64,000 nt of DNA from an uncultured Victivallales bacterium (lineage in GTDB: Bacteria; Verrucomicrobiota; Lentisphaeria; Victivallales; GWF2-45-14): the NCBI GenBank assembly GCA_964651145.1, contig CAZYVR010000001.1, positions 6,839-70,838 on the forward strand, written 5' to 3'. The notes under the pieces are model-generated. The model had not been told where the DNA came from. It saw only the letters and a list, made by a program, of their open reading frames with translations, and did no database searches. The position numbers and the translations under genes were made by a program. This document shows positions 1 to 64,000 of the stretch, one piece after another (the first letter of the stretch is position 1; each line of letters starts with the position of its first letter).

Positions 1-92
1 CGCAAAAAAAACAGCGCATTGCCGCTCCATAGTTGTTCAGGCAATAATCTAAGGCTTGAAGGGCAAAACTCAAAGCGGCATATTAAAAAACA

Positions 93-141
93 ACAAAGGA
101 GCTTGACAAAACTCCTTTGTTATGATACACTATGTAGTGTA
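93..141 (+). promoter_or_regulatory. candidate sigma70-type promoter with overlapping palindromic operator upstream of the GntR/PBP regulator gene
   Basis: TTGACA at 103-108, a 17-nt spacer, then TACACT at 126-131. The -10 lies inside the inverted repeat TACACTA-tg-TAGTGTA (126-141, 7-bp perfect arms). The -35 sits in the loop of a 9-bp hairpin acaaaggag/ctcctttgt (93-101/112-120). Motif-level evidence only. Confidence 0.35.
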
Positions 142-184
142 TTGATTGAATGTATTAATGTTATTAATAATTGAGTTGACAATA

Positions 185-1285
185 ATGACAAAAGCGGAAA
201 AAATTTATCCTGAACTGAAAAAAATGATAACGGAGCTTTCTCCGGGTTCCAGAATTCCGTCTGTAAGAGTTATGATGAAAAAATTCCACGTCAGTCAGTC
301 AACAATTGATCAGGCAATGGGAAAATTCAAAGACGAAGGCCTTGTAGTCACTTATGTTGGCGACGGCACATACACTAAAGGTTATAATGAAAAAAAAGAA
401 AGCTTGATGATAGGCGTTGCCGTGTCGAATTATCCATCCCCACTGGCCATAAATCTCATAAGAAAAACAGAAGAAGAGATAGCAAAAGCAGGGCACTCCA
501 GCAAAATTATCAGATACGACTGGCGCGAGCCGCTTTCAGCGTCAATTGACGCAAAGCCGCTTGATGCTCTTATGCTGTCGCCGGATGCTCTTTTTTCCGC
601 TCAGGACTTTTTTTATATTAATAAGCTAAAAATTCCCACAGTTATTTTAGGCTTTCGCCTGAAGGGAATTGACATTGACACAGTGGGATCTGACAACGAG
701 TACGGCGGCGCGCTTGTGGCGGACTGTTTTATAAAGTCGAATCATAAAAAAATGGCCATTCTTCTTGCGGAGCCTGACAACGTTATATTCCAAAGCCGCC
801 GGGAAGGATTCATCAAGCATGCGCGCCTTTCCGGCATTGATGAAGTGGAGCTGATTAACACAAACACTCAATCAGGCGAAGATGCGTTTGCCAAAGCTTA
901 TTCGGTCATGAGCGATATTTTTAAGAGCAATAATTTTGACTTCAATGCCTTGTTTGTATTGAGCGACGGCAGTGCGCTTGGCGCTTTGAAGGCCGCTCAT
1001 GACAATGCTCTGCGCTTGCCCGATGATCTTAGCTTGATTGGGTACGATGACATTCCGGAAGCCGAATACTATTTCCCTGCCCTTTCGACTGTTCGGCAAA
1101 ATTTGTCAGAATGGGGAAAAGAGGCAGTGAAAATCATAATCAAAAGACTCGCCGGACACAATGGATCGTCAACTCAGAAAATAGTATTCCCTGAAATAAT
1201 TTTGAGGGACACCACCGCGCCAGACACGTCTTTTAACGTCACGAAGGAGATTTCCAATGAGGAAGCACAAATTAAGGTTGTGTAA
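185..1285 (+). CDS. hybrid transcriptional regulator: GntR-type winged HTH fused to a LacI/PBP1-type sugar-binding domain
   Basis: ORF 146-1285; the ATG at 185 (MTKAEK) is preferred over the TTG at 146. N-terminus [41 protein letters not shown] is GntR-like. The C-terminal part ([49 protein letters not shown]) is typical of LacI-family periplasmic-binding folds. Confidence 0.85.
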
Positions 1286-1988
1286 TTCAACAAGATTTAC
1301 ACTTATCGAATTGCTCGTTGTAATTGCCATAATAGCCATCCTTGCGAGCATGCTTCTGCCAGCCCTAGGAAAGGCGAGGGATGTCGCAAAAAAATCATTT
1401 TGCGCCAACAATCTCAAACAAATTTTTCTGGCACAAAACGGCTATGCCGGAGACTATGGATGGTATATGCCCGGCCTGCTTGACCCAAGCGAAAGCTATA
1501 ATCAGCATTGCTGGACTCACAAACTTCGCGAATATATGGGAAATGATGAAGTTCCAACAAGCTGGACGGACATGATACGGCTTAACAGGCTGTCCTTCTA
1601 TTGGTGTCCAAACACCAGAGACGGAGGCAATGACACGCTTTCATATGCAGTAAACAGTTTTGGCTATCTTAAGAACTATTTTGGACTGAAGCCATGCAAG
1701 CCGTCCACTTCCGGCACAGCGGACTCGTCGGCTTACATGATCAAGCCAGACTCGTCTTCCAGAATACCCCCCTCGAAGACCATGTTCTTCAGCGAGCTTG
1801 GAATTTCCGTGTCAAGTTCAAACGGATATGTGCACCACTCAATTAGGAATGGCACATATTTTAATGGCACGGATGGCAGCACGGAGCCGGCTTTCAGGCA
1901 TGGCGGCAAAAAAAATGTTCTTTGGCTTGACGGACATGTTAATTCAGTCAAGCGGAATGAAATGGAATGGCACAACTACATCAAATAA
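1257..1988 (+). CDS. prepilin-type N-terminal cleavage/methylation domain protein, H-X9-DG (DUF1559-like) pseudopilin-like family
   Basis: N-terminus [29 protein letters not shown] is a class III signal with methylation motif. C-terminal [16 protein letters not shown] gives an exact H-X9-DG. SD aaggag lies 8 nt upstream of ATG 1257. The gene overlaps the regulator 3' end by 29 nt. Confidence 0.9.
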
Positions 1989-1999
1989 AGGAAATATCT

Positions 2000-4900
2000 A
2001 TGACAAAAAAACATCTGTTAAGCGTGTTCTTTTCTGCGTTTTTCTCTCTTGTTTTATCTGCTGAAAAAATGGAAAATTTTGAAAACAGGCCGGAGCTAAA
2101 GGTATATAAAGGCGAAGAAAGAGGGGGCTCTTTTGAATTGGCCGAAGCCCCTGACTCAAAAGGAATGTCTGGGAAAGCTTCGTGGAAAGACAAGCATTTT
2201 AAATACAATGAATACAGCTTTAAAAAGTCCTTGAAGCTGCCCGAAAACAAAGATGAGCTCAAAGGAGTCTTGAGCGTTTGGATATACAGCCCAGGCACAA
2301 AAAAAGTCAAAAACATTGGCCTGAGGCTAAGAGACACCAAAGGGGAAATGTTTCAATGGAACCGCAAAAAAACGGATGTTCTGGCGAATAAAGGCTGGCA
2401 CAAATTTGTCTTTGACTTGAAGCCTGGTAATTTTGACGTCTCATGGGGACGCAAAGCCGACCGCAATATTGATTTGCCCATTTTTTTGCATGGCTTTTCC
2501 ATAGACTATAATCCGAAGGCTCCTGGAAAAGGGGAAGTTTATTTCGATGAAATTGAATACATGCCAGCCAAAGACACCAAAATAAGCTCTTATGAAGCTC
2601 TTTATAATTTTGACAGAAAAGAGAAGTGGTTTACTTGGAATTGGAAAGACAAAAAATTTGAAATCAAGCCTGAAAAAGATTGCGTCGCCTTTGCTCGCAA
2701 GCCTTCTCCCCAAAAAACTTATTATCCGCTTGTCTCCAGAAAGATGAGCCTTTTGCCTGCTGGTCGACTGAACAGAATTGAGCTTCAAGCCAACTATGAA
2801 GGCTCGGGGAAAAGTTCTATTGCAATTGATCTGTTTGACTCCGCCAACAAAAGGTTCAGGCTTCCTTTTACGCAGCTTGCTCCTGGCAATAATAAGTTGC
2901 TATGGGACATGACGAAGGAAAACAAAAAATTTAAGCCTCCATTTCATATAAAAGACATAATGTTTTTATGTGCTCCTTCAGAAAAAGAGACTGTGTTGAA
3001 GCTTTTTTCTTTAAACATAGAACAAAAGCTAAGTCCCATGGAATGCATTAAAATAGATATGGAAACAGGAACGCCCATACATGTTTTAAAGGCCGGAGAA
3101 GAGAAAAAGCTTGCCTTGAAATTGACGAACACAGCAAACAAAACATTAAGTTTTGTTATGGAGGCAAAACTCAGTGATTTTTTCTGCGAAAATACTGTTT
3201 TGATTAAGAACTTTGTTGTTCCAGCACAGTCCCAAATAGTTTGGCCCATTCCATTTATTCCCAGAAAATATGGGATATGGCAACTTGATTGCGCTCTCAG
3301 AGAAACAGGAGAAAAAGAAATAACCTGCAAGCGCCGCTCTTTTGCTTATATGAATCCTGCTGGACCGACTCCAGGCAAGGCAAAAGGCTTTCTTTTTGGA
3401 ATATGCACGCATACAGAAAGATGGAGCTGGAAGGATCATGAATTGGAGGTTCTTGCCGCTGTTTTGTGCGGAGCCAAAGTTGTGAGAACGGGCGTTACAT
3501 GGGGAAGCCTTGAAAAAGAGAAAGGCCAATGGGATTGGGCTCTTATGGATAGGTTGGTCAAACTCTACTGGGAAAAAGGCATAGAGCTGCAAACGATTTT
3601 TGCCTTCACCCCCAAATGGGCTGCTCCAGAAAACGCTCAGAAAAGTCCCAAATGGACTGATTGGAGCCGCGCGGTTCCACAAATGGACGCATGGAGAAAT
3701 TATGTCTCAACATTTTCAAAGCGCTACAATGGGAAAATAAGATTTCTGGAGGTCTGGAACGAGCCTGATCTTTCCGGCTTTTTCAAGGGGAAACCTGAGG
3801 AATATATTCAAATGCTCAAAGCGGCATATGAGGAGGTTAAGAAAGTAAATCCTGACCTAAAAGTAATGACCGGCGGCTTTGCCACTCTTCGATATCATCC
3901 TGGAAAAAAATATCCTGATATGCACGAGCAAGTAATAGAAAAAGCTCAAGACTGGTTTGACATACATGCCTTCCATCAGCATGGCACTTTTGGAACCTTT
4001 CAGCCTGAAGTTGACGGAATGTTGACTGAAATAAGGAAAAAACTTAAATCACACAAGCCCTTGTACTTCAACGAAACAGCTGTGAGTTCAATGGATGACA
4101 CACAGAAGGCACAAGCGGAAACTCTCTTCAAAAAAATCATGTTTTCCTTTGCCAGGGGCGCCATGGGATACACATGGTATGACTTGAGAAACGATGGCTA
4201 TAATCCAAAGAACGGCGAGCATAATTATGGACTGTTGACAAATGATTTTTATCCTAAAGCAGCTTATCCGGTATTTAATGCCCTTGCTCTGAATTTTTCA
4301 GACAAAAAGTTTTTGGAGCAACTGGACGCTGGAAAGAATCGTTTTGCTTTTGTGTTTGACGGAAATGGCGAGCAAATAGTTGCTTCATGGAACGAGGAGA
4401 CAGCTACTGCCGACGAGCATCTTATAATAAAAACAAACGCCTCAAAAGCTTATTTTATGGATATTATGGGCAACAAAAAGCCATTGCCAGTTAAAGAAAA
4501 TATGGTGGTCGTCAAAATTTCTTCAATGCCTTCCTGCACTGTTCTGGAAGGAGCAAAAGAGAATGCGGAAATTATAGGAAACATGGTTAAGGTAACTGAA
4601 AAAGAAAATATAATTCCTGGGCGCACGGCAAAAATAACCGTAGAGCTCTTAAATCCTTTCAGCAAAAAGCATGAATACAAAATCAATTGGCTTGTGCCTG
4701 AAGGAATTGAAACAACAAAGATTGCGGACAGCTTCTCTATATTGCCGAAAAGCAAAAAGACAATTCAGATTGTGGCAATCCTCGACAAGAAAGCCGCAGT
4801 TTTGCTAAATGACAAATTTGTTTTGGAGCTTTACTATGAGATTAAAGGAACAGATTGGAAAGGCAACGTTCCTGTTCCATTAAGCGTGGCTAAGCTTTTT

Positions 4901-5491
4901 CCGCCCAACGCGGATAATAAAAGGCCTGCCGACTTTATAATCGACAAGCGGGAGAATGTTTTTAATTTTTCGGAAAACAATCCAGCTACTGCGCATTTGA
5001 ACTGGAAGGGGCCCGAGGACTTGAGCGCAAAAATTTGGCTCGGAAAAGAAGACGATTCATTAACCGTCAAGATCAAGGTTGTGGACGATGTATTTACCCA
5101 AAAATGGAAAGGCGGCAATGTCTGGAAAGGAGACAATGTTCAGATGGCTCTGCAAATTCCAGGACAACAAGGCTTCTGGGAGCTTGGGCTTACAAGATTG
5201 GCTGACGGCTCCGCTGAAGTTTACAACTGGGCAAGACCCTCAGGGTTTGATGATCCTTCTTTGGATACAGGTTTGATCACAGAAAAATTGAATGATGGAA
5301 TTATTTATAAAGCTTCTCTGCCTTTCAAGGCTTTCGGACTTTCAAAAGAAATTCTTGAGAAAGGCATAAAGTTTAACCTGATAATCAATGACAATGATGG
5401 CGAAGCAAGAGAGGGATGGATTCAAATAGCCCCCGGCATCGGAGACAGCAAGAACCCAGAGCCTTTTCCGTTTGTTGTGCTTGACAAGTGA
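2000..5491 (+). CDS. large secreted glycoside hydrolase-like protein (clan GH-A TIM-barrel core, C-terminal CBM9/DOMON-like module)
   Basis: ORF 1967-5491. The ATG at 2000 opens a signal-peptide-like MTKKHLLSVFFSAFFSLVLSAEK. The core carries RFLEVWNEPD (acid/base-like NEP) and LYFNETAV (nucleophile-like). The C-terminus GDNVQMALQIP...FNLIINDNDGEAREGW resembles carbohydrate-binding family 9. The exact GH family was not determined. Confidence 0.7.
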   Translation: MTKKHLLSVFFSAFFSLVLSAEKMENFENRPELKVYKGEERGGSFELAEAPDSKGMSGKASWKDKHFKYNEYSFKKSLKLPENKDELKGVLSVWIYSPGTKKVKNIGLRLRDTKGEMFQWNRKKTDVLANKGWHKFVFDLKPGNFDVSWGRKADRNIDLPIFLHGFSIDYNPKAPGKGEVYFDEIEYMPAKDTKISSYEALYNFDRKEKWFTWNWKDKKFEIKPEKDCVAFARKPSPQKTYYPLVSRKMSLLPAGRLNRIELQANYEGSGKSSIAIDLFDSANKRFRLPFTQLAPGNNKLLWDMTKENKKFKPPFHIKDIMFLCAPSEKETVLKLFSLNIEQKLSPMECIKIDMETGTPIHVLKAGEEKKLALKLTNTANKTLSFVMEAKLSDFFCENTVLIKNFVVPAQSQIVWPIPFIPRKYGIWQLDCALRETGEKEITCKRRSFAYMNPAGPTPGKAKGFLFGICTHTERWSWKDHELEVLAAVLCGAKVVRTGVTWGSLEKEKGQWDWALMDRLVKLYWEKGIELQTIFAFTPKWAAPENAQKSPKWTDWSRAVPQMDAWRNYVSTFSKRYNGKIRFLEVWNEPDLSGFFKGKPEEYIQMLKAAYEEVKKVNPDLKVMTGGFATLRYHPGKKYPDMHEQVIEKAQDWFDIHAFHQHGTFGTFQPEVDGMLTEIRKKLKSHKPLYFNETAVSSMDDTQKAQAETLFKKIMFSFARGAMGYTWYDLRNDGYNPKNGEHNYGLLTNDFYPKAAYPVFNALALNFSDKKFLEQLDAGKNRFAFVFDGNGEQIVASWNEETATADEHLIIKTNASKAYFMDIMGNKKPLPVKENMVVVKISSMPSCTVLEGAKENAEIIGNMVKVTEKENIIPGRTAKITVELLNPFSKKHEYKINWLVPEGIETTKIADSFSILPKSKKTIQIVAILDKKAAVLLNDKFVLELYYEIKGTDWKGNVPVPLSVAKLFPPNADNKRPADFIIDKRENVFNFSENNPATAHLNWKGPEDLSAKIWLGKEDDSLTVKIKVVDDVFTQKWKGGNVWKGDNVQMALQIPGQQGFWELGLTRLADGSAEVYNWARPSGFDDPSLDTGLITEKLNDGIIYKASLPFKAFGLSKEILEKGIKFNLIINDNDGEAREGWIQIAPGIGDSKNPEPFPFVVLDK

Positions 5492-5507
5492 CGCAACAAA
5501 AAGCTCT

Positions 5508-7487
5508 TTATTTAAGCCCGTATTTTCTTTTTTTGCGGTAGAGTGTGCTGCGTCCGACATTCAGGATTTTTGAGGCTTTGCTCATGTTCCCGTTTGCCAT
5601 TTTGAAAGCTTTTTGATACAGAGCCTTTTCGCTTTCCGCCATGCCTTGGCGCTCCTGATGCAATGGGTCGTTATTGCTTTGGGATTCGGGCGGCTCGGTG
5701 TAAAGCAGAGCCATGCGGAGTTGCCCGGGGAGGTCTTTCCAGTCAAGAACGTCTTCTCCGGAGTTGAGCATCACGGCAAATTCGATGGCGTTCCTGAGTT
5801 CCCTGATATTGCCGGGCCATGGATAAGTTTTCAGTTTTTCCATTATCTGAGGAGTCGCGCCCTTTACCTTTTTGCCCATCACCTCGTTGAAGTATTCAAT
5901 GAAATTCTGGATCAGCTCCGGGATGTCGTCGCTGCTGTCCGCTAGTGACGGCAAGCGTATTGAAGACACGTTCAGGCGGTAGAAAAGGTCTTCTCGGAAA
6001 TCGCCCTTTTCAACCAGTTCGGGAATGTTTTTATTTGTTGCCGCGATGATTCTGATATTAACCGGATGGGGCTTGCTTGAGCCGATGCGCGTTATGGTGC
6101 GGTCTTCGAGCAGCCGCAAAAGCTTTGCCTGGAGCTCGATTGGCATGTCTCCTATTTCATCCAGAAAGACGGTGCCTTTGTCGGCGTCTTCCAATTTTCC
6201 GGCTTTTCCTTTTTTGCTGGCTCCGGTGAAAGAGCCTGGAGCGTATCCGAACAGTTCGCTTTCGGCTATTTCGCTGGGGATTGCGGCGCAGTTGATGGCA
6301 ACAAACGGATGTTTTTTTCTTTCACTGGCGTTGTGTATGCTTTGCGCGAACATCTCTTTGCCGGTTCCGCTCGGGCCTGTGAGAAAAGCGTTTACGGATG
6401 TTTCCGCCACGCGCCGGGCCAGTTCGCGGGCCATGGTTATGGCGTGAGTCTGGCCTATTATGTCGTCAAAGGTGTATTTTGCCTCTGTCGAGGTTGAATT
6501 TTCGCTGGCGTGTTCGGTCTTTTCGTGAAAAATAAAAATGCACCCGAGAAACTCGTCATTTTCGCTGAACACCGGATCCTTTTCAAATTTTACCCCGATT
6601 CGCTTGTCAGGCAGGCGAATTTCCATTTTGCCTTCTTTGCATGCGATGGCGCTTTGTGCCAGTTCTTTTATTGTCGGGGTAAATTTTGCGATTTTGTCCA
6701 GAGTTTTTTCTTCAATAAATTTGTCATCAATTTCAAACAGCTTCATGGCCGCCGGATTCATCTGGCGGATATAGCCATTGCGGCTGACCATCGCGGTCGG
6801 CTTATTGTCTTCTTTGAATAGTTTTCTCAGTTGCTTTTTTAGTTCCTGATGCAAAAATTTAGAGCGGGTAAGCCGCATTTCCCTGTCAAGAACGCTGATA
6901 AGCAGTCTGATATTGACTCTCAAAGACATTACTGTCACGTTAGGAAGGAGGCCAAAAAGGGCGATATATCCTTTAAGGACTCCGTCGGCGTCATAAAATG
7001 GCGCGGCGGCTCCAGCCAATGGGTGCAGTTGTTCAAAATAATGCTCGGCGCCTTCGCAGACGGCTGGCAATTTGCTTTCAAGCGCAAGAGACACGGCGTT
7101 GGTTCCTGCTGATTTTTCATTGAGTTTGACGGAAAGGACGATGCCCGCCAGATCCAGAAAGTCTGTAATTTCCTGATTGCAGGAGCCCCGTTCAATAATT
7201 TCGCCTTCTGTTCCGCAAAGGAGCCAGGCTACTTTTAAGCCTGGGAGACCTCTCAAGGACTTGTCGACCAGAGACTTGAGCATATTGTAAAGGGCGTTGT
7301 CCTTAGGGGCGATTGCCAGTTCGTTTTTTTCCAGAAGGAGAGGGCCGAACGCGTCAAGCGTGGAATCGCGGGACCTGGACCAACTGTTGAGAATTTGTTC
7401 CCTCACCGCTGGAAGTTTCCGCTCTTTAATAAAAGAGGACCATTCGTTGTATGTGGCGAAGCTCATTTTTTTTCGCGCCTCCGGCAT
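5508..7487 (-). CDS. sigma54-dependent transcriptional activator (enhancer-binding protein) with N-terminal GAF/PAS-like sensor region
   Basis: AAA+ motifs GPSGTGKEMFAQSIH, ESELFGY, GSFTGA and GTVFLDEIGDMPIELQAKLLRLLE. C-terminal Fis-type HTH GNMSKASKILNVGRSTLYRKKRKYGL. An alternative start at MSFATYNEW (7466) is possible. Confidence 0.9.
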   Translation of the reverse strand: MPEARKKMSFATYNEWSSFIKERKLPAVREQILNSWSRSRDSTLDAFGPLLLEKNELAIAPKDNALYNMLKSLVDKSLRGLPGLKVAWLLCGTEGEIIERGSCNQEITDFLDLAGIVLSVKLNEKSAGTNAVSLALESKLPAVCEGAEHYFEQLHPLAGAAAPFYDADGVLKGYIALFGLLPNVTVMSLRVNIRLLISVLDREMRLTRSKFLHQELKKQLRKLFKEDNKPTAMVSRNGYIRQMNPAAMKLFEIDDKFIEEKTLDKIAKFTPTIKELAQSAIACKEGKMEIRLPDKRIGVKFEKDPVFSENDEFLGCIFIFHEKTEHASENSTSTEAKYTFDDIIGQTHAITMARELARRVAETSVNAFLTGPSGTGKEMFAQSIHNASERKKHPFVAINCAAIPSEIAESELFGYAPGSFTGASKKGKAGKLEDADKGTVFLDEIGDMPIELQAKLLRLLEDRTITRIGSSKPHPVNIRIIAATNKNIPELVEKGDFREDLFYRLNVSSIRLPSLADSSDDIPELIQNFIEYFNEVMGKKVKGATPQIMEKLKTYPWPGNIRELRNAIEFAVMLNSGEDVLDWKDLPGQLRMALLYTEPPESQSNNDPLHQERQGMAESEKALYQKAFKMANGNMSKASKILNVGRSTLYRKKRKYGLK

Positions 7488-7788
7488 ATACTATACAGTT
7501 GCTTGCGTGACCCGTCAGCTTTTTTATAAAAATTTCAAGAAAATAACTGGCGTCCAGCAAGGCGATGGCTCCGCCGTCTATTTAAATTAAAATTATTGGA
7601 ATTACTTGAACTATTGCTTGAAGATTTGGAAAAGCAAGGTCAATTAATATTCTGGTTTTTTAATTAAGGTTTGATGTTTTGATTGCCACAACAATCAACA
7701 ACAATACAGTAACTGAAACAGTTTCTTAGCACAGCTTATAAAATCCGGGAAACTGTACAAATTTAGAATTCAAAAAGAGGCAATTCAC

Positions 7789-9264
7789 TTGATTAGTCGT
7801 TTTAAGAAAAAAATAAGAAGCATATTCGGGTCAGGAAAAAGCGATTCTCCTTCTCCTGAAAATTCTGTCCGCTATGCCGAAAAAAAAGAGCCAGAGCCGC
7901 CATCTGGCGCTCATTCTCGAAAAAGCTCCACGCACAACGAGCGCAATGTCCGGAAACCTGCGCGAAATGTGCGTCATAGTTTCGGTGACAAAAAAAGCTC
8001 CACCCCGCACAAAATATCAAAAGCCCCAGAGATGCCCGCCCTCAAAGAGGTAGAGCCTGAAGAAGGCAAATGTCGCTTTTCCGAGCTGGATGTCAACAAG
8101 GAAATACTTTGCGCTTTGCAGGATTTGGACTTTAAATATTGCACTCCGATCCAGCAGAAATGCCTGCCCGACGCTCTAAATGGAAAAGACATTACAGGCA
8201 AAGCCCAAACTGGCACCGGCAAAACGGCGGCTTTTCTTATAGCCGCTTTTACAAAACTTTTGCGCAATCCCAAAAATGCCCTGAAACGCGGCAGTTGCCG
8301 TATTTTGGTGCTTGCTCCGACACGGGAGCTTGCCATGCAAATTCATAAAGACGCGGAGGGCATCAGCAAGTACTGCGGCTTCAATAACCTTGCCGTTTTC
8401 GGAGGAATGGACCACCGCAAGCAGCGAGACAGATTGGATTATCCCATTGACGCTCTCGTTGGAACGCCAGGCAGAATTTTGGATTTTTGCAACAGCAGGC
8501 ATCTTAATCTTGCCGACACAGAAGTGCTGATCATTGACGAGGCCGACCGAATGCTCGACATGGGCTTTATTCCTGATGTCAGACGCATTGTCAACAAACT
8601 TCCGAAGACTGGTGTGAGACAGACTATGTTTTTCAGCGCCACGCTTACGGATGAAATAACCCGTCTCGTTGACAAATGGCTGGAAGACCCGGTGACTGTG
8701 GAAACAGAGTCGGACCAAGTGGTTACTGACCTGATAGACCAGAAATTCTATTCGGTTTCTCGCAGCGAAAAATTCGCGATGCTCCTTTGGATTTTAAACA
8801 ACAGCGATATTGAGAGAATGCTTATTTTTGGCAATCGCAAGGATTACAATACGGATCTTTACAACAAATTGCGCCGCAATAATATAGAGTGCGAACTTTT
8901 ATCCGGCGACATTCCTCAGAAAAAGCGAATGAATATTCTTGAGGATTTTAGGTCCGGACGCATCAAAGTTGTAGTGGCCACCGATGTGGCGGCGCGCGGA
9001 ATCCATGTTGAAGGCATAAGTCATGTGGTAAACTATGACCTGCCTGAAAGACCGGATGATTACATCCATCGCATCGGACGCACTGGACGGGCGGGAGCCA
9101 CAGGCAAAGCCATAAGCTTTGTATGTGAATACGGAGCTTACATGCTCGAAGAGTTGGAAAAAACTCTTGAGGAAAAAATAAACTGCATTTATCCTGACGA
9201 GGAAATGGTCAAGCTTCCTCCTCTTCCTCGCAATGGCCAAAGAAACCGTTCCAGAAACTACTAA
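7789..9264 (+). CDS. DEAD-box ATP-dependent RNA helicase with basic N-terminal extension
   Basis: Q-motif TPIQQKCLP, then AQTGTGKTAAF, PTRELA, DEAD (IIDEADRML), SAT and HRIGRTGRAG. TTG start at 7789 follows agagg. A 300-nt upstream leader is present. Confidence 0.9.
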   Translation: MISRFKKKIRSIFGSGKSDSPSPENSVRYAEKKEPEPPSGAHSRKSSTHNERNVRKPARNVRHSFGDKKSSTPHKISKAPEMPALKEVEPEEGKCRFSELDVNKEILCALQDLDFKYCTPIQQKCLPDALNGKDITGKAQTGTGKTAAFLIAAFTKLLRNPKNALKRGSCRILVLAPTRELAMQIHKDAEGISKYCGFNNLAVFGGMDHRKQRDRLDYPIDALVGTPGRILDFCNSRHLNLADTEVLIIDEADRMLDMGFIPDVRRIVNKLPKTGVRQTMFFSATLTDEITRLVDKWLEDPVTVETESDQVVTDLIDQKFYSVSRSEKFAMLLWILNNSDIERMLIFGNRKDYNTDLYNKLRRNNIECELLSGDIPQKKRMNILEDFRSGRIKVVVATDVAARGIHVEGISHVVNYDLPERPDDYIHRIGRTGRAGATGKAISFVCEYGAYMLEELEKTLEEKINCIYPDEEMVKLPPLPRNGQRNRSRNY

Positions 9265-9333
9265 GGCGGCAAAGCCATAATAAAGGCGCTTGCGCAAGCA
9301 AATCGATGTTGCAGGCGCTTGCCCGACGGATAC

Positions 9334-9378
9334 AAAAAAAACCGTTTCTCCAGAAATTCCGAAGAAACGGCTTATTTA
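9334..9378. terminator. bidirectional intrinsic terminator between convergent genes
   Basis: 8-bp stem ccgtttct (9342-9349) / agaaacgg (9363-9370). It is preceded by A8 (9334-9341), which reads as U8 on the minus strand after the oxidoreductase gene, and followed by cttattta. Confidence 0.6.
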
Positions 9379-9395
9379 TAATTTTGTCGTTTGTT

Positions 9396-10607
9396 TTATT
9401 TTTTCATCAACTCATCAACAAACACCATGCGTTCTTCGCGCCCTGACAGTTCCGCGGCTTGTCCGATTGCAGTTGAAAGCATTCCGTGCTCCGCAGTTGA
9501 AGTGTTGTTTGAATTTCCCCTTATAATTTCAAGGAATGAGTTGACCAGGCCGGGATCTGCTCCGCCATGTCCACCATGTGTTTCAGGAATTTTGTATGTT
9601 ATTACTTCCTCTGACCAACGAGGCTGGACAGTTATTTTTTTGTCATGAAGACTTACTTCTGCTTGTCCCCGGTCGCCAATAATAGTGTAGCGGCGGTCGG
9701 AGATGGGGGTTACAAAACATTCCAAGTGGCTGGCTCTTACTCCATTCTCGTATTCGACTATGGCTATGCCGTTGTCATGTGTGTCTTTGTCTGACAGATA
9801 CATGCAAAGGTCCTTGGAATAATTATCCTCTTTAATCGCCTCTTCACCCCATTCTTCAGTTGTGCCGACGTCTTTATAGCAATCCGGGCAAATCTTTTTG
9901 TAAGCGCATTTTGTGCAGGTAGGACCAGCCGGTTTTCCTTCTTCGACTTCAAAGGGAAGATTTTTGTCATTCAACACATTGATTCCGGCTGTCGCGCTGA
10001 CTTTTACAGGCTTCGGGAAATTGAGCAGCCAGTTGAAAACGTCAAAGTCATGGCTTCCCTTGTGAATCCAAAGGCCGCCGGACAGCGCATATTTGCGGTT
10101 CCAGCGGGACATGTATGTCCTGCCGCCATTGTAGAATTCACGATTTTCTATCATGAACACTTTGCCAAGGATGCCGTCGTCAATGATTTGTTTCAAGCGC
10201 TTGAGAGTTGGATCGTGGCGCAGATTAAAGCCGATCATCACAGTTTTGCCGGTTTCTTTTGCGGCCGCGAGAATATCTTTACAGCCTTTTACTGTTGTTG
10301 CAAGGGGCTTGTCCACAAGCACATTGATTCCTCGCTTCAGAGCGGCTACTGAATTGTCTGCGTGACAGTAATCCGGGCTTGTTACTATGACAGCGTCAAG
10401 CTCCTCATTGTCTGCCATCTCATCGACCGAAGAGTAAAGATTTGGAGTTTTGGCAAACCTTTTGGCGGCTGCCTTCATGCGCACTGCATTGGGGTCGCAA
10501 AGAGCAATGACTTCCGTATCTTCGCATTTTTCCAGATGCATGCCAAAGCAACTTATCCCTCTGCTTCCTGAACCTATTATTCCGAATTTCATGATTTTTT
10601 TTGACAT
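9396..10607 (-). CDS. Gfo/Idh/MocA family oxidoreductase
   Basis: N-terminal Rossmann segment KFGIIGSGSRGISCFG...VIALCDPN, then VIVTSPDYCHADNSVAALKRGINVLVDKP, typical of this family. It lies downstream of the LacI gene on the same strand. Confidence 0.85.
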   Translation of the reverse strand: MSKKIMKFGIIGSGSRGISCFGMHLEKCEDTEVIALCDPNAVRMKAAAKRFAKTPNLYSSVDEMADNEELDAVIVTSPDYCHADNSVAALKRGINVLVDKPLATTVKGCKDILAAAKETGKTVMIGFNLRHDPTLKRLKQIIDDGILGKVFMIENREFYNGGRTYMSRWNRKYALSGGLWIHKGSHDFDVFNWLLNFPKPVKVSATAGINVLNDKNLPFEVEEGKPAGPTCTKCAYKKICPDCYKDVGTTEEWGEEAIKEDNYSKDLCMYLSDKDTHDNGIAIVEYENGVRASHLECFVTPISDRRYTIIGDRGQAEVSLHDKKITVQPRWSEEVITYKIPETHGGHGGADPGLVNSFLEIIRGNSNNTSTAEHGMLSTAIGQAAELSGREERMVFVDELMKK

Positions 10608-10659
10608 TTTTTCTTCCTTGTTTTTATTATTGTCTGGATTTAATGAAACATAATCAACG

Positions 10660-11709
10660 TTAGTTTAATTTCATGAAAACCTCTTCTCTAAGTTTTTTGT
10701 CAGGCATAGGAGCGCTTTCGCGCACTATTAAATTTGTCGAATATATCAGGCTCGCTATTTTGCGGCCTGGGTCATCTAAGCTTTTCTTGCAAAGCTCAAT
10801 AACGGCGTCAGTCATTTCCTGCGCTGGCTGTCCTACGGTTGTAAGTGGCGAAGCCGCGAATTTGGCTTCGGGAATATCGTCGAAGCCCACCACTTTGACA
10901 TCTTCCGGAACCCGAAGGCCATTTTCCTTTACGGCTTTCAAAGCGCCTATTGCCATTTCATCGTTGGAGCAGAACAGAGCGTCCACAGCTTTAGTCCTTA
11001 AGGCTTCCAGCGTTGCCTGATAGCCGATGTTGAAACCGTCCTTCGTTATTGAATTGAAGCGTTGAAAAGGGAAAAGATTTATTGAAGAAAGCGGTTGTTT
11101 CAAGGATTTGTAGGCAGCGATGATGCTTCGCAAACGGTCATTGGGATCTTCAAAGGAGCTGTCGTTGTAGAAAAGAATATTTTTGCATCCGCCAAGAAGC
11201 AGCAGACGCGCGGCCTGGAACATCCCGTTCTCCCGGTATATTTCCACTGAATCAAATTCTTCGCTTGCGCATTCCATAAGGACCACATGCGCCGCGCTGT
11301 TCTTTAGCAAATTTATGGTCTTTTGATCAAGCTTTATGCCGTTTATGACAAGGAATCGGCATTTCTGAGCCAAAGCTGTCTGCACTGCTTGCGCTGCGGA
11401 CATGGAGCCGCTTTTCATTTGTATGTTTGCCGCTCCGAATTCCTTTATCGCTTTTTGCAGCAAAATGTAATTCTTAAGGGTTCCGATTGAATTGTAGCTG
11501 TATTGCGAGGTAATTATAGTCATGCCAACGCTTTTTCCTGTCCTCAGAGAGCTGGCCTGAAAGTTCGGCACATAGTCCATTTCATCCGCAATCTTGAGTA
11601 TTGCTTCGCGTTTCTTTTCTGACACTCCAACTTTTCCTGATAGGGCGCGGGATACTGTTCCTGTCGTGACTCCGGCTTTCGCGGCTATATCTTTGAGCTG
11701 GCTTGACAT
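10660..11709 (-). CDS. LacI family transcriptional regulator
   Basis: HTH LKDIAAKAGVTTGTVSRALSGKVGVSEKKREAILKIADEMDYVPN. C-terminal VVGFDDIPEAKFAASPLTTVGQP. The ATG at 11709 is preferred to the TTG at 11718. Confidence 0.9.
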   Translation of the reverse strand: MSSQLKDIAAKAGVTTGTVSRALSGKVGVSEKKREAILKIADEMDYVPNFQASSLRTGKSVGMTIITSQYSYNSIGTLKNYILLQKAIKEFGAANIQMKSGSMSAAQAVQTALAQKCRFLVINGIKLDQKTINLLKNSAAHVVLMECASEEFDSVEIYRENGMFQAARLLLLGGCKNILFYNDSSFEDPNDRLRSIIAAYKSLKQPLSSINLFPFQRFNSITKDGFNIGYQATLEALRTKAVDALFCSNDEMAIGALKAVKENGLRVPEDVKVVGFDDIPEAKFAASPLTTVGQPAQEMTDAVIELCKKSLDDPGRKIASLIYSTNLIVRESAPMPDKKLREEVFMKLN

Positions 11710-11711
11710 AA

Positions 11712-11780
11712 TAAACAATCGGTTTAACTTTTTCTTTTATAAATTTTACAACTTCCTAATTATTATAAAGCAATCGATTG
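11712..11780. promoter_or_regulatory. candidate LacI-type operators in the divergent LacI/PHP promoter region
   Basis: Perfect 10-bp palindrome CAATCGATTG at 11771-11780, whose AATCGATT core resembles LacI/CcpA-type sites. A second, related site taaacAATCGgttta lies at 11712-11726. Motif-level evidence only. Confidence 0.3.
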
Positions 11781-11878
11781 AGTTGTCAATATAAAAATGA
11801 TGAAAAAGTTTCTTTTTTTTGATTGTTTGCCACAAAGAGTGTAGCTTATTTAAAGCAAAAGTACAGAGAGCAACAACA

Positions 11879-12793
11879 ATGGACAATAACGAAAATCACG
11901 CCTCTTACGATCTTCACCTTCACACATGCTGGAGTTATGACGCAACCGCGCCGGTGGAATACTATTTCAAGCGCGCGCGGGAATTGAAATTGCGGACAAT
12001 AGCCATAACTGAACACTTTTCGATGGATTCTCTGCCTGAAATACTTTCAGTTTCAAAACAATATCCTGATGTCAGATTTATTCCCGCCGCGGAAATGACT
12101 GTCAGCGTTTCCGGAGGCGGAGCCGTTGACATGGTCTGCCTTGGTTTGCCGACTGAGATTCCAAACGAGCTCGAAAAAGTTTTTGAAGCCTACCGCCAGT
12201 GGCAACGCGATTTTGGAGACGCTATTTCAGAAGGTCTGCGCAAAAAAGGCTTTGTATACGAGAAGGATGATCGATTTTCCTTAATAAAGCAATACCGTCC
12301 GCAAAATACTATTGACAAGCAAGGCATGACTCTTGTACAAAACGGAATTCAGCGAGACCATCTGATTGGCCTCGGCGCCATAAGGAATAATATGGAATAT
12401 TCAGAATTATTGCAGGGATTTGACCTTCCAAAGCTTCCAGGGCCGGACAAGGTCTTGCCTGTCATAAAAAATTGCGGAGGACTTGTTGCCATCGCGCACC
12501 CAACTGGATATTTCAACAGAAACGATTTGAAGCGCATGGACGCTTTGCGTGAAGAGTTGGGGTTTGAAGGAATCGAATGCGCGCATGACCTTGTCCCGGA
12601 CGAACTGACTCCATTTTATCGCGAATATTGCCTTAAGCACGGTCTTTTTTCCACAGCGGGCTCCGACAACCACGCAGATCCGGCCAACAATCCTTATAAA
12701 ATCGGAGCTCATCATAAATTTGCGCGCCACAAGGGGCAGCCCGAATGGCTTGAAGAAATTTTACAGAGATTGACTCTTCGCAAACAGGCATAG
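11879..12793 (+). CDS. PHP-domain metal-dependent phosphoesterase
   Basis: The ATG at 11879 gives MDNNENHASYDLHLHTCWSYDA. Further PHP His/Asp motifs are AITEH, IAHP and GSDNHAD. Confidence 0.75.
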   Translation: MDNNENHASYDLHLHTCWSYDATAPVEYYFKRARELKLRTIAITEHFSMDSLPEILSVSKQYPDVRFIPAAEMTVSVSGGGAVDMVCLGLPTEIPNELEKVFEAYRQWQRDFGDAISEGLRKKGFVYEKDDRFSLIKQYRPQNTIDKQGMTLVQNGIQRDHLIGLGAIRNNMEYSELLQGFDLPKLPGPDKVLPVIKNCGGLVAIAHPTGYFNRNDLKRMDALREELGFEGIECAHDLVPDELTPFYREYCLKHGLFSTAGSDNHADPANNPYKIGAHHKFARHKGQPEWLEEILQRLTLRKQA

Positions 12794-12813
12794 GCATTTC
12801 AAGCGAATTAAGA

Positions 12814-13953
12814 TTAAAACAGATTCACAGCTTTAATGCCGTGCTTGGCGAGGAGCGGTTTCCAGTTTTCTTCTGTGTCGGTCCGCGCCGAGTGCCCGCA
12901 TATAAACTGAAAGCCTTTTTTCGCCAATGACGGCATTTTCTCGGGACAAAGAACTGTGTATTTTGAGTAGGTTTGTTCTATCAGTCCAGGATTAAAGTCC
13001 GAGATCAAAACTTCAGGGATGCCCCTGGATTTCAGGAATCCGGCCCAAAGGGTCGGGAATTTGCCGCAACCGCAAAGAACTATGGATTTGCCCTTCTCCA
13101 GCTTGCCGCTTTCAACAAGTTTTTTAAAATCAGAAAGCAGGCTGAAAGCCTCAAAACTTTCATCCGTCATTTTGCCGTCATACATCCGTATATTTATTTT
13201 CTCACTCATTGCTTTGAGAAAAGCATCTTGAACTCCTTCTTTTTTTGCGATGAGCTCATAGCGGCGCGCGGTGTCATATTCTGTTTTTTTGAGGTATTGT
13301 TCGGGGACAAAAGGCAGCCATGTTCGACGATTGTTCAATGTCAGGCGATAAAGTATTTTTGTTTTCTCGCGTCCTTTGGAGCTCATGCGGTGGCAAACCT
13401 TGAATTCCGGGACAAAGTCAAAGCGGCATCCTGCTTTGAAAAACAGAAGAGTTGACAAATATTCTTCGCCGTAAAAACAAAAATCTTCCGGGTAAAAAGG
13501 GTTCAGCTTTTTCAACACGTCCGCCCGAAACATAACCCCGCAACCGTGAAATGCAGTAGGAAGGAGCGGCGGATTTTCGCGTCCGCCATCTGGTCTGAGA
13601 ATTGGTCCGTTTATACCCGTCACTTCAGGAGGCGAGTTTTCCAAAGCGCTCAAAGCCGTCTCAACGCTTCCTGGAAATGGGTGCGAATCATCGTCAAGCA
13701 ACAATATATATTTTCCGCGTGCTTTTTCTATTCCGATATTTCTTGAGGCGGTTCCCATGTTTTCGTCAAGGAATATGTATTTTTCATTGTCTTTCAAATC
13801 AAAAGAATACGCGTCCGGCGAATTGTCCAGAATAATGACTTCGTAAGGAACTGGAATATGCTTTGACAGCAGGGCAAGCGTTTCAGCCGCCTCGGCCGGG
13901 CGGTTGTATGTTGGAAAAATTACAGAAAGTTCGCAGTTTTTATTTTGGCTCAT
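12814..13953 (-). CDS. family 2 glycosyltransferase with extra C-terminal domain
   Basis: LSVIFPTYNRPAEAAETL...VIILDNSPD...ILLLDDDSHP (GT-A fold with DxD-type motif). The C-terminal ~110 aa contains a Rossmann-like VLCGCGKF. Confidence 0.8.
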   Translation of the reverse strand: MSQNKNCELSVIFPTYNRPAEAAETLALLSKHIPVPYEVIILDNSPDAYSFDLKDNEKYIFLDENMGTASRNIGIEKARGKYILLLDDDSHPFPGSVETALSALENSPPEVTGINGPILRPDGGRENPPLLPTAFHGCGVMFRADVLKKLNPFYPEDFCFYGEEYLSTLLFFKAGCRFDFVPEFKVCHRMSSKGREKTKILYRLTLNNRRTWLPFVPEQYLKKTEYDTARRYELIAKKEGVQDAFLKAMSEKINIRMYDGKMTDESFEAFSLLSDFKKLVESGKLEKGKSIVLCGCGKFPTLWAGFLKSRGIPEVLISDFNPGLIEQTYSKYTVLCPEKMPSLAKKGFQFICGHSARTDTEENWKPLLAKHGIKAVNLF

Positions 13954-13978
13954 TAATCAATCTTTGCTTTTGCGTTTG

Positions 13979-14791
13979 TCAGTCGTCGTCCGTCACTTCC
14001 AGGACAATGTCAAGCTGCATGGCTCCCTTAGGCGGTTTGGGCAAAGCTGAAAGTTCAGCGAGAAGGCGTTTGACAGATATATCCATTGCGGAAATGCCGC
14101 TAGATTTTATGATCTTTGTCGACTTCACTCGTCCAGCCGCGTCAATCGAAACCTGCACTGTCACTTCCGGGGTTCTGCCGCCCAATTCGGTTTTGAGAGG
14201 CTGTTTCCAAATTTTGTAAATATATCCGGAAACGACTTCATTATATTCCATTTCGGATTGGGACATGCGCGCGCCAGGCTCGGAGACAGTCACTGTCGAC
14301 TGCAAACTTTTCAAACGGCTGGCAATATTTTTCGCCGAAACTTTAGGTCGAGCTTTCTGAACCTTGCCTTTTACCTCGTTTTTTGAGATTTTTATCTTGG
14401 AGATATCCAGAGGTTTCCATTTTGGTTTTTTCGGCTTGGGCTTTTTGGGCTTCGGCTTGGGCTTCGGCTTGGGCTTCGGCTTGGTTTTCGGCTTCGGCTT
14501 TTGAGGTGGTTTCGGCCTTTCGGCTTTTGGCGGAGTTGGAGCAGGCGGAGCAGCGGAAGGCGCATTGGCGCTTTGCTCAGGCATGGGCTTAACCAGATTT
14601 ACCTGGATGCTTTTTGGACGCTTCGGCTTAAGCCACTGTATCATAAAATATACGCAAAGCGGAAGAATGACCAGAACGACATGCGCAATGATTACAATAA
14701 TTAAAATGCGCTTTTTTAAGCGTCTGCTTATCAGGCGCTTCTCTTCGTCTTTATTATGAAAATCAGAATAAAACTGTTTTTCTTTGCTCAT
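13979..14791 (-). CDS. tonB: TonB-like energy transducer
   Basis: Single N-terminal TM (ILIIVIIAHVVLVILPLCVYF). Pro/Lys-rich spacer PKPKTKPKPKPKPKPKPKKPKPKKPK, encoded by tandem ggcttN repeats at about 14431-14500. C-terminal TonB-like domain. The start overlaps the exbD stop (ATGA, 14788-14791). Confidence 0.8.
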   Translation of the reverse strand: MSKEKQFYSDFHNKDEEKRLISRRLKKRILIIVIIAHVVLVILPLCVYFMIQWLKPKRPKSIQVNLVKPMPEQSANAPSAAPPAPTPPKAERPKPPQKPKPKTKPKPKPKPKPKPKKPKPKKPKWKPLDISKIKISKNEVKGKVQKARPKVSAKNIASRLKSLQSTVTVSEPGARMSQSEMEYNEVVSGYIYKIWKQPLKTELGGRTPEVTVQVSIDAAGRVKSTKIIKSSGISAMDISVKRLLAELSALPKPPKGAMQLDIVLEVTDDD

Positions 14792-15198
14792 TGCGCATCA
14801 GCCTGAGTTACGAGCGAAATATTGGAAAAGCCAATATTTTTCGCCATTTTCATTAATCCCATGACTTCTTTGTAGGGCCGCGAGCCGTCCGCGCGAATTA
14901 AAAGCGTGGTCTTGCGATTCCTCAAATATAAAGATTCCAAGTCCTTAAAAAGCTCCTCCCGCGTGACTGTCAGCCTGTCGAAGACAATATTTCCGCTTTT
15001 TTCCAGATTGATGACTCTGCTGTTTTCGTCCGGCAGTTCATCCGCGTTCATTTCGGGAGGCGAAACATCCACGCCGTATTCCAGAAGAGGTGCTGTTATC
15101 ATAAAAATAATCAGCAGAAGGAATGTCAAGTCGATCAACGGAGTCATATTGATCTCGTCAATTGCATCCAGTTGCGATCTGTGTCTTTGTCTGCTCAT
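14788..15198 (-). CDS. exbD: ExbD/TolR biopolymer transport protein
   Basis: INMTPLIDLTFLLLIIFMITAPL motif and the expected size, sitting between exbB and tonB. Confidence 0.9.
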   Translation of the reverse strand: MSRQRHRSQLDAIDEINMTPLIDLTFLLLIIFMITAPLLEYGVDVSPPEMNADELPDENSRVINLEKSGNIVFDRLTVTREELFKDLESLYLRNRKTTLLIRADGSRPYKEVMGLMKMAKNIGFSNISLVTQADAQ

Positions 15199-15204
15199 GC
15201 GCGC

Positions 15205-15945
15205 TTATTCCACATCCAATTGTTCAAGTTTGATCTTCGCGAGAAATTCTTCCACAAAATTGTCCATATAAACTATGATCTTGCGAATGGTCACCTTCAG
15301 AAGGTTATGCCCGATGAGCGATGGTATCGCAACGAGCAGACCCACCACTGTAGTGAGCAGCGCCCCGCTCACGCCAGGCGCCAGGGCTGAAATGTCGGCG
15401 CGTCCCTGCGAGGCAATGCTGCAAAAAGCCATCATCACTCCCCATACCGTGCCGAAAAGCCCGAAGAAAGGGCTCACGCTTACCGCAGTGGCAAGCAAGC
15501 CAATTTTGTCTTCAATCGCGAGGATCTGGTCTGATACCTCACGTTCAAGAGCAGTGCGGATAGCCTCGATTTCAGCAGAGCTAAGATTCTGCCGTGGAAT
15601 TTGCCCGGCTCCGTAAAGAGTCGCATCCTCTTTTGATATTTTATGGAAATCAAGCAGTCTTTTTATGCCGTTCTCGCAGACTCTGGCTACAGGGCTGATA
15701 TTTTGCTCTGAGTCGCGGAGCAGGGAAAGGGGATATTTTTTGTTTCTGAACAACCTTATAAATACTTCGGACGCTTTTTGCGCGCGATACAATGAAATGC
15801 CTTTTTCTATCATTATAGTCCAGGTAAGAATGGAGCCTAAAAAAAGCAGCAGAACCACGCCTTTTCCGACGCCATCGCTTTGTTGAAACGCATAATATGG
15901 GCTCGCGTCGGCGAGGCAAACAGTGAAGAATGCAGTCATTTTCAT
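15205..15945 (-). CDS. exbB: MotA/TolQ/ExbB proton-channel protein
   Basis: C-terminal channel region LATAVSVSPFFGLFGTVWGVMMAF...APGVSGALLTTVVGLLVAIPSLIGHN. First gene of the exbB-exbD-tonB operon. Confidence 0.9.
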   Translation of the reverse strand: MKMTAFFTVCLADASPYYAFQQSDGVGKGVVLLLFLGSILTWTIMIEKGISLYRAQKASEVFIRLFRNKKYPLSLLRDSEQNISPVARVCENGIKRLLDFHKISKEDATLYGAGQIPRQNLSSAEIEAIRTALEREVSDQILAIEDKIGLLATAVSVSPFFGLFGTVWGVMMAFCSIASQGRADISALAPGVSGALLTTVVGLLVAIPSLIGHNLLKVTIRKIIVYMDNFVEEFLAKIKLEQLDVE

Positions 15946-16071
15946 TCCTTAAGTGTTGAATTTTAACATAGATAACTTTAATAATTAACATAGCAGGATA
16001 TATTCAATAATTCGAATGCCTTAAGGCCTTTTTCAAGTGATAAAAGAACAAAAAACAATAGGGAGTCAGAG

Positions 16072-17073
16072 ATGCAGAACAATTTTCCTGTTTTAGGATA
16101 CGATATAGGCGGAACCAAAATAGCTGTGAGCCTTGGAACAAGCGATGGGAAAATTTTGGGATCAAAGCGCATCAACAACAAGGACAGGCTCCCTGATGAA
16201 GTTTTGCCGGAATTGGTGGCCTTTGGCAAGGAGCTCCTGGAAGACGCAGGAATAGACAAAAAAGATTTGCGCGCAATAGGCATCGACTCGCCAGCGCCAA
16301 TGGACATCCCGAAAGGCCTTATACTCAATCCGCCCAACAATCCCGGCTGGATAAATGTGCCTATCCGCGACTATATCTCCGACGCCTTCGGAGTGGAAGC
16401 CTTCTTTGAAAACGACGCCAACGCGGGCGCCTTGGCTGAATGGATGTTCGGAGCCGGCAAGGGCACAAAAAACATGATTTATCTTACAATGAGCACTGGC
16501 ATCGGCGGCGGCATAATAGTAAACGGACACCTCTTGCACGGAAAAGGCTACATAGCCGGAGAGCTCGGACACACTGTTATCGATGTCCACGGCCCCGTCT
16601 GCAACTGCGGAATGAAAGGCTGCTATGAAGCGTTTTGCGGCGGGCGCGCCGTCGCTCAGAGAATTCAGCGCGAGCTGGCGGACCAACCCAACCACCCGAT
16701 AGTCCAGCACGCTGGCGGAATACTAAAAAACGTGGATTTTATAGCATTTGAAAAAGCAGTGAGGGACGGCAACGGATACGCTATGGCGCTGTGGGAGGAA
16801 GTGGCAATCCGCAATGCGCAGGCAATCGGCATGTTTATCAATATTTTCAACCCGGAAATGATCGTTATGGGCACCATTGCAAAGGCTGCGGGCGAACTTT
16901 TCATGGATCCTATAATCAAACATCTTCCCATGTTCTGCTGGAAACAGACCCTTGATGTCTGTGCGATTAAAGCATGCGAGCTCGGAAGCAAAATCGGCGA
17001 CTATGCCGGCATTTGCACAGCGCTGAACTGTCTATACGAAAGAGGAGAATTTTCCCTGCCGTCATGCCCCTGA
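16072..17073 (+). CDS. ROK family sugar kinase (glucokinase/N-acetylhexosamine kinase-like)
   Basis: LGYDIGGTKIAVSLG, ENDANAGALAEW, GTGIGGGII-like STGIGGGIIVNG, and the ROK zinc motif GELGHTVIDVHGPVCNCGMKGCYEAFCGG. Confidence 0.85.
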   Translation: MQNNFPVLGYDIGGTKIAVSLGTSDGKILGSKRINNKDRLPDEVLPELVAFGKELLEDAGIDKKDLRAIGIDSPAPMDIPKGLILNPPNNPGWINVPIRDYISDAFGVEAFFENDANAGALAEWMFGAGKGTKNMIYLTMSTGIGGGIIVNGHLLHGKGYIAGELGHTVIDVHGPVCNCGMKGCYEAFCGGRAVAQRIQRELADQPNHPIVQHAGGILKNVDFIAFEKAVRDGNGYAMALWEEVAIRNAQAIGMFINIFNPEMIVMGTIAKAAGELFMDPIIKHLPMFCWKQTLDVCAIKACELGSKIGDYAGICTALNCLYERGEFSLPSCP

Positions 17074-17098
17074 TGTAGAGAGACGGCAAAAAAAGAAA

Positions 17099-18568
17099 AT
17101 GCCAAAAAAAATCATATCTTTTTATCCCGGCGATATACCCGCCAAACCAGGCGTGTATATCTACAGGGACAGATTTGGCAAGGTTATTTACGTTGGCAAA
17201 GCCTCTAATCTGCGCCGGAGAATGTCCCAATATTTTCAGCCTTCGCGCGACAAGCGCTCTGACCCGAAGGTGCGTTCGCTTATAAAATCCATTGCCGAAT
17301 GGGAAGTGTATGTCGTGAAAAACGAGGATGAATCCCTCCTGCTGGAGTCGCGCCTGATAAAACAATACGCGCCGCGCTACAATGTGCTGATGCGCGACGA
17401 CAAGCGTTTCCTGCTTATTAAAATAAATCTGCGCGAACACTTCCCGAAACTCTCCATGGCAAGAGTCCGCAAAGACGACAATTGCCGCTATTTCGGCCCC
17501 TTTCCCAAAGGCGGCGTTCTGCGTCCAGTTGTGGATTTTCTGACACACTACTTTGGAATACGCTCATGCCGCCCGGCCCTTCCAGACGAAAACAACCATA
17601 AGCATTGCCTGGCCAGCATAGTCAAAGATTGCTGCGAGCCGTGTATAGGCAAGACCACGCGCGAAGAATATATGGAAAAAGTCAACTCCATGGTAAGCGT
17701 TCTCGAAGGCGACGTCAAAGAGCTTGTGGGAGAGGTTAAAAGGCGCATGCTGGAAGCATCTGAAAAGAAAAAGTTTGAGAAAGCCGCGCAATGGCGGGAC
17801 ATCGCAAGCGGACTGGAAGAAGTGTTTGGAGCCAGAAACCGCACCTTCCGCTTCGCCTCAATATCCTCGGCGCCCGGCGAAGAAGCAGTCAAAGACCTTC
17901 AGAAAGTCCTCGGCATAAAGAAAGCCCCGGAAAGCATAGAAGGATTCGATATATCAAATACTGGCGGCGAACTGGCCGTGGCAAGCATGGTTTGCTTTAA
18001 AAACGGAAAGCCAAGCAATAAGGACTATCGAAGATTCAGAATAAAAAACGTCAAACAAATAGACGATTTTGCCATGATGGAGGAAGTCCTGACGCGCCGC
18101 TATTCAAGGCTGCTTGACGAAAAAAAGCCTTTGCCGGATTTGATAATGGTCGATGGCGGGAAAGGCCAGCTCAGCTCTGCCCTCAAAGCCCTGACAAGCA
18201 TAAAATGCCCGCCGCTGGCGGTAATAGGACTGGCCAAAAAAAATGAGGAAATATTTATACCGGGCAGATTAGAGCCCATTGTGCTTGACAGGCGCCGACC
18301 CGCTTTGCGTCTCCTACAGGCGCTTCGCGACGAAGCCCACCGCTTCGCCGTGGGATACCACCGCGACCTCAGAGACAAACGACTCAAAGAATCGCTTCTG
18401 GACGAAATCCCGGGCATAGGCCCGGCTCGCAAAAAGATCATGCTGACAGCCTTTGGCTCCGTCGCAAAAATCCGCAAGGCAAGCCCGGAGGAAATAGCGC
18501 AAAAAGTACCCGGCATAGGAGCAAGCTTCGCCCGGACCATTTATGAATTTCTCAAAAAAAAAGACTGA
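17099..18568 (+). CDS. uvrC: excinuclease ABC subunit C (compact, 489 aa)
   Basis: GIY-YIG domain (PGVYIYRDRFGKVIYVGKASNLRRRMSQY...YNVLMRDDK). UVR-like KKKFEKAAQWRDIASGLEEV. Endonuclease domain IEGFDISNTGGELAVASMVCFKNGKPSNKDYRRFRIK. C-terminal HhH pair IPGIGPARKK...VPGIGASFA. Confidence 0.85.
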   Translation: MPKKIISFYPGDIPAKPGVYIYRDRFGKVIYVGKASNLRRRMSQYFQPSRDKRSDPKVRSLIKSIAEWEVYVVKNEDESLLLESRLIKQYAPRYNVLMRDDKRFLLIKINLREHFPKLSMARVRKDDNCRYFGPFPKGGVLRPVVDFLTHYFGIRSCRPALPDENNHKHCLASIVKDCCEPCIGKTTREEYMEKVNSMVSVLEGDVKELVGEVKRRMLEASEKKKFEKAAQWRDIASGLEEVFGARNRTFRFASISSAPGEEAVKDLQKVLGIKKAPESIEGFDISNTGGELAVASMVCFKNGKPSNKDYRRFRIKNVKQIDDFAMMEEVLTRRYSRLLDEKKPLPDLIMVDGGKGQLSSALKALTSIKCPPLAVIGLAKKNEEIFIPGRLEPIVLDRRRPALRLLQALRDEAHRFAVGYHRDLRDKRLKESLLDEIPGIGPARKKIMLTAFGSVAKIRKASPEEIAQKVPGIGASFARTIYEFLKKKD

Positions 18569-18632
18569 CATCTTGACTTCTTTTCGAGTTGCTATTATTA
18601 TTTACCATTAGTAAACAAAAAGGTAAACATCA

Positions 18633-19379
18633 ATGAAAATAATAGCACATCGCGGAGAGTCCATGGACGCGCCTGAAAACACGCTTGAATCATTTATGCT
18701 GGCATGGGAGCGCGGCTCCGATGGAATTGAAGGCGATTTCCATGTGTTGAAGGACGGCGGCATCGCGTGCATGCATGACAGTGACACATTCCGCACAACC
18801 GGGACAAAAGCGGAGCTGGCAAAGCTTGACACAGCGGAATTAAAAAGGCTTGACGCAGGCTTCTGGAAAGGCTCTGAATGGAAAGGGGCAAAGGTTCCGC
18901 TTCTCAAAGAGGTAGTTGATGCGATGCCGGAAGGCAAAGAGATCTTTGTTGAAATAAAAGACAACAGCAATGATATTCTGTTCTTCCTTGCAGACATGAT
19001 CAAAGCCGGAGAGCTTAACGCTAAACAAGTTGTAGTAATATCATTTGCCGAAGATGTAGTCGGAAAAGCTAAAGAAATCTTGTCTGAATCAAAAGCTCTG
19101 CTGCTGACTGGAATGAAATACGAAGAAGGCAAGGGCCTAGCACCGTCTGCGGATGAACTGATTCGCAGAATGACCCGAATCAATGCGGATGGCATCGACT
19201 GTTGCGCCTGTCAGGAAATCGACAAAACGTTCATAGACTCTATAAAGAATAAAGGATTTGAGGTTCACATGTGGACCGTAAACGATATTGTTCATGCCAA
19301 AAAGCTAGTGGAAATGGGGGTTGATTCGATTACCAGCGATTGCGCTTTTAAACTTAAACAGGCTTTGGCCGGGGAATAA
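18633..19379 (+). CDS. glycerophosphodiester phosphodiesterase family protein
   Basis: MKIIAHRGESMDAPENTLESF...GSDGIEGDFHVLKDGGIACMHD (GDPD catalytic His/Glu/Asp pattern). Confidence 0.85.
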   Translation: MKIIAHRGESMDAPENTLESFMLAWERGSDGIEGDFHVLKDGGIACMHDSDTFRTTGTKAELAKLDTAELKRLDAGFWKGSEWKGAKVPLLKEVVDAMPEGKEIFVEIKDNSNDILFFLADMIKAGELNAKQVVVISFAEDVVGKAKEILSESKALLLTGMKYEEGKGLAPSADELIRRMTRINADGIDCCACQEIDKTFIDSIKNKGFEVHMWTVNDIVHAKKLVEMGVDSITSDCAFKLKQALAGE

Positions 19380-19472
19380 ATTTAATTAAAGGCTATGAAG
19401 AGTTGCAGAAGTTAATTCAAACTAGCAACAAAAACTAACTTTTAGAATGCACTTGTGTATAAGGCTTACATT

Positions 19473-20057
19473 ATGGATTTGTTGAATCTCTCTCAAAAGA
19501 TAAGAATGATCAGGCAAAAGCAGAATATGACAGTTTCTCAACTTGCAGAGAAAAGCGGCCTGAGCAAAGGGTTTATATCGCGTCTGGAAAATTTTCGGAT
19601 CAACGCTTCCGTCAAAGCTCTGGCTCAGATTTCCGAGGCTCTTGGAATTTCTATGAGCAACTTGTTCTCTGATGAAGACAAAACGGCCGGATACATATTT
19701 GGCAATCTGGATCAAGGAGAAAAAGTCATCCGCAACGAGAGCGAGGCTTTCGGAATAAACTATTTCTCTCTGGCGTTTGCAAAAACAGACCGCAAACTGG
19801 AGCCTTTCCTGATAGAGTACAAGCCATCAAAACGCCAACGCCGCTTTCTTATGCACGCCGCCGATGAATTTTTTGCATTGCTTGAAGGCAAACTTATATT
19901 TTGCGTCGGCGATGAAAAAAATTGTCGTGAGATGAAATCAGGCGACACGCTGTATCTCTCGAAAAATATTCCTCATGCCGTGAGGCTCGCCGATGACTGC
20001 AAGCACGCCAGAGCGCTTATTGTTTATGACAAGGACAACGAACACATCCGCGTTTGA
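19473..20057 (+). CDS. XRE-family HTH plus cupin-domain transcriptional regulator
   Basis: HTH IRMIRQKQNMTVSQLAEKSGLSKGFISRLEN. C-terminal cupin GDTLYLSKNIPHAVR. The ATG at 19473 is preferred to the GTG at 19455. Confidence 0.85.
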   Translation: MDLLNLSQKIRMIRQKQNMTVSQLAEKSGLSKGFISRLENFRINASVKALAQISEALGISMSNLFSDEDKTAGYIFGNLDQGEKVIRNESEAFGINYFSLAFAKTDRKLEPFLIEYKPSKRQRRFLMHAADEFFALLEGKLIFCVGDEKNCREMKSGDTLYLSKNIPHAVRLADDCKHARALIVYDKDNEHIRV

Positions 20058-20089
20058 ACAAAGATAAATATCATACGCCGCTGTGTTTT

Positions 20090-20854
20090 TCAGCGCATAA
20101 TAGGCAAATCGCATGTCTTTATAATAAACAATACAGCCATGGAAATAAAATTATGGAGGGAATGCAACAAAATACATGGATAAAGAGAGCGACAGTAAAT
20201 AAACAAGATTTGAAGAACTACTCCCAGTAAAAAAAGAGCAGGCAAATGCGTGAGAGTCTGATGCACTCCGGCAAAAAAAACAGCCGTTATAAAAATGGCT
20301 GAGCCAACGCTCATATAACGATTCAGAAAACTGAAAATAATCCGCCTGAAAATGATTTCCTCCACGATTGGAGCAATAACAACCGCGCCAAAAGCTATAA
20401 TAATAAAGCTTGTCATCGAAGATTGCTTTATGATGGTCTGCAGCAAAGGAGCCTCTCCGCTAATGCCATATGAAGACAACAAAAAGTTGAATATAATAAT
20501 TACCGCGGCCAAGGCTGGAAGAAGCGGCAATTCTATTCCTATGACCAAAGGAATATAGAAAAACTTCCAATTGACCAGTTTCAGCCTTTCAGCAACAGAC
20601 GGGCCGCCTTTGATGACAAATGCTATCATCAAAACAGAGCCCAGCATGATTAACTGATGAGGAATAACGCTAATAAAAACCTTGACTTCTTCAGGCATTT
20701 TCGCCAAAACGGACAGATCAGGCAAAATAAATCCCAGAGCCGCCGGAATAAGCACAAAACATATTATCAGAAACAACAGCGAAATCATAAAAGAAGCGGC
20801 AAGCCAATGATCGCTTCCCACCTCTTTTTCAATGTTTTCAGACAATGTGTCCAT
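20090..20854 (-). CDS. CPBP family intramembrane glutamic endopeptidase (CAAX protease-like)
   Basis: Polytopic membrane protein with EEIIFRRIIF (motif 1) and FAGVH...HSLHNF (His motifs). Confidence 0.8.
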   Translation of the reverse strand: MDTLSENIEKEVGSDHWLAASFMISLLFLIICFVLIPAALGFILPDLSVLAKMPEEVKVFISVIPHQLIMLGSVLMIAFVIKGGPSVAERLKLVNWKFFYIPLVIGIELPLLPALAAVIIIFNFLLSSYGISGEAPLLQTIIKQSSMTSFIIIAFGAVVIAPIVEEIIFRRIIFSFLNRYMSVGSAIFITAVFFAGVHQTLTHLPALFLLGVVLQILFIYCRSLYPCILLHSLHNFISMAVLFIIKTCDLPIMR

Positions 20855-20878
20855 AAACCTTATTTTTTTTAGACGGCG

Positions 20879-21739
20879 TCACTTTGCGCTTTTAGCCGGT
20901 GTTGAATTAGGGGCAGGCACTTTTTCTGTTTTCTTGGCCGGTTGTTTTTTCGGAGTAGACTTTGCCTTTGCTTTTGCCTTTGCCTTTGCCTTTTTTGCGG
21001 CAGCTTCGCTCTTAAGCCTTTCCTGGTCTTGTTTTTCCAGCTTTTTTAATTTTCGAATGGCATAATAGCCTATTTTCTTTTTGAACTTCTTGGACAACTC
21101 TTTATACTTCAGAAACTTAACTCCGCCATCATAAGCTATGTCTATCCCTCTCGGGTTCATATTGGTTATTTTTGCTTTTTTATAGGTTTTATTCTTTGTT
21201 TTTATGGTAAACAGAGAATTTTCCCTGAGCTTGTCGCTTTTTGAAATTTCTGTTTTCAAATCGCTTTTTGCCATTTCGCGTTCTCTCTCGGCTTTCAGAT
21301 TTGCAAGCAATTTTTTCTTCAAAGCATTTCTTTTTTCTTCCGTTGCCTTGCGTCTTTTTTCAGCGTCAAGCTTCTTTTTTTTAGCCGCCTTGCGTCTTTT
21401 TTCAGCGTCAAGCTTTCTCTTTTTAGCCGCTTTCTTTTTATTTATCTCCGCTTGTTTCTTTTTATTTATCTCCGCTTGTTTCTTTTTTTCCTCATTGTCT
21501 TTTTTGGCTTGTTCGCGCATCTGATCTTCCTTTGCCAGCCTCATGCGCTCGCCTTCTATATATGCTTTATGAAAGAAAAAAGCTATGACCCCGGCTATCA
21601 AAAGAATAATGATAAGATAGCCCATATTGCGGTTTTTCTTCTTCTTCGCAAATTCTTTAGCCATAGCCTCAGCCAAAGCGGCCTGCTCAGCAGGACTTTG
21701 CTCTGCTTCTTTATCTTTTTTATCCAAACTCAAACTCAT
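20879..21739 (-). CDS. lysine-rich, tandem-repeat, single-pass membrane protein of unknown function
   Basis: One TM (MGYLIIILLIAGVIAFFF), then a K/E/A coiled low-complexity region with exact peptide repeats (KKQAEINK x2, AAKK[R/K]KLDAEKRRK x2, (KA)6). A short beta-rich C-terminal segment follows (FTIKTKNKTYKKAKITNMNPRGIDIAYDGGVKFLKY). No family recognised. Confidence 0.6.
   Translation of the reverse strand: MSLSLDKKDKEAEQSPAEQAALAEAMAKEFAKKKKNRNMGYLIIILLIAGVIAFFFHKAYIEGERMRLAKEDQMREQAKKDNEEKKKQAEINKKKQAEINKKKAAKKRKLDAEKRRKAAKKKKLDAEKRRKATEEKRNALKKKLLANLKAEREREMAKSDLKTEISKSDKLRENSLFTIKTKNKTYKKAKITNMNPRGIDIAYDGGVKFLKYKELSKKFKKKIGYYAIRKLKKLEKQDQERLKSEAAAKKAKAKAKAKAKSTPKKQPAKKTEKVPAPNSTPAKSAK
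20961..20994. repeat. hexanucleotide tandem repeat (gcYttt)n inside the Lys-rich gene
   Basis: tttgcctttgcttttgcctttgcctttgcctttt read directly. It encodes AKAKAKAKAKAK on the minus strand. Confidence 0.9.
21345..21489. repeat. two adjacent coding tandem repeats (42 bp x2, 24 bp x2.4)
   Basis: The 42-bp unit gccttgcgtcttttttcagcgtcaagctt... occupies 21345-21386 and 21387-21428. The 24-bp unit tttctttttatttatctccgcttg occupies 21431-21454 and 21455-21478, with a partial third copy. Confidence 0.9.
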
Positions 21740-22023
21740 TTTAAACGCCCTTCAGTCAATTTTATAACTTCAATTAAGATACACTCAAAATAGCATATCA
21801 TCTTTTTAAATCAAGCGTAAAGCATAAAGGGACTTGCCGTTTGACGCTAAAATTCAACCTTTAACAAATTGCTCATATCTCTTTTGATTGCAATTACATA
21901 TGGAATAAAAGGTCATGCTGAAATTTACATTATACCACCTGAAAACAATCAAATAAAAACGCTTTTGTTTGACGCTCGACAATTTTTTAAAGAAAGGATC
22001 AAATTAAACAGGATAATCTAAAA

Positions 22024-22542
22024 ATGGATAAATTTAAACAATGCCTTGAGGCAGACTTGAGAAAGCGTCAGCTTCTCCCAGGCAAAAACATCAAAATAGA
22101 AAAAACATCGGACGGTTGGAAAATAAACGCAAATTTTTCTAATAAAACAGACGCAATCGAATCCTACAACGGATATTTTGCCGCCACAAATACTAGTGAT
22201 GAAGACAATCAAAAGGTAAAAATAACAAGCGGATATGCGTCTGTTAATGGAAACTCATTTGAAGTAAAAGATGATGAGTTAACAGATGGCGAAATAACAT
22301 TTGCGGCAGAATTAACAATCACGGCAGAAGCATATATTTTTCTGCAAGCAGTTTATGACACTGGATCCGGCACAATAAGCGCGCCAACTATTGAACAATC
22401 GGCAACATTTCCACCACAGGGAGCAAATGTATTTAGAGGCCCAATAGCTCACATAAAATGGAATGGAACCGATTCAGTAATAAAAAGCATTTTTCAGATT
22501 CATTATGGCATGATGTATGGAATAATAACGGGGACTTGTTAA
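22024..22542 (+). CDS. hypothetical protein (172 aa), first gene of an AT-rich orphan trio
   Basis: Long ORF in a region of about one-third GC. Its stop overlaps the next start (TAATG at 22540-22544). No TM or signal peptide. The segment LPGKNIKIEKTSDGWKINA resembles short beta-strand repeats seen in fibre-like proteins, but no family is recognised. Confidence 0.55.
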   Translation: MDKFKQCLEADLRKRQLLPGKNIKIEKTSDGWKINANFSNKTDAIESYNGYFAATNTSDEDNQKVKITSGYASVNGNSFEVKDDELTDGEITFAAELTITAEAYIFLQAVYDTGSGTISAPTIEQSATFPPQGANVFRGPIAHIKWNGTDSVIKSIFQIHYGMMYGIITGTC

Positions 22543-24104
22543 TGAAACCTTGGCTTAAAGACAATAAAATAGTTAGCTCAAACGGGCTTATTTGTCAGGA
22601 TGTAAAATGCCCTTGTGGCGATGGCATTTATGTACCTCGCTTTTCTTCTTTTTTTCCAATGTCATGTACATTGATACCGGGCGCTGAACCTTTAACTTCT
22701 ACAAATAGTGAATGGGAACTATGTTTTTATGATGAATTTGATATAGAAACTCAAACATGGGAGAAACCACCATTGCATGAGTGCGAAGACGAAACTGATT
22801 CAAGAACTGATTTCTTTTTTGGTTTAACTGAACATTATGCCCAATTCATTTGTTATAATGGTTTTTTATATTTTTATACTGGGGTAAAATCCACTAGATG
22901 GGATGGATTAAGACCTTCGCCTGCTTATTTTATAGCTCTTGATTACACTAATCAAACAGATAACGAAGGTAATATTTATTCTTTTGAAATAACAAATAGA
23001 CCAAGTGATTCAGTTGATATAGCAGCTAGTCATCTTGCTGTTATTAGTGATTACTTATATGAATATAATGTATATGTAACCGATGGTGTAAGTTCTCCAG
23101 TGTTAGTTGGTAATTATAAAATAAAAATTTCTTTTGCCCACTTTAGGCACACAGACCCTGAACCAGTTCCTGTAGTTGCTGATTATGTAAATTATGGTGA
23201 TTTTCCAGATGGACAGGATAAATACATCCCAGCCGCAATAACTGCATATGATAGTTCAGACACAGAAATATTTACAGACACTTATTGGGTTCATGTAATA
23301 GGTATATTGTTTCAAGATTGTATACCAGATATTAAGTATTGTGTCGTTGGAAGCTGTTCGTATCACGCGAGCGATTGCAGTGGTTGCTTGCGCTCCAGTA
23401 GTGTTTTCGTAACTCAAGAACAGACGGCGGCAAAGCTTTCTGGCGATTGCAGACATAAATCACAATTGACTGCCGGAATGACTTCCAAAAAATACACAGT
23501 GCTGGCTTGTGGTTTTGACACGCAAGCAGAGGCTAATCAGTATATAGATGACCATGATTTACGGGCTGGGCTAGAAGAGTCCTGTGGCAATGGTGGATGG
23601 TACATTATAGGCACATGCAACTGTGATGATAATAATTGCGAATATTGTGAAAGCGGCTCTTTGTCCATTGCCTGTGATTCTGATTTTGAAACTGGTTGCG
23701 TTGATTCTGAATCAATAAATATAATGGCAGGCCCATTTAATACACTAACGGAAGCTCAAAATACTTTAGATGACAATCGTTCAAGTTATGAGGATGACCT
23801 TGACGGAGTTTGCGGCGATTGCGGCGATTGCGGTGGAGGTGAATGGTATGTTGTCTTGCTTGATCTCTATGTTTGGGCGGCTGTTGGTGCCTGTGCTGAA
23901 CATAATTTTTATAAAAATATATACGCCATTGTCACACAAACGTGGATAGATGACGCTGTAGCAACAGGCAGAGATTGTGTTAGAGCGCCTAGTGGATGGT
24001 CTATGCATTATAACTGTACATATGAAATAGTAGAAGGACCCTGTGAGCAGGGCTATGCTGGTTGCAGAGCTTCTAAATTAAATAACGCACATGGTTATTC
24101 TTAA
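22542..24104 (+). CDS. hypothetical Cys-rich acidic protein (520 aa) with internal repeats
   Basis: ORF 22458-24104; the ATG at 22542 (MKPWLKDNK) is coupled to the upstream stop. About 40 Cys, many in CxxC/CxC clusters. Contains the CGDCGDCGG run (9-bp tandem repeat, 23811-23837). No TM or signal peptide and no family recognised. Confidence 0.55.
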   Translation: MKPWLKDNKIVSSNGLICQDVKCPCGDGIYVPRFSSFFPMSCTLIPGAEPLTSTNSEWELCFYDEFDIETQTWEKPPLHECEDETDSRTDFFFGLTEHYAQFICYNGFLYFYTGVKSTRWDGLRPSPAYFIALDYTNQTDNEGNIYSFEITNRPSDSVDIAASHLAVISDYLYEYNVYVTDGVSSPVLVGNYKIKISFAHFRHTDPEPVPVVADYVNYGDFPDGQDKYIPAAITAYDSSDTEIFTDTYWVHVIGILFQDCIPDIKYCVVGSCSYHASDCSGCLRSSSVFVTQEQTAAKLSGDCRHKSQLTAGMTSKKYTVLACGFDTQAEANQYIDDHDLRAGLEESCGNGGWYIIGTCNCDDNNCEYCESGSLSIACDSDFETGCVDSESINIMAGPFNTLTEAQNTLDDNRSSYEDDLDGVCGDCGDCGGGEWYVVLLDLYVWAAVGACAEHNFYKNIYAIVTQTWIDDAVATGRDCVRAPSGWSMHYNCTYEIVEGPCEQGYAGCRASKLNNAHGYS

Positions 24105-24125
24105 TAAAAACAAAAGGAAAATAAA

Positions 24126-24707
24126 ATGAATATAAATATCTCAAGCGAAGTACTGGAAATGAACGACAAGCACATTGTCAAATTTATGAAAAACAATGAC
24201 ACTAAAAAACTTTTAAAATCATTCAATGGAAGAACTGATATTGGGTTTAGAAACGGAATGATTGTTTTGCTCAATAAAGAGGCTGAAATAAAAGAAAAAA
24301 CAAAACTGGGAATACAAATTCCAATAAGAAGCGAAAAAAGAAACATAAACACAGAGCATTGCATAAAATGCACGATGAAACATCTTGCGGCGGCAATCGT
24401 TGAAATGGGCGAACTCCGCAAAGGTTACTGGAATACAGACCATGAGATTTATTGCGCTGGAAACCTTAACGAAGCATCCGAGCAAATAGACGCTTATTCA
24501 AATAAAACAGCCATGACAATAAGAGGCATAAGGATAGATATTTTTGAGACAAAAAAAGAAGTGACTGAGCAGCACATTCAAGATGCAAAAGACATATTTT
24601 GGGATGTGAAAGAAATGCTGAAGAATCCGCCAGAATTGAAACCCAAAAAAGAGTGCGGATGCAATAAACGTAAAAAAACTGGAGATAATGAAAAACGCGT
24701 CTCTTGA
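24126..24707 (+). CDS. hypothetical protein (193 aa), third gene of the orphan trio
   Basis: SD-like aaaagga upstream, 21 nt after the previous stop. Contains HCIKCTMKHLAAAIVEMGELRKGYWNTDHEIYCAGNLNEASEQ and a basic C-terminus with CGCNKRKK. No family recognised. Confidence 0.55.
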   Translation: MNINISSEVLEMNDKHIVKFMKNNDTKKLLKSFNGRTDIGFRNGMIVLLNKEAEIKEKTKLGIQIPIRSEKRNINTEHCIKCTMKHLAAAIVEMGELRKGYWNTDHEIYCAGNLNEASEQIDAYSNKTAMTIRGIRIDIFETKKEVTEQHIQDAKDIFWDVKEMLKNPPELKPKKECGCNKRKKTGDNEKRVS

Positions 24708-24723
24708 ATAGACTTCTTAATTT

Positions 24724-24918
24724 TGATGGCTCCGTCAAAAGTCCTGAAAAATAAAAAAGCCGACGGAGTCGGAATAAAAACCGGACTATGTCAGGACGGC
24801 ATCCAGCGGCGGAATCGCTGGTCGGCAAAGCCGAAAGCTGTTGGCGCATAAAAGATTGCGCGACAGCAAGCTTTATTTCATTGCAGCGGCAGCTCCCTGG
24901 ACTTTTGGCGGCTTCGTC
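24724..24918 (+). mobile_element. MITE-like structured repeat, copy A (archetype)
   Basis: 195 bp with no ORF. Terminal inverted repeats CCGTCAAAAGTCC (24732-24744) and GGACTTTTGGCGG (24899-24911). Flanked by direct TAATTT (24718-24723 and 24919-24924). Interior hairpins at 24760-24772, 24781-24795, 24803-24821 and 24823-24833. Related copies occur elsewhere in the window. Confidence 0.6.
24747..24795 (-). terminator. tandem intrinsic terminators for the mscS-gmhB operon, supplied by repeat copy A
   Basis: Read on the minus strand: cctgacatagtccgg followed by tttttat, then ccgactccgtcgg followed by cttttttattttt. They lie 146-194 nt downstream of the gmhB-like stop (24941). Confidence 0.55.
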
Positions 24919-24940
24919 TAATTTCCAGAGCAGGCGCCAA

Positions 24941-25513
24941 TTAGCTGGCTTGAGAATTGCCTTTAAGGAGTAGTTTAACGGCTTCTTTTATGTTTTGGGC
25001 TATGATTGCCCCTTTTGCTTCTGGCGAAGCGGCTTCCTGTTCGCCATGCCCAGTCTTGACTAGAACAGTCTGCTTGCATCCCGCGTTTTCAGCCGCTTTA
25101 AGGTCGCTTAATTTGTCGCCTATCATAAAGGATTCGGCTAGATTTATAGAGTGGTCTTTTGCGGCTTGCAAGATCATTCCAGGCTCCGGCTTGCGGCAGC
25201 GGCATTCCAAAGAATATTTTGAAATGTTGCCATCTTTGTGGTGTGGACAATAATAGTACGCGCTGATCGCGGCTCCTGATCCGGCAAGGAGCTCGTCTAT
25301 TCTGGCGTTGACTTTTTTTACGCTTTCCTCGTCAAACATTCCTCTGGCCACGCCGGATTGATTGGATGCTACTATTGCTAAATAGCCGTTTTCTTCAAGC
25401 AGCTTGATGGCGTCTGAGGCTCCGGGGATAAGCCTGACTTTGTCTGGCGAATCTATATAATGCTCTTCTTCGATGAGCACTCCGTCTCTGTCCAGAAAAC
25501 ATGCTTTTTTCAT
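24941..25513 (-). CDS. gmhB: HAD-IIIA phosphatase, D,D-heptose 1,7-bisphosphate phosphatase-like
   Basis: MKKACFLDRDGVLIEE (DxDGT/V motif), SNQSGVARG, CRKPEPGM and MIGDKLSDLKAAENAG. The ATG at 25513 is preferred to the TTG at 25534. Confidence 0.75.
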   Translation of the reverse strand: MKKACFLDRDGVLIEEEHYIDSPDKVRLIPGASDAIKLLEENGYLAIVASNQSGVARGMFDEESVKKVNARIDELLAGSGAAISAYYYCPHHKDGNISKYSLECRCRKPEPGMILQAAKDHSINLAESFMIGDKLSDLKAAENAGCKQTVLVKTGHGEQEAASPEAKGAIIAQNIKEAVKLLLKGNSQAS

Positions 25514-25550
25514 TATGTCAAAAACTTTCAACAAGTTTGCGTTTTATTGG

Positions 25551-26486
25551 CTAAGATATTGCTGATTCAGTCGCGGCTTTGGATTTTTTTTCATTCATAT
25601 TATCGTAAAAGCGTTGCGTTGGGTATGCAAAATCAATGTCATTGTATTTGGCAAATTCTTCAAGGATGCTTTCCCACATGGCTTCTTCGCTTCCCCTGCG
25701 ATTGCGCGGCTGGACAAGGTATCGCATTGTCAGCAAAACTCCTGATTCAGTCACCGACGTGTAAACAATAGGCGTGAGATTTTTATAGAATATCAGATAT
25801 TTTTTGCTGGCTTCTTTTATCCTTTTTTCAGCCGGGCCTGAAAAATCATCTGAATTTCTTTGAGCAATTTCAAGAAGAACTTTTTTGCCTTTTTTCCAAT
25901 TGCTTTCAAAAGTCACAAGCACTGGCACTTCGTTCCAGATAAACTTGAAGCCTTCTGTATAGTTTATAATGTTGTCAGTAAGAATCTTGCTGTTTGACAC
26001 ATGAATAACCCGTCCTGTGCTCTGATCCGCATGGACCCATTTGCCAACTTCATTCAATGAGAATTTAAAGGGGCTTATATCAATGACATCTCCTTTTATC
26101 TCGTTGTCTATCTCAATGCGGTCGCCTATTTTAAACGGTCTGCGCCATAAAATAAAAAGCCATCCCGCCAGACTTTTAATCAAGTCCTGAAGCGCAATTG
26201 TAAGACCGGCGGCAATAAGTCCAAGCACATAAACCACCGATTCAGTCGCTTCAACCCATATTCTGGCAAGAGCCAGGAGAAGGATAATCAGATATGCGTA
26301 TCCTATACCCTTGCGCCAACGGTAACGCGCTTGCGGGTCGCTTGTTTTGCGCCAGATAAGCCTTTTGAAAAGAGTTTTTAATAGCCATAAGAGCAAAATG
26401 GCAATCAGGGAAACAAGCATTCTGGCTTGCCACTCCGAATCTAAGCCGGTAATCGCTTGTACCCAAATTCTAATGTCTTCTATCAT
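25551..26486 (-). CDS. mechanosensitive ion channel (MscS) family protein
   Basis: Three N-terminal TMs, then RPFKIGDRIEIDNEIKGDVIDISPFKFSL (MscS beta-domain signature). Confidence 0.8.
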   Translation of the reverse strand: MIEDIRIWVQAITGLDSEWQARMLVSLIAILLLWLLKTLFKRLIWRKTSDPQARYRWRKGIGYAYLIILLLALARIWVEATESVVYVLGLIAAGLTIALQDLIKSLAGWLFILWRRPFKIGDRIEIDNEIKGDVIDISPFKFSLNEVGKWVHADQSTGRVIHVSNSKILTDNIINYTEGFKFIWNEVPVLVTFESNWKKGKKVLLEIAQRNSDDFSGPAEKRIKEASKKYLIFYKNLTPIVYTSVTESGVLLTMRYLVQPRNRRGSEEAMWESILEEFAKYNDIDFAYPTQRFYDNMNEKKSKAATESAIS

Positions 26487-26592
26487 AATTTAACAAATGT
26501 CCTCTATGCTGCCTCTACAATATTGGACTTTCCCCAAGATTCAAGACTGGAGAAAGGGAACAGGAAAAATATTACCCTCACTTCAGTAATGC

Positions 26593-26841
26593 GACGAAGC
26601 CGCCAAAAGTCCCGGGAGCTGTCGCTGCAACGAAATAAAGCTTGTTGTCGCTTCGCGCCCCAACAAGCCGCAGGCTTTTAACGCGCCATGCGCGCTGTCG
26701 CGCAATCTTTTATATGCCAACAGCTTTCGGCTTTGCCGACCAGCGGTTCCGCCGCTGGATGGCGTCCGGACAAAGTCCGGTTTTTATTCCGACTCCGTCG
26801 GCTTTTTTAAAGTTTTAAGACTTTTAAAACTCAGTTTATCC
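26593..26841 (-). mobile_element. MITE-like structured repeat, copy B (inverted relative to A, with a ~48-nt internal insertion)
   Basis: The reverse complement of copy A aligns end to end: gacgaagccgccaaaagtcc...cgcgcaatctttta...ccagcggttccgccgctgg...ccggacaaagtccggtttttattccgactccgtcggctttttt. Flanked by direct AATGC (26588-26592 and 26842-26846). The right 58 nt overlap the pdxB 3' end. Confidence 0.6.
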
Positions 26842-27932
26842 AATGCTTCCTGAAGCGCTTGCGGAGCGTTAACCACTGTAAATGCCGGGAATTCTCTTCT
26901 TAACGGATAATCGCCGCGCTGTTTCTCAAATGTTTCCGGGTAATTGCGCAGGCGGGCGTCGTCATCCAAAGCGTTATAGCTTTGGGACACGGCTTTCAGC
27001 AGAATTTCCTCCTTTGAGCCGGAAGCAGACAAAAGATTTATTTCCGTTTCATCTGGAAGAGGCACATTTTCCGGCTTCCAGTCATCCAGGCCGAGTTTGA
27101 GAAATTTAGAAATTGCGTTGACGCTCATTTTTGTTCCATTGGCTTTGCCGTCCGCGGAGTAGCCCGCAATATGCGGCGTGGCTATGTCTGTCAATCCAAG
27201 CAGTTCCCTGTTTATGTTCGGCTCGTTTTCCCAGACATCAACTGCTGCGCCGGAAATAAGTTTGTCTTTTATTGCGGAAATCAGGGCTCCGGTTTCCGCC
27301 ACTTCACCTCTTGAGGAATTTATAAAAAACGGACGCTTGTTCAGGGATGCGAAAAATGATGAGTCGGCAAGATGAAATGTTTTGTCTTCGCCATCTCTGT
27401 TGAGCGGGACATGCATTGTGATAAAGTCCGCCTCTGAGCGAATATCTTTCAGAGAGCAAAATCCTTCAGGCCCTTCTTTCCTTGCGCGCGGAGGGTCGGA
27501 AAGCAATACGCGCATTCCAAGAGCTTCGCCGACTTTCGCAACCTTGCTTCCCACATTGCCAACGCCTACAACGCCAAGGGTTTTGTCTGTTAGGCTGATA
27601 TTGTTTTTCACGGCAAGATTCAGCAGGACTGATGTTATGTATTGCGCCACAGATGACGAATTGCAGCCCGGCGCGTTTGTCCACGCTATGCCGTTTGAGT
27701 CGCAGTACGCTCCGTCTATATGGTCGTGTCCTATTGTGGCCGAAGCTATAATTTTCACGGACGATCCGGCAAGCAGCTTTTCATTGCATTTTGTCCGCGT
27801 CCTGGTTATCAGCGCGTCAGCGTCTTTGACTATTTCAGGTGTAGTCTCTTTGCCTGGCATGTAAACGACTTCCGCAACGCCTTCAAGCGCCCCTCTTAAA
27901 AACGGTATCTTGTCATCCGCTATTATTTTCAT
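26784..27932 (-). CDS. pdxB: 4-phosphoerythronate dehydrogenase (D-2-hydroxyacid dehydrogenase family)
   Basis: MKIIADDKIPFLRGALEGVAEVVYMPGKE (PdxB-like N-terminus). NAD-binding LGVVGVGNVGSKV, catalytic HIAGYS, and a PdxB-type C-terminal extension. The last ~19 codons lie inside repeat copy B. Confidence 0.8.
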   Translation of the reverse strand: MKIIADDKIPFLRGALEGVAEVVYMPGKETTPEIVKDADALITRTRTKCNEKLLAGSSVKIIASATIGHDHIDGAYCDSNGIAWTNAPGCNSSSVAQYITSVLLNLAVKNNISLTDKTLGVVGVGNVGSKVAKVGEALGMRVLLSDPPRARKEGPEGFCSLKDIRSEADFITMHVPLNRDGEDKTFHLADSSFFASLNKRPFFINSSRGEVAETGALISAIKDKLISGAAVDVWENEPNINRELLGLTDIATPHIAGYSADGKANGTKMSVNAISKFLKLGLDDWKPENVPLPDETEINLLSASGSKEEILLKAVSQSYNALDDDARLRNYPETFEKQRGDYPLRREFPAFTVVNAPQALQEALDKLSFKSLKTLKKPTESE

Positions 27933-28141
27933 TTTTTTCTTTCTTATATTACTGTATCAAATATTCCGAAAAATAAACTTTCTCAATAACGCCTTTAGCA
28001 TTTATCTCTTCAAGCATTTGGTTTGCGACTGCCTTTATTTCTTTCGCAAACATTTGAAATTTTAAATATATCATTTAAGAGGCTAAACGCCAAAAAAATA
28101 GTTAAAAAGTAGCCATCTGCACAGCCGCACCAACATAATAG

Positions 28142-28260
28142 GTTTAAAAAGTGGCTTTGCCACCGGCTTTGCAGACCAGCGATTCCGCCGCTGGATAGCG
28201 TCAGGACAAAGTCCGGTTTTTATTCCGACTCTGTCGGCTTTTCTTTTTGAGAGAGCCATT
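28142..28260 (-). repeat. MITE-like repeat, copy C (partial, same orientation as B, alternative arm)
   Basis: gtttaaaaagtggctttgccaccggctttgcagaccagcgattccgccgctggatagcgtcaggacaaagtccggtttttattccgactctgtcggcttttc. The three hairpins are shared with copies A and B. The other arm matches the short form at 40450-40470. Confidence 0.8.
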
Positions 28261-28373
28261 CATTTTCTCATTCAACGCAAAATTGCATAAAAAAAACTTC
28301 TTTCCTTTTTAAATAGGACATTTTCGGCTATATTTATAATGTATTTGGGAGTTAAAATTTCAGGAGAAGGAAT

Positions 28374-28706
28374 ATGGGGTCAGAATCACCAGACAGCATT
28401 AGGGGAATATCCGATTATCTTCGCGAAGAATTCGATCTTGACAAAGAAGACGTAGAGGAAATGCTTGATGAATTTATCAAAAATATAAACTCGCTTGTAC
28501 AGACAGGCAAAGAACAAATTGAGAAATCTTCCTGGGAGGACTTGAAAAGAACAGGCCATTCTGTAAAGGGAGCCGCCGCAAATATTGGCGCAAATTTTAT
28601 TTCAAAAGCGGGGAAACAGCTCGAAGAACATGCTTTGTCAGCAAATAAAAGCGAATGCGAATTATTTGTGGAGCAAATAGCCAAAGGGCTTGACTGCCTG
28701 AGATAA
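28374..28706 (+). CDS. stand-alone Hpt (histidine phosphotransfer) domain protein
   Basis: Phosphorylatable His motif RTGHSVKGAAANIGA within a ~110-aa helical protein. The stop overlaps the nth start (TAATG). Confidence 0.75.
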   Translation: MGSESPDSIRGISDYLREEFDLDKEDVEEMLDEFIKNINSLVQTGKEQIEKSSWEDLKRTGHSVKGAAANIGANFISKAGKQLEEHALSANKSECELFVEQIAKGLDCLR

Positions 28707-29383
28707 TGAATATAAAAAAAATGACTGAAGACCGCTCAGGAGCCGCGACAAAGTCACGCTTGGTTAAAATTTACAATGTGCTCGAAAAACGCTACGGGCA
28801 CCCGAAGTGTCCGCTGACGCACAACAATCCTTTGCAGCTGATGGCGGCCACTATACTTTCCGCCCAATGCACGGACAAAAGAGTGAACACAGTTACTCCT
28901 GAGCTTTTCAGCCGCTACTCCGATGCGGAATCTTTTGCCAACGCCGCTCCGGCCGATGTTGAAAAAATAATCAGGCCGCTCGGATTTTACAGGTCAAAGG
29001 CCAAAAGCATCATTGAATCCTGCAAGCGTATAGTCAAAGATTTTGACGGGAAAATTCCTTCGACCATGGAAAAGCTTGTGTCGCTTCCAGGGATCGGCAG
29101 AAAAACCGCCAATGTCATTCTCGGCAATGCCTTCGACACGCCCGGCTTCCCCGTCGACACGCATGTGAAAAGACTGCTCAACCGGATCGGAATTGTCAAA
29201 GACCTTGACGATCCCGTCAAAATAGAAATGGTTATAATTGACGCAATGCCAAAAAAATACTGGACAAATTTCTCTCATCTGCTAATTTTCCACGGCAGAG
29301 ACAGATGCAAGGCAAGAAAGCCTGACTGTGAAAATTGCGAAATACTAAAATACTGTGAGCATGGAAAGAGAAATAAAAAATGA
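28706..29383 (+). CDS. nth: endonuclease III
   Basis: HhH-GPD motif LVSLPGIGRKTANVILG, catalytic VDTHV, and the C-terminal 4Fe-4S cluster CKARKPDCENCEILKYC. Confidence 0.9.
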   Translation: MNIKKMTEDRSGAATKSRLVKIYNVLEKRYGHPKCPLTHNNPLQLMAATILSAQCTDKRVNTVTPELFSRYSDAESFANAAPADVEKIIRPLGFYRSKAKSIIESCKRIVKDFDGKIPSTMEKLVSLPGIGRKTANVILGNAFDTPGFPVDTHVKRLLNRIGIVKDLDDPVKIEMVIIDAMPKKYWTNFSHLLIFHGRDRCKARKPDCENCEILKYCEHGKRNKK

Positions 29384-30042
29384 AGCTGCTTAAGAAAAAA
29401 TTCCGCCAAATAAAAAAATTTCCGACTTGGATTTTCTTTTTCCCGGCAAGTCTGCTTAAAATAATGAAATTCTGTATGAGAACTGAAATCAAGGATCCTT
29501 GCGGATACGTAAATCCCGACAAGCCGTTGGTGTCTGTTACATGGCATAACAGGTTGCTTTTTTTCCCAGCCATGTGCCCGGCATTGAGCAGAAAACACAC
29601 ACTGGCCGTGGTCAGCCCTTCGCGCGACGGACAATATGTAACCGACCTTATTTCATATTTTGGCCTGAAAAGCCTCAGGGGCTCAAGCTCTAAAAGGGCC
29701 GCGCCTGTGTTGCGCGAAACAATAAAGGCGATAAACAACGGATTCAATGTGAGCTTTACTCCGGACGGGCCGCGAGGCCCAAAATATAAAATGAGCAAAG
29801 GGCCAATTATCCTCGCCAGCGTCACTGGAAGCAAACTTGTTCCCATTTCAATCAACGCCAGCTCGTACTGGGAAATCAAAAGCTGGGACAATTTTCAGAT
29901 TCCCAAGCCATGGGCCAAGCTCACGCTTGTCCTCGGAGAAGGAATGGAAATACCGCCGGATCTCGATGATGAAGGCATTGAAAAATGCCGGGAAGCCGCG
30001 GAAAAGGCCCTTATGGAAATAACCATAGACAAAAACGCGTAA
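29380..30042 (+). CDS. DUF374-type lysophospholipid acyltransferase-like protein
   Basis: VVSPSRDGQYVTDLISYFGLKSLRGSSSKRAAPVLRE...FTPDGPRGPKYKMSKGPI, characteristic of the DUF374/LPLAT group. ATGA overlap with nth. Confidence 0.7.
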   Translation: MKLLKKKFRQIKKFPTWIFFFPASLLKIMKFCMRTEIKDPCGYVNPDKPLVSVTWHNRLLFFPAMCPALSRKHTLAVVSPSRDGQYVTDLISYFGLKSLRGSSSKRAAPVLRETIKAINNGFNVSFTPDGPRGPKYKMSKGPIILASVTGSKLVPISINASSYWEIKSWDNFQIPKPWAKLTLVLGEGMEIPPDLDDEGIEKCREAAEKALMEITIDKNA

Positions 30043-30121
30043 GCTTTTTTTTATTTTTTACAGAAACAGGCTATATTATGCGACAATTATTAAGAAGCAA
30101 AACATTTTGGAGGATATAAAA

Positions 30122-31165
30122 GTGAGCAATTCAGCTAAAAGCGACATGTACAAAGAAGCTGGAGTTGATATAGATCTGGCGCAGAGCCTTTTGAAAAAAG
30201 TCAAAGAAAAAATAAGCTCCACGCGCCGCCCGGAAATGCTAGCCCCGATAGGAGGCTTTGGAGGACTTTTTCAACTCGACCTGAGCAAATACAACAAGCC
30301 AGTGCTCGTGTCAAGCATTGACGGAGTAGGCACAAAACTGATGGTCGCGGCCATGGCCAACAACTATAAAAACGTGGGAAGAGACATAGTCAACCACTGC
30401 ATCAACGACATTTCAGTTCAAGGCGCCGAGCCATTGTACTTTCTTGACTATATAGGCATTGGCAAACTGCACAGCCCGCTGTATGAACAAGTTCTTGAAG
30501 GCGTGGCCGACGCCTGCAAAGAAGCCGGATGCGCGGTCCTTGGCGGCGAAACCGCCGAAATGCCGGGAATGTACGGCGACGACCTGGATCTGGTCGGCGT
30601 TATATCAGGCGTCGTTGAAAAAGACAAGATCATCACTGGGGAAAACATCAAGCCTGGACACGCCGCAATCGGATTGGCATCCAATGGTCTGCACACTAAC
30701 GGATACAGCCTCGCAAGAAACGTGCTCTTCGAAAAATGCTCTCTCACCGTGGATTCCAAGCCCGAGGGCCTTGGCGAGACAGTTGGCGAAGCTCTTTTGC
30801 ATCCTCACACATGTTACTGGCCAGCCGTCAAAAAAGCCATGGAATCCGGACTCCAGCTCGACGGAATCGCGCACATAACAGGCGGCGGGCTTTACGACAA
30901 CGTCCCGCGCATCCTGCCCAAGTCAGTTAATGTTGTGTTTGACAAAACAGCCATGCCAATCCTCCCCATATTCAAGCTTATAGTAGAAGGCGGGAATATT
31001 CCGCAGGAAGAAGCCTATCGCGTCTTCAACATGGGAATAGGCATGGTCTGGTTTGTCCCTCGGGACAAGGCTGATGAAGCTTTGAAAATATGCAAAGAAT
31101 ACGGTTATGAGGCCGCTGTTTGCGGAGAAGTGACCGAAGGCTGTGGAAAGGTCGAAGTGAAATGA
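30122..31165 (+). CDS. purM: phosphoribosylformylglycinamidine cyclo-ligase (AIR synthetase)
   Basis: YKEAGVDIDLAQ, GGFGGLF, DGVGTKL, and the DLVGVISGVVEK region. The GTG at 30122, 7 nt after ggagga, is preferred to the TTG at 30107. Confidence 0.9.
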   Translation: MSNSAKSDMYKEAGVDIDLAQSLLKKVKEKISSTRRPEMLAPIGGFGGLFQLDLSKYNKPVLVSSIDGVGTKLMVAAMANNYKNVGRDIVNHCINDISVQGAEPLYFLDYIGIGKLHSPLYEQVLEGVADACKEAGCAVLGGETAEMPGMYGDDLDLVGVISGVVEKDKIITGENIKPGHAAIGLASNGLHTNGYSLARNVLFEKCSLTVDSKPEGLGETVGEALLHPHTCYWPAVKKAMESGLQLDGIAHITGGGLYDNVPRILPKSVNVVFDKTAMPILPIFKLIVEGGNIPQEEAYRVFNMGIGMVWFVPRDKADEALKICKEYGYEAAVCGEVTEGCGKVEVK

Positions 31166-31166
31166 G

Positions 31167-33044
31167 ATGAAATTGCACAGCATGTTTTCATCGGGATTTT
31201 CCGGAGCGAAGAGTCTTTTTCAAAGACCCGCGCACAGGGCGATGGATTCATTGTCGGCAATATTTGCGAAAGAGGAAGGCGGCAAAACCGAAAAAGAAAC
31301 TGCATTGCATGTGGTTTCCCTCATAAGCGCAGTGGCTTTGGCGGACGGGAAAATTGACGAACAGGAAGTCGAAGAACTTCGTAGATATCTTTTCAAGAAA
31401 TTATCAAAAGGCCATGTGGAAGAATTGATAAATATTTTCAAGGAAGGAAAAAGCGAAGACGCAGAAAGCGCCGCTAAAGCGCTTTCCAAACTGTCTGAGG
31501 ACGAAAAGATTTCTATTGTTTCCGCATTGATGGACATCGCTTATTCCAACAACGATTATACTGCCAATCAACGCAAAGTGATCATTGACATATCCCGAAA
31601 ATTGGGATTTGACGACGCAGTCGCGGAAGAACTCGAAATACAGTGTATTGAGTACAGAAAGAGGCGGGACAGCTTTCTCAAATCCAGCGCCGGGATTATT
31701 GTCGCTTTGATTATCATATCAATATTTATCCTCGCCGCCACTTTCCTGAAGTCTGTCCTGTTCGGACTGATTCTCGCTTATTTTTTCCTGCCTTTGGAAA
31801 GATGGTTTGAACACAAGTTCTTTAAATTCCCCATGATAAAAGCAATATCCGGAGTCTTTTCCCGCGTGATGGCTCCAGTTCTCTCCATGCCGGGAAAAGT
31901 CAAAAAGGCATTTGCGCGAAAAACGGAAATGGATGAAGAGCCGGATGAAAAAAGCGTTGAATTGAAACGGCGGGAATTTGAAGTGTCCCGGGCATGTTCC
32001 GCCACTGTTTTTGCATTTGTGTCCTGCGCCCTCGGCGTCCTCTTCTTGTTTTTATTCCTTTCCGCTTCATATGTCACAAACATGGGCAAATCCATGAAAA
32101 AATGGGCAGACCTGCAAGTCAAGCAGGCTCAGAAAGCGGAAAGCCAGGCAACAAAAACAGGCGGAAAAAAAGAAGTTGTCAAAACATCTTTGGAAAGCAA
32201 ATATGCCAGCTCATTCATAGCCCAGAACATGCACAAGCTCGAATCATACAAGCCGCGTCTGGAAAAGATCCCTTTCTTTAACTGGGCCGTAAGAAAGGTC
32301 AAGGAATTCCTGCAAAACGACAAAGAACGCGACAAGCTTATTGAAGCTGTGCTCAGCAAATCCGGCGGCGTTTTTTCATTTACTGCTGGATTTGTCGGAA
32401 ATGTCTTCGCTGTTCTTCTGAACATAATGCTCTCAATTTTCTTCTTCTCGCTTTTTCTCCAGAAAATAGCCATATCAAGCTCATCATCCGCCCGCCCCGG
32501 CGGCGGCAATATTGTCCAAGGCATTTTCAGTTCCAAGTGGATGCCTCAAACCAACAGAAAAACCCGCGAGGAAGCGGCGTCAATACTGGACAATATCATT
32601 TTAAAGCTAAGAGCATGGGTAAGAGGATATCTTTCCATTATAATAATAGAAAGCATTGTTTACATCACAATTTTTTCAATTATCGGCGTGCCGTACTCGT
32701 TTGTCCTGGGTTTTTTGGCCGGATGCACGGTGCTGCTGCCATATATCGGGCCGGTCTCAAGCGCTTTGCTTACCACTGTCGTATGCCTTGCGGCAGGCGG
32801 CCCTTCAAGCATGCTGATCATTGTCATTGTCATTTTGGTCTATATAATCATGAATGGGATCGTTGAGCAGCTGTTCCTTTATCCTGCACTTGTTGGAAAC
32901 GCCTTGGGGCTCACTACCATAGAGACTATCATAGTTGTCTTGCTGGGCGGGCTTTTTGCGGGCTTTTCGGGGATGATATTCGCCGTCCCGGCGGCGGCAA
33001 CGCTAAAATATCTTGTGCCTAAAATTTACAATTGCTGGCAATAA
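31167..33044 (+). CDS. fusion protein: N-terminal TerB-like domain plus AI-2E (PerM/UPF0118) family transporter
   Basis: N-terminus LISAVALADGKIDEQEVEELRRYL...ALMDIAYSNNDYTANQRKVIIDISRKLGF (TerB-type two-helix repeats). The C-terminal half is polytopic, with VLLPYIGPVSSAL typical of AI-2E transporters. Confidence 0.65.
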   Translation: MKLHSMFSSGFSGAKSLFQRPAHRAMDSLSAIFAKEEGGKTEKETALHVVSLISAVALADGKIDEQEVEELRRYLFKKLSKGHVEELINIFKEGKSEDAESAAKALSKLSEDEKISIVSALMDIAYSNNDYTANQRKVIIDISRKLGFDDAVAEELEIQCIEYRKRRDSFLKSSAGIIVALIIISIFILAATFLKSVLFGLILAYFFLPLERWFEHKFFKFPMIKAISGVFSRVMAPVLSMPGKVKKAFARKTEMDEEPDEKSVELKRREFEVSRACSATVFAFVSCALGVLFLFLFLSASYVTNMGKSMKKWADLQVKQAQKAESQATKTGGKKEVVKTSLESKYASSFIAQNMHKLESYKPRLEKIPFFNWAVRKVKEFLQNDKERDKLIEAVLSKSGGVFSFTAGFVGNVFAVLLNIMLSIFFFSLFLQKIAISSSSSARPGGGNIVQGIFSSKWMPQTNRKTREEAASILDNIILKLRAWVRGYLSIIIIESIVYITIFSIIGVPYSFVLGFLAGCTVLLPYIGPVSSALLTTVVCLAAGGPSSMLIIVIVILVYIIMNGIVEQLFLYPALVGNALGLTTIETIIVVLLGGLFAGFSGMIFAVPAAATLKYLVPKIYNCWQ

Positions 33045-33139
33045 AATTTGCAAATTGTGTGAAATTTTCTTTTTGGAGCGCTATATTTGCTCTATATGTT
33101 TTTGATAATGAACTAAACATAAAAAAAGGGGGACTGACA

Positions 33140-33445
33140 ATGTTGGATCTGCTAAAAAAAAACTTGTATCTGGGAGCCGGACTTCTGTCTATGACTCAAA
33201 ACAAAGTCAAAGAACTCGGTGAAAAACTCGTAAAAGAAAGCAAAGTAACCGAAGAGGAAGGCGAAAAATTCATAAACGAACTTATGAAACAAGCCGAAGA
33301 TACAAAAAACAGCTTCGAAAAACAAATCACCGAGATTGTTGAAAAAGTCATGACGAAAATCAAGCCGCCTTGCATGTGCGAAATTGAAAAGCTTAAAGAA
33401 GAAGTCGCCGCATTGCGTAAAACATTGGAAAAGCACAAAAAATAA
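33140..33445 (+). CDS. phasin-like / PHA-synthesis-regulator-like small coiled-coil protein
   Basis: The ATG at 33140 follows aaggggga. [47 protein letters not shown] resembles the COG3937 phasin-type N-terminus. Confidence 0.5.
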   Translation: MLDLLKKNLYLGAGLLSMTQNKVKELGEKLVKESKVTEEEGEKFINELMKQAEDTKNSFEKQITEIVEKVMTKIKPPCMCEIEKLKEEVAALRKTLEKHKK

Positions 33446-33782
33446 TAAGCAACGCTCTTTAAAGACAAACACAGGAGCTTGCAAAGCAAAAAATTATTTT
33501 TTGCTTTTGGGTTCTTGTTTGTTTGTCAGTTTATTTGTTTTCTTGCCATGACATGACTCTTTAATGTTGAATATGGGCATGCCTTCCTCAATATTTTCAG
33601 AGTTTTTCTTTCTGAGCGCAAGTCTTGTTATGCGCCAATCCTCGCCAATTTTCTTTGCTTGAAAAAGACACCTGGCCCGCCAGTATTTAACAAAAAAATC
33701 TGATTTTGTTTGCCTCTTGGCTCAGTCGCCTGTACTTTCCCTGCTTGCAGTATGAATGTGTTTGCGGAAGGACATTTCCAGT

Positions 33783-34904
33783 ATGGACAAATATGATGTT
33801 GTTATTATAGGCGGCGGGCCAGCCGGAGCCACGGCGGGATATCTTTTGGCCAAAAACGGGTTTTCAACAGCAATAGTTGACTCCATGAAGTTTCCGAGGC
33901 CAAAGCTCTGCGCCGGAGGGATAACCTCTAAAACGAAGCGGGTTTTCGAGAAAATTTTTGATTTCAAAATGGAAGATCTGGCTGTTTCGGACAGCGACCA
34001 TGTCAATTTTTTCTTTGGCGGCAGACGCATTTCTTCTGTCGATGGGATTCCTTTGCATTTTGTCGACAGAGGCAGCTTTGACCATGAATTGATCAAGCGT
34101 TTTGTGTCTGTTGGTGGAGTTTTGCATGAAAATGAGCGCGTCAGGCGCAAAGACATAGGCGATGATTTTTTGCGTTTGCGTTCGGGGGAAAAAATAGGAT
34201 TTTCAGTTTTGATTGGAGCGGACGGGGCTCTTAGCGAGGTTAGGAAGCTTATGGAGCCGAAGTATAAGCCTTCGGGTTTTTGCGTTGAGCTGGAAGTTCC
34301 TTCTAAAGAACGGCTTCCCAAGGCAGTGGACTTGTATCTGGACACAGTCAAAATAGGATATTTATGGGATTTCCCATCGAAAAATGGCCGATGCCTTGGC
34401 ATAGGAGCCGACATGAGCGAAGCTAAAATGATTAAACCCAAATTAATTGACTTTATGAAGAAGCATTCATGTTACGACCCCGCCATAAAAATAAAAGGAG
34501 CAATGATTCCTTTTAAAGAATATGTAAAAGTCGACAATTTTAAAGAAAAAGTATTGCTTATAGGCGACGCAGGCGGCCTGGTAGACCCTGTCACTGGCGA
34601 AGGCTTGTATTTTGCGGCATGTTCCGGCTTGTTTGCGTTTGAGGCAGTCAGAGCTTGCTTGAGGGATGGAGAGTCCCTACCGCAGACTTATCAGGGCTAT
34701 GTGAAATATATCCACAGGATTATAGACCTCATGGCTTTTGCCAGGCATAAGTTGTATTTCCCATTGATCAGAAAAATACTGCTTAACACTTTGGGGCGCC
34801 AGAATTGGTTTATGAGAAGATCATGCAACCGGATACTTGATGGATTTTCCTTCAAGGGCACCGCGCGAAGCGTTGAATTTCTTCTGAAAAAGCATTGCCG
34901 ATGA
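33783..34904 (+). CDS. geranylgeranyl reductase family FAD-dependent oxidoreductase
   Basis: MDKYDVVIIGGGPAGATAGYLLAKNGFSTAIVD (dinucleotide fold), LIGADGALS, and LIGDAGGLVDPVTGEGLYFA. Confidence 0.8.
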   Translation: MDKYDVVIIGGGPAGATAGYLLAKNGFSTAIVDSMKFPRPKLCAGGITSKTKRVFEKIFDFKMEDLAVSDSDHVNFFFGGRRISSVDGIPLHFVDRGSFDHELIKRFVSVGGVLHENERVRRKDIGDDFLRLRSGEKIGFSVLIGADGALSEVRKLMEPKYKPSGFCVELEVPSKERLPKAVDLYLDTVKIGYLWDFPSKNGRCLGIGADMSEAKMIKPKLIDFMKKHSCYDPAIKIKGAMIPFKEYVKVDNFKEKVLLIGDAGGLVDPVTGEGLYFAACSGLFAFEAVRACLRDGESLPQTYQGYVKYIHRIIDLMAFARHKLYFPLIRKILLNTLGRQNWFMRRSCNRILDGFSFKGTARSVEFLLKKHCR

Positions 34905-35884
34905 AAAGCCAGAATATAAAGGGCTGGCTTGATCCATTGAGCTTGACAGGAAACAAGGAGCTTCCAAACAGAACCGTTCCAAGTCCTATGGACGGCGTAA
35001 TGAGTCCTGTTTTTTGCCGCGCAATGAATGAATTGCGTCTTATTGACTGCTGGATAACGCCGTTTATCAGAATATCCAATTCAATTCCTGGGCTTCTGCG
35101 CTTGAGCCGCAGAATTGAGCCGTTCATGCAAAGCGGACTGCCTGTAATAGTCCAGCTTCTCGGCAATTCTCCAGAACTTTTGTCGGAAGCTGCCAAAAGG
35201 CTGGAAACATTGGGGATTGACGGTATTAATCTGAATTTTGCCTGTCCGAGCAATACAGTTGTCAGAAATGGCGGCGGCGGCAGTCTCCTCAAATCGCCGG
35301 AATTAATGACCAGGATTCTGGCCGCAATCCAAAAAGAATGTCCAAATCTTTCTTTAAGCGTCAAGCTTAGGACGGGTTTTTCATCTCCCGACGAGCTTGC
35401 GGAAATAATTAAAGCTGTAAGGAAAGCGCGGCTGGATTTTATAATATTACATTTCCGAACTGTTGCCGAAGCTTATTTAAAAGTTGAAAACGCTTACGAA
35501 AGACTCGGCGAGGCGGTCGATTGCGCCGGAGAAGTTCCGCTTATAGGGAGCGGCGATGTTTTTGCGCGCGCGGACGCTGAACAAATGTTTGAAGCCAGCG
35601 GATGCGCCGGAATTGCCGTCGCTCGCGGCTTGCTTAGAAATCCTTTTCTGATCAGAGATATTCAGAATATGATTGTCGGGTCGGAAAGCGCCCTGCCGGA
35701 AAATGAGCAATTTATTTTCTTCAACAAAATGCTGGATTTTGCCAACGAAAATCCGAAATTATATTGGAGGCGCTCCTTTTTTATGGAAATAGCCTCGCAT
35801 CTATGGGGGAGCGGGCATCACTTTTTTGAGGAACTGAAAAATATGTCAGACAAAGACATGCTCGGTCGAAAAAACTCTTTTTAA
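34895..35884 (+). CDS. tRNA-dihydrouridine synthase (Dus) family protein
   Basis: PMDGVMSPVF, GIDGINLNFACPSNTVVRNGGGGSLL (catalytic Cys loop), VKLR, and the FMN-binding TIM-barrel pattern. Confidence 0.8.
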   Translation: MPMKSQNIKGWLDPLSLTGNKELPNRTVPSPMDGVMSPVFCRAMNELRLIDCWITPFIRISNSIPGLLRLSRRIEPFMQSGLPVIVQLLGNSPELLSEAAKRLETLGIDGINLNFACPSNTVVRNGGGGSLLKSPELMTRILAAIQKECPNLSLSVKLRTGFSSPDELAEIIKAVRKARLDFIILHFRTVAEAYLKVENAYERLGEAVDCAGEVPLIGSGDVFARADAEQMFEASGCAGIAVARGLLRNPFLIRDIQNMIVGSESALPENEQFIFFNKMLDFANENPKLYWRRSFFMEIASHLWGSGHHFFEELKNMSDKDMLGRKNSF

Positions 35885-35917
35885 CGAGTATATTTCAGCA
35901 AAGACAGGGAGAATTGA

Positions 35918-36340
35918 ATGACAGGGACAAAACCGGATTATTATTACAGGCAATCAGCGGTTGTTCCTTTCCTTGAAGAAGACGGCAAAATAAAGATTAT
36001 GCTTATAACCTCAAGGAAACAAGGCCGTTGGATCATCCCCAAAGGGATAGTGGAGGAAGACATGTCTCCGGCTGATTCAGCCGCCAAGGAAGCCTGGGAG
36101 GAAGCCGGCGTAAAAGGAATTTTTTTAGAAAAGCCGCTGGGCAGCTACAAGTATGAAAAATGGGGCGGGATATGTTCGGTGGAGGTGTTTGCCATGAAAA
36201 TAGAGCGCATATTTGACTCATGGCTTGAAGATGATTTTCGGAAACGCAAATTGTTAAAATTAAAAAAAGCAAAAGAGCTTATAGACGATAAGCCTTTGAT
36301 AAAGATTTTTGAAAAATTAAATGAACTTAAGGAAAAATAA
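35918..36340 (+). CDS. NUDIX hydrolase
   Basis: Nudix box GRWIIPKGIVEEDMSPADSAAKEAWEEAGV (GX5EX7REUXEEXGU-like). Confidence 0.85.
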   Translation: MTGTKPDYYYRQSAVVPFLEEDGKIKIMLITSRKQGRWIIPKGIVEEDMSPADSAAKEAWEEAGVKGIFLEKPLGSYKYEKWGGICSVEVFAMKIERIFDSWLEDDFRKRKLLKLKKAKELIDDKPLIKIFEKLNELKEK

Positions 36341-36343
36341 AAA

Positions 36344-37126
36344 ATGAAAAGATTTGCTGTTTTATTTGCTGCCGCCTCACTGTTAATCCTGAACTCGTGC
36401 GCATTGTTTCAAAAGGAAAACGCAGTCACTCAAGTGTCAACAATCGACGCGCTTATCAACGGCGTTTATGAAGACAAAGTAACATTGGCTGATTTGAGGT
36501 CAAGTGGGGACTTTGGCATCGGCACGCTTAACTTTATTGACGGCGAATTGCTTCTGGTGGATGGAGAGTTCTACCGGGTAAAAGCGGACGGAACTGTTGA
36601 CCAGCCGTCCGATGAGGATATGACGCCTTTTGCTTCTGTTGCCTTCTTCAGAAACTACTCATTACAGAGAGTTCAGGAAGGAGTGGATTATAAAAATTTC
36701 AAAAAAGACACAGATAAAAGCATTGAGACAGAAAATATTTTCTACGCAATCAGACTGGAAGGAACTTTCACGTCGGTAAAAACCAGAAGCGTTCCCAAGC
36801 AGGAAAAGCCATTCAAGCCTCTTATAGAAGTGGTTAAAAAACAGCCGGTGTTCAAGTTTGAAAATGTAAAAGGCGTCATGGTTGGATTTCGCTGCCCGCC
36901 TTTCGTAAAAGGAATAAACGTGCCCGGTTACCATTTGCATTTTTTGACAGACGACAAAAAAGGCGGAGGACATGTCCTGGACTTCACTGTCGACAATGCC
37001 AAAGTGAAAATATGCCGCGTGTTTAATTTTAAGATGATATTGCCGGACAACAAAGCATTTTTCAAAACGGATCTGTCCATAAATCGCGAAAAAGAACTTA
37101 AAAAAGTCGAATCAGATAAGAAATAA
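36344..37126 (+). CDS. budA: alpha-acetolactate decarboxylase with lipoprotein-type signal
   Basis: VSTIDALINGVYEDKVTLADL...GDFGIGTLNFIDGELLLVDGEFYRV and HLHF metal ligands. The N-terminus MKRFAVLFAAASLLILNSC is lipobox-like. Confidence 0.8.
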   Translation: MKRFAVLFAAASLLILNSCALFQKENAVTQVSTIDALINGVYEDKVTLADLRSSGDFGIGTLNFIDGELLLVDGEFYRVKADGTVDQPSDEDMTPFASVAFFRNYSLQRVQEGVDYKNFKKDTDKSIETENIFYAIRLEGTFTSVKTRSVPKQEKPFKPLIEVVKKQPVFKFENVKGVMVGFRCPPFVKGINVPGYHLHFLTDDKKGGGHVLDFTVDNAKVKICRVFNFKMILPDNKAFFKTDLSINREKELKKVESDKK

Positions 37127-37146
37127 CCTCCAAATAAGAGGTGTAA

Positions 37147-37881
37147 ATGTTTGCTTTCTTAAATAATTTTTTGCCATTGACTATATCGCTTATTTTTCTT
37201 TTTGCCTTTTCGGGATGCGGGAAAGATGTTGCAGCAGAAAAAGACTATAAAATGCTGCGCAATCAAATGATCAATACGCAAATAAAGGCTAGAGGAATTA
37301 AGGACAAAAGGGTTCTTAAAGCTTTGCTCGAAGTGGAGCGGCATAAGTTTATGCCGCAAAAATATCGCCGTTTCGCTTATAATGACCATCCCGTTCCCAT
37401 CGGGGAAGGCCAGACTATTTCACAGCCATATATTGTGGCTCTTATGACCGAAGAGCTGCGCTTAAAGGGCAATGAAAAAGTGCTGGAAATAGGAACAGGC
37501 TCGGGTTACCAGGCCGCAGTTCTTTCAAAATTGTGCGCCAAAGTTTTCTCAATTGAAATTTTTGAAACGCTCGGGGAAAAAGCGAAAAAGCTGCTTTTGG
37601 AGCTGGGATTTGACAATGTGAAAATAAAAATAGGGGATGGGCACAAAGGCTGGAAAAAACACGCTCCTTTTGACGCAATAATAGTGACTTGCGCCCCTGC
37701 GAATATACCTGCTCCATTGATAAAACAGCTTAAAGAAGGCGGAAGAATGATTATTCCGGTAGGAATGCATGTTCAGGAGCTTATTCTTTTGACAAAGAAA
37801 AATGGCAAAATAATACAGGAAAAAATTTTGCCGGTAAGATTTGTCCCGATGCTGAAAAAAAATGGAGGCAAGGCTATTTAA
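37147..37881 (+). CDS. pcm: protein-L-isoaspartate O-methyltransferase with lipobox-like N-terminus
   Basis: QTISQPYIVALMTE, SAM motif VLEIGTGSGYQAAVLS, and DAIIVTCA. The N-terminal LIFLFAFSGC suggests export or lipidation. Confidence 0.88.
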   Translation: MFAFLNNFLPLTISLIFLFAFSGCGKDVAAEKDYKMLRNQMINTQIKARGIKDKRVLKALLEVERHKFMPQKYRRFAYNDHPVPIGEGQTISQPYIVALMTEELRLKGNEKVLEIGTGSGYQAAVLSKLCAKVFSIEIFETLGEKAKKLLLELGFDNVKIKIGDGHKGWKKHAPFDAIIVTCAPANIPAPLIKQLKEGGRMIIPVGMHVQELILLTKKNGKIIQEKILPVRFVPMLKKNGGKAI

Positions 37882-39670
37882 AACAGTACATTCGGCAAAC
37901 TAATTCGGAAAAAACTTTTTTCCCGTTGACAAGCGTTCTTCCATAATCGCGCTGGCTGTCAAGAATATAATAAAGTTCACCGTCAGTCTTGAGCAAAATT
38001 ATTTTGACGATTCCATCTTTTGGAAAAGGAATTTTTAATTTGATCGTGTTTAATCCAATAGTATTCTGAATGATCAACTTTTTTGACCCGTTAATTTCGA
38101 TTTCAGCTTTCCCACTTTTTTCCCAATAAGTTGTAAGTTCAAAATCAGCGGTCTTGTATGCCTTGAAATCAATTCCGGCAAATTCCTTTTCCAAAACTTC
38201 ATGTGGTTTAAACTTGCCGACTACCCAGCCGCCAAAAGGCCTTGGCCCATTGTCAAGAACCATTGTTTCCTTGTTTGAAATATCAACAATTATCCCGTTT
38301 GGACGCGCAATTCTCATTAAGATAGGCTCATAATTTTTGCTGTACACATCATATGCTATATAACAAATGAAGAGGCCGAAAATAAGAAATGGCAGACAAC
38401 GCTTTAAAAGCGCTCCAAAATCTTTTTTGCGAATAATCGAAAAGCACGCGGCCAAATATCCGCCGGCAAAAACACCAAGCAGCGGAACAAGCGGAGCGCG
38501 GAATCGACTGAGTATGTAAAAAGCGGCGGTGGCCATCCAGAAGGCGGCGACAAAATAATACAGCAGACAGATTTTTCGGCTCCTTAAAATTCTGGAGCCA
38601 AACATAAACATGCCTGCTATTGCAAGACTGATTATCACAGAGTTCGGAATAAACCCCAATATCGGCAACAACTTGCTTTTGGCTCCATGATGCGTCAATA
38701 CAACATTGTATCCTATTTCGCGGCTGTCCCAAAACAAAAGCATTTTTCTGAATGTTAGCTCAATATACGCAAGAGGCTCTCTTTCAAACCAGTCCCATAT
38801 TTTGCTGTATACCGATATTCCTTTTTTTGTATCGTTCATCCATGCCTGGAAAGCGGGGGGATATTCCAAAGCCCCAGGAGAAGTTTCCGGGGTGTTTCCA
38901 AGAGCCAGAACCACTTGAGCCGCAGTGGAGGGCCCTGTCAGCTTGCCCAGCTCTTTTGTGTTGTGCCAAGAAAATGGCAACTGTGGCAGAAAAATAAAAA
39001 TAAGCAGGAGCGCGGCTGGCGCGAGTTTTTTCAAAATGGATTTTTTCGGTTGAGCGTCCTTGAAAGATTTTGGCGCAAATTCAAGATACAATGCGGCAAA
39101 AAGAAGCCCAGGCACAAAGAACCAGACGTTTCCTCTTGTGAGAATAGAAAGAGCGGTGACCGTGCCCAGTAAAATCCACCATCGCAGCTTGCGGTATTTT
39201 ATGGCATTCAAGGTCAGATAAAAAACAAGCACAATCCAAAATGCCTGCAAAGTGGCTATAAGCATATAAGGTGTATATATGACAAGTACGTTGCAAAAAG
39301 CAAGAAGCAAAGCCGCTGTAATGCCCGCACGCTTTCCAAATATGCGTGCGCCAATCAAGGCTGAAATATAGACAGTCAGCGCGCCGAGCAAAGACTGAAC
39401 GGCAATGACTCCCCATATTGAACTGCCGCTGCAAAAAAAGATGACTGGAAGGAATGCCGCATAGTAAAAAGGCTGATAATAGTAAACCCCTTTATGTCCG
39501 CCATTTAAAATTTCTTTGGCTAGCTTATTGTAGGTGAACATGTCGCTTTGCGATACAGGATTTATGACATCAGAATCGTGAAAATACAAGTCCGCGCAAA
39601 CCAGAATGCGCGCGGCAAATGCAGCAAACGCCACAGATATGACAATAAAGAGAAATTTTTTTCTCATCAA
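37874..39670 (-). CDS. ArnT/PMT-like (GT-C, family 39-type) membrane glycosyltransferase
   Basis: About 12 predicted TM segments over the first ~430 aa, an early loop with acidic residues (YFHDSDVINP), and a soluble C-terminal ~150 aa. The architecture is typical of GT-C dolichyl/undecaprenyl-phosphate sugar transferases. Confidence 0.6.
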   Translation of the reverse strand: MMRKKFLFIVISVAFAAFAARILVCADLYFHDSDVINPVSQSDMFTYNKLAKEILNGGHKGVYYYQPFYYAAFLPVIFFCSGSSIWGVIAVQSLLGALTVYISALIGARIFGKRAGITAALLLAFCNVLVIYTPYMLIATLQAFWIVLVFYLTLNAIKYRKLRWWILLGTVTALSILTRGNVWFFVPGLLFAALYLEFAPKSFKDAQPKKSILKKLAPAALLLIFIFLPQLPFSWHNTKELGKLTGPSTAAQVVLALGNTPETSPGALEYPPAFQAWMNDTKKGISVYSKIWDWFEREPLAYIELTFRKMLLFWDSREIGYNVVLTHHGAKSKLLPILGFIPNSVIISLAIAGMFMFGSRILRSRKICLLYYFVAAFWMATAAFYILSRFRAPLVPLLGVFAGGYLAACFSIIRKKDFGALLKRCLPFLIFGLFICYIAYDVYSKNYEPILMRIARPNGIIVDISNKETMVLDNGPRPFGGWVVGKFKPHEVLEKEFAGIDFKAYKTADFELTTYWEKSGKAEIEINGSKKLIIQNTIGLNTIKLKIPFPKDGIVKIILLKTDGELYYILDSQRDYGRTLVNGKKVFSELVCRMYCFK

Positions 39671-39725
39671 CGGCCTTTGTTGTGCGGCTTTCCTGAAAAA
39701 GCTGCAAACACGGAGCTTTCCGTGA

Positions 39726-40292
39726 TCATACGGTCATCAATTCTTTATCTTTTGCCTCAAGGTCTTTGTCTATATTTTTGATGTATTCATCAGTCTGCTT
39801 CTGAATATCATCAAGGATTACCTTAAGGTCGTCTTCTGTTATCTCGCTGCTCTTTTGAGATTTTTTGGCAATGTCGTTGCCTTCGCGGCGAATATTGCGA
39901 ATAGCTACCTTTGCCTCTTCGGCTCTGATTTTGACCTGCTTGGCAAACTGAGTGCGGCGCTCTTCGCTGAGCTCAGGGATAGGGAGACGCAATACGCGTC
40001 CGTCGCTGACTGGAGATATTCCGAGGTTCGACGTCAGCAAAGCTTTTTCAATAACAGACACCGACGAGGGGTCCCAGGGCTGAACAACCAAGAGGCGCGG
40101 CTCGGGTGTGGTTATTCCGGCGAGCTCTTTCAATTTAGTAGGCGTGCCGTAGTAGTCGATGGTCATGTTTTCGACAAGCGCGGGCGAAGCTTTGCCCGTG
40201 CGAACAGCGGCAAAATCGTGTTGCATGGCCTCTTCGGCTTTCATCATCATTTCTTCGAGATAATCCATCAATTCTTCAATGGCAACACTCAT
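39726..40292 (-). CDS. frr: ribosome recycling factor
   Basis: The ATG at 40292 gives MSVAIEELMDYLEEMMMKAEEAMQHDFAAVRTGKASPALVENMTIDYYGTPTKLKELA...IRNIRREGND. Classic Frr sequence and length (188 aa). Confidence 0.92.
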   Translation of the reverse strand: MSVAIEELMDYLEEMMMKAEEAMQHDFAAVRTGKASPALVENMTIDYYGTPTKLKELAGITTPEPRLLVVQPWDPSSVSVIEKALLTSNLGISPVSDGRVLRLPIPELSEERRTQFAKQVKIRAEEAKVAIRNIRREGNDIAKKSQKSSEITEDDLKVILDDIQKQTDEYIKNIDKDLEAKDKELMTV

Positions 40293-40408
40293 TTTAAATT
40301 TCTCCCAAATAGATTTATTAGTATATAATCCAAGGTTAAAATTATCACGCAATATGCATATTCGCAAGCCATGTAGAACGTTTTTCACAAAAGCTCATCA
40401 GGGAAAAG

Positions 40409-40470
40409 GAATGGTCGGAACCGCCAAAAGTCCTTAAAAATAAAAGAAACCGGCAAAGCCACTTTTAAAC
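40409..40470 (+). repeat. MITE-like repeat, short form (copy E)
   Basis: gaatggtcggaaccgccaaaagtccttaaaaataaaagaaaccggcaaagccacttttaaac. The left arm of A/D is joined directly to the alternative arm seen in copy C, and the hairpin core is absent. Confidence 0.7.
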
Positions 40471-40493
40471 TCACTTCGTGGGGGCGCCGACGT

Positions 40494-41708
40494 TTAAAGA
40501 GTCAAATCGGGATTTTTTGGGCCAAAATGTTTAAGCATAACAATGGGGTCGGCTTGTGATGAATTGCTTATGATTATGCCTTCCCGAGCCGCTTTTTCCG
40601 TTACAAAAAACTCATCGTTTGTCAGTTGTCCGAAACGGATAAGAGCTGGTGTTTCAATGTTCAAGCCATTCATCTTTCCATGTCCTTGCATCATAATCAT
40701 GCCGTATGCGGCATTGTCTTTTATCGTTATCGTCTGCCCCGGGAGAACCGTCAACTCTTTTGCGCTGAAGTCTGTGGATTTATAACATATCCATTTTTCA
40801 ATGTATCCTTCCGCGCGCATTTCGTTTTCGTTTTTGACTGGAATCGGGCGCATAAACCGGTTTTTTCCGAATTCCGGGTCTGTGTTTTTCTCCCAGTCTA
40901 TGACTTCGACAAGCCAGTCAAAATCGCCGATGCGCTCCTTGGGCGAGTCTTTCCAGAGAAGCTCTTCGGGCACTATCTGATTGTCCACAAGAGACTCATA
41001 CATTGCAAAAACGTCCGAAGCCTTTTGCGGCTCGTAAGTGCACAAGCTCCCGGGCGCGTGGAGGATTCCAGGCGGCACATCCCATCCCGTTCCAGGATCA
41101 AGGCTGTAAGCCTTTGAAAGGCTGGTTATCTTATTGTCGCCCTTTGTGAAGTTCACAAGACATTCCCTCACTTGCTCCTTGCTCACTCCGGGCTCAAAGC
41201 CAAAAAATGTAAAGCCGAAATGTCCTGGATGATTATTCAATTGCGGCGGAAAGTAATAGGCTTCCGGCTTGCCTTTCTGATTCACAAGGCGCGCGTGTTC
41301 CTCTCTGTGATGGATATGAAATGGCAGAGGGCCGAGATTGTCGAAAAACTTTGAATACATAGGCCAGCATTTGTGTTTGCTCCATATTCGCTCGCCCACG
41401 ATGTCTGCTTTAAGCTCTTCAATCGCGTCCCTCAAAAGGAATTGTTCGCTTTTTCCGCCGTCCTCAAAAACAATATTGCTCAGGCCTTCGTTGCGTCCGG
41501 TCAAAGGGCCGTTGTCCGCTGGCGTGGTCGATGCCAGCCAGCGTTCGTCAATGCCCCCTCTTTGGCCGCCGAGCGCGTAATAATCGTCCGGGTGCAGTTT
41601 GATTCTTCTGCCGGGGATGCAGAATGAGCGCGGCACCCAGTTCGGGGCAAGCCTTAATACTCCATTGCCTTGCTCCAAAGCTTTTTCAGTCAAATTTTTA
41701 ATGGACAT
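40494..41708 (-). CDS. cupin-fold sugar (phospho)isomerase-like protein
   Basis: LGPLPFHIHHREEHARLVNQKGKPEAYYF (metal-binding His cluster plus Glu in a cupin-like context). It sits next to a glycoside-hydrolase-like gene and an AraC regulator. The family assignment is tentative. Confidence 0.35.
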   Translation of the reverse strand: MSIKNLTEKALEQGNGVLRLAPNWVPRSFCIPGRRIKLHPDDYYALGGQRGGIDERWLASTTPADNGPLTGRNEGLSNIVFEDGGKSEQFLLRDAIEELKADIVGERIWSKHKCWPMYSKFFDNLGPLPFHIHHREEHARLVNQKGKPEAYYFPPQLNNHPGHFGFTFFGFEPGVSKEQVRECLVNFTKGDNKITSLSKAYSLDPGTGWDVPPGILHAPGSLCTYEPQKASDVFAMYESLVDNQIVPEELLWKDSPKERIGDFDWLVEVIDWEKNTDPEFGKNRFMRPIPVKNENEMRAEGYIEKWICYKSTDFSAKELTVLPGQTITIKDNAAYGMIMMQGHGKMNGLNIETPALIRFGQLTNDEFFVTEKAAREGIIISNSSQADPIVMLKHFGPKNPDLTL

Positions 41709-41719
41709 TTTTCCCTCCG

Positions 41720-43783
41720 CTATTTAAGAGTTATTTCAAACATTTCAATGGTTTCAAGCCTGGCAAGTTTGAGCGTTATTTGCCCGTTATCCTCTGAATA
41801 ATCCGCGCTTTGGAAATTGGACACAGTTCTAATTGAGCGCGGCCTTTCGTTCCCTGGGAGTCGCAATGTTATTTGCAAGTCGTAGACGGACAGATTGGGA
41901 AGCTCTTTTTGATAGTTGACCAGGCACAGAATAAAGGCGTTTTCGGTCGAGCTTTTAAGAATTGTGATCTCAACGCAGAAAGGCGCGTTGGACGATTCTA
42001 TAATTCCGGCAGGGATATATTTTCTAAAAAGCGACTTTATGAATTCCCGCTGTGAATCTTGCTCGGACTCCATTACGGAGGAATACAAATAAACAGCCTT
42101 TCCATCTCCATGCAAATGTTCCGCCAGCCCGCAGAATTCAGTCAATTTCCCTGGAGGGTTCGAGTGTATTGACGCGTATGTTTCTTGATCGTCGCATTCA
42201 AAGAGCGGCTCCGCAACTTGCGCCAAAACCTTTGTGCTTGTCGCTTTTGTCCTGGGGGCTTTTCTTGAGCACGACACAAATTGCTGATTGTCATAGTCAA
42301 GCGCCAGATAACTTACGCGTTCCGTCATCTCCCCGGTATATGACACTCCAAAGACATCAGCAAGCGCAAAATCCCCGGAGCTGGCCCCTTCCTGATCATA
42401 ATATGAAGTCATTCCGGTTGCGATCAGCGTCCCGCCGTTTTTGACGAAAGCGCGCAATTTTTCAGTTTCTAGCTTCGAAAGAAAGGCGGCGTCATTTATT
42501 ACAATTGTTTTCAGGCCTTCAAAGTTGCTTGTGGTTTCTGTTATTACTTTGTAGGGGATGTTTGACTGTCCTAAAATTGTAGCCGCGCCCATTGTCTCTT
42601 GCAGCATTGGCACATTTCTTACAGAGTCCATGTTAAAGTCCTTTTGAACAAACTCCTCCAGTTTTGTGCCGTTGCCGTCGCTGTTCACACGCGAAGGCAT
42701 TGAAAAGTACAAGCCGGTTTCCGCGCACAAATCAGGCCTGTGCTTTTGGACGCAATCCTTAAAAGGCTTCAAAATGGCAGACACAGCCCCAAGCCGTTCG
42801 TAGGTGTCAGGGCACAGCGTGCCGTCTGGGTTGATGGCGTCTATGAAAAAGTAAGCGCCTCCATTGGCGAGAGTGGTCGCGGCGTTGCAAAGAAGCTCAT
42901 CTTTGGATTTTGTTGATGTGTGGTCCCTTAGATTGACACATCTTGAAGTCATGAATTCATAGGGCTTATTTTTTGACAAGGCGGCAAAAGCTTTTGCTCC
43001 AAAGCGCTGTTGTTTTATTTCCCCATAAAAGTCGCCGGACGCATAATCTGACGCTTCGGCTATCCCAGAGCTTTGCCCCAAAAGCCAGCCATGGAGCATT
43101 GGGGAAAACTGATGAACTACAGTCACTTCCGGCTTTATTTCTTTTATGGACGCTGTCAGCTCCGCCGCAAATTCAGCCATCCATCTTTCACGGGCGCGCT
43201 GAAAAATGACCCACTCGGGATTCCCCCAGTCTATTGTGTCGGGCATTTCTTTTCCGAATTCACTTTGATATTTTTCAAGACATGAATCGCAGCGGCAAAC
43301 CATTGGCCAGAACGTCATGTCTATAAATATGCCGCGCACGTTGTATGCGATTATTTCCGCTGACTGCTTTTTGCAGAACTCCACGTACTCTTTGTTGTTG
43401 ACGCAGGAAAACCAGTAGCGCTTGTGATGATCTTTGCCGGAAATGTCTTTCATTCTCCAGGACGGATGTTTTTTGGCGGAGTCATTGTGAAAAATGACAG
43501 TGGTGTAAGCCACTGGCGCAATGTTTTCTTTGTCGAGGAGCTCAACGGTCTCTCCAAAAATGTCTCTTCCGTCAAGATTTTTGTGCATGTGCCCGACCTT
43601 TGTCGGATAATAGCAATTGCCGTTGTGGCAACACGCGTAAACCATCGCCGAATCAACGCCTGATTTTTTTGCCATAGCCACATATTTGCGCGGATCAAAT
43701 TTTTTCATAAATGAAGGATCGTCTTCGCTTATATGATTGTCTATCAAAAGTCTCGCGTAGCATTTCTCAGTCCAGCAACTCAC
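41720..43783 (-). CDS. putative glycoside hydrolase (GHL6-like N-terminal TIM barrel plus GH42-type trimerisation/GATase-like domain)
   Basis: N-terminus RLLIDNHISEDDPSFMKKFDPRKYVAMAKKSGVDSAMVYACCHNGNCYYPTKVGHMHKNL resembles 'hypothetical glycosyl hydrolase 6'. The middle segment LKTIVINDAAFLSKLETEKLRAFVKNGGTLIATG resembles the beta-galactosidase trimerisation domain. Confidence 0.45.
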   Translation of the reverse strand: MSCWTEKCYARLLIDNHISEDDPSFMKKFDPRKYVAMAKKSGVDSAMVYACCHNGNCYYPTKVGHMHKNLDGRDIFGETVELLDKENIAPVAYTTVIFHNDSAKKHPSWRMKDISGKDHHKRYWFSCVNNKEYVEFCKKQSAEIIAYNVRGIFIDMTFWPMVCRCDSCLEKYQSEFGKEMPDTIDWGNPEWVIFQRARERWMAEFAAELTASIKEIKPEVTVVHQFSPMLHGWLLGQSSGIAEASDYASGDFYGEIKQQRFGAKAFAALSKNKPYEFMTSRCVNLRDHTSTKSKDELLCNAATTLANGGAYFFIDAINPDGTLCPDTYERLGAVSAILKPFKDCVQKHRPDLCAETGLYFSMPSRVNSDGNGTKLEEFVQKDFNMDSVRNVPMLQETMGAATILGQSNIPYKVITETTSNFEGLKTIVINDAAFLSKLETEKLRAFVKNGGTLIATGMTSYYDQEGASSGDFALADVFGVSYTGEMTERVSYLALDYDNQQFVSCSRKAPRTKATSTKVLAQVAEPLFECDDQETYASIHSNPPGKLTEFCGLAEHLHGDGKAVYLYSSVMESEQDSQREFIKSLFRKYIPAGIIESSNAPFCVEITILKSSTENAFILCLVNYQKELPNLSVYDLQITLRLPGNERPRSIRTVSNFQSADYSEDNGQITLKLARLETIEMFEITLK

Positions 43784-43826
43784 TTTGCATTCTCCTATTA
43801 TGATATCTTAAATTTATCTATAATCT

Positions 43827-43855
43827 ATATTAAATTATATTTAAGCTTGAGTCAA
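43827..43855 (-). promoter_or_regulatory. candidate sigma70 promoter for the 41720-43783 gene
   Basis: On the minus strand: TTGACT (43855-43850), a 17-nt spacer, then TAATAT (43832-43827). It lies about 45 nt upstream of the start. Confidence 0.35.
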
Positions 43856-43916
43856 CACTGATTTTATGCTATTGTTTGCACATAAATGATATTAAGGAAT
43901 CAATAAATATTTGTCA

Positions 43917-44783
43917 ATGGATGAGTGGCTCAATATAATTTCGCCGTGCATAAGGCTTATTGGCGACGCAGAAACACGGCCCGGATGGGTCGAAGCTATG
44001 CGCGTCATTTATGATCACGAGCTTGTTTTTTTTGAAAAAAGCTCGTATGCGCTCGACATAGAAGGCGAAAAAATTGACTGTCCGCCTAATTCATTTATTA
44101 TTGTTCCGCCTGGGAAAAGGCATATTTCCAGAGACGCATCATACAAGCGCGGACACAGGCGCTGGATTCACTTTGATTGGAACTACCATGAGAGCAAAGC
44201 GGAATATCCAGTGATGACATATTGTCCAGCTCGCCCCCAGGAAGCTCTTTTCAGAAAAGCCCCGCCTCATGTGCCTGAAAAAATAATTAGAGGGCCAATA
44301 AAGTCCCCTCGGGCAATAGAACTGTTTGAGAGGATATCCAATCGTTGGCGCTATGGCAATCTCCACAGCAGGTGCGCCTGCCGCGGTTTATTGCTAGAGT
44401 TGTTGCTGGAACTGCTTTGTTCCGGATACAATCAATTTGAGGAGCAGTCGGAAGGGAATCGTCTTGGCGGAAGGATTAGATACTTGTTGAATAAGCTTGC
44501 GGAAGAGCCGCTTTGCAAAATGGGCTCCATTTCGGACGCGCTTGAAAAACAGGGAATGAGCTATGCTCATCAATGCCGTGTCTTTAAGCAATGTTATGGA
44601 ATTTCTCCTTTAAGCTATGTGAATGCCCTGCGAGCGGAGCGCGCGAAAAATCTTTTGCGGGACACTCATTTCGATATTTCAGAAATTGCGGAGAGGCTGG
44701 GATACAACAACCTGGGGTATTTTTCCAGATTTTTCAAAAAGAATGTTGGCGTCAGCCCCAGCTATTTCAGATTGAATCCTTGA
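43917..44783 (+). CDS. AraC family transcriptional regulator
   Basis: C-terminal double HTH CRVFKQCYGISPLSYVNALRAERAKNLLRDTHFDISEIAERLGYNNLGYFSRFFKKNVGVSPSYFR. N-terminal cupin-like domain. Confidence 0.88.
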   Translation: MDEWLNIISPCIRLIGDAETRPGWVEAMRVIYDHELVFFEKSSYALDIEGEKIDCPPNSFIIVPPGKRHISRDASYKRGHRRWIHFDWNYHESKAEYPVMTYCPARPQEALFRKAPPHVPEKIIRGPIKSPRAIELFERISNRWRYGNLHSRCACRGLLLELLLELLCSGYNQFEEQSEGNRLGGRIRYLLNKLAEEPLCKMGSISDALEKQGMSYAHQCRVFKQCYGISPLSYVNALRAERAKNLLRDTHFDISEIAERLGYNNLGYFSRFFKKNVGVSPSYFRLNP

Positions 44784-44870
44784 ATTTATAATAATAATAA
44801 ATCAATTGCGGCCGAATCCCATACAACACACACTGACTTTTTATACAATCTTAAAAAAACTCAATAAATA

Positions 44871-44899
44871 TTGACGCAATTAAAATTATATGCTATACT
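44871..44899 (+). promoter_or_regulatory. candidate sigma70 promoter for the histidine kinase/response regulator operon
   Basis: TTGACG (44871-44876), a 17-nt spacer, then TATACT (44894-44899). It lies 58 nt upstream of ATG 44957. Confidence 0.45.
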
Positions 44900-44956
44900 T
44901 ACCAAGTTAGACAAGCTAAGTTGACTAAGGGGGCTATTTAAAATTGGGGTAGTGAG

Positions 44957-47434
44957 ATGCGTGAGCAGGGGAAACCGGAAACTTTACTTCATTCTCTCAA
45001 CAATAAAATATTATATTTATCCCTAAACAACGCCCAAATACCCTCAAAAGAAATTGATGAGATCAAGAATCTGCTTGATGAGCTTCAGGATAACTTCAGA
45101 AACAGCCCATCAGATAATACAGTAGCATTGCTTGAAAGAGAGCTAGGAAAATGCAAACGCGCTTTGAACATGTCTCAAAAGTTGACCAATATAGGGAATT
45201 GGGAAACAGACATTCAGACCGGAAAGCTTGTATGGTCCGATGAAATGTACCGCATTTTTGGCTATGAACCAGGCGAAATAAAAGACATAGATTTTGATTT
45301 TTTCCTTTCGCATATTCATCCCGAAGACAAAGAAATGGTAGCTCGCAAAAGAGAAGAAAGCAAAAAAACCAACAGTTTCAAAGCAGAATTTAGAATAATA
45401 TCCAAAGATGGCTCAGAGAAAATAATATCAGCGATGGGAGAATGCGCTTCAAGCTTAGACGGGAAGGCTCTTAAGCTGTTTGGAACCAATCAGGACATCA
45501 CAAAATATAAAAAGACAGAAGACCGCTTAAAGTTTATTCTGGACGCAACCAGCGACGGCATATGGGAGCTGGATCTAAAAACCAACATGATGCGCGTAGA
45601 AGGCAAGCTGTACCTGGATCTCGGCTTCCAGAATGGAGAAACAATTCCTATGAAACATCTCAGGGATTTAGTTTATCCTGAAGATCTTTTGCGCCTTGAC
45701 AACCAATTGGCAGCTTGCTCCGACAATAAAAGCTACACCTTTGACTCCGTTTGCCGCATCCGCAAAACAAATGGGGAATATTTCTGGTATCTTGTGAGGG
45801 GCAGCCTTATCAAAGATGCTTCAGGCAAGGCCGTTAAGGCGCTTGGAAGCATTGAGGATCTTGCAATTCACAAAAGAATGGACCAGCTTAAAGAGAGAAT
45901 AGAGTTCCAGCAAAAAGTTCTCGATGCAATTCCAGTGCCTGTTTTTTATAAAGGCAAAGATGGAAAGTATTTGGGGTTCAACAATACTATGGCTGATTTA
46001 TTGGACTTGACCAGCGATATAATTGGCAAAAGTTTTTCCCAAAGAGCTCATGAAAACAAGAGGCCAAATTTGGAAAAGTTAATTTTAAAAAGCGACAAAG
46101 AACTTATTGAAGGAGGAGGTCAGACACGGTTTGAGATCAATGACATTTCCATTGACGGCAACAAATATGACTTTATTGTCTACAAAGCCGCGCTTCCTGA
46201 CAGCAAAGGGCAGACAGAATATATTGTTGGCGCGGCAATAGACATCAGCAAGATCAAAAAGGCACAAAAAGAGCTTGAAACCGCCGAAGAAAAACTCAAC
46301 ACCATCCTCAATTCCATGAAAGAAGTCATCTTGCGCTATGATAAAGACTGGCGAGCAATGTGGGCCAATCGCGAAGCCCATGAAGTCCTTAATAAAAATG
46401 AGGGCGAGATAATAGGGAAATATTGCCATGAACTTTGGTTTAAAACTGACAAACACTGCGAAAATTGCCCTATGGAAAATGCGAATAAAAAGGGAGAAAA
46501 GCAAGAGAAAGTCATAACACTCCCAGACGGGCGCATATATGACATGACATGTTATCCAGTGATTGAAAAAGATGGCAAAATAGGCGGCGTTGTGAAGGTG
46601 GCCTTGGATGTGACTGAAAGCGTGAAAAACCGGGAAAAAGCCGAAATTCAAAAAGAACAGCTGCTGCAGGCTGATAAAATGAAATCTTTGGGAACTCTTG
46701 TGTCCGGCGTTGCGCATGAAATAAACAATCCCAATAATTATATAATGATGAACATTTCTGTCTTAAAAGAAGTTTTTCGCGACCTGATAAACTTCAAAAA
46801 TGAAAATTCTGAAACATTCAAGGACACAATGCTTGGCGGTTTTGAGTCTGATGAATTTGACGGATGCCTTTCCGATCTTGTGTCCGGAATAGAGGAAGGG
46901 GCTATGCGGATACGCGGAATAGTTGACAGCCTAAAAGAATATTCCAGGCGCACGCCGGTTGACTTGTCAGCTTCATTTGAGATAAACTATGCATTGAAAA
47001 AATCATTGCAGCTTCTTGGCAACCTTATAAAAACTTCGACAAGTTCCTTGACTGTAAGCTATGCGGAGAACATTCCCAAAGTCCAGGGAGACATGCATAA
47101 GATTGAACAGGTAATAGTGAATGTATTGCAAAATGCTTGTGATGCCCTGGAGGACAAAAGCAAAGGAATTGCTGTCAGAACTTATTTTGACGCTGAAAAG
47201 AAAATGGCTGCCCTGGAGGTAAAAGACGAAGGAAAAGGAATACCCCCGGAGAATATAGAACACGTGACAGATCCTTTTTTCACAACCAAAAAGAAACAGG
47301 GCGGAACTGGGCTGGGACTCTCAGTTTCTTCCAATATAATGGATGAGCATCGCGCAAAACTGGAAATTGATTCTTTGTCTGACAAGGGGTCAACTGTGAG
47401 AATGCTTATCCCGATAGCGGAACGGAAACTTTGA
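44957..47434 (+). CDS. multi-PAS sensor histidine kinase (cytoplasmic)
   Basis: Several PAS-like segments (e.g. IGNWETDIQTGKLVWSDEMYRIFGY, ATSDGIWELDL). H-box GVAHEINNPNNYI. ATPase boxes VLQNACDAL, DEGKGIPPENIEHVTDPFFTTK and GGTGLGLSVS. No TM segments. Confidence 0.9.
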   Translation: MREQGKPETLLHSLNNKILYLSLNNAQIPSKEIDEIKNLLDELQDNFRNSPSDNTVALLERELGKCKRALNMSQKLTNIGNWETDIQTGKLVWSDEMYRIFGYEPGEIKDIDFDFFLSHIHPEDKEMVARKREESKKTNSFKAEFRIISKDGSEKIISAMGECASSLDGKALKLFGTNQDITKYKKTEDRLKFILDATSDGIWELDLKTNMMRVEGKLYLDLGFQNGETIPMKHLRDLVYPEDLLRLDNQLAACSDNKSYTFDSVCRIRKTNGEYFWYLVRGSLIKDASGKAVKALGSIEDLAIHKRMDQLKERIEFQQKVLDAIPVPVFYKGKDGKYLGFNNTMADLLDLTSDIIGKSFSQRAHENKRPNLEKLILKSDKELIEGGGQTRFEINDISIDGNKYDFIVYKAALPDSKGQTEYIVGAAIDISKIKKAQKELETAEEKLNTILNSMKEVILRYDKDWRAMWANREAHEVLNKNEGEIIGKYCHELWFKTDKHCENCPMENANKKGEKQEKVITLPDGRIYDMTCYPVIEKDGKIGGVVKVALDVTESVKNREKAEIQKEQLLQADKMKSLGTLVSGVAHEINNPNNYIMMNISVLKEVFRDLINFKNENSETFKDTMLGGFESDEFDGCLSDLVSGIEEGAMRIRGIVDSLKEYSRRTPVDLSASFEINYALKKSLQLLGNLIKTSTSSLTVSYAENIPKVQGDMHKIEQVIVNVLQNACDALEDKSKGIAVRTYFDAEKKMAALEVKDEGKGIPPENIEHVTDPFFTTKKKQGGTGLGLSVSSNIMDEHRAKLEIDSLSDKGSTVRMLIPIAERKL

Positions 47435-47490
47435 GAGTCGTTTATAATTTGAAAAGCAAATGATATTTTTATTTGAACTGAGGTCAAAAC

Positions 47491-48912
47491 ATGAAGAAAG
47501 ACCTGTATCCTGTCAATCCGATATTGATCGTTGACGATGAAGATCATGCTTTAAACAGCTATAAGTATGCTTTTCTTTCCGCTGGAATAAACAACGTGCT
47601 ATGTTGCTCTGACAGCAGAAAAGTTATAGATATAATGAATGGCGGCAATATAGAACTGGCATTGCTTGATTTGCTGATGCCGCATGTTTCAGGCGAAAAG
47701 CTATTGCGCGAAATAGTCGAAAAATACCCTGGCGTCCCCGTAATAATGGTGACGGGCGTAAGCAAAATAGACTCGGCTGTTGAATGCATGAGGAGCGGAG
47801 CGTTCGATTATATTCTAAAGCCTGTTATTCCAAAAGCTCTCTTGAGCAGAGTAAAGCGATGCCTGGAGATGAAAGAGCTTCAAACAGAAAATGTAATGCT
47901 TAAAAATAGGATACTGTCCGAAGATCTTAATCAGCCGGAGGCTTTCTCAGACATAGTTACACGCAATAAGCATATGATCAAAATTTTTCAGTATTGCGAA
48001 GCTGTAGCGGCCAGCAGGCAGCCTGTCCTGATAACAGGCGAAACCGGTGTTGGCAAAGAGCTTTTCGCCAATGTCATCCATAAACTGAGCACGCGCTCCG
48101 GCGCGTTTGTTCCGGTGAACATTGCCGGTTTTGACGACAATCTGCTTTCAGACACTTTGTTTGGACACAGGAAGGGCGCGTTTACAGGAGCTGTTGACAA
48201 TCGCACAGGAGTAATTGAAAAAGCATATGGCGGCACACTTTTTCTTGATGAAATAGGCGACTTGAGCTTGCCATCGCAGGTAAAGCTTCTTCGCCTGCTT
48301 CAGGAAAACGAATATTCACCGCTCGGCTCCGACATTCCCAAAATTTCTGACGCAAGGGTGGTCTTGGCAACCAATAAAAATTTGGCGGACCTGCAAATGA
48401 ATTCTGACTTCAGAAAAGACCTCTACTATAGGATTTCAACCCATCATGTCCATATTCCACCTCTCAGGGAAAGAAAAGATGACATTAAGCCGCTGATCGA
48501 TCATTTTATTGATATAGCGGCGAAGGAGCTCAACAAAAAAAGACCGCAGTATCACCCTGAATTGATTACCCGCTTGAAGTTGTATCATTTTCCTGGAAAT
48601 ATAAGGGAGCTTCAGGGGATGGTCTATGACGCAATCAGCAATCACGACTCAAAAATGTTGTCGATGGATATATTTAAAAAACACATAGAAATGAATATTG
48701 ACATGAACAGCCGTCTTCATGCCAATAATAATTCCAATTCATCGTCAGATCTTTTTGATGAGACGCAGGATTTGCCTTTGCTGAAAGCAGCCACCAATGC
48801 TCTGGTAAAAGAAGCCATGAAAAGAGGCTGCGGCAACCAAAGCGTGGCGGCTAAACTCATAGGAATTTCTCCTCAAGCCATCAGCGCAAGATTGAAAAAA
48901 ATGAAACTATAA
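47491..48912 (+). CDS. sigma54-dependent response regulator (NtrC family)
   Basis: REC domain (ILIVDDEDH...LALLDLLMPHVSG...MVTG...K). AAA+ motifs GETGVGKELFANVIH, GAFTGA and GTLFLDEIGDLSLPSQVKLLRLLQE. C-terminal HTH GNQSVAAKLIGISPQAISARLKK. Confidence 0.9.
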   Translation: MKKDLYPVNPILIVDDEDHALNSYKYAFLSAGINNVLCCSDSRKVIDIMNGGNIELALLDLLMPHVSGEKLLREIVEKYPGVPVIMVTGVSKIDSAVECMRSGAFDYILKPVIPKALLSRVKRCLEMKELQTENVMLKNRILSEDLNQPEAFSDIVTRNKHMIKIFQYCEAVAASRQPVLITGETGVGKELFANVIHKLSTRSGAFVPVNIAGFDDNLLSDTLFGHRKGAFTGAVDNRTGVIEKAYGGTLFLDEIGDLSLPSQVKLLRLLQENEYSPLGSDIPKISDARVVLATNKNLADLQMNSDFRKDLYYRISTHHVHIPPLRERKDDIKPLIDHFIDIAAKELNKKRPQYHPELITRLKLYHFPGNIRELQGMVYDAISNHDSKMLSMDIFKKHIEMNIDMNSRLHANNNSNSSSDLFDETQDLPLLKAATNALVKEAMKRGCGNQSVAAKLIGISPQAISARLKKMKL

Positions 48913-48930
48913 ATCATTGCGGCCCAAAAA

Positions 48931-50337
48931 TTAATCCTTCTCCACAAACTCCTTGTGGAGAGCTATTTGAGCTTTCTCAAAATGATTCCTTGTCACGACA
49001 AACTGCATGTTGACCTGCCTCATACACTGGTCAAGAGCAAGGATGTTTATTCCCGCCGCCGCCAAAGCGCTTGCGGCTCTGGATAAAAATCCCGGGATTT
49101 TCATATTGCTGCCGATTACAGTCACTATTGCCACATCGATTGTTGAAAGCTGAGCGTTAGGCAGTGACTGGCTCATCCATTTAAGGCATTCCTTGAGATT
49201 TTTTGCTTTTTTGGGAATAAAGTGAGTTATAGTGTTGGCGTTGGTGTTTTTCGCGATATAGCTGATATTAGCTTTGCGCAGGCTTGCAAGCACCTTGTAG
49301 TCGTAGCCGCTTTCGCCAACCATTTCAGGGTCGTACACTTCTATGGCCACAATGTCATCGCGGCCACAAATCATTTCCACGCGAGGCTTAGGAGAAACGT
49401 AATCGCAACTTATCAGCGTGCCTGGATGATCCGGATCAAAAGCATTCTTTACTCTTATGGGAATGTTTTTCAACTCCATTTCTTTTGACGCCTTGGAATG
49501 AATTGCTTCCATATCCATGTCAGACAACTGGTCAGCTATGTCAAAATTGGTGTTGCCGATTATTTTCACTTTATCCATGCCAATAAGAACAGGATCGCCT
49601 GTGCTCAGGTGGTATTCTTTGTGAATGATCCCCTCTCGGGCATCGGTGAGGACGGCTATTTTGCTGAAAGTTATTTCGCTGTAGCCTCGGTCAAAGCGGG
49701 TCATTATGCCCTCGTCATACTTCACATAGCCTGTAGCTATTAACAATTCCTTATCAAACTTGGAGCCTTTGAAGCAGCGCAATATCATTTGATCAAGGGA
49801 ATAGGATTCTGTTTCTTTCCAGCCGGTCAGATCCATGAACTTTGCGTTGACTCCGTTGCTTTGCAGAATAAGCGCGGAGTTGAAAGCGCTGTGGGCTTCT
49901 CCGGCGGCGCTTAGAAACTCGCGGCTTGCGGGCAGATAATCTGTGGGCTTCAAATGCCCGTAGGAGCGCAGGCGCATAATGTCTTCCAGGCAATCCTTCA
50001 AGCCGTTTATGCGTTCATTGACAAAAGCATCGGCTTTTGACTGATCCAGCCCTATGGGCTCAAAAGAGCGATTGCATTCGAACATTTTATTTTTAACAGT
50101 TTCCAGAGCATCCTGCCATTTTTCATCGCCAGCGGCAAATCTTCCGTAGACTCCGGGCTCCCCTGTTTTTTTGTCCTCAAGAAGCAAATTTGTTATGCCG
50201 CCGTAAGCGGAAACCACAAAGATGCGGTTATAGAGTTCATTCCCGCTGCGTTTGCCGATGATGACGTTTTCCATCACTTTGTTAAATTGGCTCATGGAGG
50301 AGCCGCCTATTTTCTCTACTGTATGCATTCCTGGCAT
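48931..50337 (-). CDS. aspartate kinase (monofunctional, C-terminal ACT domains)
   Basis: The ATG at 50337 gives MPGMHTVEKIGGSSMSQF...FVVSAYGGITNLL. C-terminal ACT-like VAIVTVIGSNMKIPGFLSRAASALAAAGINILAL. The start lies 1 nt after the hom stop. Confidence 0.8.
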   Translation of the reverse strand: MPGMHTVEKIGGSSMSQFNKVMENVIIGKRSGNELYNRIFVVSAYGGITNLLLEDKKTGEPGVYGRFAAGDEKWQDALETVKNKMFECNRSFEPIGLDQSKADAFVNERINGLKDCLEDIMRLRSYGHLKPTDYLPASREFLSAAGEAHSAFNSALILQSNGVNAKFMDLTGWKETESYSLDQMILRCFKGSKFDKELLIATGYVKYDEGIMTRFDRGYSEITFSKIAVLTDAREGIIHKEYHLSTGDPVLIGMDKVKIIGNTNFDIADQLSDMDMEAIHSKASKEMELKNIPIRVKNAFDPDHPGTLISCDYVSPKPRVEMICGRDDIVAIEVYDPEMVGESGYDYKVLASLRKANISYIAKNTNANTITHFIPKKAKNLKECLKWMSQSLPNAQLSTIDVAIVTVIGSNMKIPGFLSRAASALAAAGINILALDQCMRQVNMQFVVTRNHFEKAQIALHKEFVEKD

Positions 50338-50338
50338 A

Positions 50339-51628
50339 TTACATATCCTCAATTCTAAATATTTTTGCCTTGTTGCGCACTTCCGCCATTTCCTCAATTT
50401 TTTTGACAGCCATATTGACTGATGATTCGAGCGCGTTGTGTGTAAGTATCAGCAATGATACATTTTCTTTTGATTGGCCTTCGCGCTGGATAAAGCACGA
50501 AATGTTGATCTGGTTTTTTCCAAGGATGTCTGCCACTTTTGCAATGACGCCAGATTTGTCCTTCACCTGAAAACGCAGATAATAGCGTGACTCTATGCTT
50601 TCCATCGGCGTGAGCTTTTTAAATTGTGGTCCGATCCGGAATGCCGGCACGCGCCTGTCAGAGCCAAATTTCAAATTCAAGCCGACATCCACAAGGTCTG
50701 CCACTACGGCGCTGGCGGTCGCGTCGCGTCCGGCGCCACGGCCGTAGAAAAGAGAGTCGCCCACTGTGTCGCCATTGACCATTATCCCGTTGAACACGCC
50801 GGATATGTCCGCAAGCAAGGTGTTTTTGGGAACAAGCGTGGGATGAACGCGTATCTGCACATCGCCTTCGACTTGCTTGATTATAGCGAGAAGCTTAATG
50901 CGATAGCCTAGCTCGTCGGCATATTTTAGGTCATCAAGAGAAATGTCGCGAATTCCCTCAACGTGAACAGGCTCCATGCCGAACCATTCCCCATATGCCA
51001 GAGAGGCGAGTATTGCGGCTTTGTGAGCGGTGTCGTAGCCGTCAATATCCAGTGAAGGCTCGGCCTCTGCATAGCCCAGTTTCTGAGCGTCATCCAAGAC
51101 AGGCTCGAAGTCCACATTTTCCCGTTCCATTCTGGTCAGGATGTAATTGCATGTGCCATTCATTATTCCGTAAATTTTATTGATCCGGTTGCCGACCAGT
51201 CCCTCGCGAAGGGCTTTGATTATAGGAATTCCTCCCGCCACGCTGGCTTCGTAATAAATATCGGCTTTGGATTTTTCAGCGGCGGCAAAAAGCTCTTCGC
51301 CTTTTTCCGCAAGCAGAGCCTTGTTTGCCGTAACCACAGGCTTGCCCTGCTCAAGAGCTTCAAGTATCAGGTCTTTTGCTATTGTGGTTCCGCCGATGAG
51401 CTCGACAACAACGTCAACTTCTTTAATAAGCTGATGCGCGTCGGTTGTAAGTATTTCCTTTGGGACATCCACTCCGCGATCGCTCTCTATATCTAAATCG
51501 GCAATTTTAGCAAGTATCAGCTTGATGCCGCTGCGCTTGGCTATCACATCGCCGTTTTTAAGCAGACAAGCAGCCACTCCCGAGCCAACTGTTCCAAAAC
51601 CTATTATCCCTATCTTCACTTCTTTCAT
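50339..51628 (-). CDS. hom: homoserine dehydrogenase
   Basis: KIGIIGFGTVGSGVAACL, VVTANKALLA, YEASVAGGIPII, NGTCNYILT, and the C-terminal ACT domain YYLRFQVKDKSGVIAKVADILGKNQINI. Confidence 0.9.
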   Translation of the reverse strand: MKEVKIGIIGFGTVGSGVAACLLKNGDVIAKRSGIKLILAKIADLDIESDRGVDVPKEILTTDAHQLIKEVDVVVELIGGTTIAKDLILEALEQGKPVVTANKALLAEKGEELFAAAEKSKADIYYEASVAGGIPIIKALREGLVGNRINKIYGIMNGTCNYILTRMERENVDFEPVLDDAQKLGYAEAEPSLDIDGYDTAHKAAILASLAYGEWFGMEPVHVEGIRDISLDDLKYADELGYRIKLLAIIKQVEGDVQIRVHPTLVPKNTLLADISGVFNGIMVNGDTVGDSLFYGRGAGRDATASAVVADLVDVGLNLKFGSDRRVPAFRIGPQFKKLTPMESIESRYYLRFQVKDKSGVIAKVADILGKNQINISCFIQREGQSKENVSLLILTHNALESSVNMAVKKIEEMAEVRNKAKIFRIEDM

Positions 51629-51780
51629 TTCAGTATCCTTAAAATATGTTCTTTATTTTTTGTAAACTAACCAATATAACTGCAATAATGCTTTTTAAAA
51701 CCAATGATATGACAGAGGACTGCAAAAAATAAAAAAATGAAAAAATAGGCGAAGGCGCAAAAAGCCTTAAAAAAGTTTAT

Positions 51781-52182
51781 TTACTTTCCGGGGAGTTTTT
51801 TTGGAAAAGTTCTTTTTGACCCACATTTGGGGCAAGAGCTTTCATTTATGCGATATTTGCTTATTTCTTTTTTTGTCATTTTGCCAAGAATCGGAGTTCT
51901 GAGAAGCGAGAATTCATATTCGCATTCAATGCATTTCCAATCATAGCCCAGCTGGGCTTTGCATTTTGGACATCTCGACCCTTCAATCTTCCCGACTTCC
52001 TGCATGCCTTTATAATGGCAATTGGGGCACAAAACATATCTTAAGCGCTTGAATTCCTGTTTCTTTTGGAACATCGTCAAAATGAGAATGAACACAAGAA
52101 GAATTGACAAAGCAATAAGCAAGAGGAGCTCCCTGCGTTTTTTGTCGCGCAAAACAAGGCTTATATAAGTTTTTAGTTCCAT
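51781..52182 (-). CDS. membrane-anchored double zinc-ribbon protein, unknown function
   Basis: The ATG at 52182 lies 6 nt after aaggaaggggg. One TM (LLLLIALSILLVFILILTMF), then CPNC...CPKC and CIEC...CPKC (two four-Cys ribbons). Confidence 0.6.
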   Translation of the reverse strand: MELKTYISLVLRDKKRRELLLLIALSILLVFILILTMFQKKQEFKRLRYVLCPNCHYKGMQEVGKIEGSRCPKCKAQLGYDWKCIECEYEFSLLRTPILGKMTKKEISKYRINESSCPKCGSKRTFPKKLPGK

Positions 52183-52249
52183 TACGAGCCCCCTTCCTTT
52201 TTTATATATTATAAAGTCAGGCACAATTCCACTTATGTCAATTGAATGT

Positions 52250-52278
52250 TTGCTTTTTTGGACAAATTATTGTATAAT
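52250..52278 (+). promoter_or_regulatory. candidate sigma70 promoter for the third pseudopilin-like gene
   Basis: TTGCTT (52250-52255), an exact 17-nt spacer, then TATAAT (52273-52278). It lies 15 nt upstream of ATG 52293. Confidence 0.5.
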
Positions 52279-52292
52279 TGTAAAAAAGGCAG

Positions 52293-52988
52293 ATGGAACA
52301 TATGAGCAAAATAAAGATGAAATTGCTGTTTTTCAAAAAATGTTTCACTTTTATCGAAATGCTTCTTGTTTTTGTGGTTGCCGGAGTGCTTCTCGCAATT
52401 TTGCTCCCAAGCCTCTTGAGGGCTCGCGAATATGCCCGCCAGTCGTATTGCATGAATAACATGCGACAGATAGCGCTGGGCTTCAAGTCTTACATGCATG
52501 ACTTCGACAACTATATGCCGCCTCAATTGTATTGGATGACAGATTTGTCGCCAGTGCATCCATATGCCGAAGACCTTGGATTGTATGTTTGTCCCAGCTC
52601 CGGGAAAGAAGCGCTTGCGTCAGCGGATGACTTATACCAGAGAGACGATGACGAGTTCGAGGAAAATAAAGACAAGGTTGATTATTATGTTGGCGGGAAA
52701 ATGCAAGACGTTGAGCTTTGCAACAGCATCCAGAATGCTGGTCATGGCAACAATGCCTACCATTTTGACATAAGCAACCCTAGCCCTTTGACAGCGGCGG
52801 TTGTTGCCTCCAAAAAAGATGACAGACTGCTTTATGATAAAAACCATGACAGCCATCTAGGCAGTTTCAATGTGATTTACATAAAAGACGCGCACTACGA
52901 GGTGGAACGAGGCGGCTTTACAAACTACTGGACTCTGGATGACAGGGGATGGGTAGAAACCAGTTTGGATCCGTACCCGGAATACTGA
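52293..52988 (+). CDS. prepilin-type N-terminal cleavage/methylation domain protein, divergent H-X9-DG-like
   Basis: CFTFIEMLLVFVVAGVLLAILLPSLLRAREYARQSYCMNNMRQI (class III signal plus a conserved Cys-containing helix). The C-terminal HLGSFNVIYIKDAH has H-X9-KD in place of H-X9-DG. Confidence 0.85.
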   Translation: MEHMSKIKMKLLFFKKCFTFIEMLLVFVVAGVLLAILLPSLLRAREYARQSYCMNNMRQIALGFKSYMHDFDNYMPPQLYWMTDLSPVHPYAEDLGLYVCPSSGKEALASADDLYQRDDDEFEENKDKVDYYVGGKMQDVELCNSIQNAGHGNNAYHFDISNPSPLTAAVVASKKDDRLLYDKNHDSHLGSFNVIYIKDAHYEVERGGFTNYWTLDDRGWVETSLDPYPEY

Positions 52989-53003
52989 CGAGAAAAATAT
53001 TAT

Positions 53004-53189
53004 TTATTCAGATAATTCTTTGTCTAAATCAAATTCATCTTCTTCGTAATCATCACTGTCATTGTCTTTTTGATCGCCGAAAAGACTTGACGCGGTAATA
53101 ATAGAACCACACTCAGGACAGCAACCGCTTTCAGCTTCAACAGAACTCTCAGAAATTTCGATCTCGCAATAAGGACAAATCATAGCCAT
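53004..53189 (-). CDS. small zinc-ribbon protein with acidic tail (61 aa)
   Basis: MAMICPYCEIEISE...CCPECGSII (CxxC...CxxC), followed by DQKDNDSDDYEEDEFDLDKELSE. Candidate minus-strand promoter TTGGCT-17-TATAGT at about 53234-53262. Confidence 0.5.
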   Translation of the reverse strand: MAMICPYCEIEISESSVEAESGCCPECGSIITASSLFGDQKDNDSDDYEEDEFDLDKELSE

Positions 53190-53267
53190 TATTTAAACTC
53201 CTCCGCATTAATTAAAATATTCGCGCCCAACTATATAACAACGTTGCAAAAAAGCCAACTCTTGGAT

Positions 53268-53347
53268 TAAAAAAAGTTGAATTTTCATGTTGACAGGCAA
53301 GGGATGGAAGAGTAAAAAGTCCTGAAAAAGAAAAGACACCGGCAAAG
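53268..53347 (+). repeat. composite repeat, copy F: A-run/TTGACAG module plus short-form MITE-like arm
   Basis: ttaaaaaaagttgaattttcatgttgacaggcaagg (53268-53302) matches 56342-56378. gatgg...aaaagtcctgaaaaagaaaagacaccggcaaag (53303-53347) matches copy E up to ccggcaaag and then diverges. Confidence 0.75.
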
Positions 53348-53359
53348 ATAGTATGAGAA

Positions 53360-53441
53360 GGTCAATCTCCTCGCATGTGATATAATATAATCATATCGCT
53401 TTGACATTAACGCACTTTAAGTGCAAAAAAGGAGATTGACC
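53360..53441 (+). promoter_or_regulatory. structured leader of the IS110-type transposase gene (SD-sequestering inverted repeat)
   Basis: ggtcaatctcct (53360-53371) is perfectly complementary to aggagattgacc (53430-53441), which covers the SD aaggag (53429-53434) directly before ATG 53442. An inner hairpin gcact-tta-agtgc lies at 53412-53424, and TATAAT at 53381-53386. Confidence 0.5.
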
Positions 53442-54255
53442 ATGAGTAAATGTAACACAGGAATGGTAATAGGCATGGACATGAGCGACAAAAACAGTGA
53501 GATTTGCGTTATTGACCAAGACTGCAAAGTTTTGGAAAGGAAAAAGGTGGCAAATACTTTTGATGGATTGGAATATTATTTTTCGGCTTTCAAGGAGCCT
53601 TCTTAAGGTTCTTATCGCAATGGAAGCAGGGACTCATTTGCCTTGGGTAAGCATCAAACTGTCCGAAATGTGCTTTAATGTTTTGGTTGGCAACAGCCGC
53701 AAGTTGCGGGCTATCTGGGCCTCTGAAAGAAAAAGCGACAGACGTGATGCTGAAATGCTTGCTAGAATAGCTCAATTTGACAAAAACTTATTCTATCCGA
53801 TTAAACATAGAAATACAGAAAGTCAGGCGATGCTTGCCGTTTTGAAAGCGCGAGATATCATGGTTGGAAGCAGAAAATTAATTTTGTCTATCCGTGGAAT
53901 GCTTAAAAGCATGGGAATTGCCATTTCTTCCTGTAGCGCCAGATCGTTTGCTAAAAAAGCTTTTGAAAAAATGCCTTCTGAATACCTTTTTGCCTTTAAG
54001 GACAATCTTCAAGCAGTAGCGTTTCTGAGCAAAAAAATAGATTTTTGTGATAAAAAAGTAGAAAGGCTTTGCACTAAAAAATATCCTGAAACAGAGTTGT
54101 TGAGGAACATAAAAGGAGTTGGGCCAATAACTGTATTAAGTTTTGTTTTAACAATTGAAGATCCTGATCGCTTCAATAAAAGTCGTGATATAGGCGCGTT
54201 TCTTGGTCTAGCTCCCAAGCGCGATCAATCGGGCAAAACAGACAAAAAGTTGGGA
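53442..54255 (+). pseudogene. IS110-family transposase, frameshifted and 3'-truncated (IS remnant)
   Basis: N-terminus MSKCNTGMVIGMDMSDKNSEICVID (DEDD-type start). Frame 1 stops at 53604-53606, and similarity continues in another frame (VLIAMEAGTHLPW...KSDRRDAEMLARI...LLRNIKGVGPITVLSFVLTIEDPDRFNKSRDIGAFLGLAPKRDQSGKTDKKLG). The expected C-terminal ~100 aa are missing after about 54255. Confidence 0.8.
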
Positions 54256-54394
54256 TTTCCGCATTTACGACCGGTGCGAATAAATGAACCGGACATGAAA
54301 ATCCTGCTTTCATCCAGTTTTTTTATTCTTGCGTTAATGCGTTTTTTTTAGCATTTCTGTTGAAATTTTGTCCTTCACTCTCAATTCCTCTCAG

Positions 54395-54425
54395 ATAATG
54401 TCAAACAAAAATCTATCGCGAAGAA
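54395..54425 (+). repeat. 31-bp direct repeat, copy 1
   Basis: ataatgtcaaacaaaaatctatcgcgaagaa is 29/31 identical to 56291-56321. The minus strand reads ...tttgTTTGACAttat (contains TTGACA). Confidence 0.85.
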
Positions 54426-54765
54426 ATTTTCTTTTAAAAAAAATGAAAGCATGACTAAATTAATTTGAGATGCTGCCGACTTAATAAATATAGAGTCATG
54501 CAGGGAAGCAGGACGCTGAAAGAACCCGTTTTTTTATTATGTTTATTCGCATTTTTGAATGCGAAACAGAGCAAAACCCTTTACAGAAAGGAGTCTGTAA
54601 TGAGACAAAATATTGTGATTTTTATTTTTGAAAGCCATTAAATAGTTCCGTCAAACAAGTGTCACAAGCAAATCAATTTCCCGTCATCCGTCAATATAAG
54701 CCATGTATTTCGAGTTTGGATGCGTGATAAGTTCCATTTCATTTACTCAGGGAGGAGTTTGAAGG

Positions 54766-55932
54766 ATGAAAATCGACGATTATGCCATAAGCATGGCCAG
54801 CAGCCATGATTTGACCAAATATTCACACAAGGAAGAAACTCTTGTCCAATGGACAGGAGGAGAAACAGCTCAGCAGGCCGCCTACGAAACCCCGGTGAGT
54901 GTAAAGCTTTCCTCGCAAGCCCTTGAAAATCTTCAAGAGGAACATTCTTCTTTGCCCATAAGAGAAATTGGAAATGGCGGAGCAAGCTTGAAGCTCTCGC
55001 CTCTCTCGCTGAAGTATATGATTCCCAAAATTAAGGCTGAGAAGGCAGAAGCAAATTCCTTTTTGTCTGAAATGGACAAATTGAAAATCCAATTGATTGA
55101 AGAACTGCTTTACCGCGCAACTGGCAAAAAAATAAAGATTAAAATATTTGATCCATCTAAGTCAAAAAAAGAAAGCTCTTCAGCCTCATTAAGTGATGAG
55201 GCCAGCTCTGAAAAGTTTCAGAAAGCATTAAAGATCGGAGAAGGCGAAAAGGAAGAGCAGCGAGTTGGCTGGGGCTTGGATTATCACTATCTGGAAGAAC
55301 ATTACGAAAGCGAAAAGACCAGTTTTGACGCGCAAGGCGTGGTCAAGACAAAAGATGGCCGGGAAATTCATCTTGATGTAAGCGTTAACATGAGCAGGGA
55401 ATTTTACACTCGAAAAGAAATTTCACTAAAAGCCGGCGATGCCCTCATAGATCCCCTTGTCATCAACTTTAACGGCAATCTGGCTGAATTGAGTGACAAT
55501 GATAAAATTGAGTTTGATCTGGATATGGATGGCAAAAAGGATCAGATATCGCGCCTTGCATCTGACAGCGGGTATCTTGCTTTGGATAAAAATAATGATG
55601 GTAAAATAAATGACGGAGGCGAGCTTTTTGGCCCCGAATCAGGCAATGGGTTTGACGACTTGGCCAAATATGACGAAGATGGCAATGGATGGATTGACGA
55701 AAATGACAGTGTTTTTGACAAATTGCGTGTATGGAATAAAGATTCGAGCGGAAAAGAAGTTCTGATGGCGCTTGGACAAACTGGAGTCGGCGCTATATAC
55801 CTGGGGCGTGAAAAAACTGAATTTGCCATAACTTCCAATGAAAATTTGAATGGTCAACTGCGGGAAAGCGGCATTTATTTGAAAGAAAACGGAATAGTGG
55901 GGACTATCCAGGAGCTAGACTTAGTTGTATAA
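54766..55932 (+). CDS. calcium-binding-motif protein (EF-hand/RTX-adhesin-like DxDxDG loops), unknown function
   Basis: SD ggaggag lies 7 nt upstream. The C-terminal half carries DPLVINFNG..., FDLDMDGKKDQI, LDKNNDGKINDGGELFG and YDEDGNGWIDENDSVFDKLRVW. This resembles the Ca-binding module found in large RTX-type exoproteins. No signal peptide is seen. Confidence 0.6.
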   Translation: MKIDDYAISMASSHDLTKYSHKEETLVQWTGGETAQQAAYETPVSVKLSSQALENLQEEHSSLPIREIGNGGASLKLSPLSLKYMIPKIKAEKAEANSFLSEMDKLKIQLIEELLYRATGKKIKIKIFDPSKSKKESSSASLSDEASSEKFQKALKIGEGEKEEQRVGWGLDYHYLEEHYESEKTSFDAQGVVKTKDGREIHLDVSVNMSREFYTRKEISLKAGDALIDPLVINFNGNLAELSDNDKIEFDLDMDGKKDQISRLASDSGYLALDKNNDGKINDGGELFGPESGNGFDDLAKYDEDGNGWIDENDSVFDKLRVWNKDSSGKEVLMALGQTGVGAIYLGREKTEFAITSNENLNGQLRESGIYLKENGIVGTIQELDLVV

Positions 55933-56290
55933 TTGGCCTATAATGTAATTATAAGCCAATCGCTCTGTGGAGGATAAAATTATATAAATATTAATTCAGC
56001 ATATGGAGTGACTCAAAGCGCGTTGAATGACAATATGAGCAAAATGGATGAAATGTTCGAAGGTCTTATCGGCATGAGATAAATTTAAGTGGATTTCTGT
56101 TAATTTGTAAAATTTCAAAAAGATGTCAGATAAACCAACCTGAAATTTTTGAACTGTCTGGTTTATTCTTGAAGCCTTGCGCAAAAACACAGGACTCCAG
56201 GAAGCTGCGATATTGCCGCCTTTGCCGACATTTATGCTGTCTTTCACGCCCAATTCTTCCTAGTTAATATGATATAAGTATAAAAATCAT

Positions 56291-56321
56291 ATAATGTCAA
56301 GCAAAAATCGATCGCGAAGAA
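56291..56321 (+). repeat. 31-bp direct repeat, copy 2
   Basis: ataatgtcaagcaaaaatcgatcgcgaagaa. The minus strand gives TTGACA (56300-56295) with a TA-rich -10-like stretch about 14-17 nt further on. Confidence 0.85.
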
Positions 56322-56341
56322 TTCCTGATTCTTTGTAGCTG

Positions 56342-56480
56342 TTAAAAAAAGTTAAGTTTTTATGTTGACAGACAATGCGATGGCTCCGCCAAAAGTCTTG
56401 AAAAATAAAAGACCCCGCTAGAGGCGGCATAAAAACCGGATTTCATCCGGGCTTGATCCAACGAAGAATGCGTTGGCAGC
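56342..56480 (+). repeat. composite repeat, copy D: A-run/TTGACAG module plus diverged MITE-like element
   Basis: ttaaaaaaagttaagtttttatgttgacagacaatgc (56342-56378), then gatggctccgccaaaagtcttgaaaaataaaag. Three hairpins follow (56415-56427, 56436-56450, 56458-56476) in the same order and spacing as in copy A, but with different stem sequences. Confidence 0.75.
56401..56450 (-). terminator. tandem intrinsic terminators for the 56501-59965 hydrolase gene, supplied by repeat copy D
   Basis: On the minus strand: ccggatgaaatccgg followed by tttttat, then ccgcctctagcgg followed by ggtcttttattttt. They lie 51-100 nt downstream of the stop at 56501. Confidence 0.6.
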
Positions 56481-56500
56481 CACCGCCTGCGTTGATTTTT

Positions 56501-59500
56501 TCAGTCTGTTCCGGTCTCGATTATATACCAGGCGCTTGCGCGGCCCTTTTCGCCAATCTTGACAGATACCTCACTGTCATCGTCCTGAAAAAGAATATTT
56601 CTTTCAAACCAGTTAGGCTTCGAGCCTTTGCCTTTTATCTTTTTTACAGATGCCATAGCTGTCATATTCGGATTCAATGGCGTGATTCTGGCAGATTCAG
56701 CCTTAAGCTTTATTGCAGCCTTCACTGGTTCAATTCTGACTTGTCCGCGGCCCGGCCCTCTCGGCCTTTTTACTATCATTCCTGTGCCATAATCAAAGCC
56801 GGAAGGCGATTTTTCAACCGCCGAGAAAGACGCTGTTTCGCCGTCATTTCGCACTCTGCCCACAGAAGAGACCAGAATTTTTTCCGATTTATCCAATGGT
56901 TTGCCGTCCAAAGAGCTGAGGACAATTGTGCAGTATGGAGTTTTAGGAATTATTTCAATGTCTCTGAATTTTATAGTTCCTTTTGGGAACCCGGTGAATC
57001 CCTGAGTTCGAGGCGTGTCCACTTTGAGAATGTTTTCTTTCCAGTTACGTTCGATTTCTCCTGTGTCGCTTATTATTTTCCCGTCCTGCAAACCTTTGTC
57101 TTTGTCAATCAGCCCTTGTTCTTTCATTGCTTTGTCGAGTTTTTTTGCAAGCTTTGCGCCGTCATCGCAATCCAACAGGTCAGCCTTGAAATCGCAGTCA
57201 TTGCCTTTGCCGATGACAATGTCTGCGCGTCCGTCAGCTTTGTCGAACACGTTTTCTACTCTGGATACAAAAGTCATATAGTTCCATGGAGCCGTCCCAG
57301 CTCCTCGAAAAATGCCTTTGGCGGAAAGTTTTTCATCTCCGGCAAATTTGACCTGCGCCAGTTTTTTTGCGGGAGCGACATCGCGTCTGTGGAACATAAG
57401 CGCGGCCATAGGAAACATTCCCATCAGGGCAGGGTCGTTAAACTCCACAGTCCCCTGCAAAACTCCCTTGGCGTTGTCCGCCACATCCCACGAATATCCC
57501 CAGCCGCCGAAATAACAATAGTGAAAGATGGCGTCCCAATCCTGCAGCGCTGAGGTTGAGCCTACCGACATGAAATATCCAGAGCGCCAGTCATGCGGCC
57601 ACATCATATCAGACTCGGTGCTTGTCAACGGCATAGTGTTTACTTTAACAGCCGCAAGCACAGGCTCGATAAGGCTGGATTCCAAAGGATTGACGCTTAC
57701 AAAAGGAATGTTTGCGTTAATTTTTTCATTCTTTTTTAGGCTTTTTTTGTTGTGTGCGTAATACATGTTTTGCGATGTGTAGTCCGTAAGCCTTTGAGTG
57801 TCCAATGAAGCAGGGCTGTATAATATGTTTGTTCCCGCCACCGGGACTTTGCAGCCAAGGGATTTCACGTATTCAATCATTTCTTTGTGATAATCGCTTT
57901 GAATTTTTTTGTAAAATGCAACCGCGTCTTTGACTCTGGCACCCGACCATTTTCCTTCTCCCTGGATATTGGAGATGTCCGGGGTTTTAACTGTTCCTTT
58001 TGCTGGGTCTTCATCTTTTTGCAGGCAAGGAGAGCCATCTTTTGCGCCCCAGGCTTGCTTTAGTTTTTTTCTGTCTCCATATTTGTCCAGAAGCCATTTA
58101 TTGAACATTTGCGTTAGAAGCTCATGATAATAGACTGGGTCGTTTTTGTTTTTTTTCCAGTCAAAAAAAACAGTTTGTTCATTTATCAGCATCAGCATCG
58201 ACACAGCGGGCTCTTCAAGCAAAGATTTTCCGGTATATTGGTTTTTGCGCGTCATGAATTCTTTCATATATTTTTTGCCCATTTCAATGAGGCGCCTGCT
58301 GTAATATGCCCAGGGACGATGGGATTTGTAGAGTTTATAGCCTGGGACTTCATCGCCGGGCTTTATTTTTCTTGCTGAAAGGCCGGTAATGGAATCTATA
58401 AGGATATAAATGCCCTTGTCTTTCAGGCATTTCACAAAGTAGTCAAATTTTTCAAGCTGTTTTTCCGGAACAAGCTTGTCGGTAGTTTTTCCGTTTGGGT
58501 CGATTGTCACACCTTCCGTAAGATGAAAGCGAATTATATTTACACCCATCCGCGACAATGTGTCCGCCACTCTTTCCGCCTGTTCGTGAGTGGGATAAAG
58601 CCCTCTGTTTGAGTGGATGTTTGTTCCGAAAAACCTTGCCGGCGTTCCGTCTTCAAACACAAAATGCCCATTTTGGACCTTCAAAAAGCCATGCTTTCCG
58701 GCAGGCGCGTCAAGCAGAAAAGACAAATCAAGCAATGTGTCTTTTTTTGTTTTGCAGTTTTGAATGTTGAATGGAATCCAGTCAGAGGTGTCCAGAGCCT
58801 CGACTGCGGCGGTTTCTTTGGAGCATGGCGCGCTGCCAGTTGTGGCGGCCAAAATCATCCAGATCGCATTTCCGTCAGAAAAAGCCTTAAAAACAATGTC
58901 CTTTACTGTTTTTTGTGGAGATGGATTTTTTATGGATGCCGCAAAAAGTCTTGCTTTGGGTTTCATTGGATTGGCGTCGACTATTTTAAGGGAGGCTTCG
59001 GAGGCAAAACCGCCCCACCAGTCGGCAACCTGACGGCTTGATGTTATTTCCGCTGTTTGCTTTGAGCCATCGGCATAATTAAATTCTATCTGGCTTTTTG
59101 CGCCAGCCTTCATCCAGGCTCCTGAGCTCAGAATACTGAGATATTTGAATTTTCTGTTTACTGGGATTTGAGCTGATTTGAGGAAAAAGCTGTTTTCAGT
59201 CTCCTTCAGGACAATCGCTGATTTTCCTTTGTTCTTAGCAGGATCGATTATCTCAAAAGGAATGCCGCCAAGCTCAAAGTTTTCGATATTCATTCTTCTC
59301 AGGTCATTTTTTCCCTGATCGGTCCATCCGCCTTTTCCATCTCCGCTTTTCTCGTCCTTAAATCCTCTGTTTGCGACTTCCTTCAAGCTTAAAGGAGAAT
59401 TATTAATTTCAATAAAACTAAGATCATCGGCAAAAATTGCGCTTTTAAATTTTTTATTATTACCTGCCACGGGAAATATTGCAGGCCTGAGAAGCGTGGC

Positions 59501-59965
59501 TGTTTTGGGAATAAAATTCAAGTCAAGTGTGAATTTTTGCCATTTGGATGACAAGGTCAATTTTTTCATTTCGAGCCATCGGACAAATCCGCCCTGCTTT
59601 TCGGCAGCTACCCCAACTCTTACTTTCAAAGCTTTTTTTCCAGCGCTTTTCAGCCAGCCGGAAAATCGATATTTTGCGGCGGAATTTATTTTTATCGGCT
59701 TCCTTAATGAAAGATAAGGATTGAAGGAGTCCAGCTCATCGTTTATCTGGAGGCACTTGCCGCCGAAATGAGGCGTTTGAGTGGAAATTTTCACAATATG
59801 TTTTATTTTTTCTTTGGGAATGCCGTTTGTGCCCCATGCTCCCCATTCTTTGTCATTTTCTCCTTCAAATTGCCAGGAAAAATCGACCGCTTCATCTGTG
59901 GCGCAAGCCAGGAAATTAATTCCAAAGAACAATCCCATAAACATTCCAAAAATTTTTCTTTTCAC
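56501..59965 (-). CDS. large secreted glycoside hydrolase-like protein (N-terminal CBM-like beta-sandwich, clan GH-A TIM-barrel core)
   Basis: Signal peptide MKRKIFGMFMGLFFGINFLACA. N-terminal jelly-roll-like region (YRFSGWLKSAGKKALKVRVGV). Core with ARFFGTNIHSNRGLYP...MGVNIIRFH...GIYILIDS...MLMLINEQ (NE acid/base-like). The exact GH family was not determined. Confidence 0.7.
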   Translation of the reverse strand: MKRKIFGMFMGLFFGINFLACATDEAVDFSWQFEGENDKEWGAWGTNGIPKEKIKHIVKISTQTPHFGGKCLQINDELDSFNPYLSLRKPIKINSAAKYRFSGWLKSAGKKALKVRVGVAAEKQGGFVRWLEMKKLTLSSKWQKFTLDLNFIPKTATLLRPAIFPVAGNNKKFKSAIFADDLSFIEINNSPLSLKEVANRGFKDEKSGDGKGGWTDQGKNDLRRMNIENFELGGIPFEIIDPAKNKGKSAIVLKETENSFFLKSAQIPVNRKFKYLSILSSGAWMKAGAKSQIEFNYADGSKQTAEITSSRQVADWWGGFASEASLKIVDANPMKPKARLFAASIKNPSPQKTVKDIVFKAFSDGNAIWMILAATTGSAPCSKETAAVEALDTSDWIPFNIQNCKTKKDTLLDLSFLLDAPAGKHGFLKVQNGHFVFEDGTPARFFGTNIHSNRGLYPTHEQAERVADTLSRMGVNIIRFHLTEGVTIDPNGKTTDKLVPEKQLEKFDYFVKCLKDKGIYILIDSITGLSARKIKPGDEVPGYKLYKSHRPWAYYSRRLIEMGKKYMKEFMTRKNQYTGKSLLEEPAVSMLMLINEQTVFFDWKKNKNDPVYYHELLTQMFNKWLLDKYGDRKKLKQAWGAKDGSPCLQKDEDPAKGTVKTPDISNIQGEGKWSGARVKDAVAFYKKIQSDYHKEMIEYVKSLGCKVPVAGTNILYSPASLDTQRLTDYTSQNMYYAHNKKSLKKNEKINANIPFVSVNPLESSLIEPVLAAVKVNTMPLTSTESDMMWPHDWRSGYFMSVGSTSALQDWDAIFHYCYFGGWGYSWDVADNAKGVLQGTVEFNDPALMGMFPMAALMFHRRDVAPAKKLAQVKFAGDEKLSAKGIFRGAGTAPWNYMTFVSRVENVFDKADGRADIVIGKGNDCDFKADLLDCDDGAKLAKKLDKAMKEQGLIDKDKGLQDGKIISDTGEIERNWKENILKVDTPRTQGFTGFPKGTIKFRDIEIIPKTPYCTIVLSSLDGKPLDKSEKILVSSVGRVRNDGETASFSAVEKSPSGFDYGTGMIVKRPRGPGRGQVRIEPVKAAIKLKAESARITPLNPNMTAMASVKKIKGKGSKPNWFERNILFQDDDSEVSVKIGEKGRASAWYIIETGTD

Positions 59966-60031
59966 TTCTTCTCCTTATTAGATTTTGTATTTTTTGCTGT
60001 ATTAATAATAGCAGTGGCTTAAAAGCGGCAA

Positions 60032-60766
60032 TTACCTTTTTGCTCGAAAATACCAGTCAACGTCTCCATTTTTGCCGCTTAGAAGCTCGGATTGAGACAT
60101 CCGTTTGACATGTCCGTCAGCCCAGGCCGCGTTTATGCCGCCGGAGTGCCTGTTCCCAATGCATGGGTTTGGACACCAAGTGTTTCCGTTTGACGATGAA
60201 TTTACTATATAACTATAATCCCAATAATTGGTCGCGCCGCTAAGCCAGTCTGTTGTGTCTCCGCAAATCAATGACTCAGATGGCATTGTCACATTGGAAA
60301 TTTTCATTCTTTTGCGGAATTCAGCAGAAGTGTCGCTGTATCCGAATGCTCTGGTTCCACTGTTAAAACTGCAATTCCAGCCATAGCCTGACCTATATGA
60401 CATTGGAACATTGTCAGGCGGAACAAAAGACAAACAATGAAATGTTCCAGTGTTCAATTTTTCGTAATCGGTGACAGAACTGGCATTTACTCCCAGATAT
60501 TCCGATATCTCTAATTTCCAATTGTTCATATTTGTCCCTAAGCAGCTGATTGGCATCCAGCCGTCATAGTCATTTGCGTACATTGCAATTCCTTTTTCGA
60601 TCTGCGAAAGATTGGATGCGCAGGATATTTCTTTGGCTTTTCCCCTGGCGCGGTTTAAGGCAGGCAGCAACATGCTGGCCAAAATGGCTATTATGGCGAT
60701 TACAACGAGCAATTCGATGAGTGTAAAAGGCAAAGAAATGCGTTTTATGGCTGCTTTTGAAAACAT
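60032..60766 (-). CDS. prepilin-type N-terminal cleavage/methylation domain protein, H-X9-DG (DUF1559-like) family
   Basis: [45 protein letters not shown]-terminal [16 protein letters not shown] gives an exact H-X9-DG. It lies directly upstream of the hydrolase gene on the same strand. Confidence 0.9.
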
Positions 60767-60859
60767 ATTGACCTTTGCTTGTAAAAATTTTCCAACACTA
60801 TAATATTAGCAGAAGAATACCGTTATGTAAATGTATAAACGCACAAAAGATTTGTCAAA

Positions 60860-61648
60860 ATGCACAAAACCTTTAACTTTTCAGCCTCCGATAGCAAAAT
60901 TAAGGCTCTTCCTGTTTTGCTTTTTGCCCATCATTTTACAGAAATGCAAAACAACAAGGCTCCGTTGCATGCTCATGACTTCTGGCAGCTGGAAATAATA
61001 GTTTCCGGTTCAGTGTCTGTAGAATCAGGAGCTTCGACTCTTAAAATTTCAAATGGTGGCTGTGTTCTTATTCCCAAGGGAGTCCCGCACCGTTTTGTTT
61101 ACGAACAAGAGCGGGAAGTATGGTCTTTAAAATTTGAGATGGAAGCTGAAAATTTGCCGAAAAGCCTTTCCAAAATACAGACAAGCAATCTTTCAGAAAA
61201 TATATTGAAAGAAATGCTGCACATATTGAATTCAGACTCCTTGAGGAAAGACGCCAGCCTCTCTTTGCCATGGTTGCTGGGACTTTTTTTTGAGCTTGCT
61301 TTTCAAGCCTCCCATGACAATTATCATGGCGCAAACATGGCTGAAAAAGTAAAAATGTTTATCAATGAACATGAAGGCAGACGCCTGACAGTTGATGACG
61401 TCGCCACTTATTTGGGTGTGTCAAGAAACACTATTTCCAAACTTTTCCACGACAAGACAGGGCTTCCCCTCAAAACTTATATAGATTTGCGCCGCATGGA
61501 GATAGCAAAGGAAATATTAAAGTTCAGCAATATGACTATTTCTGAAATATCCCGAATCATGGAATTTCCTGACATCTACGCGTTTTCCAAATTTTTTTCG
61601 CGCGTTGCGGAAATTTCGCCAAGCGAATTCAGGGCTTCAAAAAAATAA
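60860..61648 (+). CDS. AraC family transcriptional regulator (cupin plus HTH)
   Basis: N-terminal cupin (LHAHDFWQLEIIVSGSV...IPKGVPHRF). C-terminal HTH VDDVATYLGVSRNTISKLFHDKTGLPLKTYIDLRRMEIAKEIL...ISEISRIMEFPDIYAFSKFFSRVAEISPSEFR. Confidence 0.88.
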   Translation: MHKTFNFSASDSKIKALPVLLFAHHFTEMQNNKAPLHAHDFWQLEIIVSGSVSVESGASTLKISNGGCVLIPKGVPHRFVYEQEREVWSLKFEMEAENLPKSLSKIQTSNLSENILKEMLHILNSDSLRKDASLSLPWLLGLFFELAFQASHDNYHGANMAEKVKMFINEHEGRRLTVDDVATYLGVSRNTISKLFHDKTGLPLKTYIDLRRMEIAKEILKFSNMTISEISRIMEFPDIYAFSKFFSRVAEISPSEFRASKK

Positions 61649-62543
61649 AAATTCCGGCTTTTATTTCGAGAGCCTGCGCGCTTGACCTGAATTCACGCGC
61701 GGAAAGCCCGGTTATTTTCCGGAATTGCCTCGAAAAATAATTGCTGTCTTCAAAGCCTGATTCAAAAGCCGCCGAACTGATGGGGCAAGCGCTTGAAATC
61801 AAAAGCTTGCAGGCATGATTTATCCTAAGCCTTATCACATATTCAACAGGACTGAACCCTGTTGCCTTTTTGAAAACACGCAGAAAATTATTGACAGACA
61901 TGTTTGCTTTTTCGGCAAGCAGGATCAAAGGCAGATTTTCCGCAAAATGCTCTTCCATATGATTTATCACCGACGCTATTTCAAGCAATGAAGCCTGGCT
62001 GTCCGTGCGCGGCTCCTCTGAATAGCGCCTGGACAGACAAACTATCAGCTCTAAAAAGATTCCGGAAATCGCCGCTTTGTGTCCTGCTTTCTTTTCGCGC
62101 TGCTCTTTTTCTATTTTTTCCAAAAAGACACTCACATCGCGCAATTGTGGAGGCAGCAAACGCAAACGGCTTTTGAACGCATGGCTTTTGCGGTAAATAG
62201 GCTCAAGCGCAAAAAGCGCTTTGTAGCCCGGCATCCTTTGAAGCTCCTCATTGTCAAAAAGACAGTCCGAGGGCACATACATCAGATTGACGATTTCAGC
62301 ATTTTTCATATCCTTAAAACCATGCGCCTGCCCTTTGTGAATGACAAAAATATCGCCAGCTTCAATGCCGTATTCTTCTGTCTCTGCAATATGCGTTCCG
62401 CTTCCATTGACAACAATGGAAAGCTCAAGGCAGTCGTGAGTATGCATAATAAAGTTTGACGAATCCAGCACGCCTCTTCGACACGAAAATCTGAAATCTT
62501 CAGCTATGGCAGTCTCTTTGATGCAAAATTTATATGCTTCCAT
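61629..62543 (-). CDS. AraC family transcriptional regulator (cupin plus HTH)
   Basis: Cupin HTHDCLELSIVVNGSGTH...GDIFVIHKGQAHGF. HTH LAEKANMSVNNFLRVFKKATGFSPVEYVIRLRINHACKLL...FESGFEDSNYFSRQFRKITGLSAREFR. Convergent 20-nt overlap with the previous gene. Confidence 0.88.
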   Translation of the reverse strand: MEAYKFCIKETAIAEDFRFSCRRGVLDSSNFIMHTHDCLELSIVVNGSGTHIAETEEYGIEAGDIFVIHKGQAHGFKDMKNAEIVNLMYVPSDCLFDNEELQRMPGYKALFALEPIYRKSHAFKSRLRLLPPQLRDVSVFLEKIEKEQREKKAGHKAAISGIFLELIVCLSRRYSEEPRTDSQASLLEIASVINHMEEHFAENLPLILLAEKANMSVNNFLRVFKKATGFSPVEYVIRLRINHACKLLISSACPISSAAFESGFEDSNYFSRQFRKITGLSAREFRSSAQALEIKAGIFIFLKP

Positions 62544-62667
62544 TTAAGCTCCGTTTGTCTTTGGTGATATTGTGCTGTTATTTGATGATAAAGTCAAGGT
62601 TTTTGAGAAAATAAAGCATAAATTATAAGTAATGACAAAATGCTACACAATATAGGAGGAAAGAGTT

Positions 62668-63732
62668 ATGGATATGATAAAAGAATGGTTTGGCTCAGAA
62701 AACTATGCTAACAGACTTGAAAGAATCCGTCGTTTCTGGGATGGAGAGGAAAGGTTCATGATAACTGTGAATTCATCTCAATCGCGTTATAGACAAGTTT
62801 TTGACAACAGCAAAACACTTGATTTGTTGAAAAAAAACCTTGAAGCTCAGTCAAAGCTTCCCGGCTGCAATCTCCCGACGGTGTTCTCTGATTTCGGCAC
62901 TGTGTCAACCGCAAAATACTGGGGCGGCAATACATTTTTTCCGCATGAAGACTCAGATGATATTTTTATAAACCCAATGGTTCAGACAATTGAGGAAGCA
63001 TTGGCTTTGCCGCATCTTCCTCCAGACGCGCCCGACATGGACGCCGCCAGAGGCATTGATATTTTCAAAAAAGCCTGCAAAATGCTCGACACTGATGATC
63101 TCTGGCTGCGCACGCCGGACATGCAGGGGCCCTTAAACACGGCAGGGCTTGTAATGAACCAGGAAGAAATGATGATGGCCATGTATGCCGACCCGGATCT
63201 GGTCCATAAATTTCTTGACAAAACAACTGATTTTTTGATTAGCTACGCGCAATATTTGCGAAAAGAGACAAATAATCGCATTTGCGGAAACTTATGGCCG
63301 TACACTTTTTTCCCTTGTGAACTGGGAATCAGTCTTACGCAGGACTTTATGCCTTTGCTTTCGGCGGAGCTTTATCTTAAATTCGGAATTCCATGCCTGG
63401 AAAAATTTTCTGAAGTTTTCGGAGGCCTGCTTATTCACTGTTGCGGAGACTGGGGAAGGCACGCCGAAAATCTCGCGAATTCAAAAGCAGACATCAAGGC
63501 GATAGAATTTCATCATCCCTTTACAAAGTTCGAAGAGCTCGAGCCGTTATGGAAAGACACAGTTTTTATCCCATATCTTACTTCGCTTAATAAAGAAGAA
63601 GTTCAATTCAAGACAGCCACTGAATATTATGAACATCTTCTCTCAAGCACAGACAAATCTGTCCGCTTCTGGTTCGCCTTCCCGGAAGACACGCCAGAAG
63701 CGGTGGAATTTGCCATAAAACACGGCTTTTAA
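62668..63732 (+). CDS. uroporphyrinogen decarboxylase (URO-D)/MtaA-like family protein
   Basis: Size and pattern ([40 protein letters not shown]...[11 protein letters not shown]) resemble URO-D-fold enzymes. The assignment is tentative. Confidence 0.4.
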
Positions 63733-64000
63733 GCCAAGGACGCCAAGTTAGGCTTTCTTGCGGCGGCTGTCTCGTCCAAACGGCCCACAGGGGTCGTTTT
63801 GGGACAGCTTATAATCGCCTCGGGATTTTCATCCGCAATTCTAGCCAGATCAATCATGGCGTCAATAAATGCGTTTATTTCCTCCAATGATTCCGTTTCA
63901 GTCGGCTCAATCATCAGAGCTTCCGGAACTATCAGCGGAAAATACATTGTGGGAGGATGAAATCCCTTGTCAATAAGACCTTTGGCTATGTCGAGCGCAT
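63729..64000 (-). CDS. gcvPB: glycine dehydrogenase (decarboxylating) subunit 2, C-terminal part; the 5' end lies beyond the window
   Basis: ...[60 protein letters not shown]...[16 protein letters not shown] matches the conserved GcvPB C-terminus. The ORF stays open to position 64000. Confidence 0.85.

Follow-up and report, generated by a model that had tools for sequence, protein, structure and literature searches.

A recurrent gene unit of regulator, pilin-like protein and exported glycosidase in Lentisphaerota and its possible role in glycan capture

What might a pilin-like protein do when its gene is packed between those of a sugar-responsive regulator and a giant exported glycosidase? 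DUF1559/H-X9-DG proteins, to which this pilin-like protein belongs, are among the most expanded families of Planctomycetota, Verrucomicrobiota and Lentisphaerota, whose genomes encode tens to hundreds of them each. Our literature searches found no functional study of DUF1559, of H-X9-DG, or of prepilins or pseudopilins from Victivallis/Lentisphaerae. In Planctopirus, DUF1559/H-X9-DG forms the largest paralog group and its function is described as unknown (PMC10632474).

Layout and products of the three-gene unit

Three plus-strand genes at 185-5491 of the window (the whole 64-kb stretch of DNA analyzed here) encode, in order, a regulator, a pilin-like DUF1559/H-X9-DG protein and an exported giant glycosidase (module 1). 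The features of this module are as follows.

103..131, plus strand: candidate sigma-70-type promoter, TTGACA-17 nt-TACACT with a TG extension, upstream of the regulator (consensus match)
125..142, no strand: perfect inverted repeat ATACACTA-TG-TAGTGTAT, overlapping the -10 hexamer (read from sequence)
185..1285, plus strand: AraR-type chimeric regulator, 366 aa, with an N-terminal GntR winged HTH and a LacI/GalR-type sugar-binding effector domain
1257..1988, plus strand: prepilin-like DUF1559/H-X9-DG protein, 243 aa (TIGR02532, PF07596, motif, AF2 model)
2000..5491, plus strand: exported multidomain GH39-like glycoside hydrolase (enzyme 1), 1163 aa (Pfam GH39, homolog alignment, AF2 model, Foldseek)
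Enzyme 1, aa 1-20: signal peptide
Enzyme 1, aa ~22-452: three beta-sandwich domains
Enzyme 1, aa ~455-775 (nt ~3362-4324): (beta/alpha)8 catalytic domain with WNEP (E588) and NET (E692)
Enzyme 1, aa ~776-990: beta domains
Enzyme 1, aa ~1000-1163 (nt ~4997-5488): CBM9-like domain

The tight packing and the coordinates given for this region in a preliminary description were borne out when starts, stops, overlap and spacer were re-read from the sequence. The regulator ORF runs from ATG 185 to TAA 1283-1285, its stop lying 29 nt inside the pilin-like gene (ATG 1257, with AAGGAG at 1245-1250; TAA 1986-1988), and the enzyme gene begins at ATG 2000, with AAAGGAAA just before it, after a spacer of 11 nt. 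An alternative enzyme start at ATG 1967, used by two public gene calls, would give a 22-nt overlap with the pilin-like gene; the earlier enzyme length of 1164 aa had the stop codon counted in. The 29-nt overlap and the 11-nt spacer make it very likely that the three genes are carried on one mRNA with coupled translation, and a consensus-only scan found no terminator-like site or convincing internal promoter between them.

The regulator passes the Pfam cut-offs for both of its parts (GntR, 40.4 bits vs. 27; Peripla_BP_3, 97 bits vs. 26.5), and its PDB matches are LacI-family effector domains, including that of AraR (3tb6, E = 8e-11); the fusion of a GntR-type HTH to a LacI/GalR-type effector domain places it in the AraR subfamily. 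Upstream, the promoter-like site has the top score in a consensus scan of positions 1-7800 (10/12 matches). The inverted repeat is the sole match in the window even when three mismatches are allowed (0.13 expected by chance), and GTAT/TAGTGTAT-type repeats occur at the same place in orthologous loci. It is a probable operator of the GntR-type repressor, which would thereby regulate its own gene. AraR of Bacillus subtilis resembles this arrangement in its chimeric architecture, in being a repressor of the sugar-responsive type and in its palindromic operator over the promoter, but identity is low, and the module 1 regulator is the first gene of the operon presumably under its control.

As judged from its sequence and predicted structure, the product of the middle gene is a type IV pilin/pseudopilin-fold protein of the DUF1559/H-X9-DG family. 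It consists of a 13-residue basic leader with Arg at -1, an F+1/E+5 helix and a variable Trp/Tyr-rich alpha/beta head, and it ends in the motif RH215-x9-D225G226H, which is nearly invariant across the alignment; H-X9-DG membership is assigned by this motif alone, the TIGR04294 HMM being not significant. The TIGR02532 model (prepilin N-terminal cleavage/methylation) gives 22.0 bits against a cut-off of 16.3 for the pilin-like proteins of both modules in the window, and F14 and E18 (F+1 and E+5) are invariant in 34 aligned sequences. Two further Pfam models fall just under their cut-offs, PF07963 at 20.6 vs. 21.2 bits and PF07596 at 22.6 vs. 23.3 bits; PF07596 is matched by 31/34 aligned relatives (E <= 1e-3), and orthologs at 46-61% identity carry it. 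The AF2 model (pLDDT 93.7) comprises a helix at residues 16-67 and a beta-sheet head domain. PDB matches are confined to type IV pilins and are weak, aligning the N-terminal ~60 residues, and PDB searches found no solved relative of the head. The closest N-terminal similarity is to GspG/PilA; the GspG equivalog model TIGR01710 reaches 27.2 bits against a cut-off of 88.85, with residues 14-70 alone aligning. In pilin heads, Trp and Tyr together make up 9.7% of residues vs. 4.4% in the background, i.e., about twice as much; such richness is weak evidence for sugar binding.

Enzyme 1 is predicted to be a Sec-exported, retaining GH39-like glycosidase with acid/base E588 and nucleophile E692. It scores 32.5 bits against Pfam GH39 (PF01229; cut-off 26), and W586-N587-E588-P589 and E692 are invariant in 21 homologs, the total found for what looks like a rare family. 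The top structure matches of its AF2 model (pLDDT 88) are 5jvk (GH39; Foldseek E = 9e-28, TMt 0.73) and PslG, and 5jvk is also matched by sequence over residues 466-850 (phmmer E = 6e-25). The barrel, the NEP acid/base, the nucleophile Glu and the sequence match together place it in GH39 (clan GH-A). Compared with BcGH39 of B. cellulosilyticus (5jvk) and PslG of P. aeruginosa, it has the same clan GH-A TIM barrel, NEP acid/base and nucleophile Glu (Foldseek TMt 0.72-0.74), but it shares only ~21% identity with them, is double their size and adds three N-terminal beta-sandwich domains and a CBM9-like C-terminus. The latter spans residues 1001-1161 (CBM9_1, 21.8 bits vs. a gathering score of 23.4), is a beta-sandwich in the model, and is annotated as PF06452 in several homologs. 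Pfam/TIGR profiles, motif and structure matches thus uphold the identities originally proposed for the three products, namely a sugar-type regulator, a prepilin-like DUF1559/H-X9-DG protein and an exported polysaccharide-type hydrolase.

Recurrence of the pairing within the window and across genomes

A second pilin-then-giant-enzyme pair, also claimed in the preliminary description, is indeed present on the minus strand (60766-60032, then 59965-56501; module 2).

60860..61648, plus strand: AraC-family regulator, divergent from module 2 (Pfam HTH_18 60.4 bits, AraC_binding 36.5 bits)
60032..60766, minus strand: pilin-like DUF1559/H-X9-DG protein 2, 244 aa, Pro at -1 (PF07596 24.1 bits, TIGR04294 27.7 bits with a cut-off of 19, both passing)
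56501..59965, minus strand: giant exported enzyme 2, 1154 aa, with a signal peptide (possibly lipoprotein, Cys21), a CBM4_9-like domain and a weak GH5/GH42-type TIM-barrel signal

The two pilin-like proteins share 35% identity (BLASTP E = 2e-28). Between pilin-like gene 2 and the GTG start of enzyme 2 at 59965 lies a 66-nt spacer containing TAAGGAG. Enzyme 2 scores 25.5 bits for Pfam Cellulase (cut-off 23.5) and 22.8 bits for CBM_4_9; it has no BLASTP similarity to enzyme 1, the two being not homologous, and no sequence match in the PDB. Its relatives in two other loci (L010, L011) likewise lie behind pilin-like genes. From its position, the AraC-family regulator likely controls module 2. A third, divergent DUF1559-like gene at 52293-52988 has no enzyme partner, so that two of the three pilin-like genes in the window are paired, and the sole cytoplasmic glycoside hydrolase of the window has no pilin partner. 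The 64 kb contain no T2SS or type IV pilus genes and no prepilin peptidase or assembly genes. Neither module adjoins a SusC-like TonB-dependent transporter or SusD, their neighbors being regulator, pilin-like protein and enzyme; TonB/ExbB homologs at 13979-15945 are unlinked to either, and Rfam and tRNA scans of the window returned nothing.

Around orthologs of enzyme 1 (33-65% identity) in other Victivallales/Lentisphaeria contigs, including L012, the triad of regulator, pilin-like protein and enzyme is kept although the flanking genes are unrelated; one ortholog (L009) has no pilin-like gene upstream. The neighborhood enrichment proposed as a check in the preliminary description was indeed seen in 80 sampled loci of other genomes. 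Defining a partner as a gene of at least 450 aa on the same strand and within 150 nt downstream, we found such a large, close neighbor behind 38/65 Lentisphaerota pilin-like genes (58%) vs. 41/373 other genes (11%), a 5-fold enrichment (odds ratio 11.4, Fisher p = 4.5e-16), and a hand count of bystander pilin genes in the flanks gave a similar rate (11/20). The partners span many GH and PL families; signal-peptide-like N-termini occur in 30/35 of them, compared with 22/63 control proteins (p = 1e-6). In Verrucomicrobiota-type loci, by contrast, only 2/27 pilin-like genes are paired and the usual next gene encodes a small lipoprotein or membrane protein. The pairing therefore holds for the Lentisphaerota loci, does not extend to the sampled Verrucomicrobiota-type ones, and so is not PVC-wide. 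Within Lentisphaerota, the order of regulator, pilin-like gene and exported-CAZyme gene is a recurrent unit.

Could numerous pilin-like genes have come to lie beside abundant CAZyme genes by chance or hitch-hiking, with no functional link? The pilin-like family is very large and the genomes are CAZyme-rich throughout, non-adjacent large genes of the same loci also often being CAZymes in a control Pfam scan. Part of the CAZyme neighborhood signal is therefore background, and the case for enrichment is built from position, strand, size and signal peptide and does not depend on comparing CAZymes with non-CAZymes. This disfavored explanation, the least probable of those considered, is difficult to reconcile with the enrichment over other genes of the same loci, with the conserved order, strand and spacers (<50 nt), with the persistence of the triad beside orthologous enzymes in unrelated genomic contexts, or with the same arrangement on two unrelated enzymes in one window.

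Most genes found as upstream partners (22/39) encode regulators that combine a GntR or LacI HTH with a Peripla_BP_3 domain. The overlap of regulator and pilin-like gene, 29 nt in module 1 and 4-41 nt in 12 or more other loci, could be read as a regulatory partnership in which the pilin-like protein senses extracellular glycan and modulates the overlapping regulator. We regard this as very improbable, since the regulator has its own LacI-type sugar pocket, the pilin-like protein has almost no cytoplasmic part (the 13-residue leader only), module 2 has a divergent AraC regulator, and about half of the pilin/enzyme pairs lack an upstream regulator.

Prepilin processing and the role of the pilin-like protein

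Canonical prepilin peptidases require Gly, rarely Ala, at -1. In module 1 this residue is Arg (…NSTR/FTLIELL) and in module 2 Pro, and Gly or Ala occurs in 4/67 Lentisphaerota paralogs and 7/119 database relatives; Verrucomicrobiota-type loci have Gly, Ala or Ser in 27/27. With Gly(-1) missing, cleavage and filament assembly are at most putative. As a predictor of a large partner, the -1 residue gave p = 5e-4 overall but p = 1.0 within Lentisphaerota, and thus reflects taxonomy and not an independent link.

The pilin-like protein might therefore be an uncleaved, bitopic inner-membrane partner whose periplasmic head binds oligosaccharide products, or retains or chaperones the enzyme, much like a tethered solute-binding protein (cf. 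the Pfam name SBP_bac_10). The difference in -1 residues between Lentisphaerota and Verrucomicrobiota-type loci, the very short leaders (median 6 residues), and a Trp/Tyr-rich head that has no solved relative would all suit such a protein. We nevertheless find this reading doubtful, as the cassette includes no ABC or other transporter and F+1/E+5 are invariant; in pilins these two residues have a role only after cleavage (methylation, filament packing), so the mature N-terminus is presumably still formed.

A close rival to the explanation that we favor is a cargo-specific secretion adaptor, i.e., a minor pseudopilin that, within a T2SS pseudopilus, recruits or pushes the co-translated enzyme over the outer membrane, with one adaptor per large exoenzyme. 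Tight coupling, an apparent 1:1 pairing with Sec-exported enzymes only, the top N-terminal similarity to GspG/PilA and the location of one module next to secretin genes (L008) speak for this possibility. Export through the T2SS has also been suggested for co-clustered alginate lyases (PMC13274419). Several observations make the adaptor somewhat unlikely all the same. Partner enzymes have no common docking domain: HMMs of each domain of the module 1 enzyme, searched against 42 partners and 63 controls, matched only within the enzyme's own family. Unrelated pilin heads stand beside orthologous enzymes at 33-41% identity (L005, L008), the GspG equivalog score is far under its cut-off (27 vs. 88.85 bits), the family lacks an enzyme neighbor in Verrucomicrobiota-type loci, and Gly(-1) is missing. 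Moreover, to our knowledge, characterized T2SSs do not need cargo-specific pseudopilins.

The explanation that we tentatively prefer is that module 1 is a substrate-inducible, self-regulated cassette attacking an extracellular glycan, with the head of the pilin-like protein as a glycan capture or hand-over subunit. Sugar freed from the target glycan would bind the repressor and so turn on all three genes; the pilin-like protein would enter the inner membrane via its N-terminal helix and be passed to a machine of the T2SS or type IV pilus kind whose genes lie elsewhere in the genome. Outside the cytoplasm, its hypervariable Trp/Tyr-rich head could then serve as the glycan-specific capture or hand-over subunit for the co-expressed enzyme, in a role like that of SusD/SGBP in Bacteroidota PULs or of the chitin-regulated pilus in Vibrio. 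Taken jointly, the statements at the level of the cassette are in our view highly probable; the glycan-capture role specifically is a plausible but provisional proposal. Pilin heads evolve more rapidly than the enzymes do, and orthologous enzymes sometimes have swapped heads, which fits substrate-driven specificity better than cargo-driven specificity. The co-phylogeny of heads and enzymes is ambiguous overall and does not discriminate between mechanisms: the two co-vary in module 1 and three other loci (L004, L007, L012), and in L005 and L008 the orthologous enzymes have unrelated heads. The enzymes also carry CBM-like domains of their own, so that a separate binding protein is not obviously needed.

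Relation to known systems and implications

T2SS pseudopilins (GspG/PulG, minor GspH-K) and type IV pilins share with the module 1 protein a short basic leader, F+1/E+5, a ~20-residue hydrophobic helix running into a long alpha-1, and an alpha/beta head. The module 1 protein differs from them in lacking Gly(-1), in a head ~100 residues larger and in lying outside any gsp/pil operon, and, unlike pseudopilins, DUF1559-type proteins have thousands of paralogs, each attached to a different enzyme gene. With the PVC family DUF1559 (PF07596, 'SBP_bac_10')/H-X9-DG-CTERM (TIGR04294) it has in common C-x-NNLKQ on alpha-1 and the C-terminal RH-x9-DGH; the Lentisphaerota subgroup is, however, shorter (~240 aa), lacks Gly(-1) and is systematically flanked by a sugar-responsive regulator on one side and an exported CAZyme on the other, whereas sampled Verrucomicrobiota-type members keep Gly or Ala at -1 and precede a gene for a small lipoprotein or membrane protein.

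A related case comes from the proteome of Verruconatronum alginivorum, a Verrucomicrobiota isolate, in which a pulG-like pseudopilin paralog (1 of 67) lies inside an alginate-degradation cluster, another pseudopilin is over-expressed on alginate, and pseudopilin paralogs are co-induced with alginate lyases (PMC13274419). Like our modules, that cluster holds a pseudopilin paralog among polysaccharide-degradation genes, but it belongs to a different phylum and comprises more genes, among them lyases and a transporter; the paper neither analyzes whether the pairing holds more generally nor considers what the head domain does. Bacteroidota PULs (SusC/SusD, SGBPs, hybrid regulators) follow the same logic, in that each glycan-specific, repeatedly duplicated cassette combines its own regulator with exported CAZymes and a non-catalytic accessory protein located outside the cytoplasm. 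The present modules lack a SusC-like transporter and SusD and their accessory protein is pilin-like, so the analogy is functional only.

A bolder generalization, which we consider unlikely as it stands, is that DUF1559/H-X9-DG proteins serve a shared T2SS/type IV pilus-like machine as interchangeable, glycan-specific 'cartridges' and correspond, in PVC bacteria, to SusD/SGBPs. Each would be co-expressed with its own exported enzyme under the control of a sugar-specific regulator and, in Lentisphaerota, would be processed by a non-canonical route that no longer needs Gly(-1). If true, this would account for the largest orphan paralog family in the PVC superphylum and establish a new class of polysaccharide utilization locus. 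How prepilins are processed in Lentisphaerota is a separate question, raised by the systematic loss of Gly(-1). The pairing in Lentisphaerota gives the large orphan DUF1559 family a testable role in polysaccharide breakdown and suggests an annotation rule, by which a pilin-like gene in a Lentisphaerota genome points to a glycan-degrading enzyme that acts outside the cell, also where this enzyme is one of the many giant proteins without a Pfam match.

Two modules and a putative operator

The nucleotide sequence and its ORF map bear out the three tightly packed same-strand genes at 185-5491 (module 1), including the 29-nt overlap given in the preliminary description. Its second pair of a pilin-like and a giant-enzyme gene on the opposite strand, at 60766-56501 (module 2), is likewise real, with a 66-nt spacer between its two genes.

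Features of modules 1 and 2
103-131, promoter-like site TTGACA-17-TACACT with a TG extension, the region's best in a consensus scan
125-142, perfect 8+8 palindrome ATACACTA-TG-TAGTGTAT, overlapping the promoter-like site
185-1285, +, regulator gene, 366 aa, from ATG 185 to TAA 1283-1285
1257-1988, +, pilin-like gene (protein 1), 243 aa, from ATG 1257 to the TAA ending at 1988
2000-5491, +, enzyme 1 gene, 1163 aa, from ATG 2000, with AAAGGAAA ahead of the ATG
60766-60032, -, pilin-like gene (protein 2), 244 aa
59965-56501, -, enzyme 2 gene, 1154 aa, from GTG 59965
60860-61648, +, AraC regulator gene, divergent from module 2

The overlap follows from the start of the protein 1 gene at ATG 1257, which has AAGGAG six bases ahead of it. 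For enzyme 1 an alternative ATG at 1967, chosen by two public gene calls, would overlap the protein 1 gene by 22 nt; judged from the sequence, the packing is close enough for coupled translation whichever ATG holds, and in the consensus scan neither a terminator-like site nor a strong internal promoter separates the three genes. The spacer in module 2 contains TAAGGAG. Since protein 2 is a paralogue of protein 1 at 35% identity and enzyme 2 has no BLASTP similarity to enzyme 1, the modules are not a simple tandem duplication; enzyme 2 also had no sequence match in the PDB. The AraC-family regulator beside module 2 is convergent, with a 20-nt 3' overlap, with a second one (61629-62543, -) that faces a URO-D-like gene (62668-63732). 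A PrdR/DhaR-like sigma-54 enhancer-binding protein (5508-7487, -) converges on the enzyme 1 gene, the stop codons lying 16 nt apart.

The regulator has the AraR-type chimeric architecture: its N-terminal GntR winged HTH (40.4 bits, Pfam) is joined to an effector domain of LacI/GalR type (Peripla_BP_3, 97 bits). Its C-terminal part resembles solved LacI-family sugar-binding domains, including that of Bacillus subtilis AraR (3tb6, E = 8e-11). The candidate target is the palindrome ATACACTATGTAGTGTAT, a putative operator for which the window holds no second match when up to three mismatches are permitted, and GTAT/TAGTGTAT-type repeats lie at the equivalent position in orthologous loci. The natural reading of this arrangement would be an autoregulated, sugar-relieved repressor.

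Enzyme 1 begins with a Sec signal peptide of classical type (MTKK-hydrophobic stretch-LSA|EK), and its residues 1-20 form a helix of low confidence in the structure model. Three beta-sandwich domains, a TIM barrel (~455-775), further beta domains and a CBM9-like C-terminus follow. The motifs WNEP (E588) and NET (E692) are invariant across 21 homologues, and the two glutamates presumably serve as acid/base and nucleophile in a retaining enzyme of clan GH-A. The solved proteins nearest to it are the GH39 enzyme of Bacteroides cellulosilyticus (5jvk; Foldseek E = 9e-28, TMt 0.73; phmmer E = 6e-25 for residues 466-850) and the GH39 exopolysaccharide hydrolase PslG. The homologues found number only 21, from Victivallales/Victivallis and two Armatimonadota MAGs, and the family looks rare.

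Other genes in the window
40494-41708, -, 404-aa protein with no Pfam match, downstream of the GHL6/GH42M gene
41720-43783, -, 687-aa GHL6/alpha-L-fucosidase-like/GH42M enzyme without a signal peptide
43911-44783, +, AraC regulator, divergent from the GHL6/GH42M gene
52293-52988, +, third, divergent DUF1559-like pilin gene, 231 aa, PF07596 31.4 bits, N-terminus KKCFTFIEMLLVFVV
53421-54351, +, IS110-family transposase in two overlapping frames, after a Zn-ribbon-like ORF
54766-55932, +, acidic 388-aa protein with no Pfam match and no signal peptide

Alone among the window's large GHs, the GHL6/GH42M enzyme lacks a signal peptide; it has no pilin-like partner either, and so provides a contrast with the exported enzymes within the same window. 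The third pilin-like gene, which ends in H-x9-KDAH in place of H-x9-DGH, also stands without an enzyme partner; a convergent Zn-ribbon-like ORF of 61 aa comes next. The transposase beyond is probably a frameshifted pseudogene, and its insertion may have disrupted a module that once stood here. The acidic protein carries three EF-hand/dockerin-like Asp-rich loops in its C-terminal half (DLDMDGKKD, DKNNDGKINDGGE and DEDGNGWIDEND), and its gene converges on the end of the enzyme 2 gene. The window further holds a PAS histidine kinase and NtrC-type response regulator pair (44957-48912, +; a second sigma-54 system), a LacI-family regulator with a GFO/IDH/MocA oxidoreductase (9396-11718, -) and a TonB / ExbB(MotA) pair (13979-15945, -); no TonB-dependent receptor gene was seen in it.

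Pilin-like genes often precede large exported enzymes in Lentisphaerota

The unit of regulator, pilin-like protein and exported GH39-like enzyme is compact and conserved across genomes. Around enzyme orthologues of 33-65% identity, on contigs with unrelated flanking genes, a regulator that joins a GntR or LacI HTH to a PBP (LacI/GalR-type effector) domain is followed by a ~240-aa pilin-like gene and a ~1100-aa enzyme gene. This triad was seen at L004 (a locus in the 5.69-Mb Victivallales contig CAXXKX010000003, where L082 also lies), L005 and L006 (uncultured Victivallis), L007, L008 (two such modules) and L012; the orthologue at L009 lacks the pilin-like gene. At L004 a group II intron-type reverse transcriptase (6898-8286; RVT_1 and GIIM) lies 600 nt upstream of the triad.

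Neighbours were noted for each pilin-like gene in 80 loci, fetched from one-genome-per-species contigs by alignment of 34 pilin-like proteins, with ORFs called by a simple greedy script. In Lentisphaerota loci of this sample, which is biased to relatives of the window protein, 38/65 pilin-like genes have a same-strand downstream neighbour of >=450 aa within <=150 nt, compared with 41/373 for the remaining genes at those loci (odds ratio 11.4, p = 4.5e-16, with crude gene calling and in genomes generally rich in CAZyme genes). The positional enrichment is strong, and chance adjacency of pilin-like and enzyme genes is effectively excluded; among "bystander" pilin genes in the flanks, unselected by query similarity, a hand count gave 11/20. 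The H-X9-DG neighbourhood enrichment that the preliminary description proposed to check is present in the 80-locus sample, but the pairing is not PVC-wide, as only 2/27 pilin-like genes in Verrucomicrobiota-type loci have a large same-strand downstream neighbour. The association with exported enzymes is real and lineage-specific, and the functional role is one that we still infer.

Large partners bear signal-peptide-like N-termini more often than control proteins (30/35 against 22/63, p = 1e-6). The 40 downstream partners span GH39/GH5/GH10-like, GH20, GH42, GH78, GH106, GH123, PL8, heparinase II/III, DUF4838, DUF6259, CBM9 and laminin-G-type proteins; no domain of enzyme 1 was found to be common to partner enzymes, so no shared docking domain was seen. 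Upstream, a same-strand gene of 280-480 aa precedes 34/64 pilin-like genes; where it is a regulator, its gene often runs 4-41 nt into the pilin gene. Peripla_BP_3 was found in 22/39 of the upstream partners, with HTH domains of the GntR (19), LacI (5) and AraC (2) types.

DUF1559 genes that are not paired with enzymes have a small 124-153-aa protein within ~70 nt downstream, typically a 125-150-aa lipoprotein or membrane protein in Verrucomicrobiota-type loci. This adjacency looks like a second, distinct conserved pairing.

Small followers of DUF1559 genes
L032:8797-9240, L035:8669-9106, L060:2755-3162 and L083:4895-5266, lipobox-containing helical proteins (Verrucomicrobiota-type)
L010:3443-3901 (-), L038:1021-1443 and L070:15290-15736, N-terminally membrane-anchored proteins (some Lentisphaeria)

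The pilin-like protein and its cleavage site

Protein 1 has a basic 13-residue leader followed by a prepilin-type segment, and scores above the cut-off of the prepilin N-terminal domain model TIGR02532 (22.0 against 16.3 bits). Its DUF1559 score of 22.6 bits lies slightly below the gathering score of 23.3, 31/34 of its aligned relatives match the family, and it bears the signatures C-x-NNLKQ and RH-x9-DGH. The AlphaFold2 model from the 34-sequence alignment (pLDDT 93.7) consists of a 52-residue N-terminal helix and an alpha/beta head. Sequence and fold searches of the PDB returned only type IV pilins and GspG, weakly and via the helix, and no solved relative of the head. Protein 1 is not a GspG orthologue, scoring 27 bits against a cut-off of 88.85.

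Heads are rich in Trp+Tyr (9.7% against 4.4%, p = 1e-23) and in N/D/S/T/G. Such richness is typical of sugar-binding surfaces, and the composition is weakly suggestive of sugar binding. Divergence is much more rapid in the heads than in the enzymes. Of the pilin heads that go with seven orthologous enzymes of 33-41% identity, four are each other's best hits (62-198 bits), and those of L005 and L008 are unrelated to the remaining heads although their enzymes are orthologous.

At a prepilin peptidase site G, A or S is expected before F+1, and in pilins F+1 and E+5 count after cleavage. Across loci L010-L089 residue -1 is G/A/S in 27/27 Verrucomicrobiota-type loci but G/A in only 4/67 Lentisphaerota paralogues, where it is mostly R, K or N; among database relatives it is G/A in 7/119. 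It is Arg in protein 1 (1293-1295) and Pro in protein 2 (60728-60730). F+1 and E+5 stay invariant. With Gly/Ala nearly absent at -1, processing would be either non-canonical, with a relaxed or different specificity, or lacking, leaving the paralogues membrane-anchored. The missing Gly(-1) makes it plausible that the pilin-like protein is an uncleaved, membrane-anchored periplasmic partner of the enzyme, a reading that we nevertheless consider improbable.

Possible role and relation to known systems

On binding a sugar from the target glycan, the AraR-type repressor would leave the palindrome at its promoter, so that the three genes are co-expressed. Enzyme 1 would be exported via Sec, and the pilin-like protein, inserted through its helix, would act with it outside the cytoplasm on a T2SS, or on a machine like a type IV pilus, whose genes lie elsewhere. 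Next to the modules, the window holds no genes for a transporter, a T2SS or a pilus. Secretion-machine genes were seen beside a module at L008 alone (11184-15013): a module of the order regulator, pilin-like, enzyme, GH42-like is followed directly by two secretin-family genes (one a faint Secretin_N match, one Secretin).

We tentatively favour a role as a glycan-specific capture or hand-over subunit, functionally akin to SusD/SGBP, because variation among heads does not track the lineage of the enzymes, any enzyme family can supply the partner, no docking domain was found, and the pilin-like family occurs without enzyme neighbours in other phyla. A close rival, itself rather unlikely, is that the protein is a cargo-specific secretion adaptor, to which the close 1:1 coupling with exported enzymes and a published T2SS suggestion (PMC13274419) point. 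That study, a 2026 description of Verruconatronum alginivorum, is the only published hint of a link between pilin-like proteins and polysaccharide enzymes that we found: a pulG-like pseudopilin, one of 67 paralogues, lies within an alginate-induced cluster, another is over-expressed on alginate, and its authors suggested T2SS export.

The component families, AraR-type regulators, GH39 and DUF1559/H-X9-DG prepilin-like proteins, are known. In the literature searched we found no description of a systematic regulator, pilin-like, exported-CAZyme cassette of Lentisphaerota or of the loss of Gly(-1) in their DUF1559 paralogues. Bacteroidota-type PULs include SusC/SusD; the cassette has neither and hence is not such a PUL. 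DUF1559, the biggest paralogue group of Planctopirus (PMC10632474), is described there and elsewhere (PMC2754498, PMC5352709) as of unknown function. The finding by itself reveals no new mechanism, but it gives this long-standing orphan family a hypothesis that can be tested directly, and the missing Gly(-1) raises an unexpected question about prepilin processing.

What the first reader, a model, noticed from the sequence alone, without database searches (positions are those of the whole stretch)
22542..24104. 520-aa hyper-Cys, acidic protein with an internally repeated module
The C-terminal half shows a recurring pattern. There are compact hydrophobic strands after Gly/Cys (YCVVGSCSY, CGNGGWYIIGTCNC, CGGGEWYVVLLD). 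There are CxxC/CxC clusters. A motif recurs as ACGFDTQAEANQYIDDHD (about 23505-23558) and AGPFNTLTEAQNTLDDNR (about 23728-23781), with a weaker VFVTQEQTAAKLSGDC. A 9-bp tandem repeat (23811-23837) encodes CGDCGDCGG. The G-[FP]-x-T-x-x-EA-x-x-x-[IL]-DD motif loosely recalls small alpha/beta repeat domains of the SPOR type, but that is only an impression. About 40 Cys with no signal peptide is unusual for a cytoplasmic protein and suggests metal clusters or an exported or virion context.
Basis: seen in the sequence. Interest (0 to 1): 0.55.

Follow-up and report, generated by a model that had tools for sequence, protein, structure and literature searches.

The report
Cysteine-rich phage tail protein, stranded
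This is a real, conserved gene for a very rare, uncharacterised cysteine-rich protein that elsewhere always sits in the tail-tip gene block of integrated viruses of bacteria; here it survives with only its two partner genes as an isolated three-gene fragment in a Lentisphaeria-like chromosome.

Summary
The ORF at 22542-24104 (+) is real: 520 aa, pI 4.3, dN/dS about 0.2 against a 74% identical homologue. It has 29 Cys, not about 40. That is 5.6%, the highest in the window.

The internal repeat is confirmed. Two tandem modules of about 80 aa (aa 260-347 and 348-423) match at the profile level with E = 1e-14. A third copy is not supported.

The family is tiny, with 11 representatives among 1.84 billion. 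It has no significant Pfam, PHROG, PDB or BFVD match.

In every relative with enough flank, the gene is the third or fourth gene after the tape-measure gene of a siphovirus-like prophage. It always lies between the same two partner genes, which I call X and Y. The part after aa 424 is exchanged among relatives, as in host-recognition proteins.

In this window only X, the gene and Y are present, all intact, between housekeeping genes.

- **Best reading:** a distal-tail adhesion protein with cysteine-stapled, probably metal-binding, repeat modules and a swappable C-terminal domain.
- **SPOR idea:** membership is not met; only a sub-threshold motif echo exists.
- **Virion idea:** supported by gene order only.
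- **Verdict:** a new variant of a known kind, of moderate interest.

The parts
22024..22542 (+). Gene X (172 aa), the upstream partner. Its stop codon overlaps the start of the Cys-rich gene. Its conserved C-terminal domain of about 125 aa is shared with the 177-410 aa proteins that precede the family gene elsewhere.
   Evidence: Residues 48-172 are 82% identical to residues 182-314 of the 314-aa protein in L002. Homologues precede the family gene in L004, L005, L089 and L091. The short form, with the shared N-terminal motif NIKIE.TS, also occurs in the L004 prophage.
22542..24104 (+). The finding: a 520-aa acidic protein with 29 Cys, a member of a very rare prophage tail-module family.
22542..23318 (+). 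N-terminal and central region, aa 1-259, predicted to be beta-rich. The CPC motif at aa 23-25 is kept in 7 of the 8 full-length members, and C81 in all 8.
   Evidence: In the AF2 whole-protein model, pLDDT is 77-91 for aa 130-200 and mostly 60-86 for aa 211-260. It is low for aa 1-125. Foldseek finds nothing significant. Homology across the family spans this region.
23319..23582 (+). Repeat module R1, aa 260-347. It consists of strand YCVVGSCSY, knuckle DCSGC, strand SVFVTQ, a linker, strand KYTVLACGF, and helices TQAEANQYIDDHDLRAGLEES.
   Evidence: Cys 260, 272, 279, 282 and 303 are present in all 8 full-length members.
23583..23810 (+). Repeat module R2, aa 348-423. It consists of CGNGGWYIIGTCNC, knuckle DDNNCEYC, strand SLSIAC, strand INIMAGPF, and helices NTLTEAQNTLDDNRSSYEDDLDGV.
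   Evidence: Cys 348, 359, 361, 366, 369, 378 and 386 are invariant in 11 of 11 sequences.
23811..23846 (+). The CGDCGDCGGGEW junction, aa 424-435. C424 is invariant in the family, and most relatives have CPxC here. The 9-bp tandem repeat (23810-23833) triplicates the CGD unit.
23847..24032 (+). Replaced or hypervariable segment, aa 436-497. It has no DNA or protein similarity to the 74% homologue, although both flanks are 76-82% identical.
   Evidence: The family-wide exchange of the part after aa 424 is shown.
24033..24104 (+). C-terminal tail aa 498-520, ending EGPCEQGYAGCRASKLNNAHGYS. It is shared with the closest homologue only.
24126..24707 (+). Gene Y (193 aa, pI 9.1), the downstream partner. 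Its conserved core reads INTEHCIKCTMKHL...GNLNEASEQI, followed by a basic C-terminal CGC tail.
   Evidence: It is 66% identical to the 183-aa protein in L002. Homologues follow the family gene, or another mosaic Cys-rich protein, in L004, L005, L089, L090 and L091.

Best explanation
The gene encodes a structural protein of the distal tail (adsorption apparatus) of an uncharacterised lineage of siphovirus-like temperate phages.

**Shown**
- It is a real gene under purifying selection.
- It belongs to a tiny family that, wherever enough flank is available, lies three or four genes after the tape-measure gene. It is always flanked by the same two partners, X and Y. The X stop and the family start overlap.
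- It contains two tandem copies of an 80-aa Cys-rich alpha/beta module, in which almost all invariant positions are Cys.
- The region after the second module is exchanged between otherwise distant relatives.

**Inferred**
- The beta-rich N-terminal half anchors the protein to the tail tip, probably through X.
- The two modules form a rigid stalk. Each is stapled by a four-Cys site, formed by a boundary Cys, a strand-end Cys and a CxxC knuckle. The site more likely binds a metal (Zn or Fe-S) than forms disulfides, because virions assemble in the cytoplasm.
- The replaceable C-terminal 100-190 aa contacts the host surface.
- Y is an assembly factor or a tip partner.

**In this window.** Only X, the family gene and Y are present, between housekeeping genes of a Lentisphaeria/Victivallales-like bacterium. 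The trio is therefore a stranded fragment of such a tail module. It is most simply read as a prophage remnant or a recombined cassette, and it cannot build a tail on its own.
For: **Gene reality**
- dN/dS is 0.22 overall and 0.095 in the repeat region.
- The start codon is conserved and overlaps the stop of X.

**Rarity**
- Only the protein itself and one homologue turn up among 5.8 billion clusters.
- There are 11 representatives among 1.84 billion, and homology covers query aa 1 to about 430 only.

**Tail context**
- In L001/L002, the upstream fragment matches tape-measure PHROGs weakly and aligns with the L005 tape-measure protein. The family gene is third after it, and Y is followed by a 754-aa protein matching 'minor tail/tail protein' PHROGs (E down to 7e-22). 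A DUF1353 protein lies further downstream.
- In L004, a prophage in an 8.6-Mb contig has a minor capsid gene, a PF10145 tape-measure gene, then 495-aa, X, family, Y and a 957-aa minor-tail-like protein.
- In L005, a Phage_tail_2 major tail gene and a PF10145 tape-measure gene precede the family gene. The same contig is an IMG/VR viral genome.
- L089 has the same layout by ORF order and homology to L005, but there the family gene is fourth after the putative tape-measure ORF.
- No sheath-sized gene is called in the tail modules seen, so they are of the siphovirus type.

**Trio**
- The X-family-Y order is conserved.

**Repeat and structure**
- The repeat is supported.
- The AF2 domain model has pLDDT 81 and pTM 0.68. 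Both modules show the same order of elements.
- Eight of ten invariant columns are Cys.

**Mosaic C-terminus**
- P0003 and P0004 are 75% identical over aa 1-423, yet their C-termini are unrelated.
- P0004 and P0007 are 33% identical in the N-terminal part but 54% identical in the C-terminal part.
- The same C-terminal type and a single module occur on different N-terminal backbones between X and Y in L090 and L091.
- The window and its closest relative differ by a clean 180-bp replacement.

**Isolation in the window**
- No other tail gene is detectable anywhere in the 64 kb.
- The right flank is GmhB and MscS. On the left, a Lys-rich membrane protein and a CAAX protease separate the trio from an HTH-cupin regulator, a GDPD-type esterase and UvrC.
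- UvrC places the host among Lentisphaeria/Victivallales.

**Precedent**
- Four-Cys metal sites occur in siphophage tail tips. Lambda gpL and RcGTA gp13 carry an Fe-S cluster (PMC10721106).
- TMP-Dit-Tal acts as a platform for plug-in receptor-binding proteins (PMC7291167).
Against: - No sequence or fold similarity to any known tail, receptor-binding or metal-binding protein was found. This covers Pfam, PHROGs, NCBIfam and PADLOC, PDB sequences, Foldseek against PDB and BFVD, and 50,697 GenBank phage records.
- The virion role therefore rests on gene order alone.
- Receptor binding is inferred only from C-terminal mosaicism. Genetic linkage with whatever lies downstream could also produce that pattern.
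- Metal binding is inferred only from Cys patterns.
- The whole-protein model is poor: pLDDT 60 overall, and the C-terminal 95 aa are below 40.
- In the window itself the gene is not inside a prophage. All three ORFs are full length with clean boundaries, which fits random decay poorly.
Confidence: 0.6

Rival explanations
1. The host has domesticated the trio. X, the Cys-rich protein and Y are kept as an intact operon that the bacterium uses itself, for instance as an adhesin or a bacteriocin-like binding module, rather than being a decaying prophage fragment.
For: - All three ORFs are full length, and the fragment ends at gene boundaries on both sides.
- No other tail-gene debris is present in the 64 kb.
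- The trio is followed by a copy of a host intergenic repeat that also follows a housekeeping gene.
- An identical sequence was recovered from two further metagenome assemblies.
Against: - There is no signal peptide or secretion gene next to it.
- dN/dS was measured against a phage copy, so it cannot show selection after the trio was stranded.
- Only one orphan instance is known, against five tail-module contexts.
- The trio's low G+C (0.32-0.44, against about 0.41-0.50 across the window) argues that it is foreign, though not how recently it arrived.
Confidence: 0.15
2. The repeated modules are peptidoglycan-binding domains of the SPOR type, and the protein tethers the tail tip to the cell wall.
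For: - The motif h-h-h-A-G-[FP]-x-T-x-x-E-A-x-x-x-[IL] resembles the strand-helix unit of SPOR.
- Pfam SPOR appears weakly in 2 of 11 members, with best E = 0.0078.
Against: - The score is below the gathering threshold (12.2 against 21 bits in the window protein), and only about 21 residues are covered.
- The predicted element order differs from SPOR.
- Foldseek listed no SPOR structure among its 50 best PDB matches, and nothing reached E <= 0.001.
- SPOR domains are not Cys-rich (general knowledge).
Confidence: 0.07
3. The modules are relatives of LPD5, a domain of large polyvalent phage proteins. The protein would then be an ejected early effector rather than a structural adhesion component.
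For: - Pfam LPD5 (PF18799) matches 10 of 11 members, with best E = 2e-7.
- One relative, P0005, just reaches the curated cut-off at 27.4 against 27 bits.
- LPD domains also occur singly next to phage structural genes (PMC5512222).
Against: - The match covers only 26-39 of 144 profile positions, namely the GF-helix motif.
- The window protein scores 14-18 bits.
- There is no metallopeptidase or other polyvalent-protein domain.
- LPD5 itself has no known function (PMC5512222).
Confidence: 0.08
4. It is a cytoplasmic iron-sulfur or redox protein unrelated to phages. On this reading the tail-module neighbourhood in relatives reflects a moron or cargo gene.
For: The protein has a high Cys content and CxxC/CxC clusters.
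Against: - Its position is fixed inside the tail block, with overlapping stop and start codons, in independent and distant phages (28-42% identity).
- There is no ferredoxin-type CxxCxxCxxxCP motif (direct reading of the sequence).
- No Fe-S or redox family scores.
- The mosaic C-terminus is not expected for a redox enzyme.
Confidence: 0.05
5. The variable C-terminal segment is the target of a diversity-generating retroelement.
For: The variability lies at the C-terminal end of a phage tail protein.
Against: - The window and L001/L002 contain no reverse transcriptase and no template repeat.
- The only reverse transcriptase seen, in L005, is of the group II intron type.
- The divergence is total rather than confined to adenine positions.
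Confidence: 0.02

Closest known systems
Plug-in receptor-binding and ancillary proteins of siphophage adhesion devices, encoded downstream of TMP-Dit-Tal (for example lactococcal phage RBPs and the lambda gpJ C-terminus; review PMC7291167)
   Same: - The gene lies a few genes after the tape-measure gene in relatives.
- The N-terminal part is conserved and the C-terminal domain is exchangeable.
- A small partner gene follows directly downstream.
   Different: - No sequence or fold similarity to any of them was found.
- The Cys-rich tandem alpha/beta modules are not a feature of those proteins.
- In this window the rest of the tail module is missing.
Lambda gpL / RcGTA gp13 tail-tip proteins with a [4Fe-4S] cluster held by four Cys (Tam et al. 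2013, as cited in PMC10721106)
   Same: - It is a tail-tip-region gene shortly after the tape-measure gene.
- It has conserved sets of four Cys whose role would be structural.
   Different: - There is no match to the gpL family.
- The size and domain layout differ.
- Here the Cys sets are duplicated in tandem modules.
- The nature of any cofactor is unknown.
LPD5 (Pfam PF18799), a domain of unknown function in large polyvalent phage and conjugative-element proteins (PMC5512222)
   Same: They share a strand-GF-helix motif of about 30 residues. One family member just reaches the curated score.
   Different: - Only a quarter of the LPD5 profile is covered.
- There is no polyvalent architecture.
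- The window protein scores below the threshold.
SPOR domain (Pfam PF05036)
   Same: A similar strand-G-F/P-x-T-x-x-E-A helix-start motif is repeated twice.
   Different: - The score is sub-threshold.
- The predicted order of secondary-structure elements differs.
- SPOR is not Cys-rich.
- No structural match was found.
T-even gp38-type adhesins, in which glycine-rich motifs frame hypervariable segments (from my own knowledge, not tested here)
   Same: A Gly/Cys-rich motif (CGDCGDCGGG) precedes a segment that is completely replaced between close relatives. The extreme C-terminus is conserved.
   Different: There is no homology, and the comparison is only an analogy.

Membership tests
SPOR domain (PF05036) | Pfam HMM score at or above the gathering threshold (21 bits) | tested here: not met
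   The window protein scores 12.2 bits (E = 0.23). Only 2 of 11 members match at all, with best E = 0.0078, and only about 21 residues are covered.
SPOR domain (PF05036) | beta-alpha-beta-beta-alpha-beta fold | tested here: not met
   The AF2 domain model gives beta-beta-(short)-beta-alpha-alpha per module. Foldseek listed no SPOR structure among its 50 best PDB matches, and nothing reached E <= 0.001.
SPOR domain (PF05036) | Binding to denuded peptidoglycan glycan strands | not testable with these tools
   This needs biochemistry.
LPD5 (PF18799) | Pfam HMM score at or above the gathering threshold (27 bits) over most of the 144-position profile | tested here: not met
   The window protein scores 14.3-17.9 bits. 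The best relative, P0005, scores 27.4 bits, but only over profile positions 71-109.
LPD5 (PF18799) | Occurrence within, or next to, large polyvalent proteins | tested here: not met
   No polyvalent-protein domains occur in the protein or its neighbours.
Lambda gpL-type Fe-S tail-tip proteins | Sequence membership (Phage_tail_L family) | tested here: not met
   Pfam and PHROGs give no match for the protein, for X or for Y.
Lambda gpL-type Fe-S tail-tip proteins | Four conserved Cys that coordinate a [4Fe-4S] cluster | tested here: inconclusive
   Conserved Cys sets exist: C260/272/279/282 and C348/359/366/369 are equivalent in the two modules. Neither the cofactor nor the geometry could be examined.
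Siphophage adhesion-device protein (RBP or ancillary tail-tip protein) | Encoded in the tail module downstream of the tape-measure gene | tested here: met
   This is met in all relatives with enough flank: L001/L002, L004, L005/L088 and L089. It is not met in the window itself, where only the X-family-Y trio remains.
Siphophage adhesion-device protein (RBP or ancillary tail-tip protein) | Conserved N-terminal attachment part with an exchangeable C-terminal domain | tested here: met
   Identity in the N-terminal part and in the C-terminal part are uncoupled among family members. Mosaic relatives occur in L090 and L091. A clean segment replacement separates the window from L002.
Siphophage adhesion-device protein (RBP or ancillary tail-tip protein) | Presence in virions and binding to a host surface receptor | not testable with these tools
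   This needs proteomics, cryo-EM and adsorption assays.
Siphophage adhesion-device protein (RBP or ancillary tail-tip protein) | Sequence or fold similarity to a known tail protein | tested here: not met
DGR variable protein | Nearby reverse transcriptase and a template repeat, with adenine-specific differences | tested here: not met
   No repeat of the variable segment is present. The window and L001/L002 contain no reverse transcriptase. The divergence is complete rather than adenine-specific.

The most novel reading that the evidence does not exclude
The 80-aa Cys-stapled beta-beta-beta-alpha-alpha unit is a previously undescribed metal-binding fold. It would define a new class of modular host-recognition proteins in phages of Lentisphaerota and related little-studied bacteria. 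The intact orphan X-family-Y trio in this chromosome would then be a module the host has co-opted for its own surface recognition or antagonism.
Probability: 0.15. Interest if true: 0.6.

Novelty: new variant of a known kind. Interest (0 to 1): 0.38.

Why it matters
Almost nothing is known about phages of Lentisphaerota/Victivallales-like bacteria or how they recognise their hosts. This family gives a handle on their adsorption apparatus.

- It offers a conserved three-gene unit (X, the Cys-rich protein and Y) with an exchangeable C-terminal domain.
- It offers a tandem Cys-rich module with no detectable relative among solved or predicted viral structures.
- If the modules bind metal, they would add to the puzzling metal sites of siphophage tail tips, such as the gpL Fe-S cluster, whose function is still unknown.

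For genome annotation the practical message is modest. The gene is phage-derived, and here it marks a 3-kb foreign fragment rather than a cellular metalloprotein.

Tried and rejected
**Searches that gave nothing**
- A profile search of the 5.8-billion-cluster database with the family alignment returned only the two sequences already known.
- Scans of the GTDB genomes and IMG/VR with the window protein found nothing. P0004 and P0002 also found nothing in IMG/VR.
- Alignment-based scans failed because no stretch was conserved enough. A narrower alignment yielded one extra metagenome locus, L089.
- In the PDB search, the repeated weak hits to ribosomal protein uL6 (E >= 0.16, TM about 0.2) were judged not meaningful.
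- PDB sequence searches for the family and for the large downstream tail proteins found nothing useful.

**Ideas tested and dropped**
- An 'empty site' comparison in related Lentisphaeria genomes failed because synteny downstream of uvrC is not kept.
- A third repeat in aa 424-520 has only motif-level similarity.
- A compensated frameshift does not explain the divergent aa 436-497, because the DNA itself is unalignable there.
- The N-terminus of Y does not co-vary with the C-terminal type of the family protein. L089 and L005 have similar Y proteins but different C-terminal types.
- X in the window is not a truncated gene. It matches the short form found in the L004 prophage.
- The DGR, defence-system (PADLOC) and NCBIfam readings are all negative.
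- No flanking att-like direct repeats and no tRNA gene were found.
Full report
**Observation**

The ORF at 22542-24104 (+) encodes 520 aa. A longer reading from 22458 exists. However, every homologue starts at the position equivalent to 22542 (MKPWLKDNK, MKLWLKDNK and so on). That ATG also overlaps the stop codon of the upstream ORF.

The protein is strongly acidic, with pI 4.26 and 77 D+E against 29 K+R. It contains 29 Cys rather than about 40. At 5.6% Cys it is still the most Cys-rich of 48 ORFs in the window, where the others average 1.57 +/- 0.85%. Twenty-one of the Cys lie in aa 260-520.

The 9-bp tandem repeat TTGCGGCGA x 2.7 (23810-23833) encodes CGDCGDCG.

**The repeat is real**

Residues 260-347 (R1) and 348-423 (R2) align with Smith-Waterman z = 5.0, and none of 2000 shuffles reached the score. 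The signal does not depend on Cys, because z = 6.3 with Cys masked.

Sub-profiles of the two regions, built from the family alignment, match each other with hhalign probability 98.3% and E = 1.3e-14. An AlphaFold2 model of aa 253-437 (pLDDT 81, pTM 0.68) gives both modules the same order of elements:
- a strand (WYIIGxCxC);
- a knuckle (DCxxC);
- a second strand;
- a linker;
- a third strand ending in G-F/P;
- two helices beginning T-x-x-E-A.

In the 11-sequence alignment of this region, eight of the ten invariant columns are Cys. The profile alignment pairs C272 with C359, C279 with C366 and C282 with C369. C260 and C348 each sit just before the first strand of their module. Each module therefore carries a conserved set of four Cys. 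A third module in aa 424-520 is not supported.

**The gene is real and constrained**

Against its closest homologue (P0002, 74% identity), dN/dS is 0.22 overall and 0.095 in aa 261-435.

**What family it belongs to**

The family is extremely small.
- A word-indexed search of 5.8 billion clusters found only the protein itself and P0002.
- An exhaustive phmmer scan of 1.84 billion representatives found 11, with similarity restricted to query aa 1 to about 430.
- Pfam, PHROGs, NCBIfam, PADLOC, PDB sequences and 50,697 GenBank phage records show no relative.
- Foldseek of the whole model and of the domain model against PDB and BFVD gave nothing at E <= 0.001.

Two weak motif-level echoes exist on the strand-GF-helix segment.
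- LPD5 (PF18799) matches 10 of 11 members. One relative just reaches the cut-off, but over only 39 of 144 profile positions.
- SPOR matches 2 of 11 members, always below threshold.

LPD5 itself has no known function (PMC5512222).

**Genomic context of the relatives**

Every homologue with enough flanking DNA sits in a phage tail module.

In L001/L002 the order is as follows:
- a fragment that matches tape-measure PHROGs weakly and aligns with the L005 tape-measure protein;
- a 274-aa protein;
- a 314-aa protein;
- the family gene;
- a 183-aa protein;
- a 754-aa protein matching 'minor tail/tail protein' PHROGs (E down to 7e-22);
- further proteins, including a DUF1353 'tail assembly chaperone' PHROG.

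L004 is a prophage inside an 8.6-Mb contig. Its order is minor capsid, then a PF10145 tape measure, a 495-aa protein, a 177-aa protein, the family gene, a 126-aa protein and a 957-aa minor-tail-like protein.

In L005 a Phage_tail_2 major tail gene and a PF10145 tape measure precede the same arrangement. That contig is listed in IMG/VR as a viral genome. L089 repeats the layout, but there the family gene is fourth after the putative tape-measure ORF.

No sheath-sized gene is called in these modules, so they are of the non-contractile type. In siphophages, the region after the tape measure encodes the Dit-Tal platform and plug-in receptor-binding or ancillary proteins (PMC7291167).

**A conserved trio**

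The gene before the family gene (X) shares a conserved C-terminal domain of about 125 aa in all loci. The gene after it (Y) shares a conserved core of about 115 aa, with a CxxC...KH motif and a basic CxC tail. The X stop and the family start overlap or abut in L002, L004, L005 and the window.

In L090 and L091, different Cys-rich proteins sit directly before Y. The 752-aa L091 protein also follows an X-like gene. Each of the two carries one of the C-terminal domain types of the family on a different N-terminal backbone. The L090 protein, cut at 386 aa, also carries a single repeat module.

**A swappable C-terminus**

Identity before and after aa 424 is uncoupled.
- P0003 and P0004 are 75% identical over the first 423 residues, yet their C-termini are unrelated.
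- P0004 and P0007 are only 33% identical in the N-terminal part but 54% identical in the C-terminal part.
- At least five C-terminal types occur among about a dozen sequences.

Between the window and L002, DNA identity is 82% up to 23847. It is absent from 23848 to 24030 and resumes at 76% from 24031 into gene Y. This is a clean segment replacement, not a frameshift. Such mosaicism is typical of host-recognition proteins.

**The situation in this window**

Only X (22024-22542), the family gene and Y (24126-24707) are present. tblastn with all neighbouring tail proteins from four loci finds nothing else in the 64 kb.

X is not truncated. It corresponds to the short form found in the L004 prophage, including a shared NIKIE.TS N-terminal motif.

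The right flank is housekeeping: GmhB and MscS. On the left, a Lys-rich membrane protein and a CAAX protease separate the trio from an HTH-cupin regulator, a GDPD-type esterase and UvrC. UvrC places the organism among Lentisphaeria/Victivallales, with 66% identity to an uncultured Lentisphaeria MAG.

The trio has lower G+C (0.32-0.44) than most of the window, which runs at about 0.41-0.50. There is no tRNA gene and there are no flanking direct repeats. Two short metagenome contigs are 100% identical to 23855-24787.

**Interpretation**

The best-supported reading is a distal-tail adhesion-device protein of an undescribed siphovirus-like phage lineage. The following steps are inference:
- the N-terminal beta-rich half attaches to the tail tip, probably through X;
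- the two Cys-stapled modules form a rigid stalk;
- the exchangeable C-terminal domain contacts the host;
- Y assists assembly or sits at the tip.

The four-Cys sets probably hold a metal. Virions assemble in the reducing cytoplasm, and four-Cys Fe-S sites are known in lambda gpL and RcGTA gp13 tail tips (PMC10721106). Disulfides cannot be excluded, and no coordinates were available to check the geometry.

In this chromosome the trio is a stranded piece of such a module. Its intactness and clean boundaries leave room for co-option by the host, a reading I rate at about 15%.

**Verdict**

The repeat is genuine. The 'virion' guess is supported by synteny. SPOR membership is not met. This is a new variant of a known kind: a phage tail-tip or host-recognition protein with a novel Cys-rich repeat module. 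Interest is moderate, at 0.38.

Noticed in passing
window 24753-24860 (+), 26700-26808 (-), about 28130-28244 (-): A conserved intergenic element of about 100 nt, rich in hairpins, occurs three times within 3.5 kb. Its core is AAAAAAGCCGACGGAGTCGGAATAAAAACCGGACTTTGTCCGGACGCCATCCAGCGGCGGAATCGCTGGTCGGCAAAGCCG. None are expected by chance, and no Rfam family matches at gathering threshold. One copy lies directly after gene Y at the right edge of the phage-derived trio. Another starts in the last codons of the pdxB-like gene (26784-27932, minus strand). It could be a REP/MITE-like element or a 3'-end RNA element.
   Followed up: partly
L094 and L095 (ENA ERZ27315643, ERZ27315768) against window 23855-24787: Two short metagenome contigs are 100% identical to the window. 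They come from assemblies whose accession numbers are close to that of the assembly behind L001 (ERZ27315522). L001 carries the full prophage tail module with the 74% homologue. The organism with the orphan trio and the related phage or lysogen may therefore occur in related samples.
   Followed up: no
L091 1709-3967 and L090 2-1162: Other Cys-rich proteins occupy the slot directly before gene Y: a 752-aa protein and one cut at 386 aa. They have different N-terminal backbones. Both carry the 'GKYYGIHV...GPFD...GSR' C-terminal domain type, and the L090 protein also has a single repeat module. The middle gene of the trio is thus a hotspot of domain shuffling.
   Followed up: partly
L005 24-1523 and 6993-7563: The related viral contig carries a group II intron-type reverse transcriptase (RVT_1 + GIIM). 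It also has an HTH/ParE-like toxin-antitoxin pair inserted between the tape-measure gene and the next tail gene.
   Followed up: no
window 20879-21739 (-): A 286-aa, extremely Lys-rich protein with one predicted membrane helix and internal 24- and 42-nt tandem repeats in its gene lies next to the trio, in the same low-G+C stretch. It has no family match. Whether it came in with the phage fragment is unknown.
   Followed up: no
window 24126-24707 (gene Y) and its homologues: Y has its own conserved Cys/His pattern, (E/H)xCxxC..KH ... HE..C plus a C-terminal CxC in a basic tail. This suggests a second small metal-binding protein in the trio.
   Followed up: no

Follow-up and report, generated by a model that had tools for sequence, protein, structure and literature searches.

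The element at 24725-24918 of the window (the whole 64,000-nt stretch of DNA that we analysed) is very probably, at roughly 85%, one copy of a previously undescribed MITE family, carried by an uncultured Antarctic-lake bacterium that probably belongs to the Lentisphaerota. The family is well bounded, and both its sequence and its occurrence in this lineage are new, while the kind of element, a genome parasite, is itself well known; within the literature searched, no MITE was reported in Lentisphaerota. A sequence-only reading of this DNA had already proposed a MITE or other non-autonomous transposable element, and that proposal is now supported by additional copies, a terminal inverted repeat (TIR) of 20 bp and 6-bp target-site duplications (TSDs) that are specific to each locus.

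Prokaryotic MITEs are defined as elements of less than 500 bp with TIRs of 4-30 bp, direct repeats in the younger copies, an intergenic location and transcripts that form stable stem-loops, and the features of the 244-nt family match this published definition (PMC10969869). Both the canonical element (~244 nt) and the copy at 24725-24918 (copy A, 194 nt) lie below ~500 bp. Copy A had been described as lacking coding capacity, which was borne out in that no open reading frame is conserved across copies: in the alignments the frame is shifted by indels between copies, and the sole start codon arises from a GATGG variant of the TIR, which reads GACGG in most copies. A 41-codon ORF in copy A was considered as a small peptide and rejected for want of conservation across copies.

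Structure of the element and its copies in the window

Copy A and its ends were delimited as follows.

24725-24918 (+), MITE copy A, a 194-nt variant, alignable with canonical copies over its full length apart from an internal gap
24725-24744 (+), left TIR of copy A, GATGGCTCCGTCAAAAGTCC, family consensus
24899-24918 (+), right TIR of copy A, GGACTTTTGGCGGCTTCGTC, family consensus
24718-24723, left copy of the TSD pair, TAATTT, with an extra T at 24724 between the hexamer and copy A
24919-24924, right copy of the TSD pair, TAATTT, abutting copy A

The earlier description of this copy was correct except in three details, namely the length of the TIR, a 1-nt offset on the left and the status of copy A as a deletion variant. 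The 13-nt inverted repeat that it gave (CCGTCAAAAGTCC at 24732-24744 and GGACTTTTGGCGG at 24899-24911, 12/13 complementary) is present, but the TIR measures 20 bp across the family. Both TAATTT hexamers are there and the right one abuts the element, but the left one is offset by T24724, so that of the span 24724-24918 the right end stands and the start becomes 24725. The four hairpins and the longer imperfect stem that it had named are all present in the sequence. Relative to the canonical element, copy A has lost the 50 nt that lie between a pair of GCGACA direct repeats.

We aligned ~30 near-full copies, from which the canonical length of ~244 nt and the consensus ends were obtained; the TIR is a perfect inverted repeat of 20 bp, GAYGGmkCCGCCAAAAGTCC / GGACTTTTGGCGGCTCCGTC. 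The middle of the element exists as two alternative modules, ...CGGCAAAGCCGAAAGCTGTTGGC...GCCGACAGC or GGTGGCAAAGCCACTTTTAAACCCACTTCGTGGG, the second of which is found in the window's short forms (28142-28260 and 40415-40488). The deletion derivatives of the family include copy A, the short forms and the alternative middle module. Among 20 copies, pairwise identity had a median of 83% (range 70% to 98%). At one metagenome locus (L070:2081-2295) the alternative hairpin module contains three tandem 12-nt units (GCCGGTGGCGGA).

The 64-kb window contains six copies, found by blastn (E-values as low as 1e-49), a repeat finder and a profile HMM built from 20 copies. All five copies that had been named in addition to copy A were recovered by these methods.

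26593-26826 (-), MITE copy B, interior canonical, right TIR present (26612-26593), 3' flank GCATTA, left TIR missing
28142-28260 (-), MITE copy C, degenerate, part of the 5' TIR region deleted, alternative middle module GGTGGCAAAGCCAC-TTTTT
40415-40488 (+), short form with left TIR, A-rich module and alternative hairpin module, right end degenerate (E 8e-7)
53303-53348 (+), MITE fragment, left end only, cut after CCGGCAAAG by an IS insertion
56379-56482 (+), older, diverged and 3'-truncated copy whose first three hairpins are retained via compensatory changes

The profile HMM matched copy B at 26593-26825 (-) with E 1e-78, the core of copy C at 28164-28248 (-) with E 3e-26 and the diverged copy at 56380-56482 (+) with E 4e-18. 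Its match to the fragment at 53303 (53315-53347, +, E 0.11) is weak alone, and blastn supports it. The copies lie on both the + and the - strand, and all of those in the window are intergenic or at gene ends, as had been noted from the sequence.

Copy B is fused to the 3' end of pdxB (4-phosphoerythronate dehydrogenase) and overlaps the final 10 codons of its reading frame. The segment GATAAACTGAGTTTTAAA encodes the native, conserved PdxB C-terminus DKLSFK; therefore the native stop has been lost and the frame runs 10 codons into the MITE, now stopping at 26786-26784 within copy B (26784-26830 of the window, - strand). The extension reads ...SLKTLKKPTESE, whereas homologues finish at ...LSFK plus two residues. 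A version of copy B with a mutated left TIR and a GCATTG TSD was rejected, the stretch concerned being the native pdxB C-terminus.

Other repeats were seen in the window. A local duplication joins 53267-53341 and 56342-56417 (80% identity) and comprises a flank with a TTGACA box together with the MITE 5' part; a second duplicated segment of 35 nt (54391-54425 and 56287-56321) is 91% identical, and a 388-aa ORF with an SPM-domain match (54766-55932) lies between the locally duplicated segments. The window encodes several DUF1559 proteins with a prepilin-type N-terminus. A 119-nt inverted repeat (1296-1414 and 60609-60727, 74% identity) is formed by the stretches that encode the N-terminal parts of two of them, whose ORFs (1257-1988, +, and 60032-60766, -) carry prepilin-type N-methylation motifs and are paralogous genes, not a mobile element. 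Tandem repeats occur in frame inside two further ORFs, with a 12-nt period (TTGGGCTTCGGC) at 14445-14504 in ORF 13979-14791 (-) and with 24- and 42-nt periods at 21327-21489 in ORF 20879-21739 (-).

Copies beyond the window and their target sites

We scanned metagenome contigs with the 20-mer pattern CCGYCAAAAGTCYTKAAAAA and obtained 76 loci, of which ~55 proved on inspection to be true members, so that many additional copies exist. About 45 copies came from JGI metagenome Ga0075121 (3300005932) and 12 from Ga0207996 (3300025586), the latter being among the metagenomes of an Antarctic lake study (PMC8542988). Contigs in both 3300005932 and 3300025586 encode exactly the MscS-like protein of the window, and contig L089, compared base by base, matches the window; the metagenome copies therefore come from the same population or from close relatives. 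The best named relatives of the window's PdxB are from Lentisphaerae/Victivallales, at 63-65% identity, and together with the DUF1559 proteins they point to a host that is probably Lentisphaerota. Short-read contigs of the organism terminate inside the repeat, as is expected of a multicopy element. A search of 185,579 reference genomes for an exact 20-mer of the hairpin region gave two chance matches only, each within coding sequence of an unrelated MAG. The whole element had no match in plasmids, phages or viral contigs, and the TIR query matched there only at chance level (E=3).

The flanks of the metagenome loci are unrelated to each other. Gene orientation around the copies is unconstrained (11 same/same, 7 convergent, 7 divergent and 4 opposite/opposite), and a bias of the element relative to neighbouring genes was rejected, nothing being significant.

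For the TSDs, we compared the 6 nt abutting each end of 36 non-redundant copies with both ends. An exact 6-bp TSD was present in 15 of the 36 (17 when an offset of 1-2 nt was allowed), while in 2000 shuffled pairings the mean was 0.72 and the maximum 4. There were 14 different TSD sequences among the loci: TTACTC, GACATG, TAAGGC, TAGTGA, GGATTA, TTTCTG, AAATCA, CATTGC, TCACTA, TAATTG, TAATTA and TAATTT (copy A), together with the recurrent TAATGC (twice) and GCATTA (three times). A perfect TSD is absent from about half of the copies. The flanking repeats suspected from copy A thus recur at many other copies, with a sequence that differs by locus. Duplications specific to each locus are the signature of transposition by staggered cuts and not of site-specific recombination or gene duplication. 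TAATGC and GCATTA are reverse complements, so the preferred target is roughly palindromic; insertion favours AT-rich hexamers of the TAATGC/GCATTA type. No common hairpin was seen in the reconstructed pre-insertion sites.

A longer motif, A(7-9)-CTGAC-GC(A/C)TT(A/G), abuts one end of the element, either end, at at least 6 independent loci (L014:1137-1152, L044:495-510, L045:2008-2023, L071:4592-4607, L075:~700-716 and L009:~685-705). Its exact core occurs nowhere else in the ~560 kb of window and loci, and its last 6 nt are the TSD. Because the TSD falls inside the motif, an outer extension of the MITE by A-run-CTGAC-GCATTA is not supported; the motif may be an extended target preference, or something else.

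Three loci (L060:2882-3198, L066:505-823 and L083:3683-3996) hold head-to-tail pairs with only the duplicated 6-bp hexamer between the two elements, as in ...GGCGGCTCCGTC CATTGC GACTGCTCCGCC... Such pairs could reflect repeated insertion at the same hexamer, or they could be a dimer or junction form like that of copy-out-paste-in insertion sequences.

Conserved hairpins and the adjoining IS1111-type element

Both strands of the element fold well, with RNA fold z-scores of -4.5 for copy A sense, -2.5 for copy A antisense and -6.2 for a canonical copy. RNAalifold, applied to 20 copies, gave 11 helices and 60 pairs, with 97% of cells paired and changes on both sides at 16 of the 60 pairs. Values as high as those observed arose in none of 500 shuffles, and pairing fell to 25-42% when the partners were slid by 1-3 columns. 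Covariation is seen, for example, in the cggc-aaa-gccg hairpin, which occurs as GGC/GCC, GCT/AGC and GCC/GGC, and in the 3' half, where CTTGTTG/CAACAAG stands against CTGTT/AACAG. Some of the compensatory changes were inherited by subfamilies, and the number of independent events is therefore smaller than that of cells. The covariation shows a constraint on source copies, not on every insertion. There is a weak strand asymmetry, with sporadic G.U pairs in 26 cells of the sense strand and A.C pairs in 15.

On the antisense strand both 5' hairpins are followed by a T-run (CCGGACAAAGTCCGG-TTTTTATT and CCGACTCCGTCGG-CTTTTTTATT), and the hairpins with their U-runs are terminator-like (CCGGACnnnGUCCGG-U5 and CCGACnnnGUCGG-CU6). 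The A-runs that give these T-runs are invariant in 20/20 aligned copies and lie outside the search pattern. The sense strand has a stem, GCTTGTTG...CAACAAGC, followed by TTTATTTCGTT, a U-rich tail (UUUAUUU). A terminator scan reported terminator-like sites in copies A, B and C and in one canonical copy. The two antisense sites with hairpin and T-run and the one sense hairpin with a U-rich tail look like intrinsic terminators, and from this pattern match we hypothesize that the conserved hairpins may have a terminator-like function. A bolder proposal, which we regard as speculative and rather unlikely, is that the multi-hairpin core would be a selected, portable, bidirectional transcript-end cassette, used genome-wide by the host to terminate or stabilise intergenic transcripts, and that the hairpins with a GGCAAAG loop would also be multicopy landing sites for RNA-guided IS1111-type elements.

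One such element adjoins a copy in the window.

53349-54351 (+), decayed IS1111-type (IS110-family) IS, left end ATAGTATGAGAAGGT, right end missing

Its DEDD recombinase gene starts at ATG 53442, carries a frameshift near 53600 and has a truncated C-terminus; the stretch 53442-54351 encodes the Pfam domains DEDD_Tnp_IS110 and Transposase_20. Its relatives include L006, L007, L092 and L094; intact ones, at 55-68% identity, are ~1.45 kb long. Their left end measures 93 nt and their right end ~290 nt, and they have the subterminal repeats ATGAGAAGGT/ACCTTCTCAT and an AG core. IS1111 elements have this layout, and their right end encodes the bridge RNA (PMC11208160). Two short right-end segments of each relative match its own left and right flanks (GGCTGAGATAG and GCTCAGG in L006, CCAAGA in L092, TGTTTTC in L007), as the guide of a bridge or seek RNA would. 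Homology with the relatives begins at 53349, directly after CCGGCAAAG in the MITE hairpin, and the IS was therefore inserted into a MITE copy; its right end was lost after that insertion. Insertion into multicopy repeats, REPs among them, is known for IS110-family elements (PMC11208160).

Other explanations, mobilisation and known repeats

The strong fold z-scores, the 16 covarying pairs and the somewhat greater number of sense G.U than A.C cells would also be expected if the repeats were structured small-RNA genes or cis-regulatory RNAs spread by duplication, with the so-called TIR as a closing helix. We consider this very unlikely, given 6-bp duplications that are specific to each locus, random orientation relative to genes, many truncated or deleted copies and two strands that fold almost equally well. 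Nor is there a common promoter, the TTGACA box ahead of 53303 and 56379 being part of a duplicated flank. Rfam 15 gave no hits in the whole window at gathering thresholds, so that no known structured RNA matches; an E-value scan of 24600-28400 returned only chance-level matches (E>2), none aligning with the whole element, and no tRNA is present. That one copy directly adjoins the left end of the IS could suggest that the repeats are not mobile elements in their own right and represent relics of the IS1111-type element at 53349 or its attachment sites, a reading to which we give almost no credence: among the IS relatives there is no homology to the left of ATAGTATGAG (53349), three relatives have mutually different flanks, which match the guides in their own right ends, and an IS110-family gene was found beside none of the ~55 other copies. 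A role for the MITE as a bridge-RNA gene or IS end was likewise rejected, the IS boundary lying to the right of the MITE fragment and the guides of the relatives in their right ends.

The sequence-only reading had also allowed for a REP-like family, that is, short extragenic palindromes of the REP/BIME type spread by a RAYT (IS200/IS605-like) tyrosine transposase. The copies are indeed intergenic, hairpin-rich and GC-rich relative to their flanks, and one serves as an IS110-family target, as REPs do. The alternative is nonetheless unsupported, because an architecture of TIR plus TSD differs from that of REP/BIME, and we judge it highly improbable. The unit is a composite of ~244 bp with 20-bp TIRs and 6-bp TSDs, whereas REPs spread without a TSD. 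REP/BIME elements are single imperfect palindromes of 20-40 nt with a conserved tetranucleotide head; here there is no conserved head of the GTAG type, and no RAYT gene was seen among the ORFs examined in the window and loci. REP/BIME repeats hit by IS621 and ISPpu9/10 are comparable in being multicopy intergenic hairpin repeats used as IS110-family insertion sites (PMC11208160). Unlike them, the repeat here is a MITE, and any targeting of it is putative: a single insertion was seen, of an IS that has lost its guide-encoding right end.

The MITE reading calls for a transposase acting in trans. In the window and the 76 loci, we treated any two TIR-like sites with a spacing of 0.45-6 kb as a candidate pair, and the ORFs between them were ordinary genes (solute-binding protein, histidine kinase, amidohydrolase, epimerase and cysteine synthase). 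The earlier statement that no cognate transposase is visible in the window agrees with this search. Neither the window and the 76 loci nor the plasmids, phages, viral contigs and reference genomes searched yielded an autonomous element that shares the TIRs. Duplications of 6 bp are known in a few IS groups, for example IS481, IS1634 and ISDol1-like elements. A transposase encoded elsewhere, most likely of the DDE type, would bind the TIRs, cut the target with a 6-bp stagger and insert the element, and gap repair would then produce the duplication; the conserved hairpins would either be required by source copies or be tolerated or selected as transcript-end structures. The copy A site is filled in the three other assemblies reaching the junction (L088 covers the whole element, L086 and L087 the left end and L089 the right end), and no empty site was seen among them; any recent mobility is therefore putative. 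The closest PdxB relative has different neighbouring genes and is not syntenic with the window.

The family resembles known prokaryotic MITEs, such as Correia/NEMIS of Neisseria, QMITE1/2 of Coxiella and MITEAba12, in being non-coding and shorter than 500 bp, with TIRs of 20-30 bp, short TSDs, dozens or more intergenic copies, predicted transcripts with very stable stem-loops, and deletion subtypes (PMC10969869). It differs from them in that it has no sequence similarity to anything in the collections searched, its TSD is 6 bp with a TAATGC/GCATTA preference, and its parent IS was not found. Like SPRITE, BOX and RUP of Streptococcus pneumoniae, it is a small interspersed repeat of modular structure. 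SPRITE carries hairpins that resemble Rho-independent terminators, as the hairpins with T-runs do here, and the pneumococcal repeats cluster and insert beside or into each other, as in the head-to-tail dimers of L060, L066 and L083. The present family has both TIR and TSD, unlike BOX and SPRITE, in which neither is clear, and it has a conserved multi-hairpin core that is much longer. Among the MITEs named above, Correia duplicates TA, and the duplication of QMITE2 is 7-9 bp.

The element explains the break-up of the organism's short-read assemblies into contigs of 1-2 kb at MITE sites, and it flags annotation artefacts such as the pdxB frame that continues into the repeat. For the Lentisphaerota it supplies a clean MITE family with a TIR, a TSD, a target preference and subfamilies, and the 20-bp TIR and 6-bp TSD are a handle for locating the missing transposase. 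The covarying hairpins, together with the IS1111 insertion, raise the possibility that the MITE may be reused as a transcript-end module and as a target of RNA-guided IS elements.
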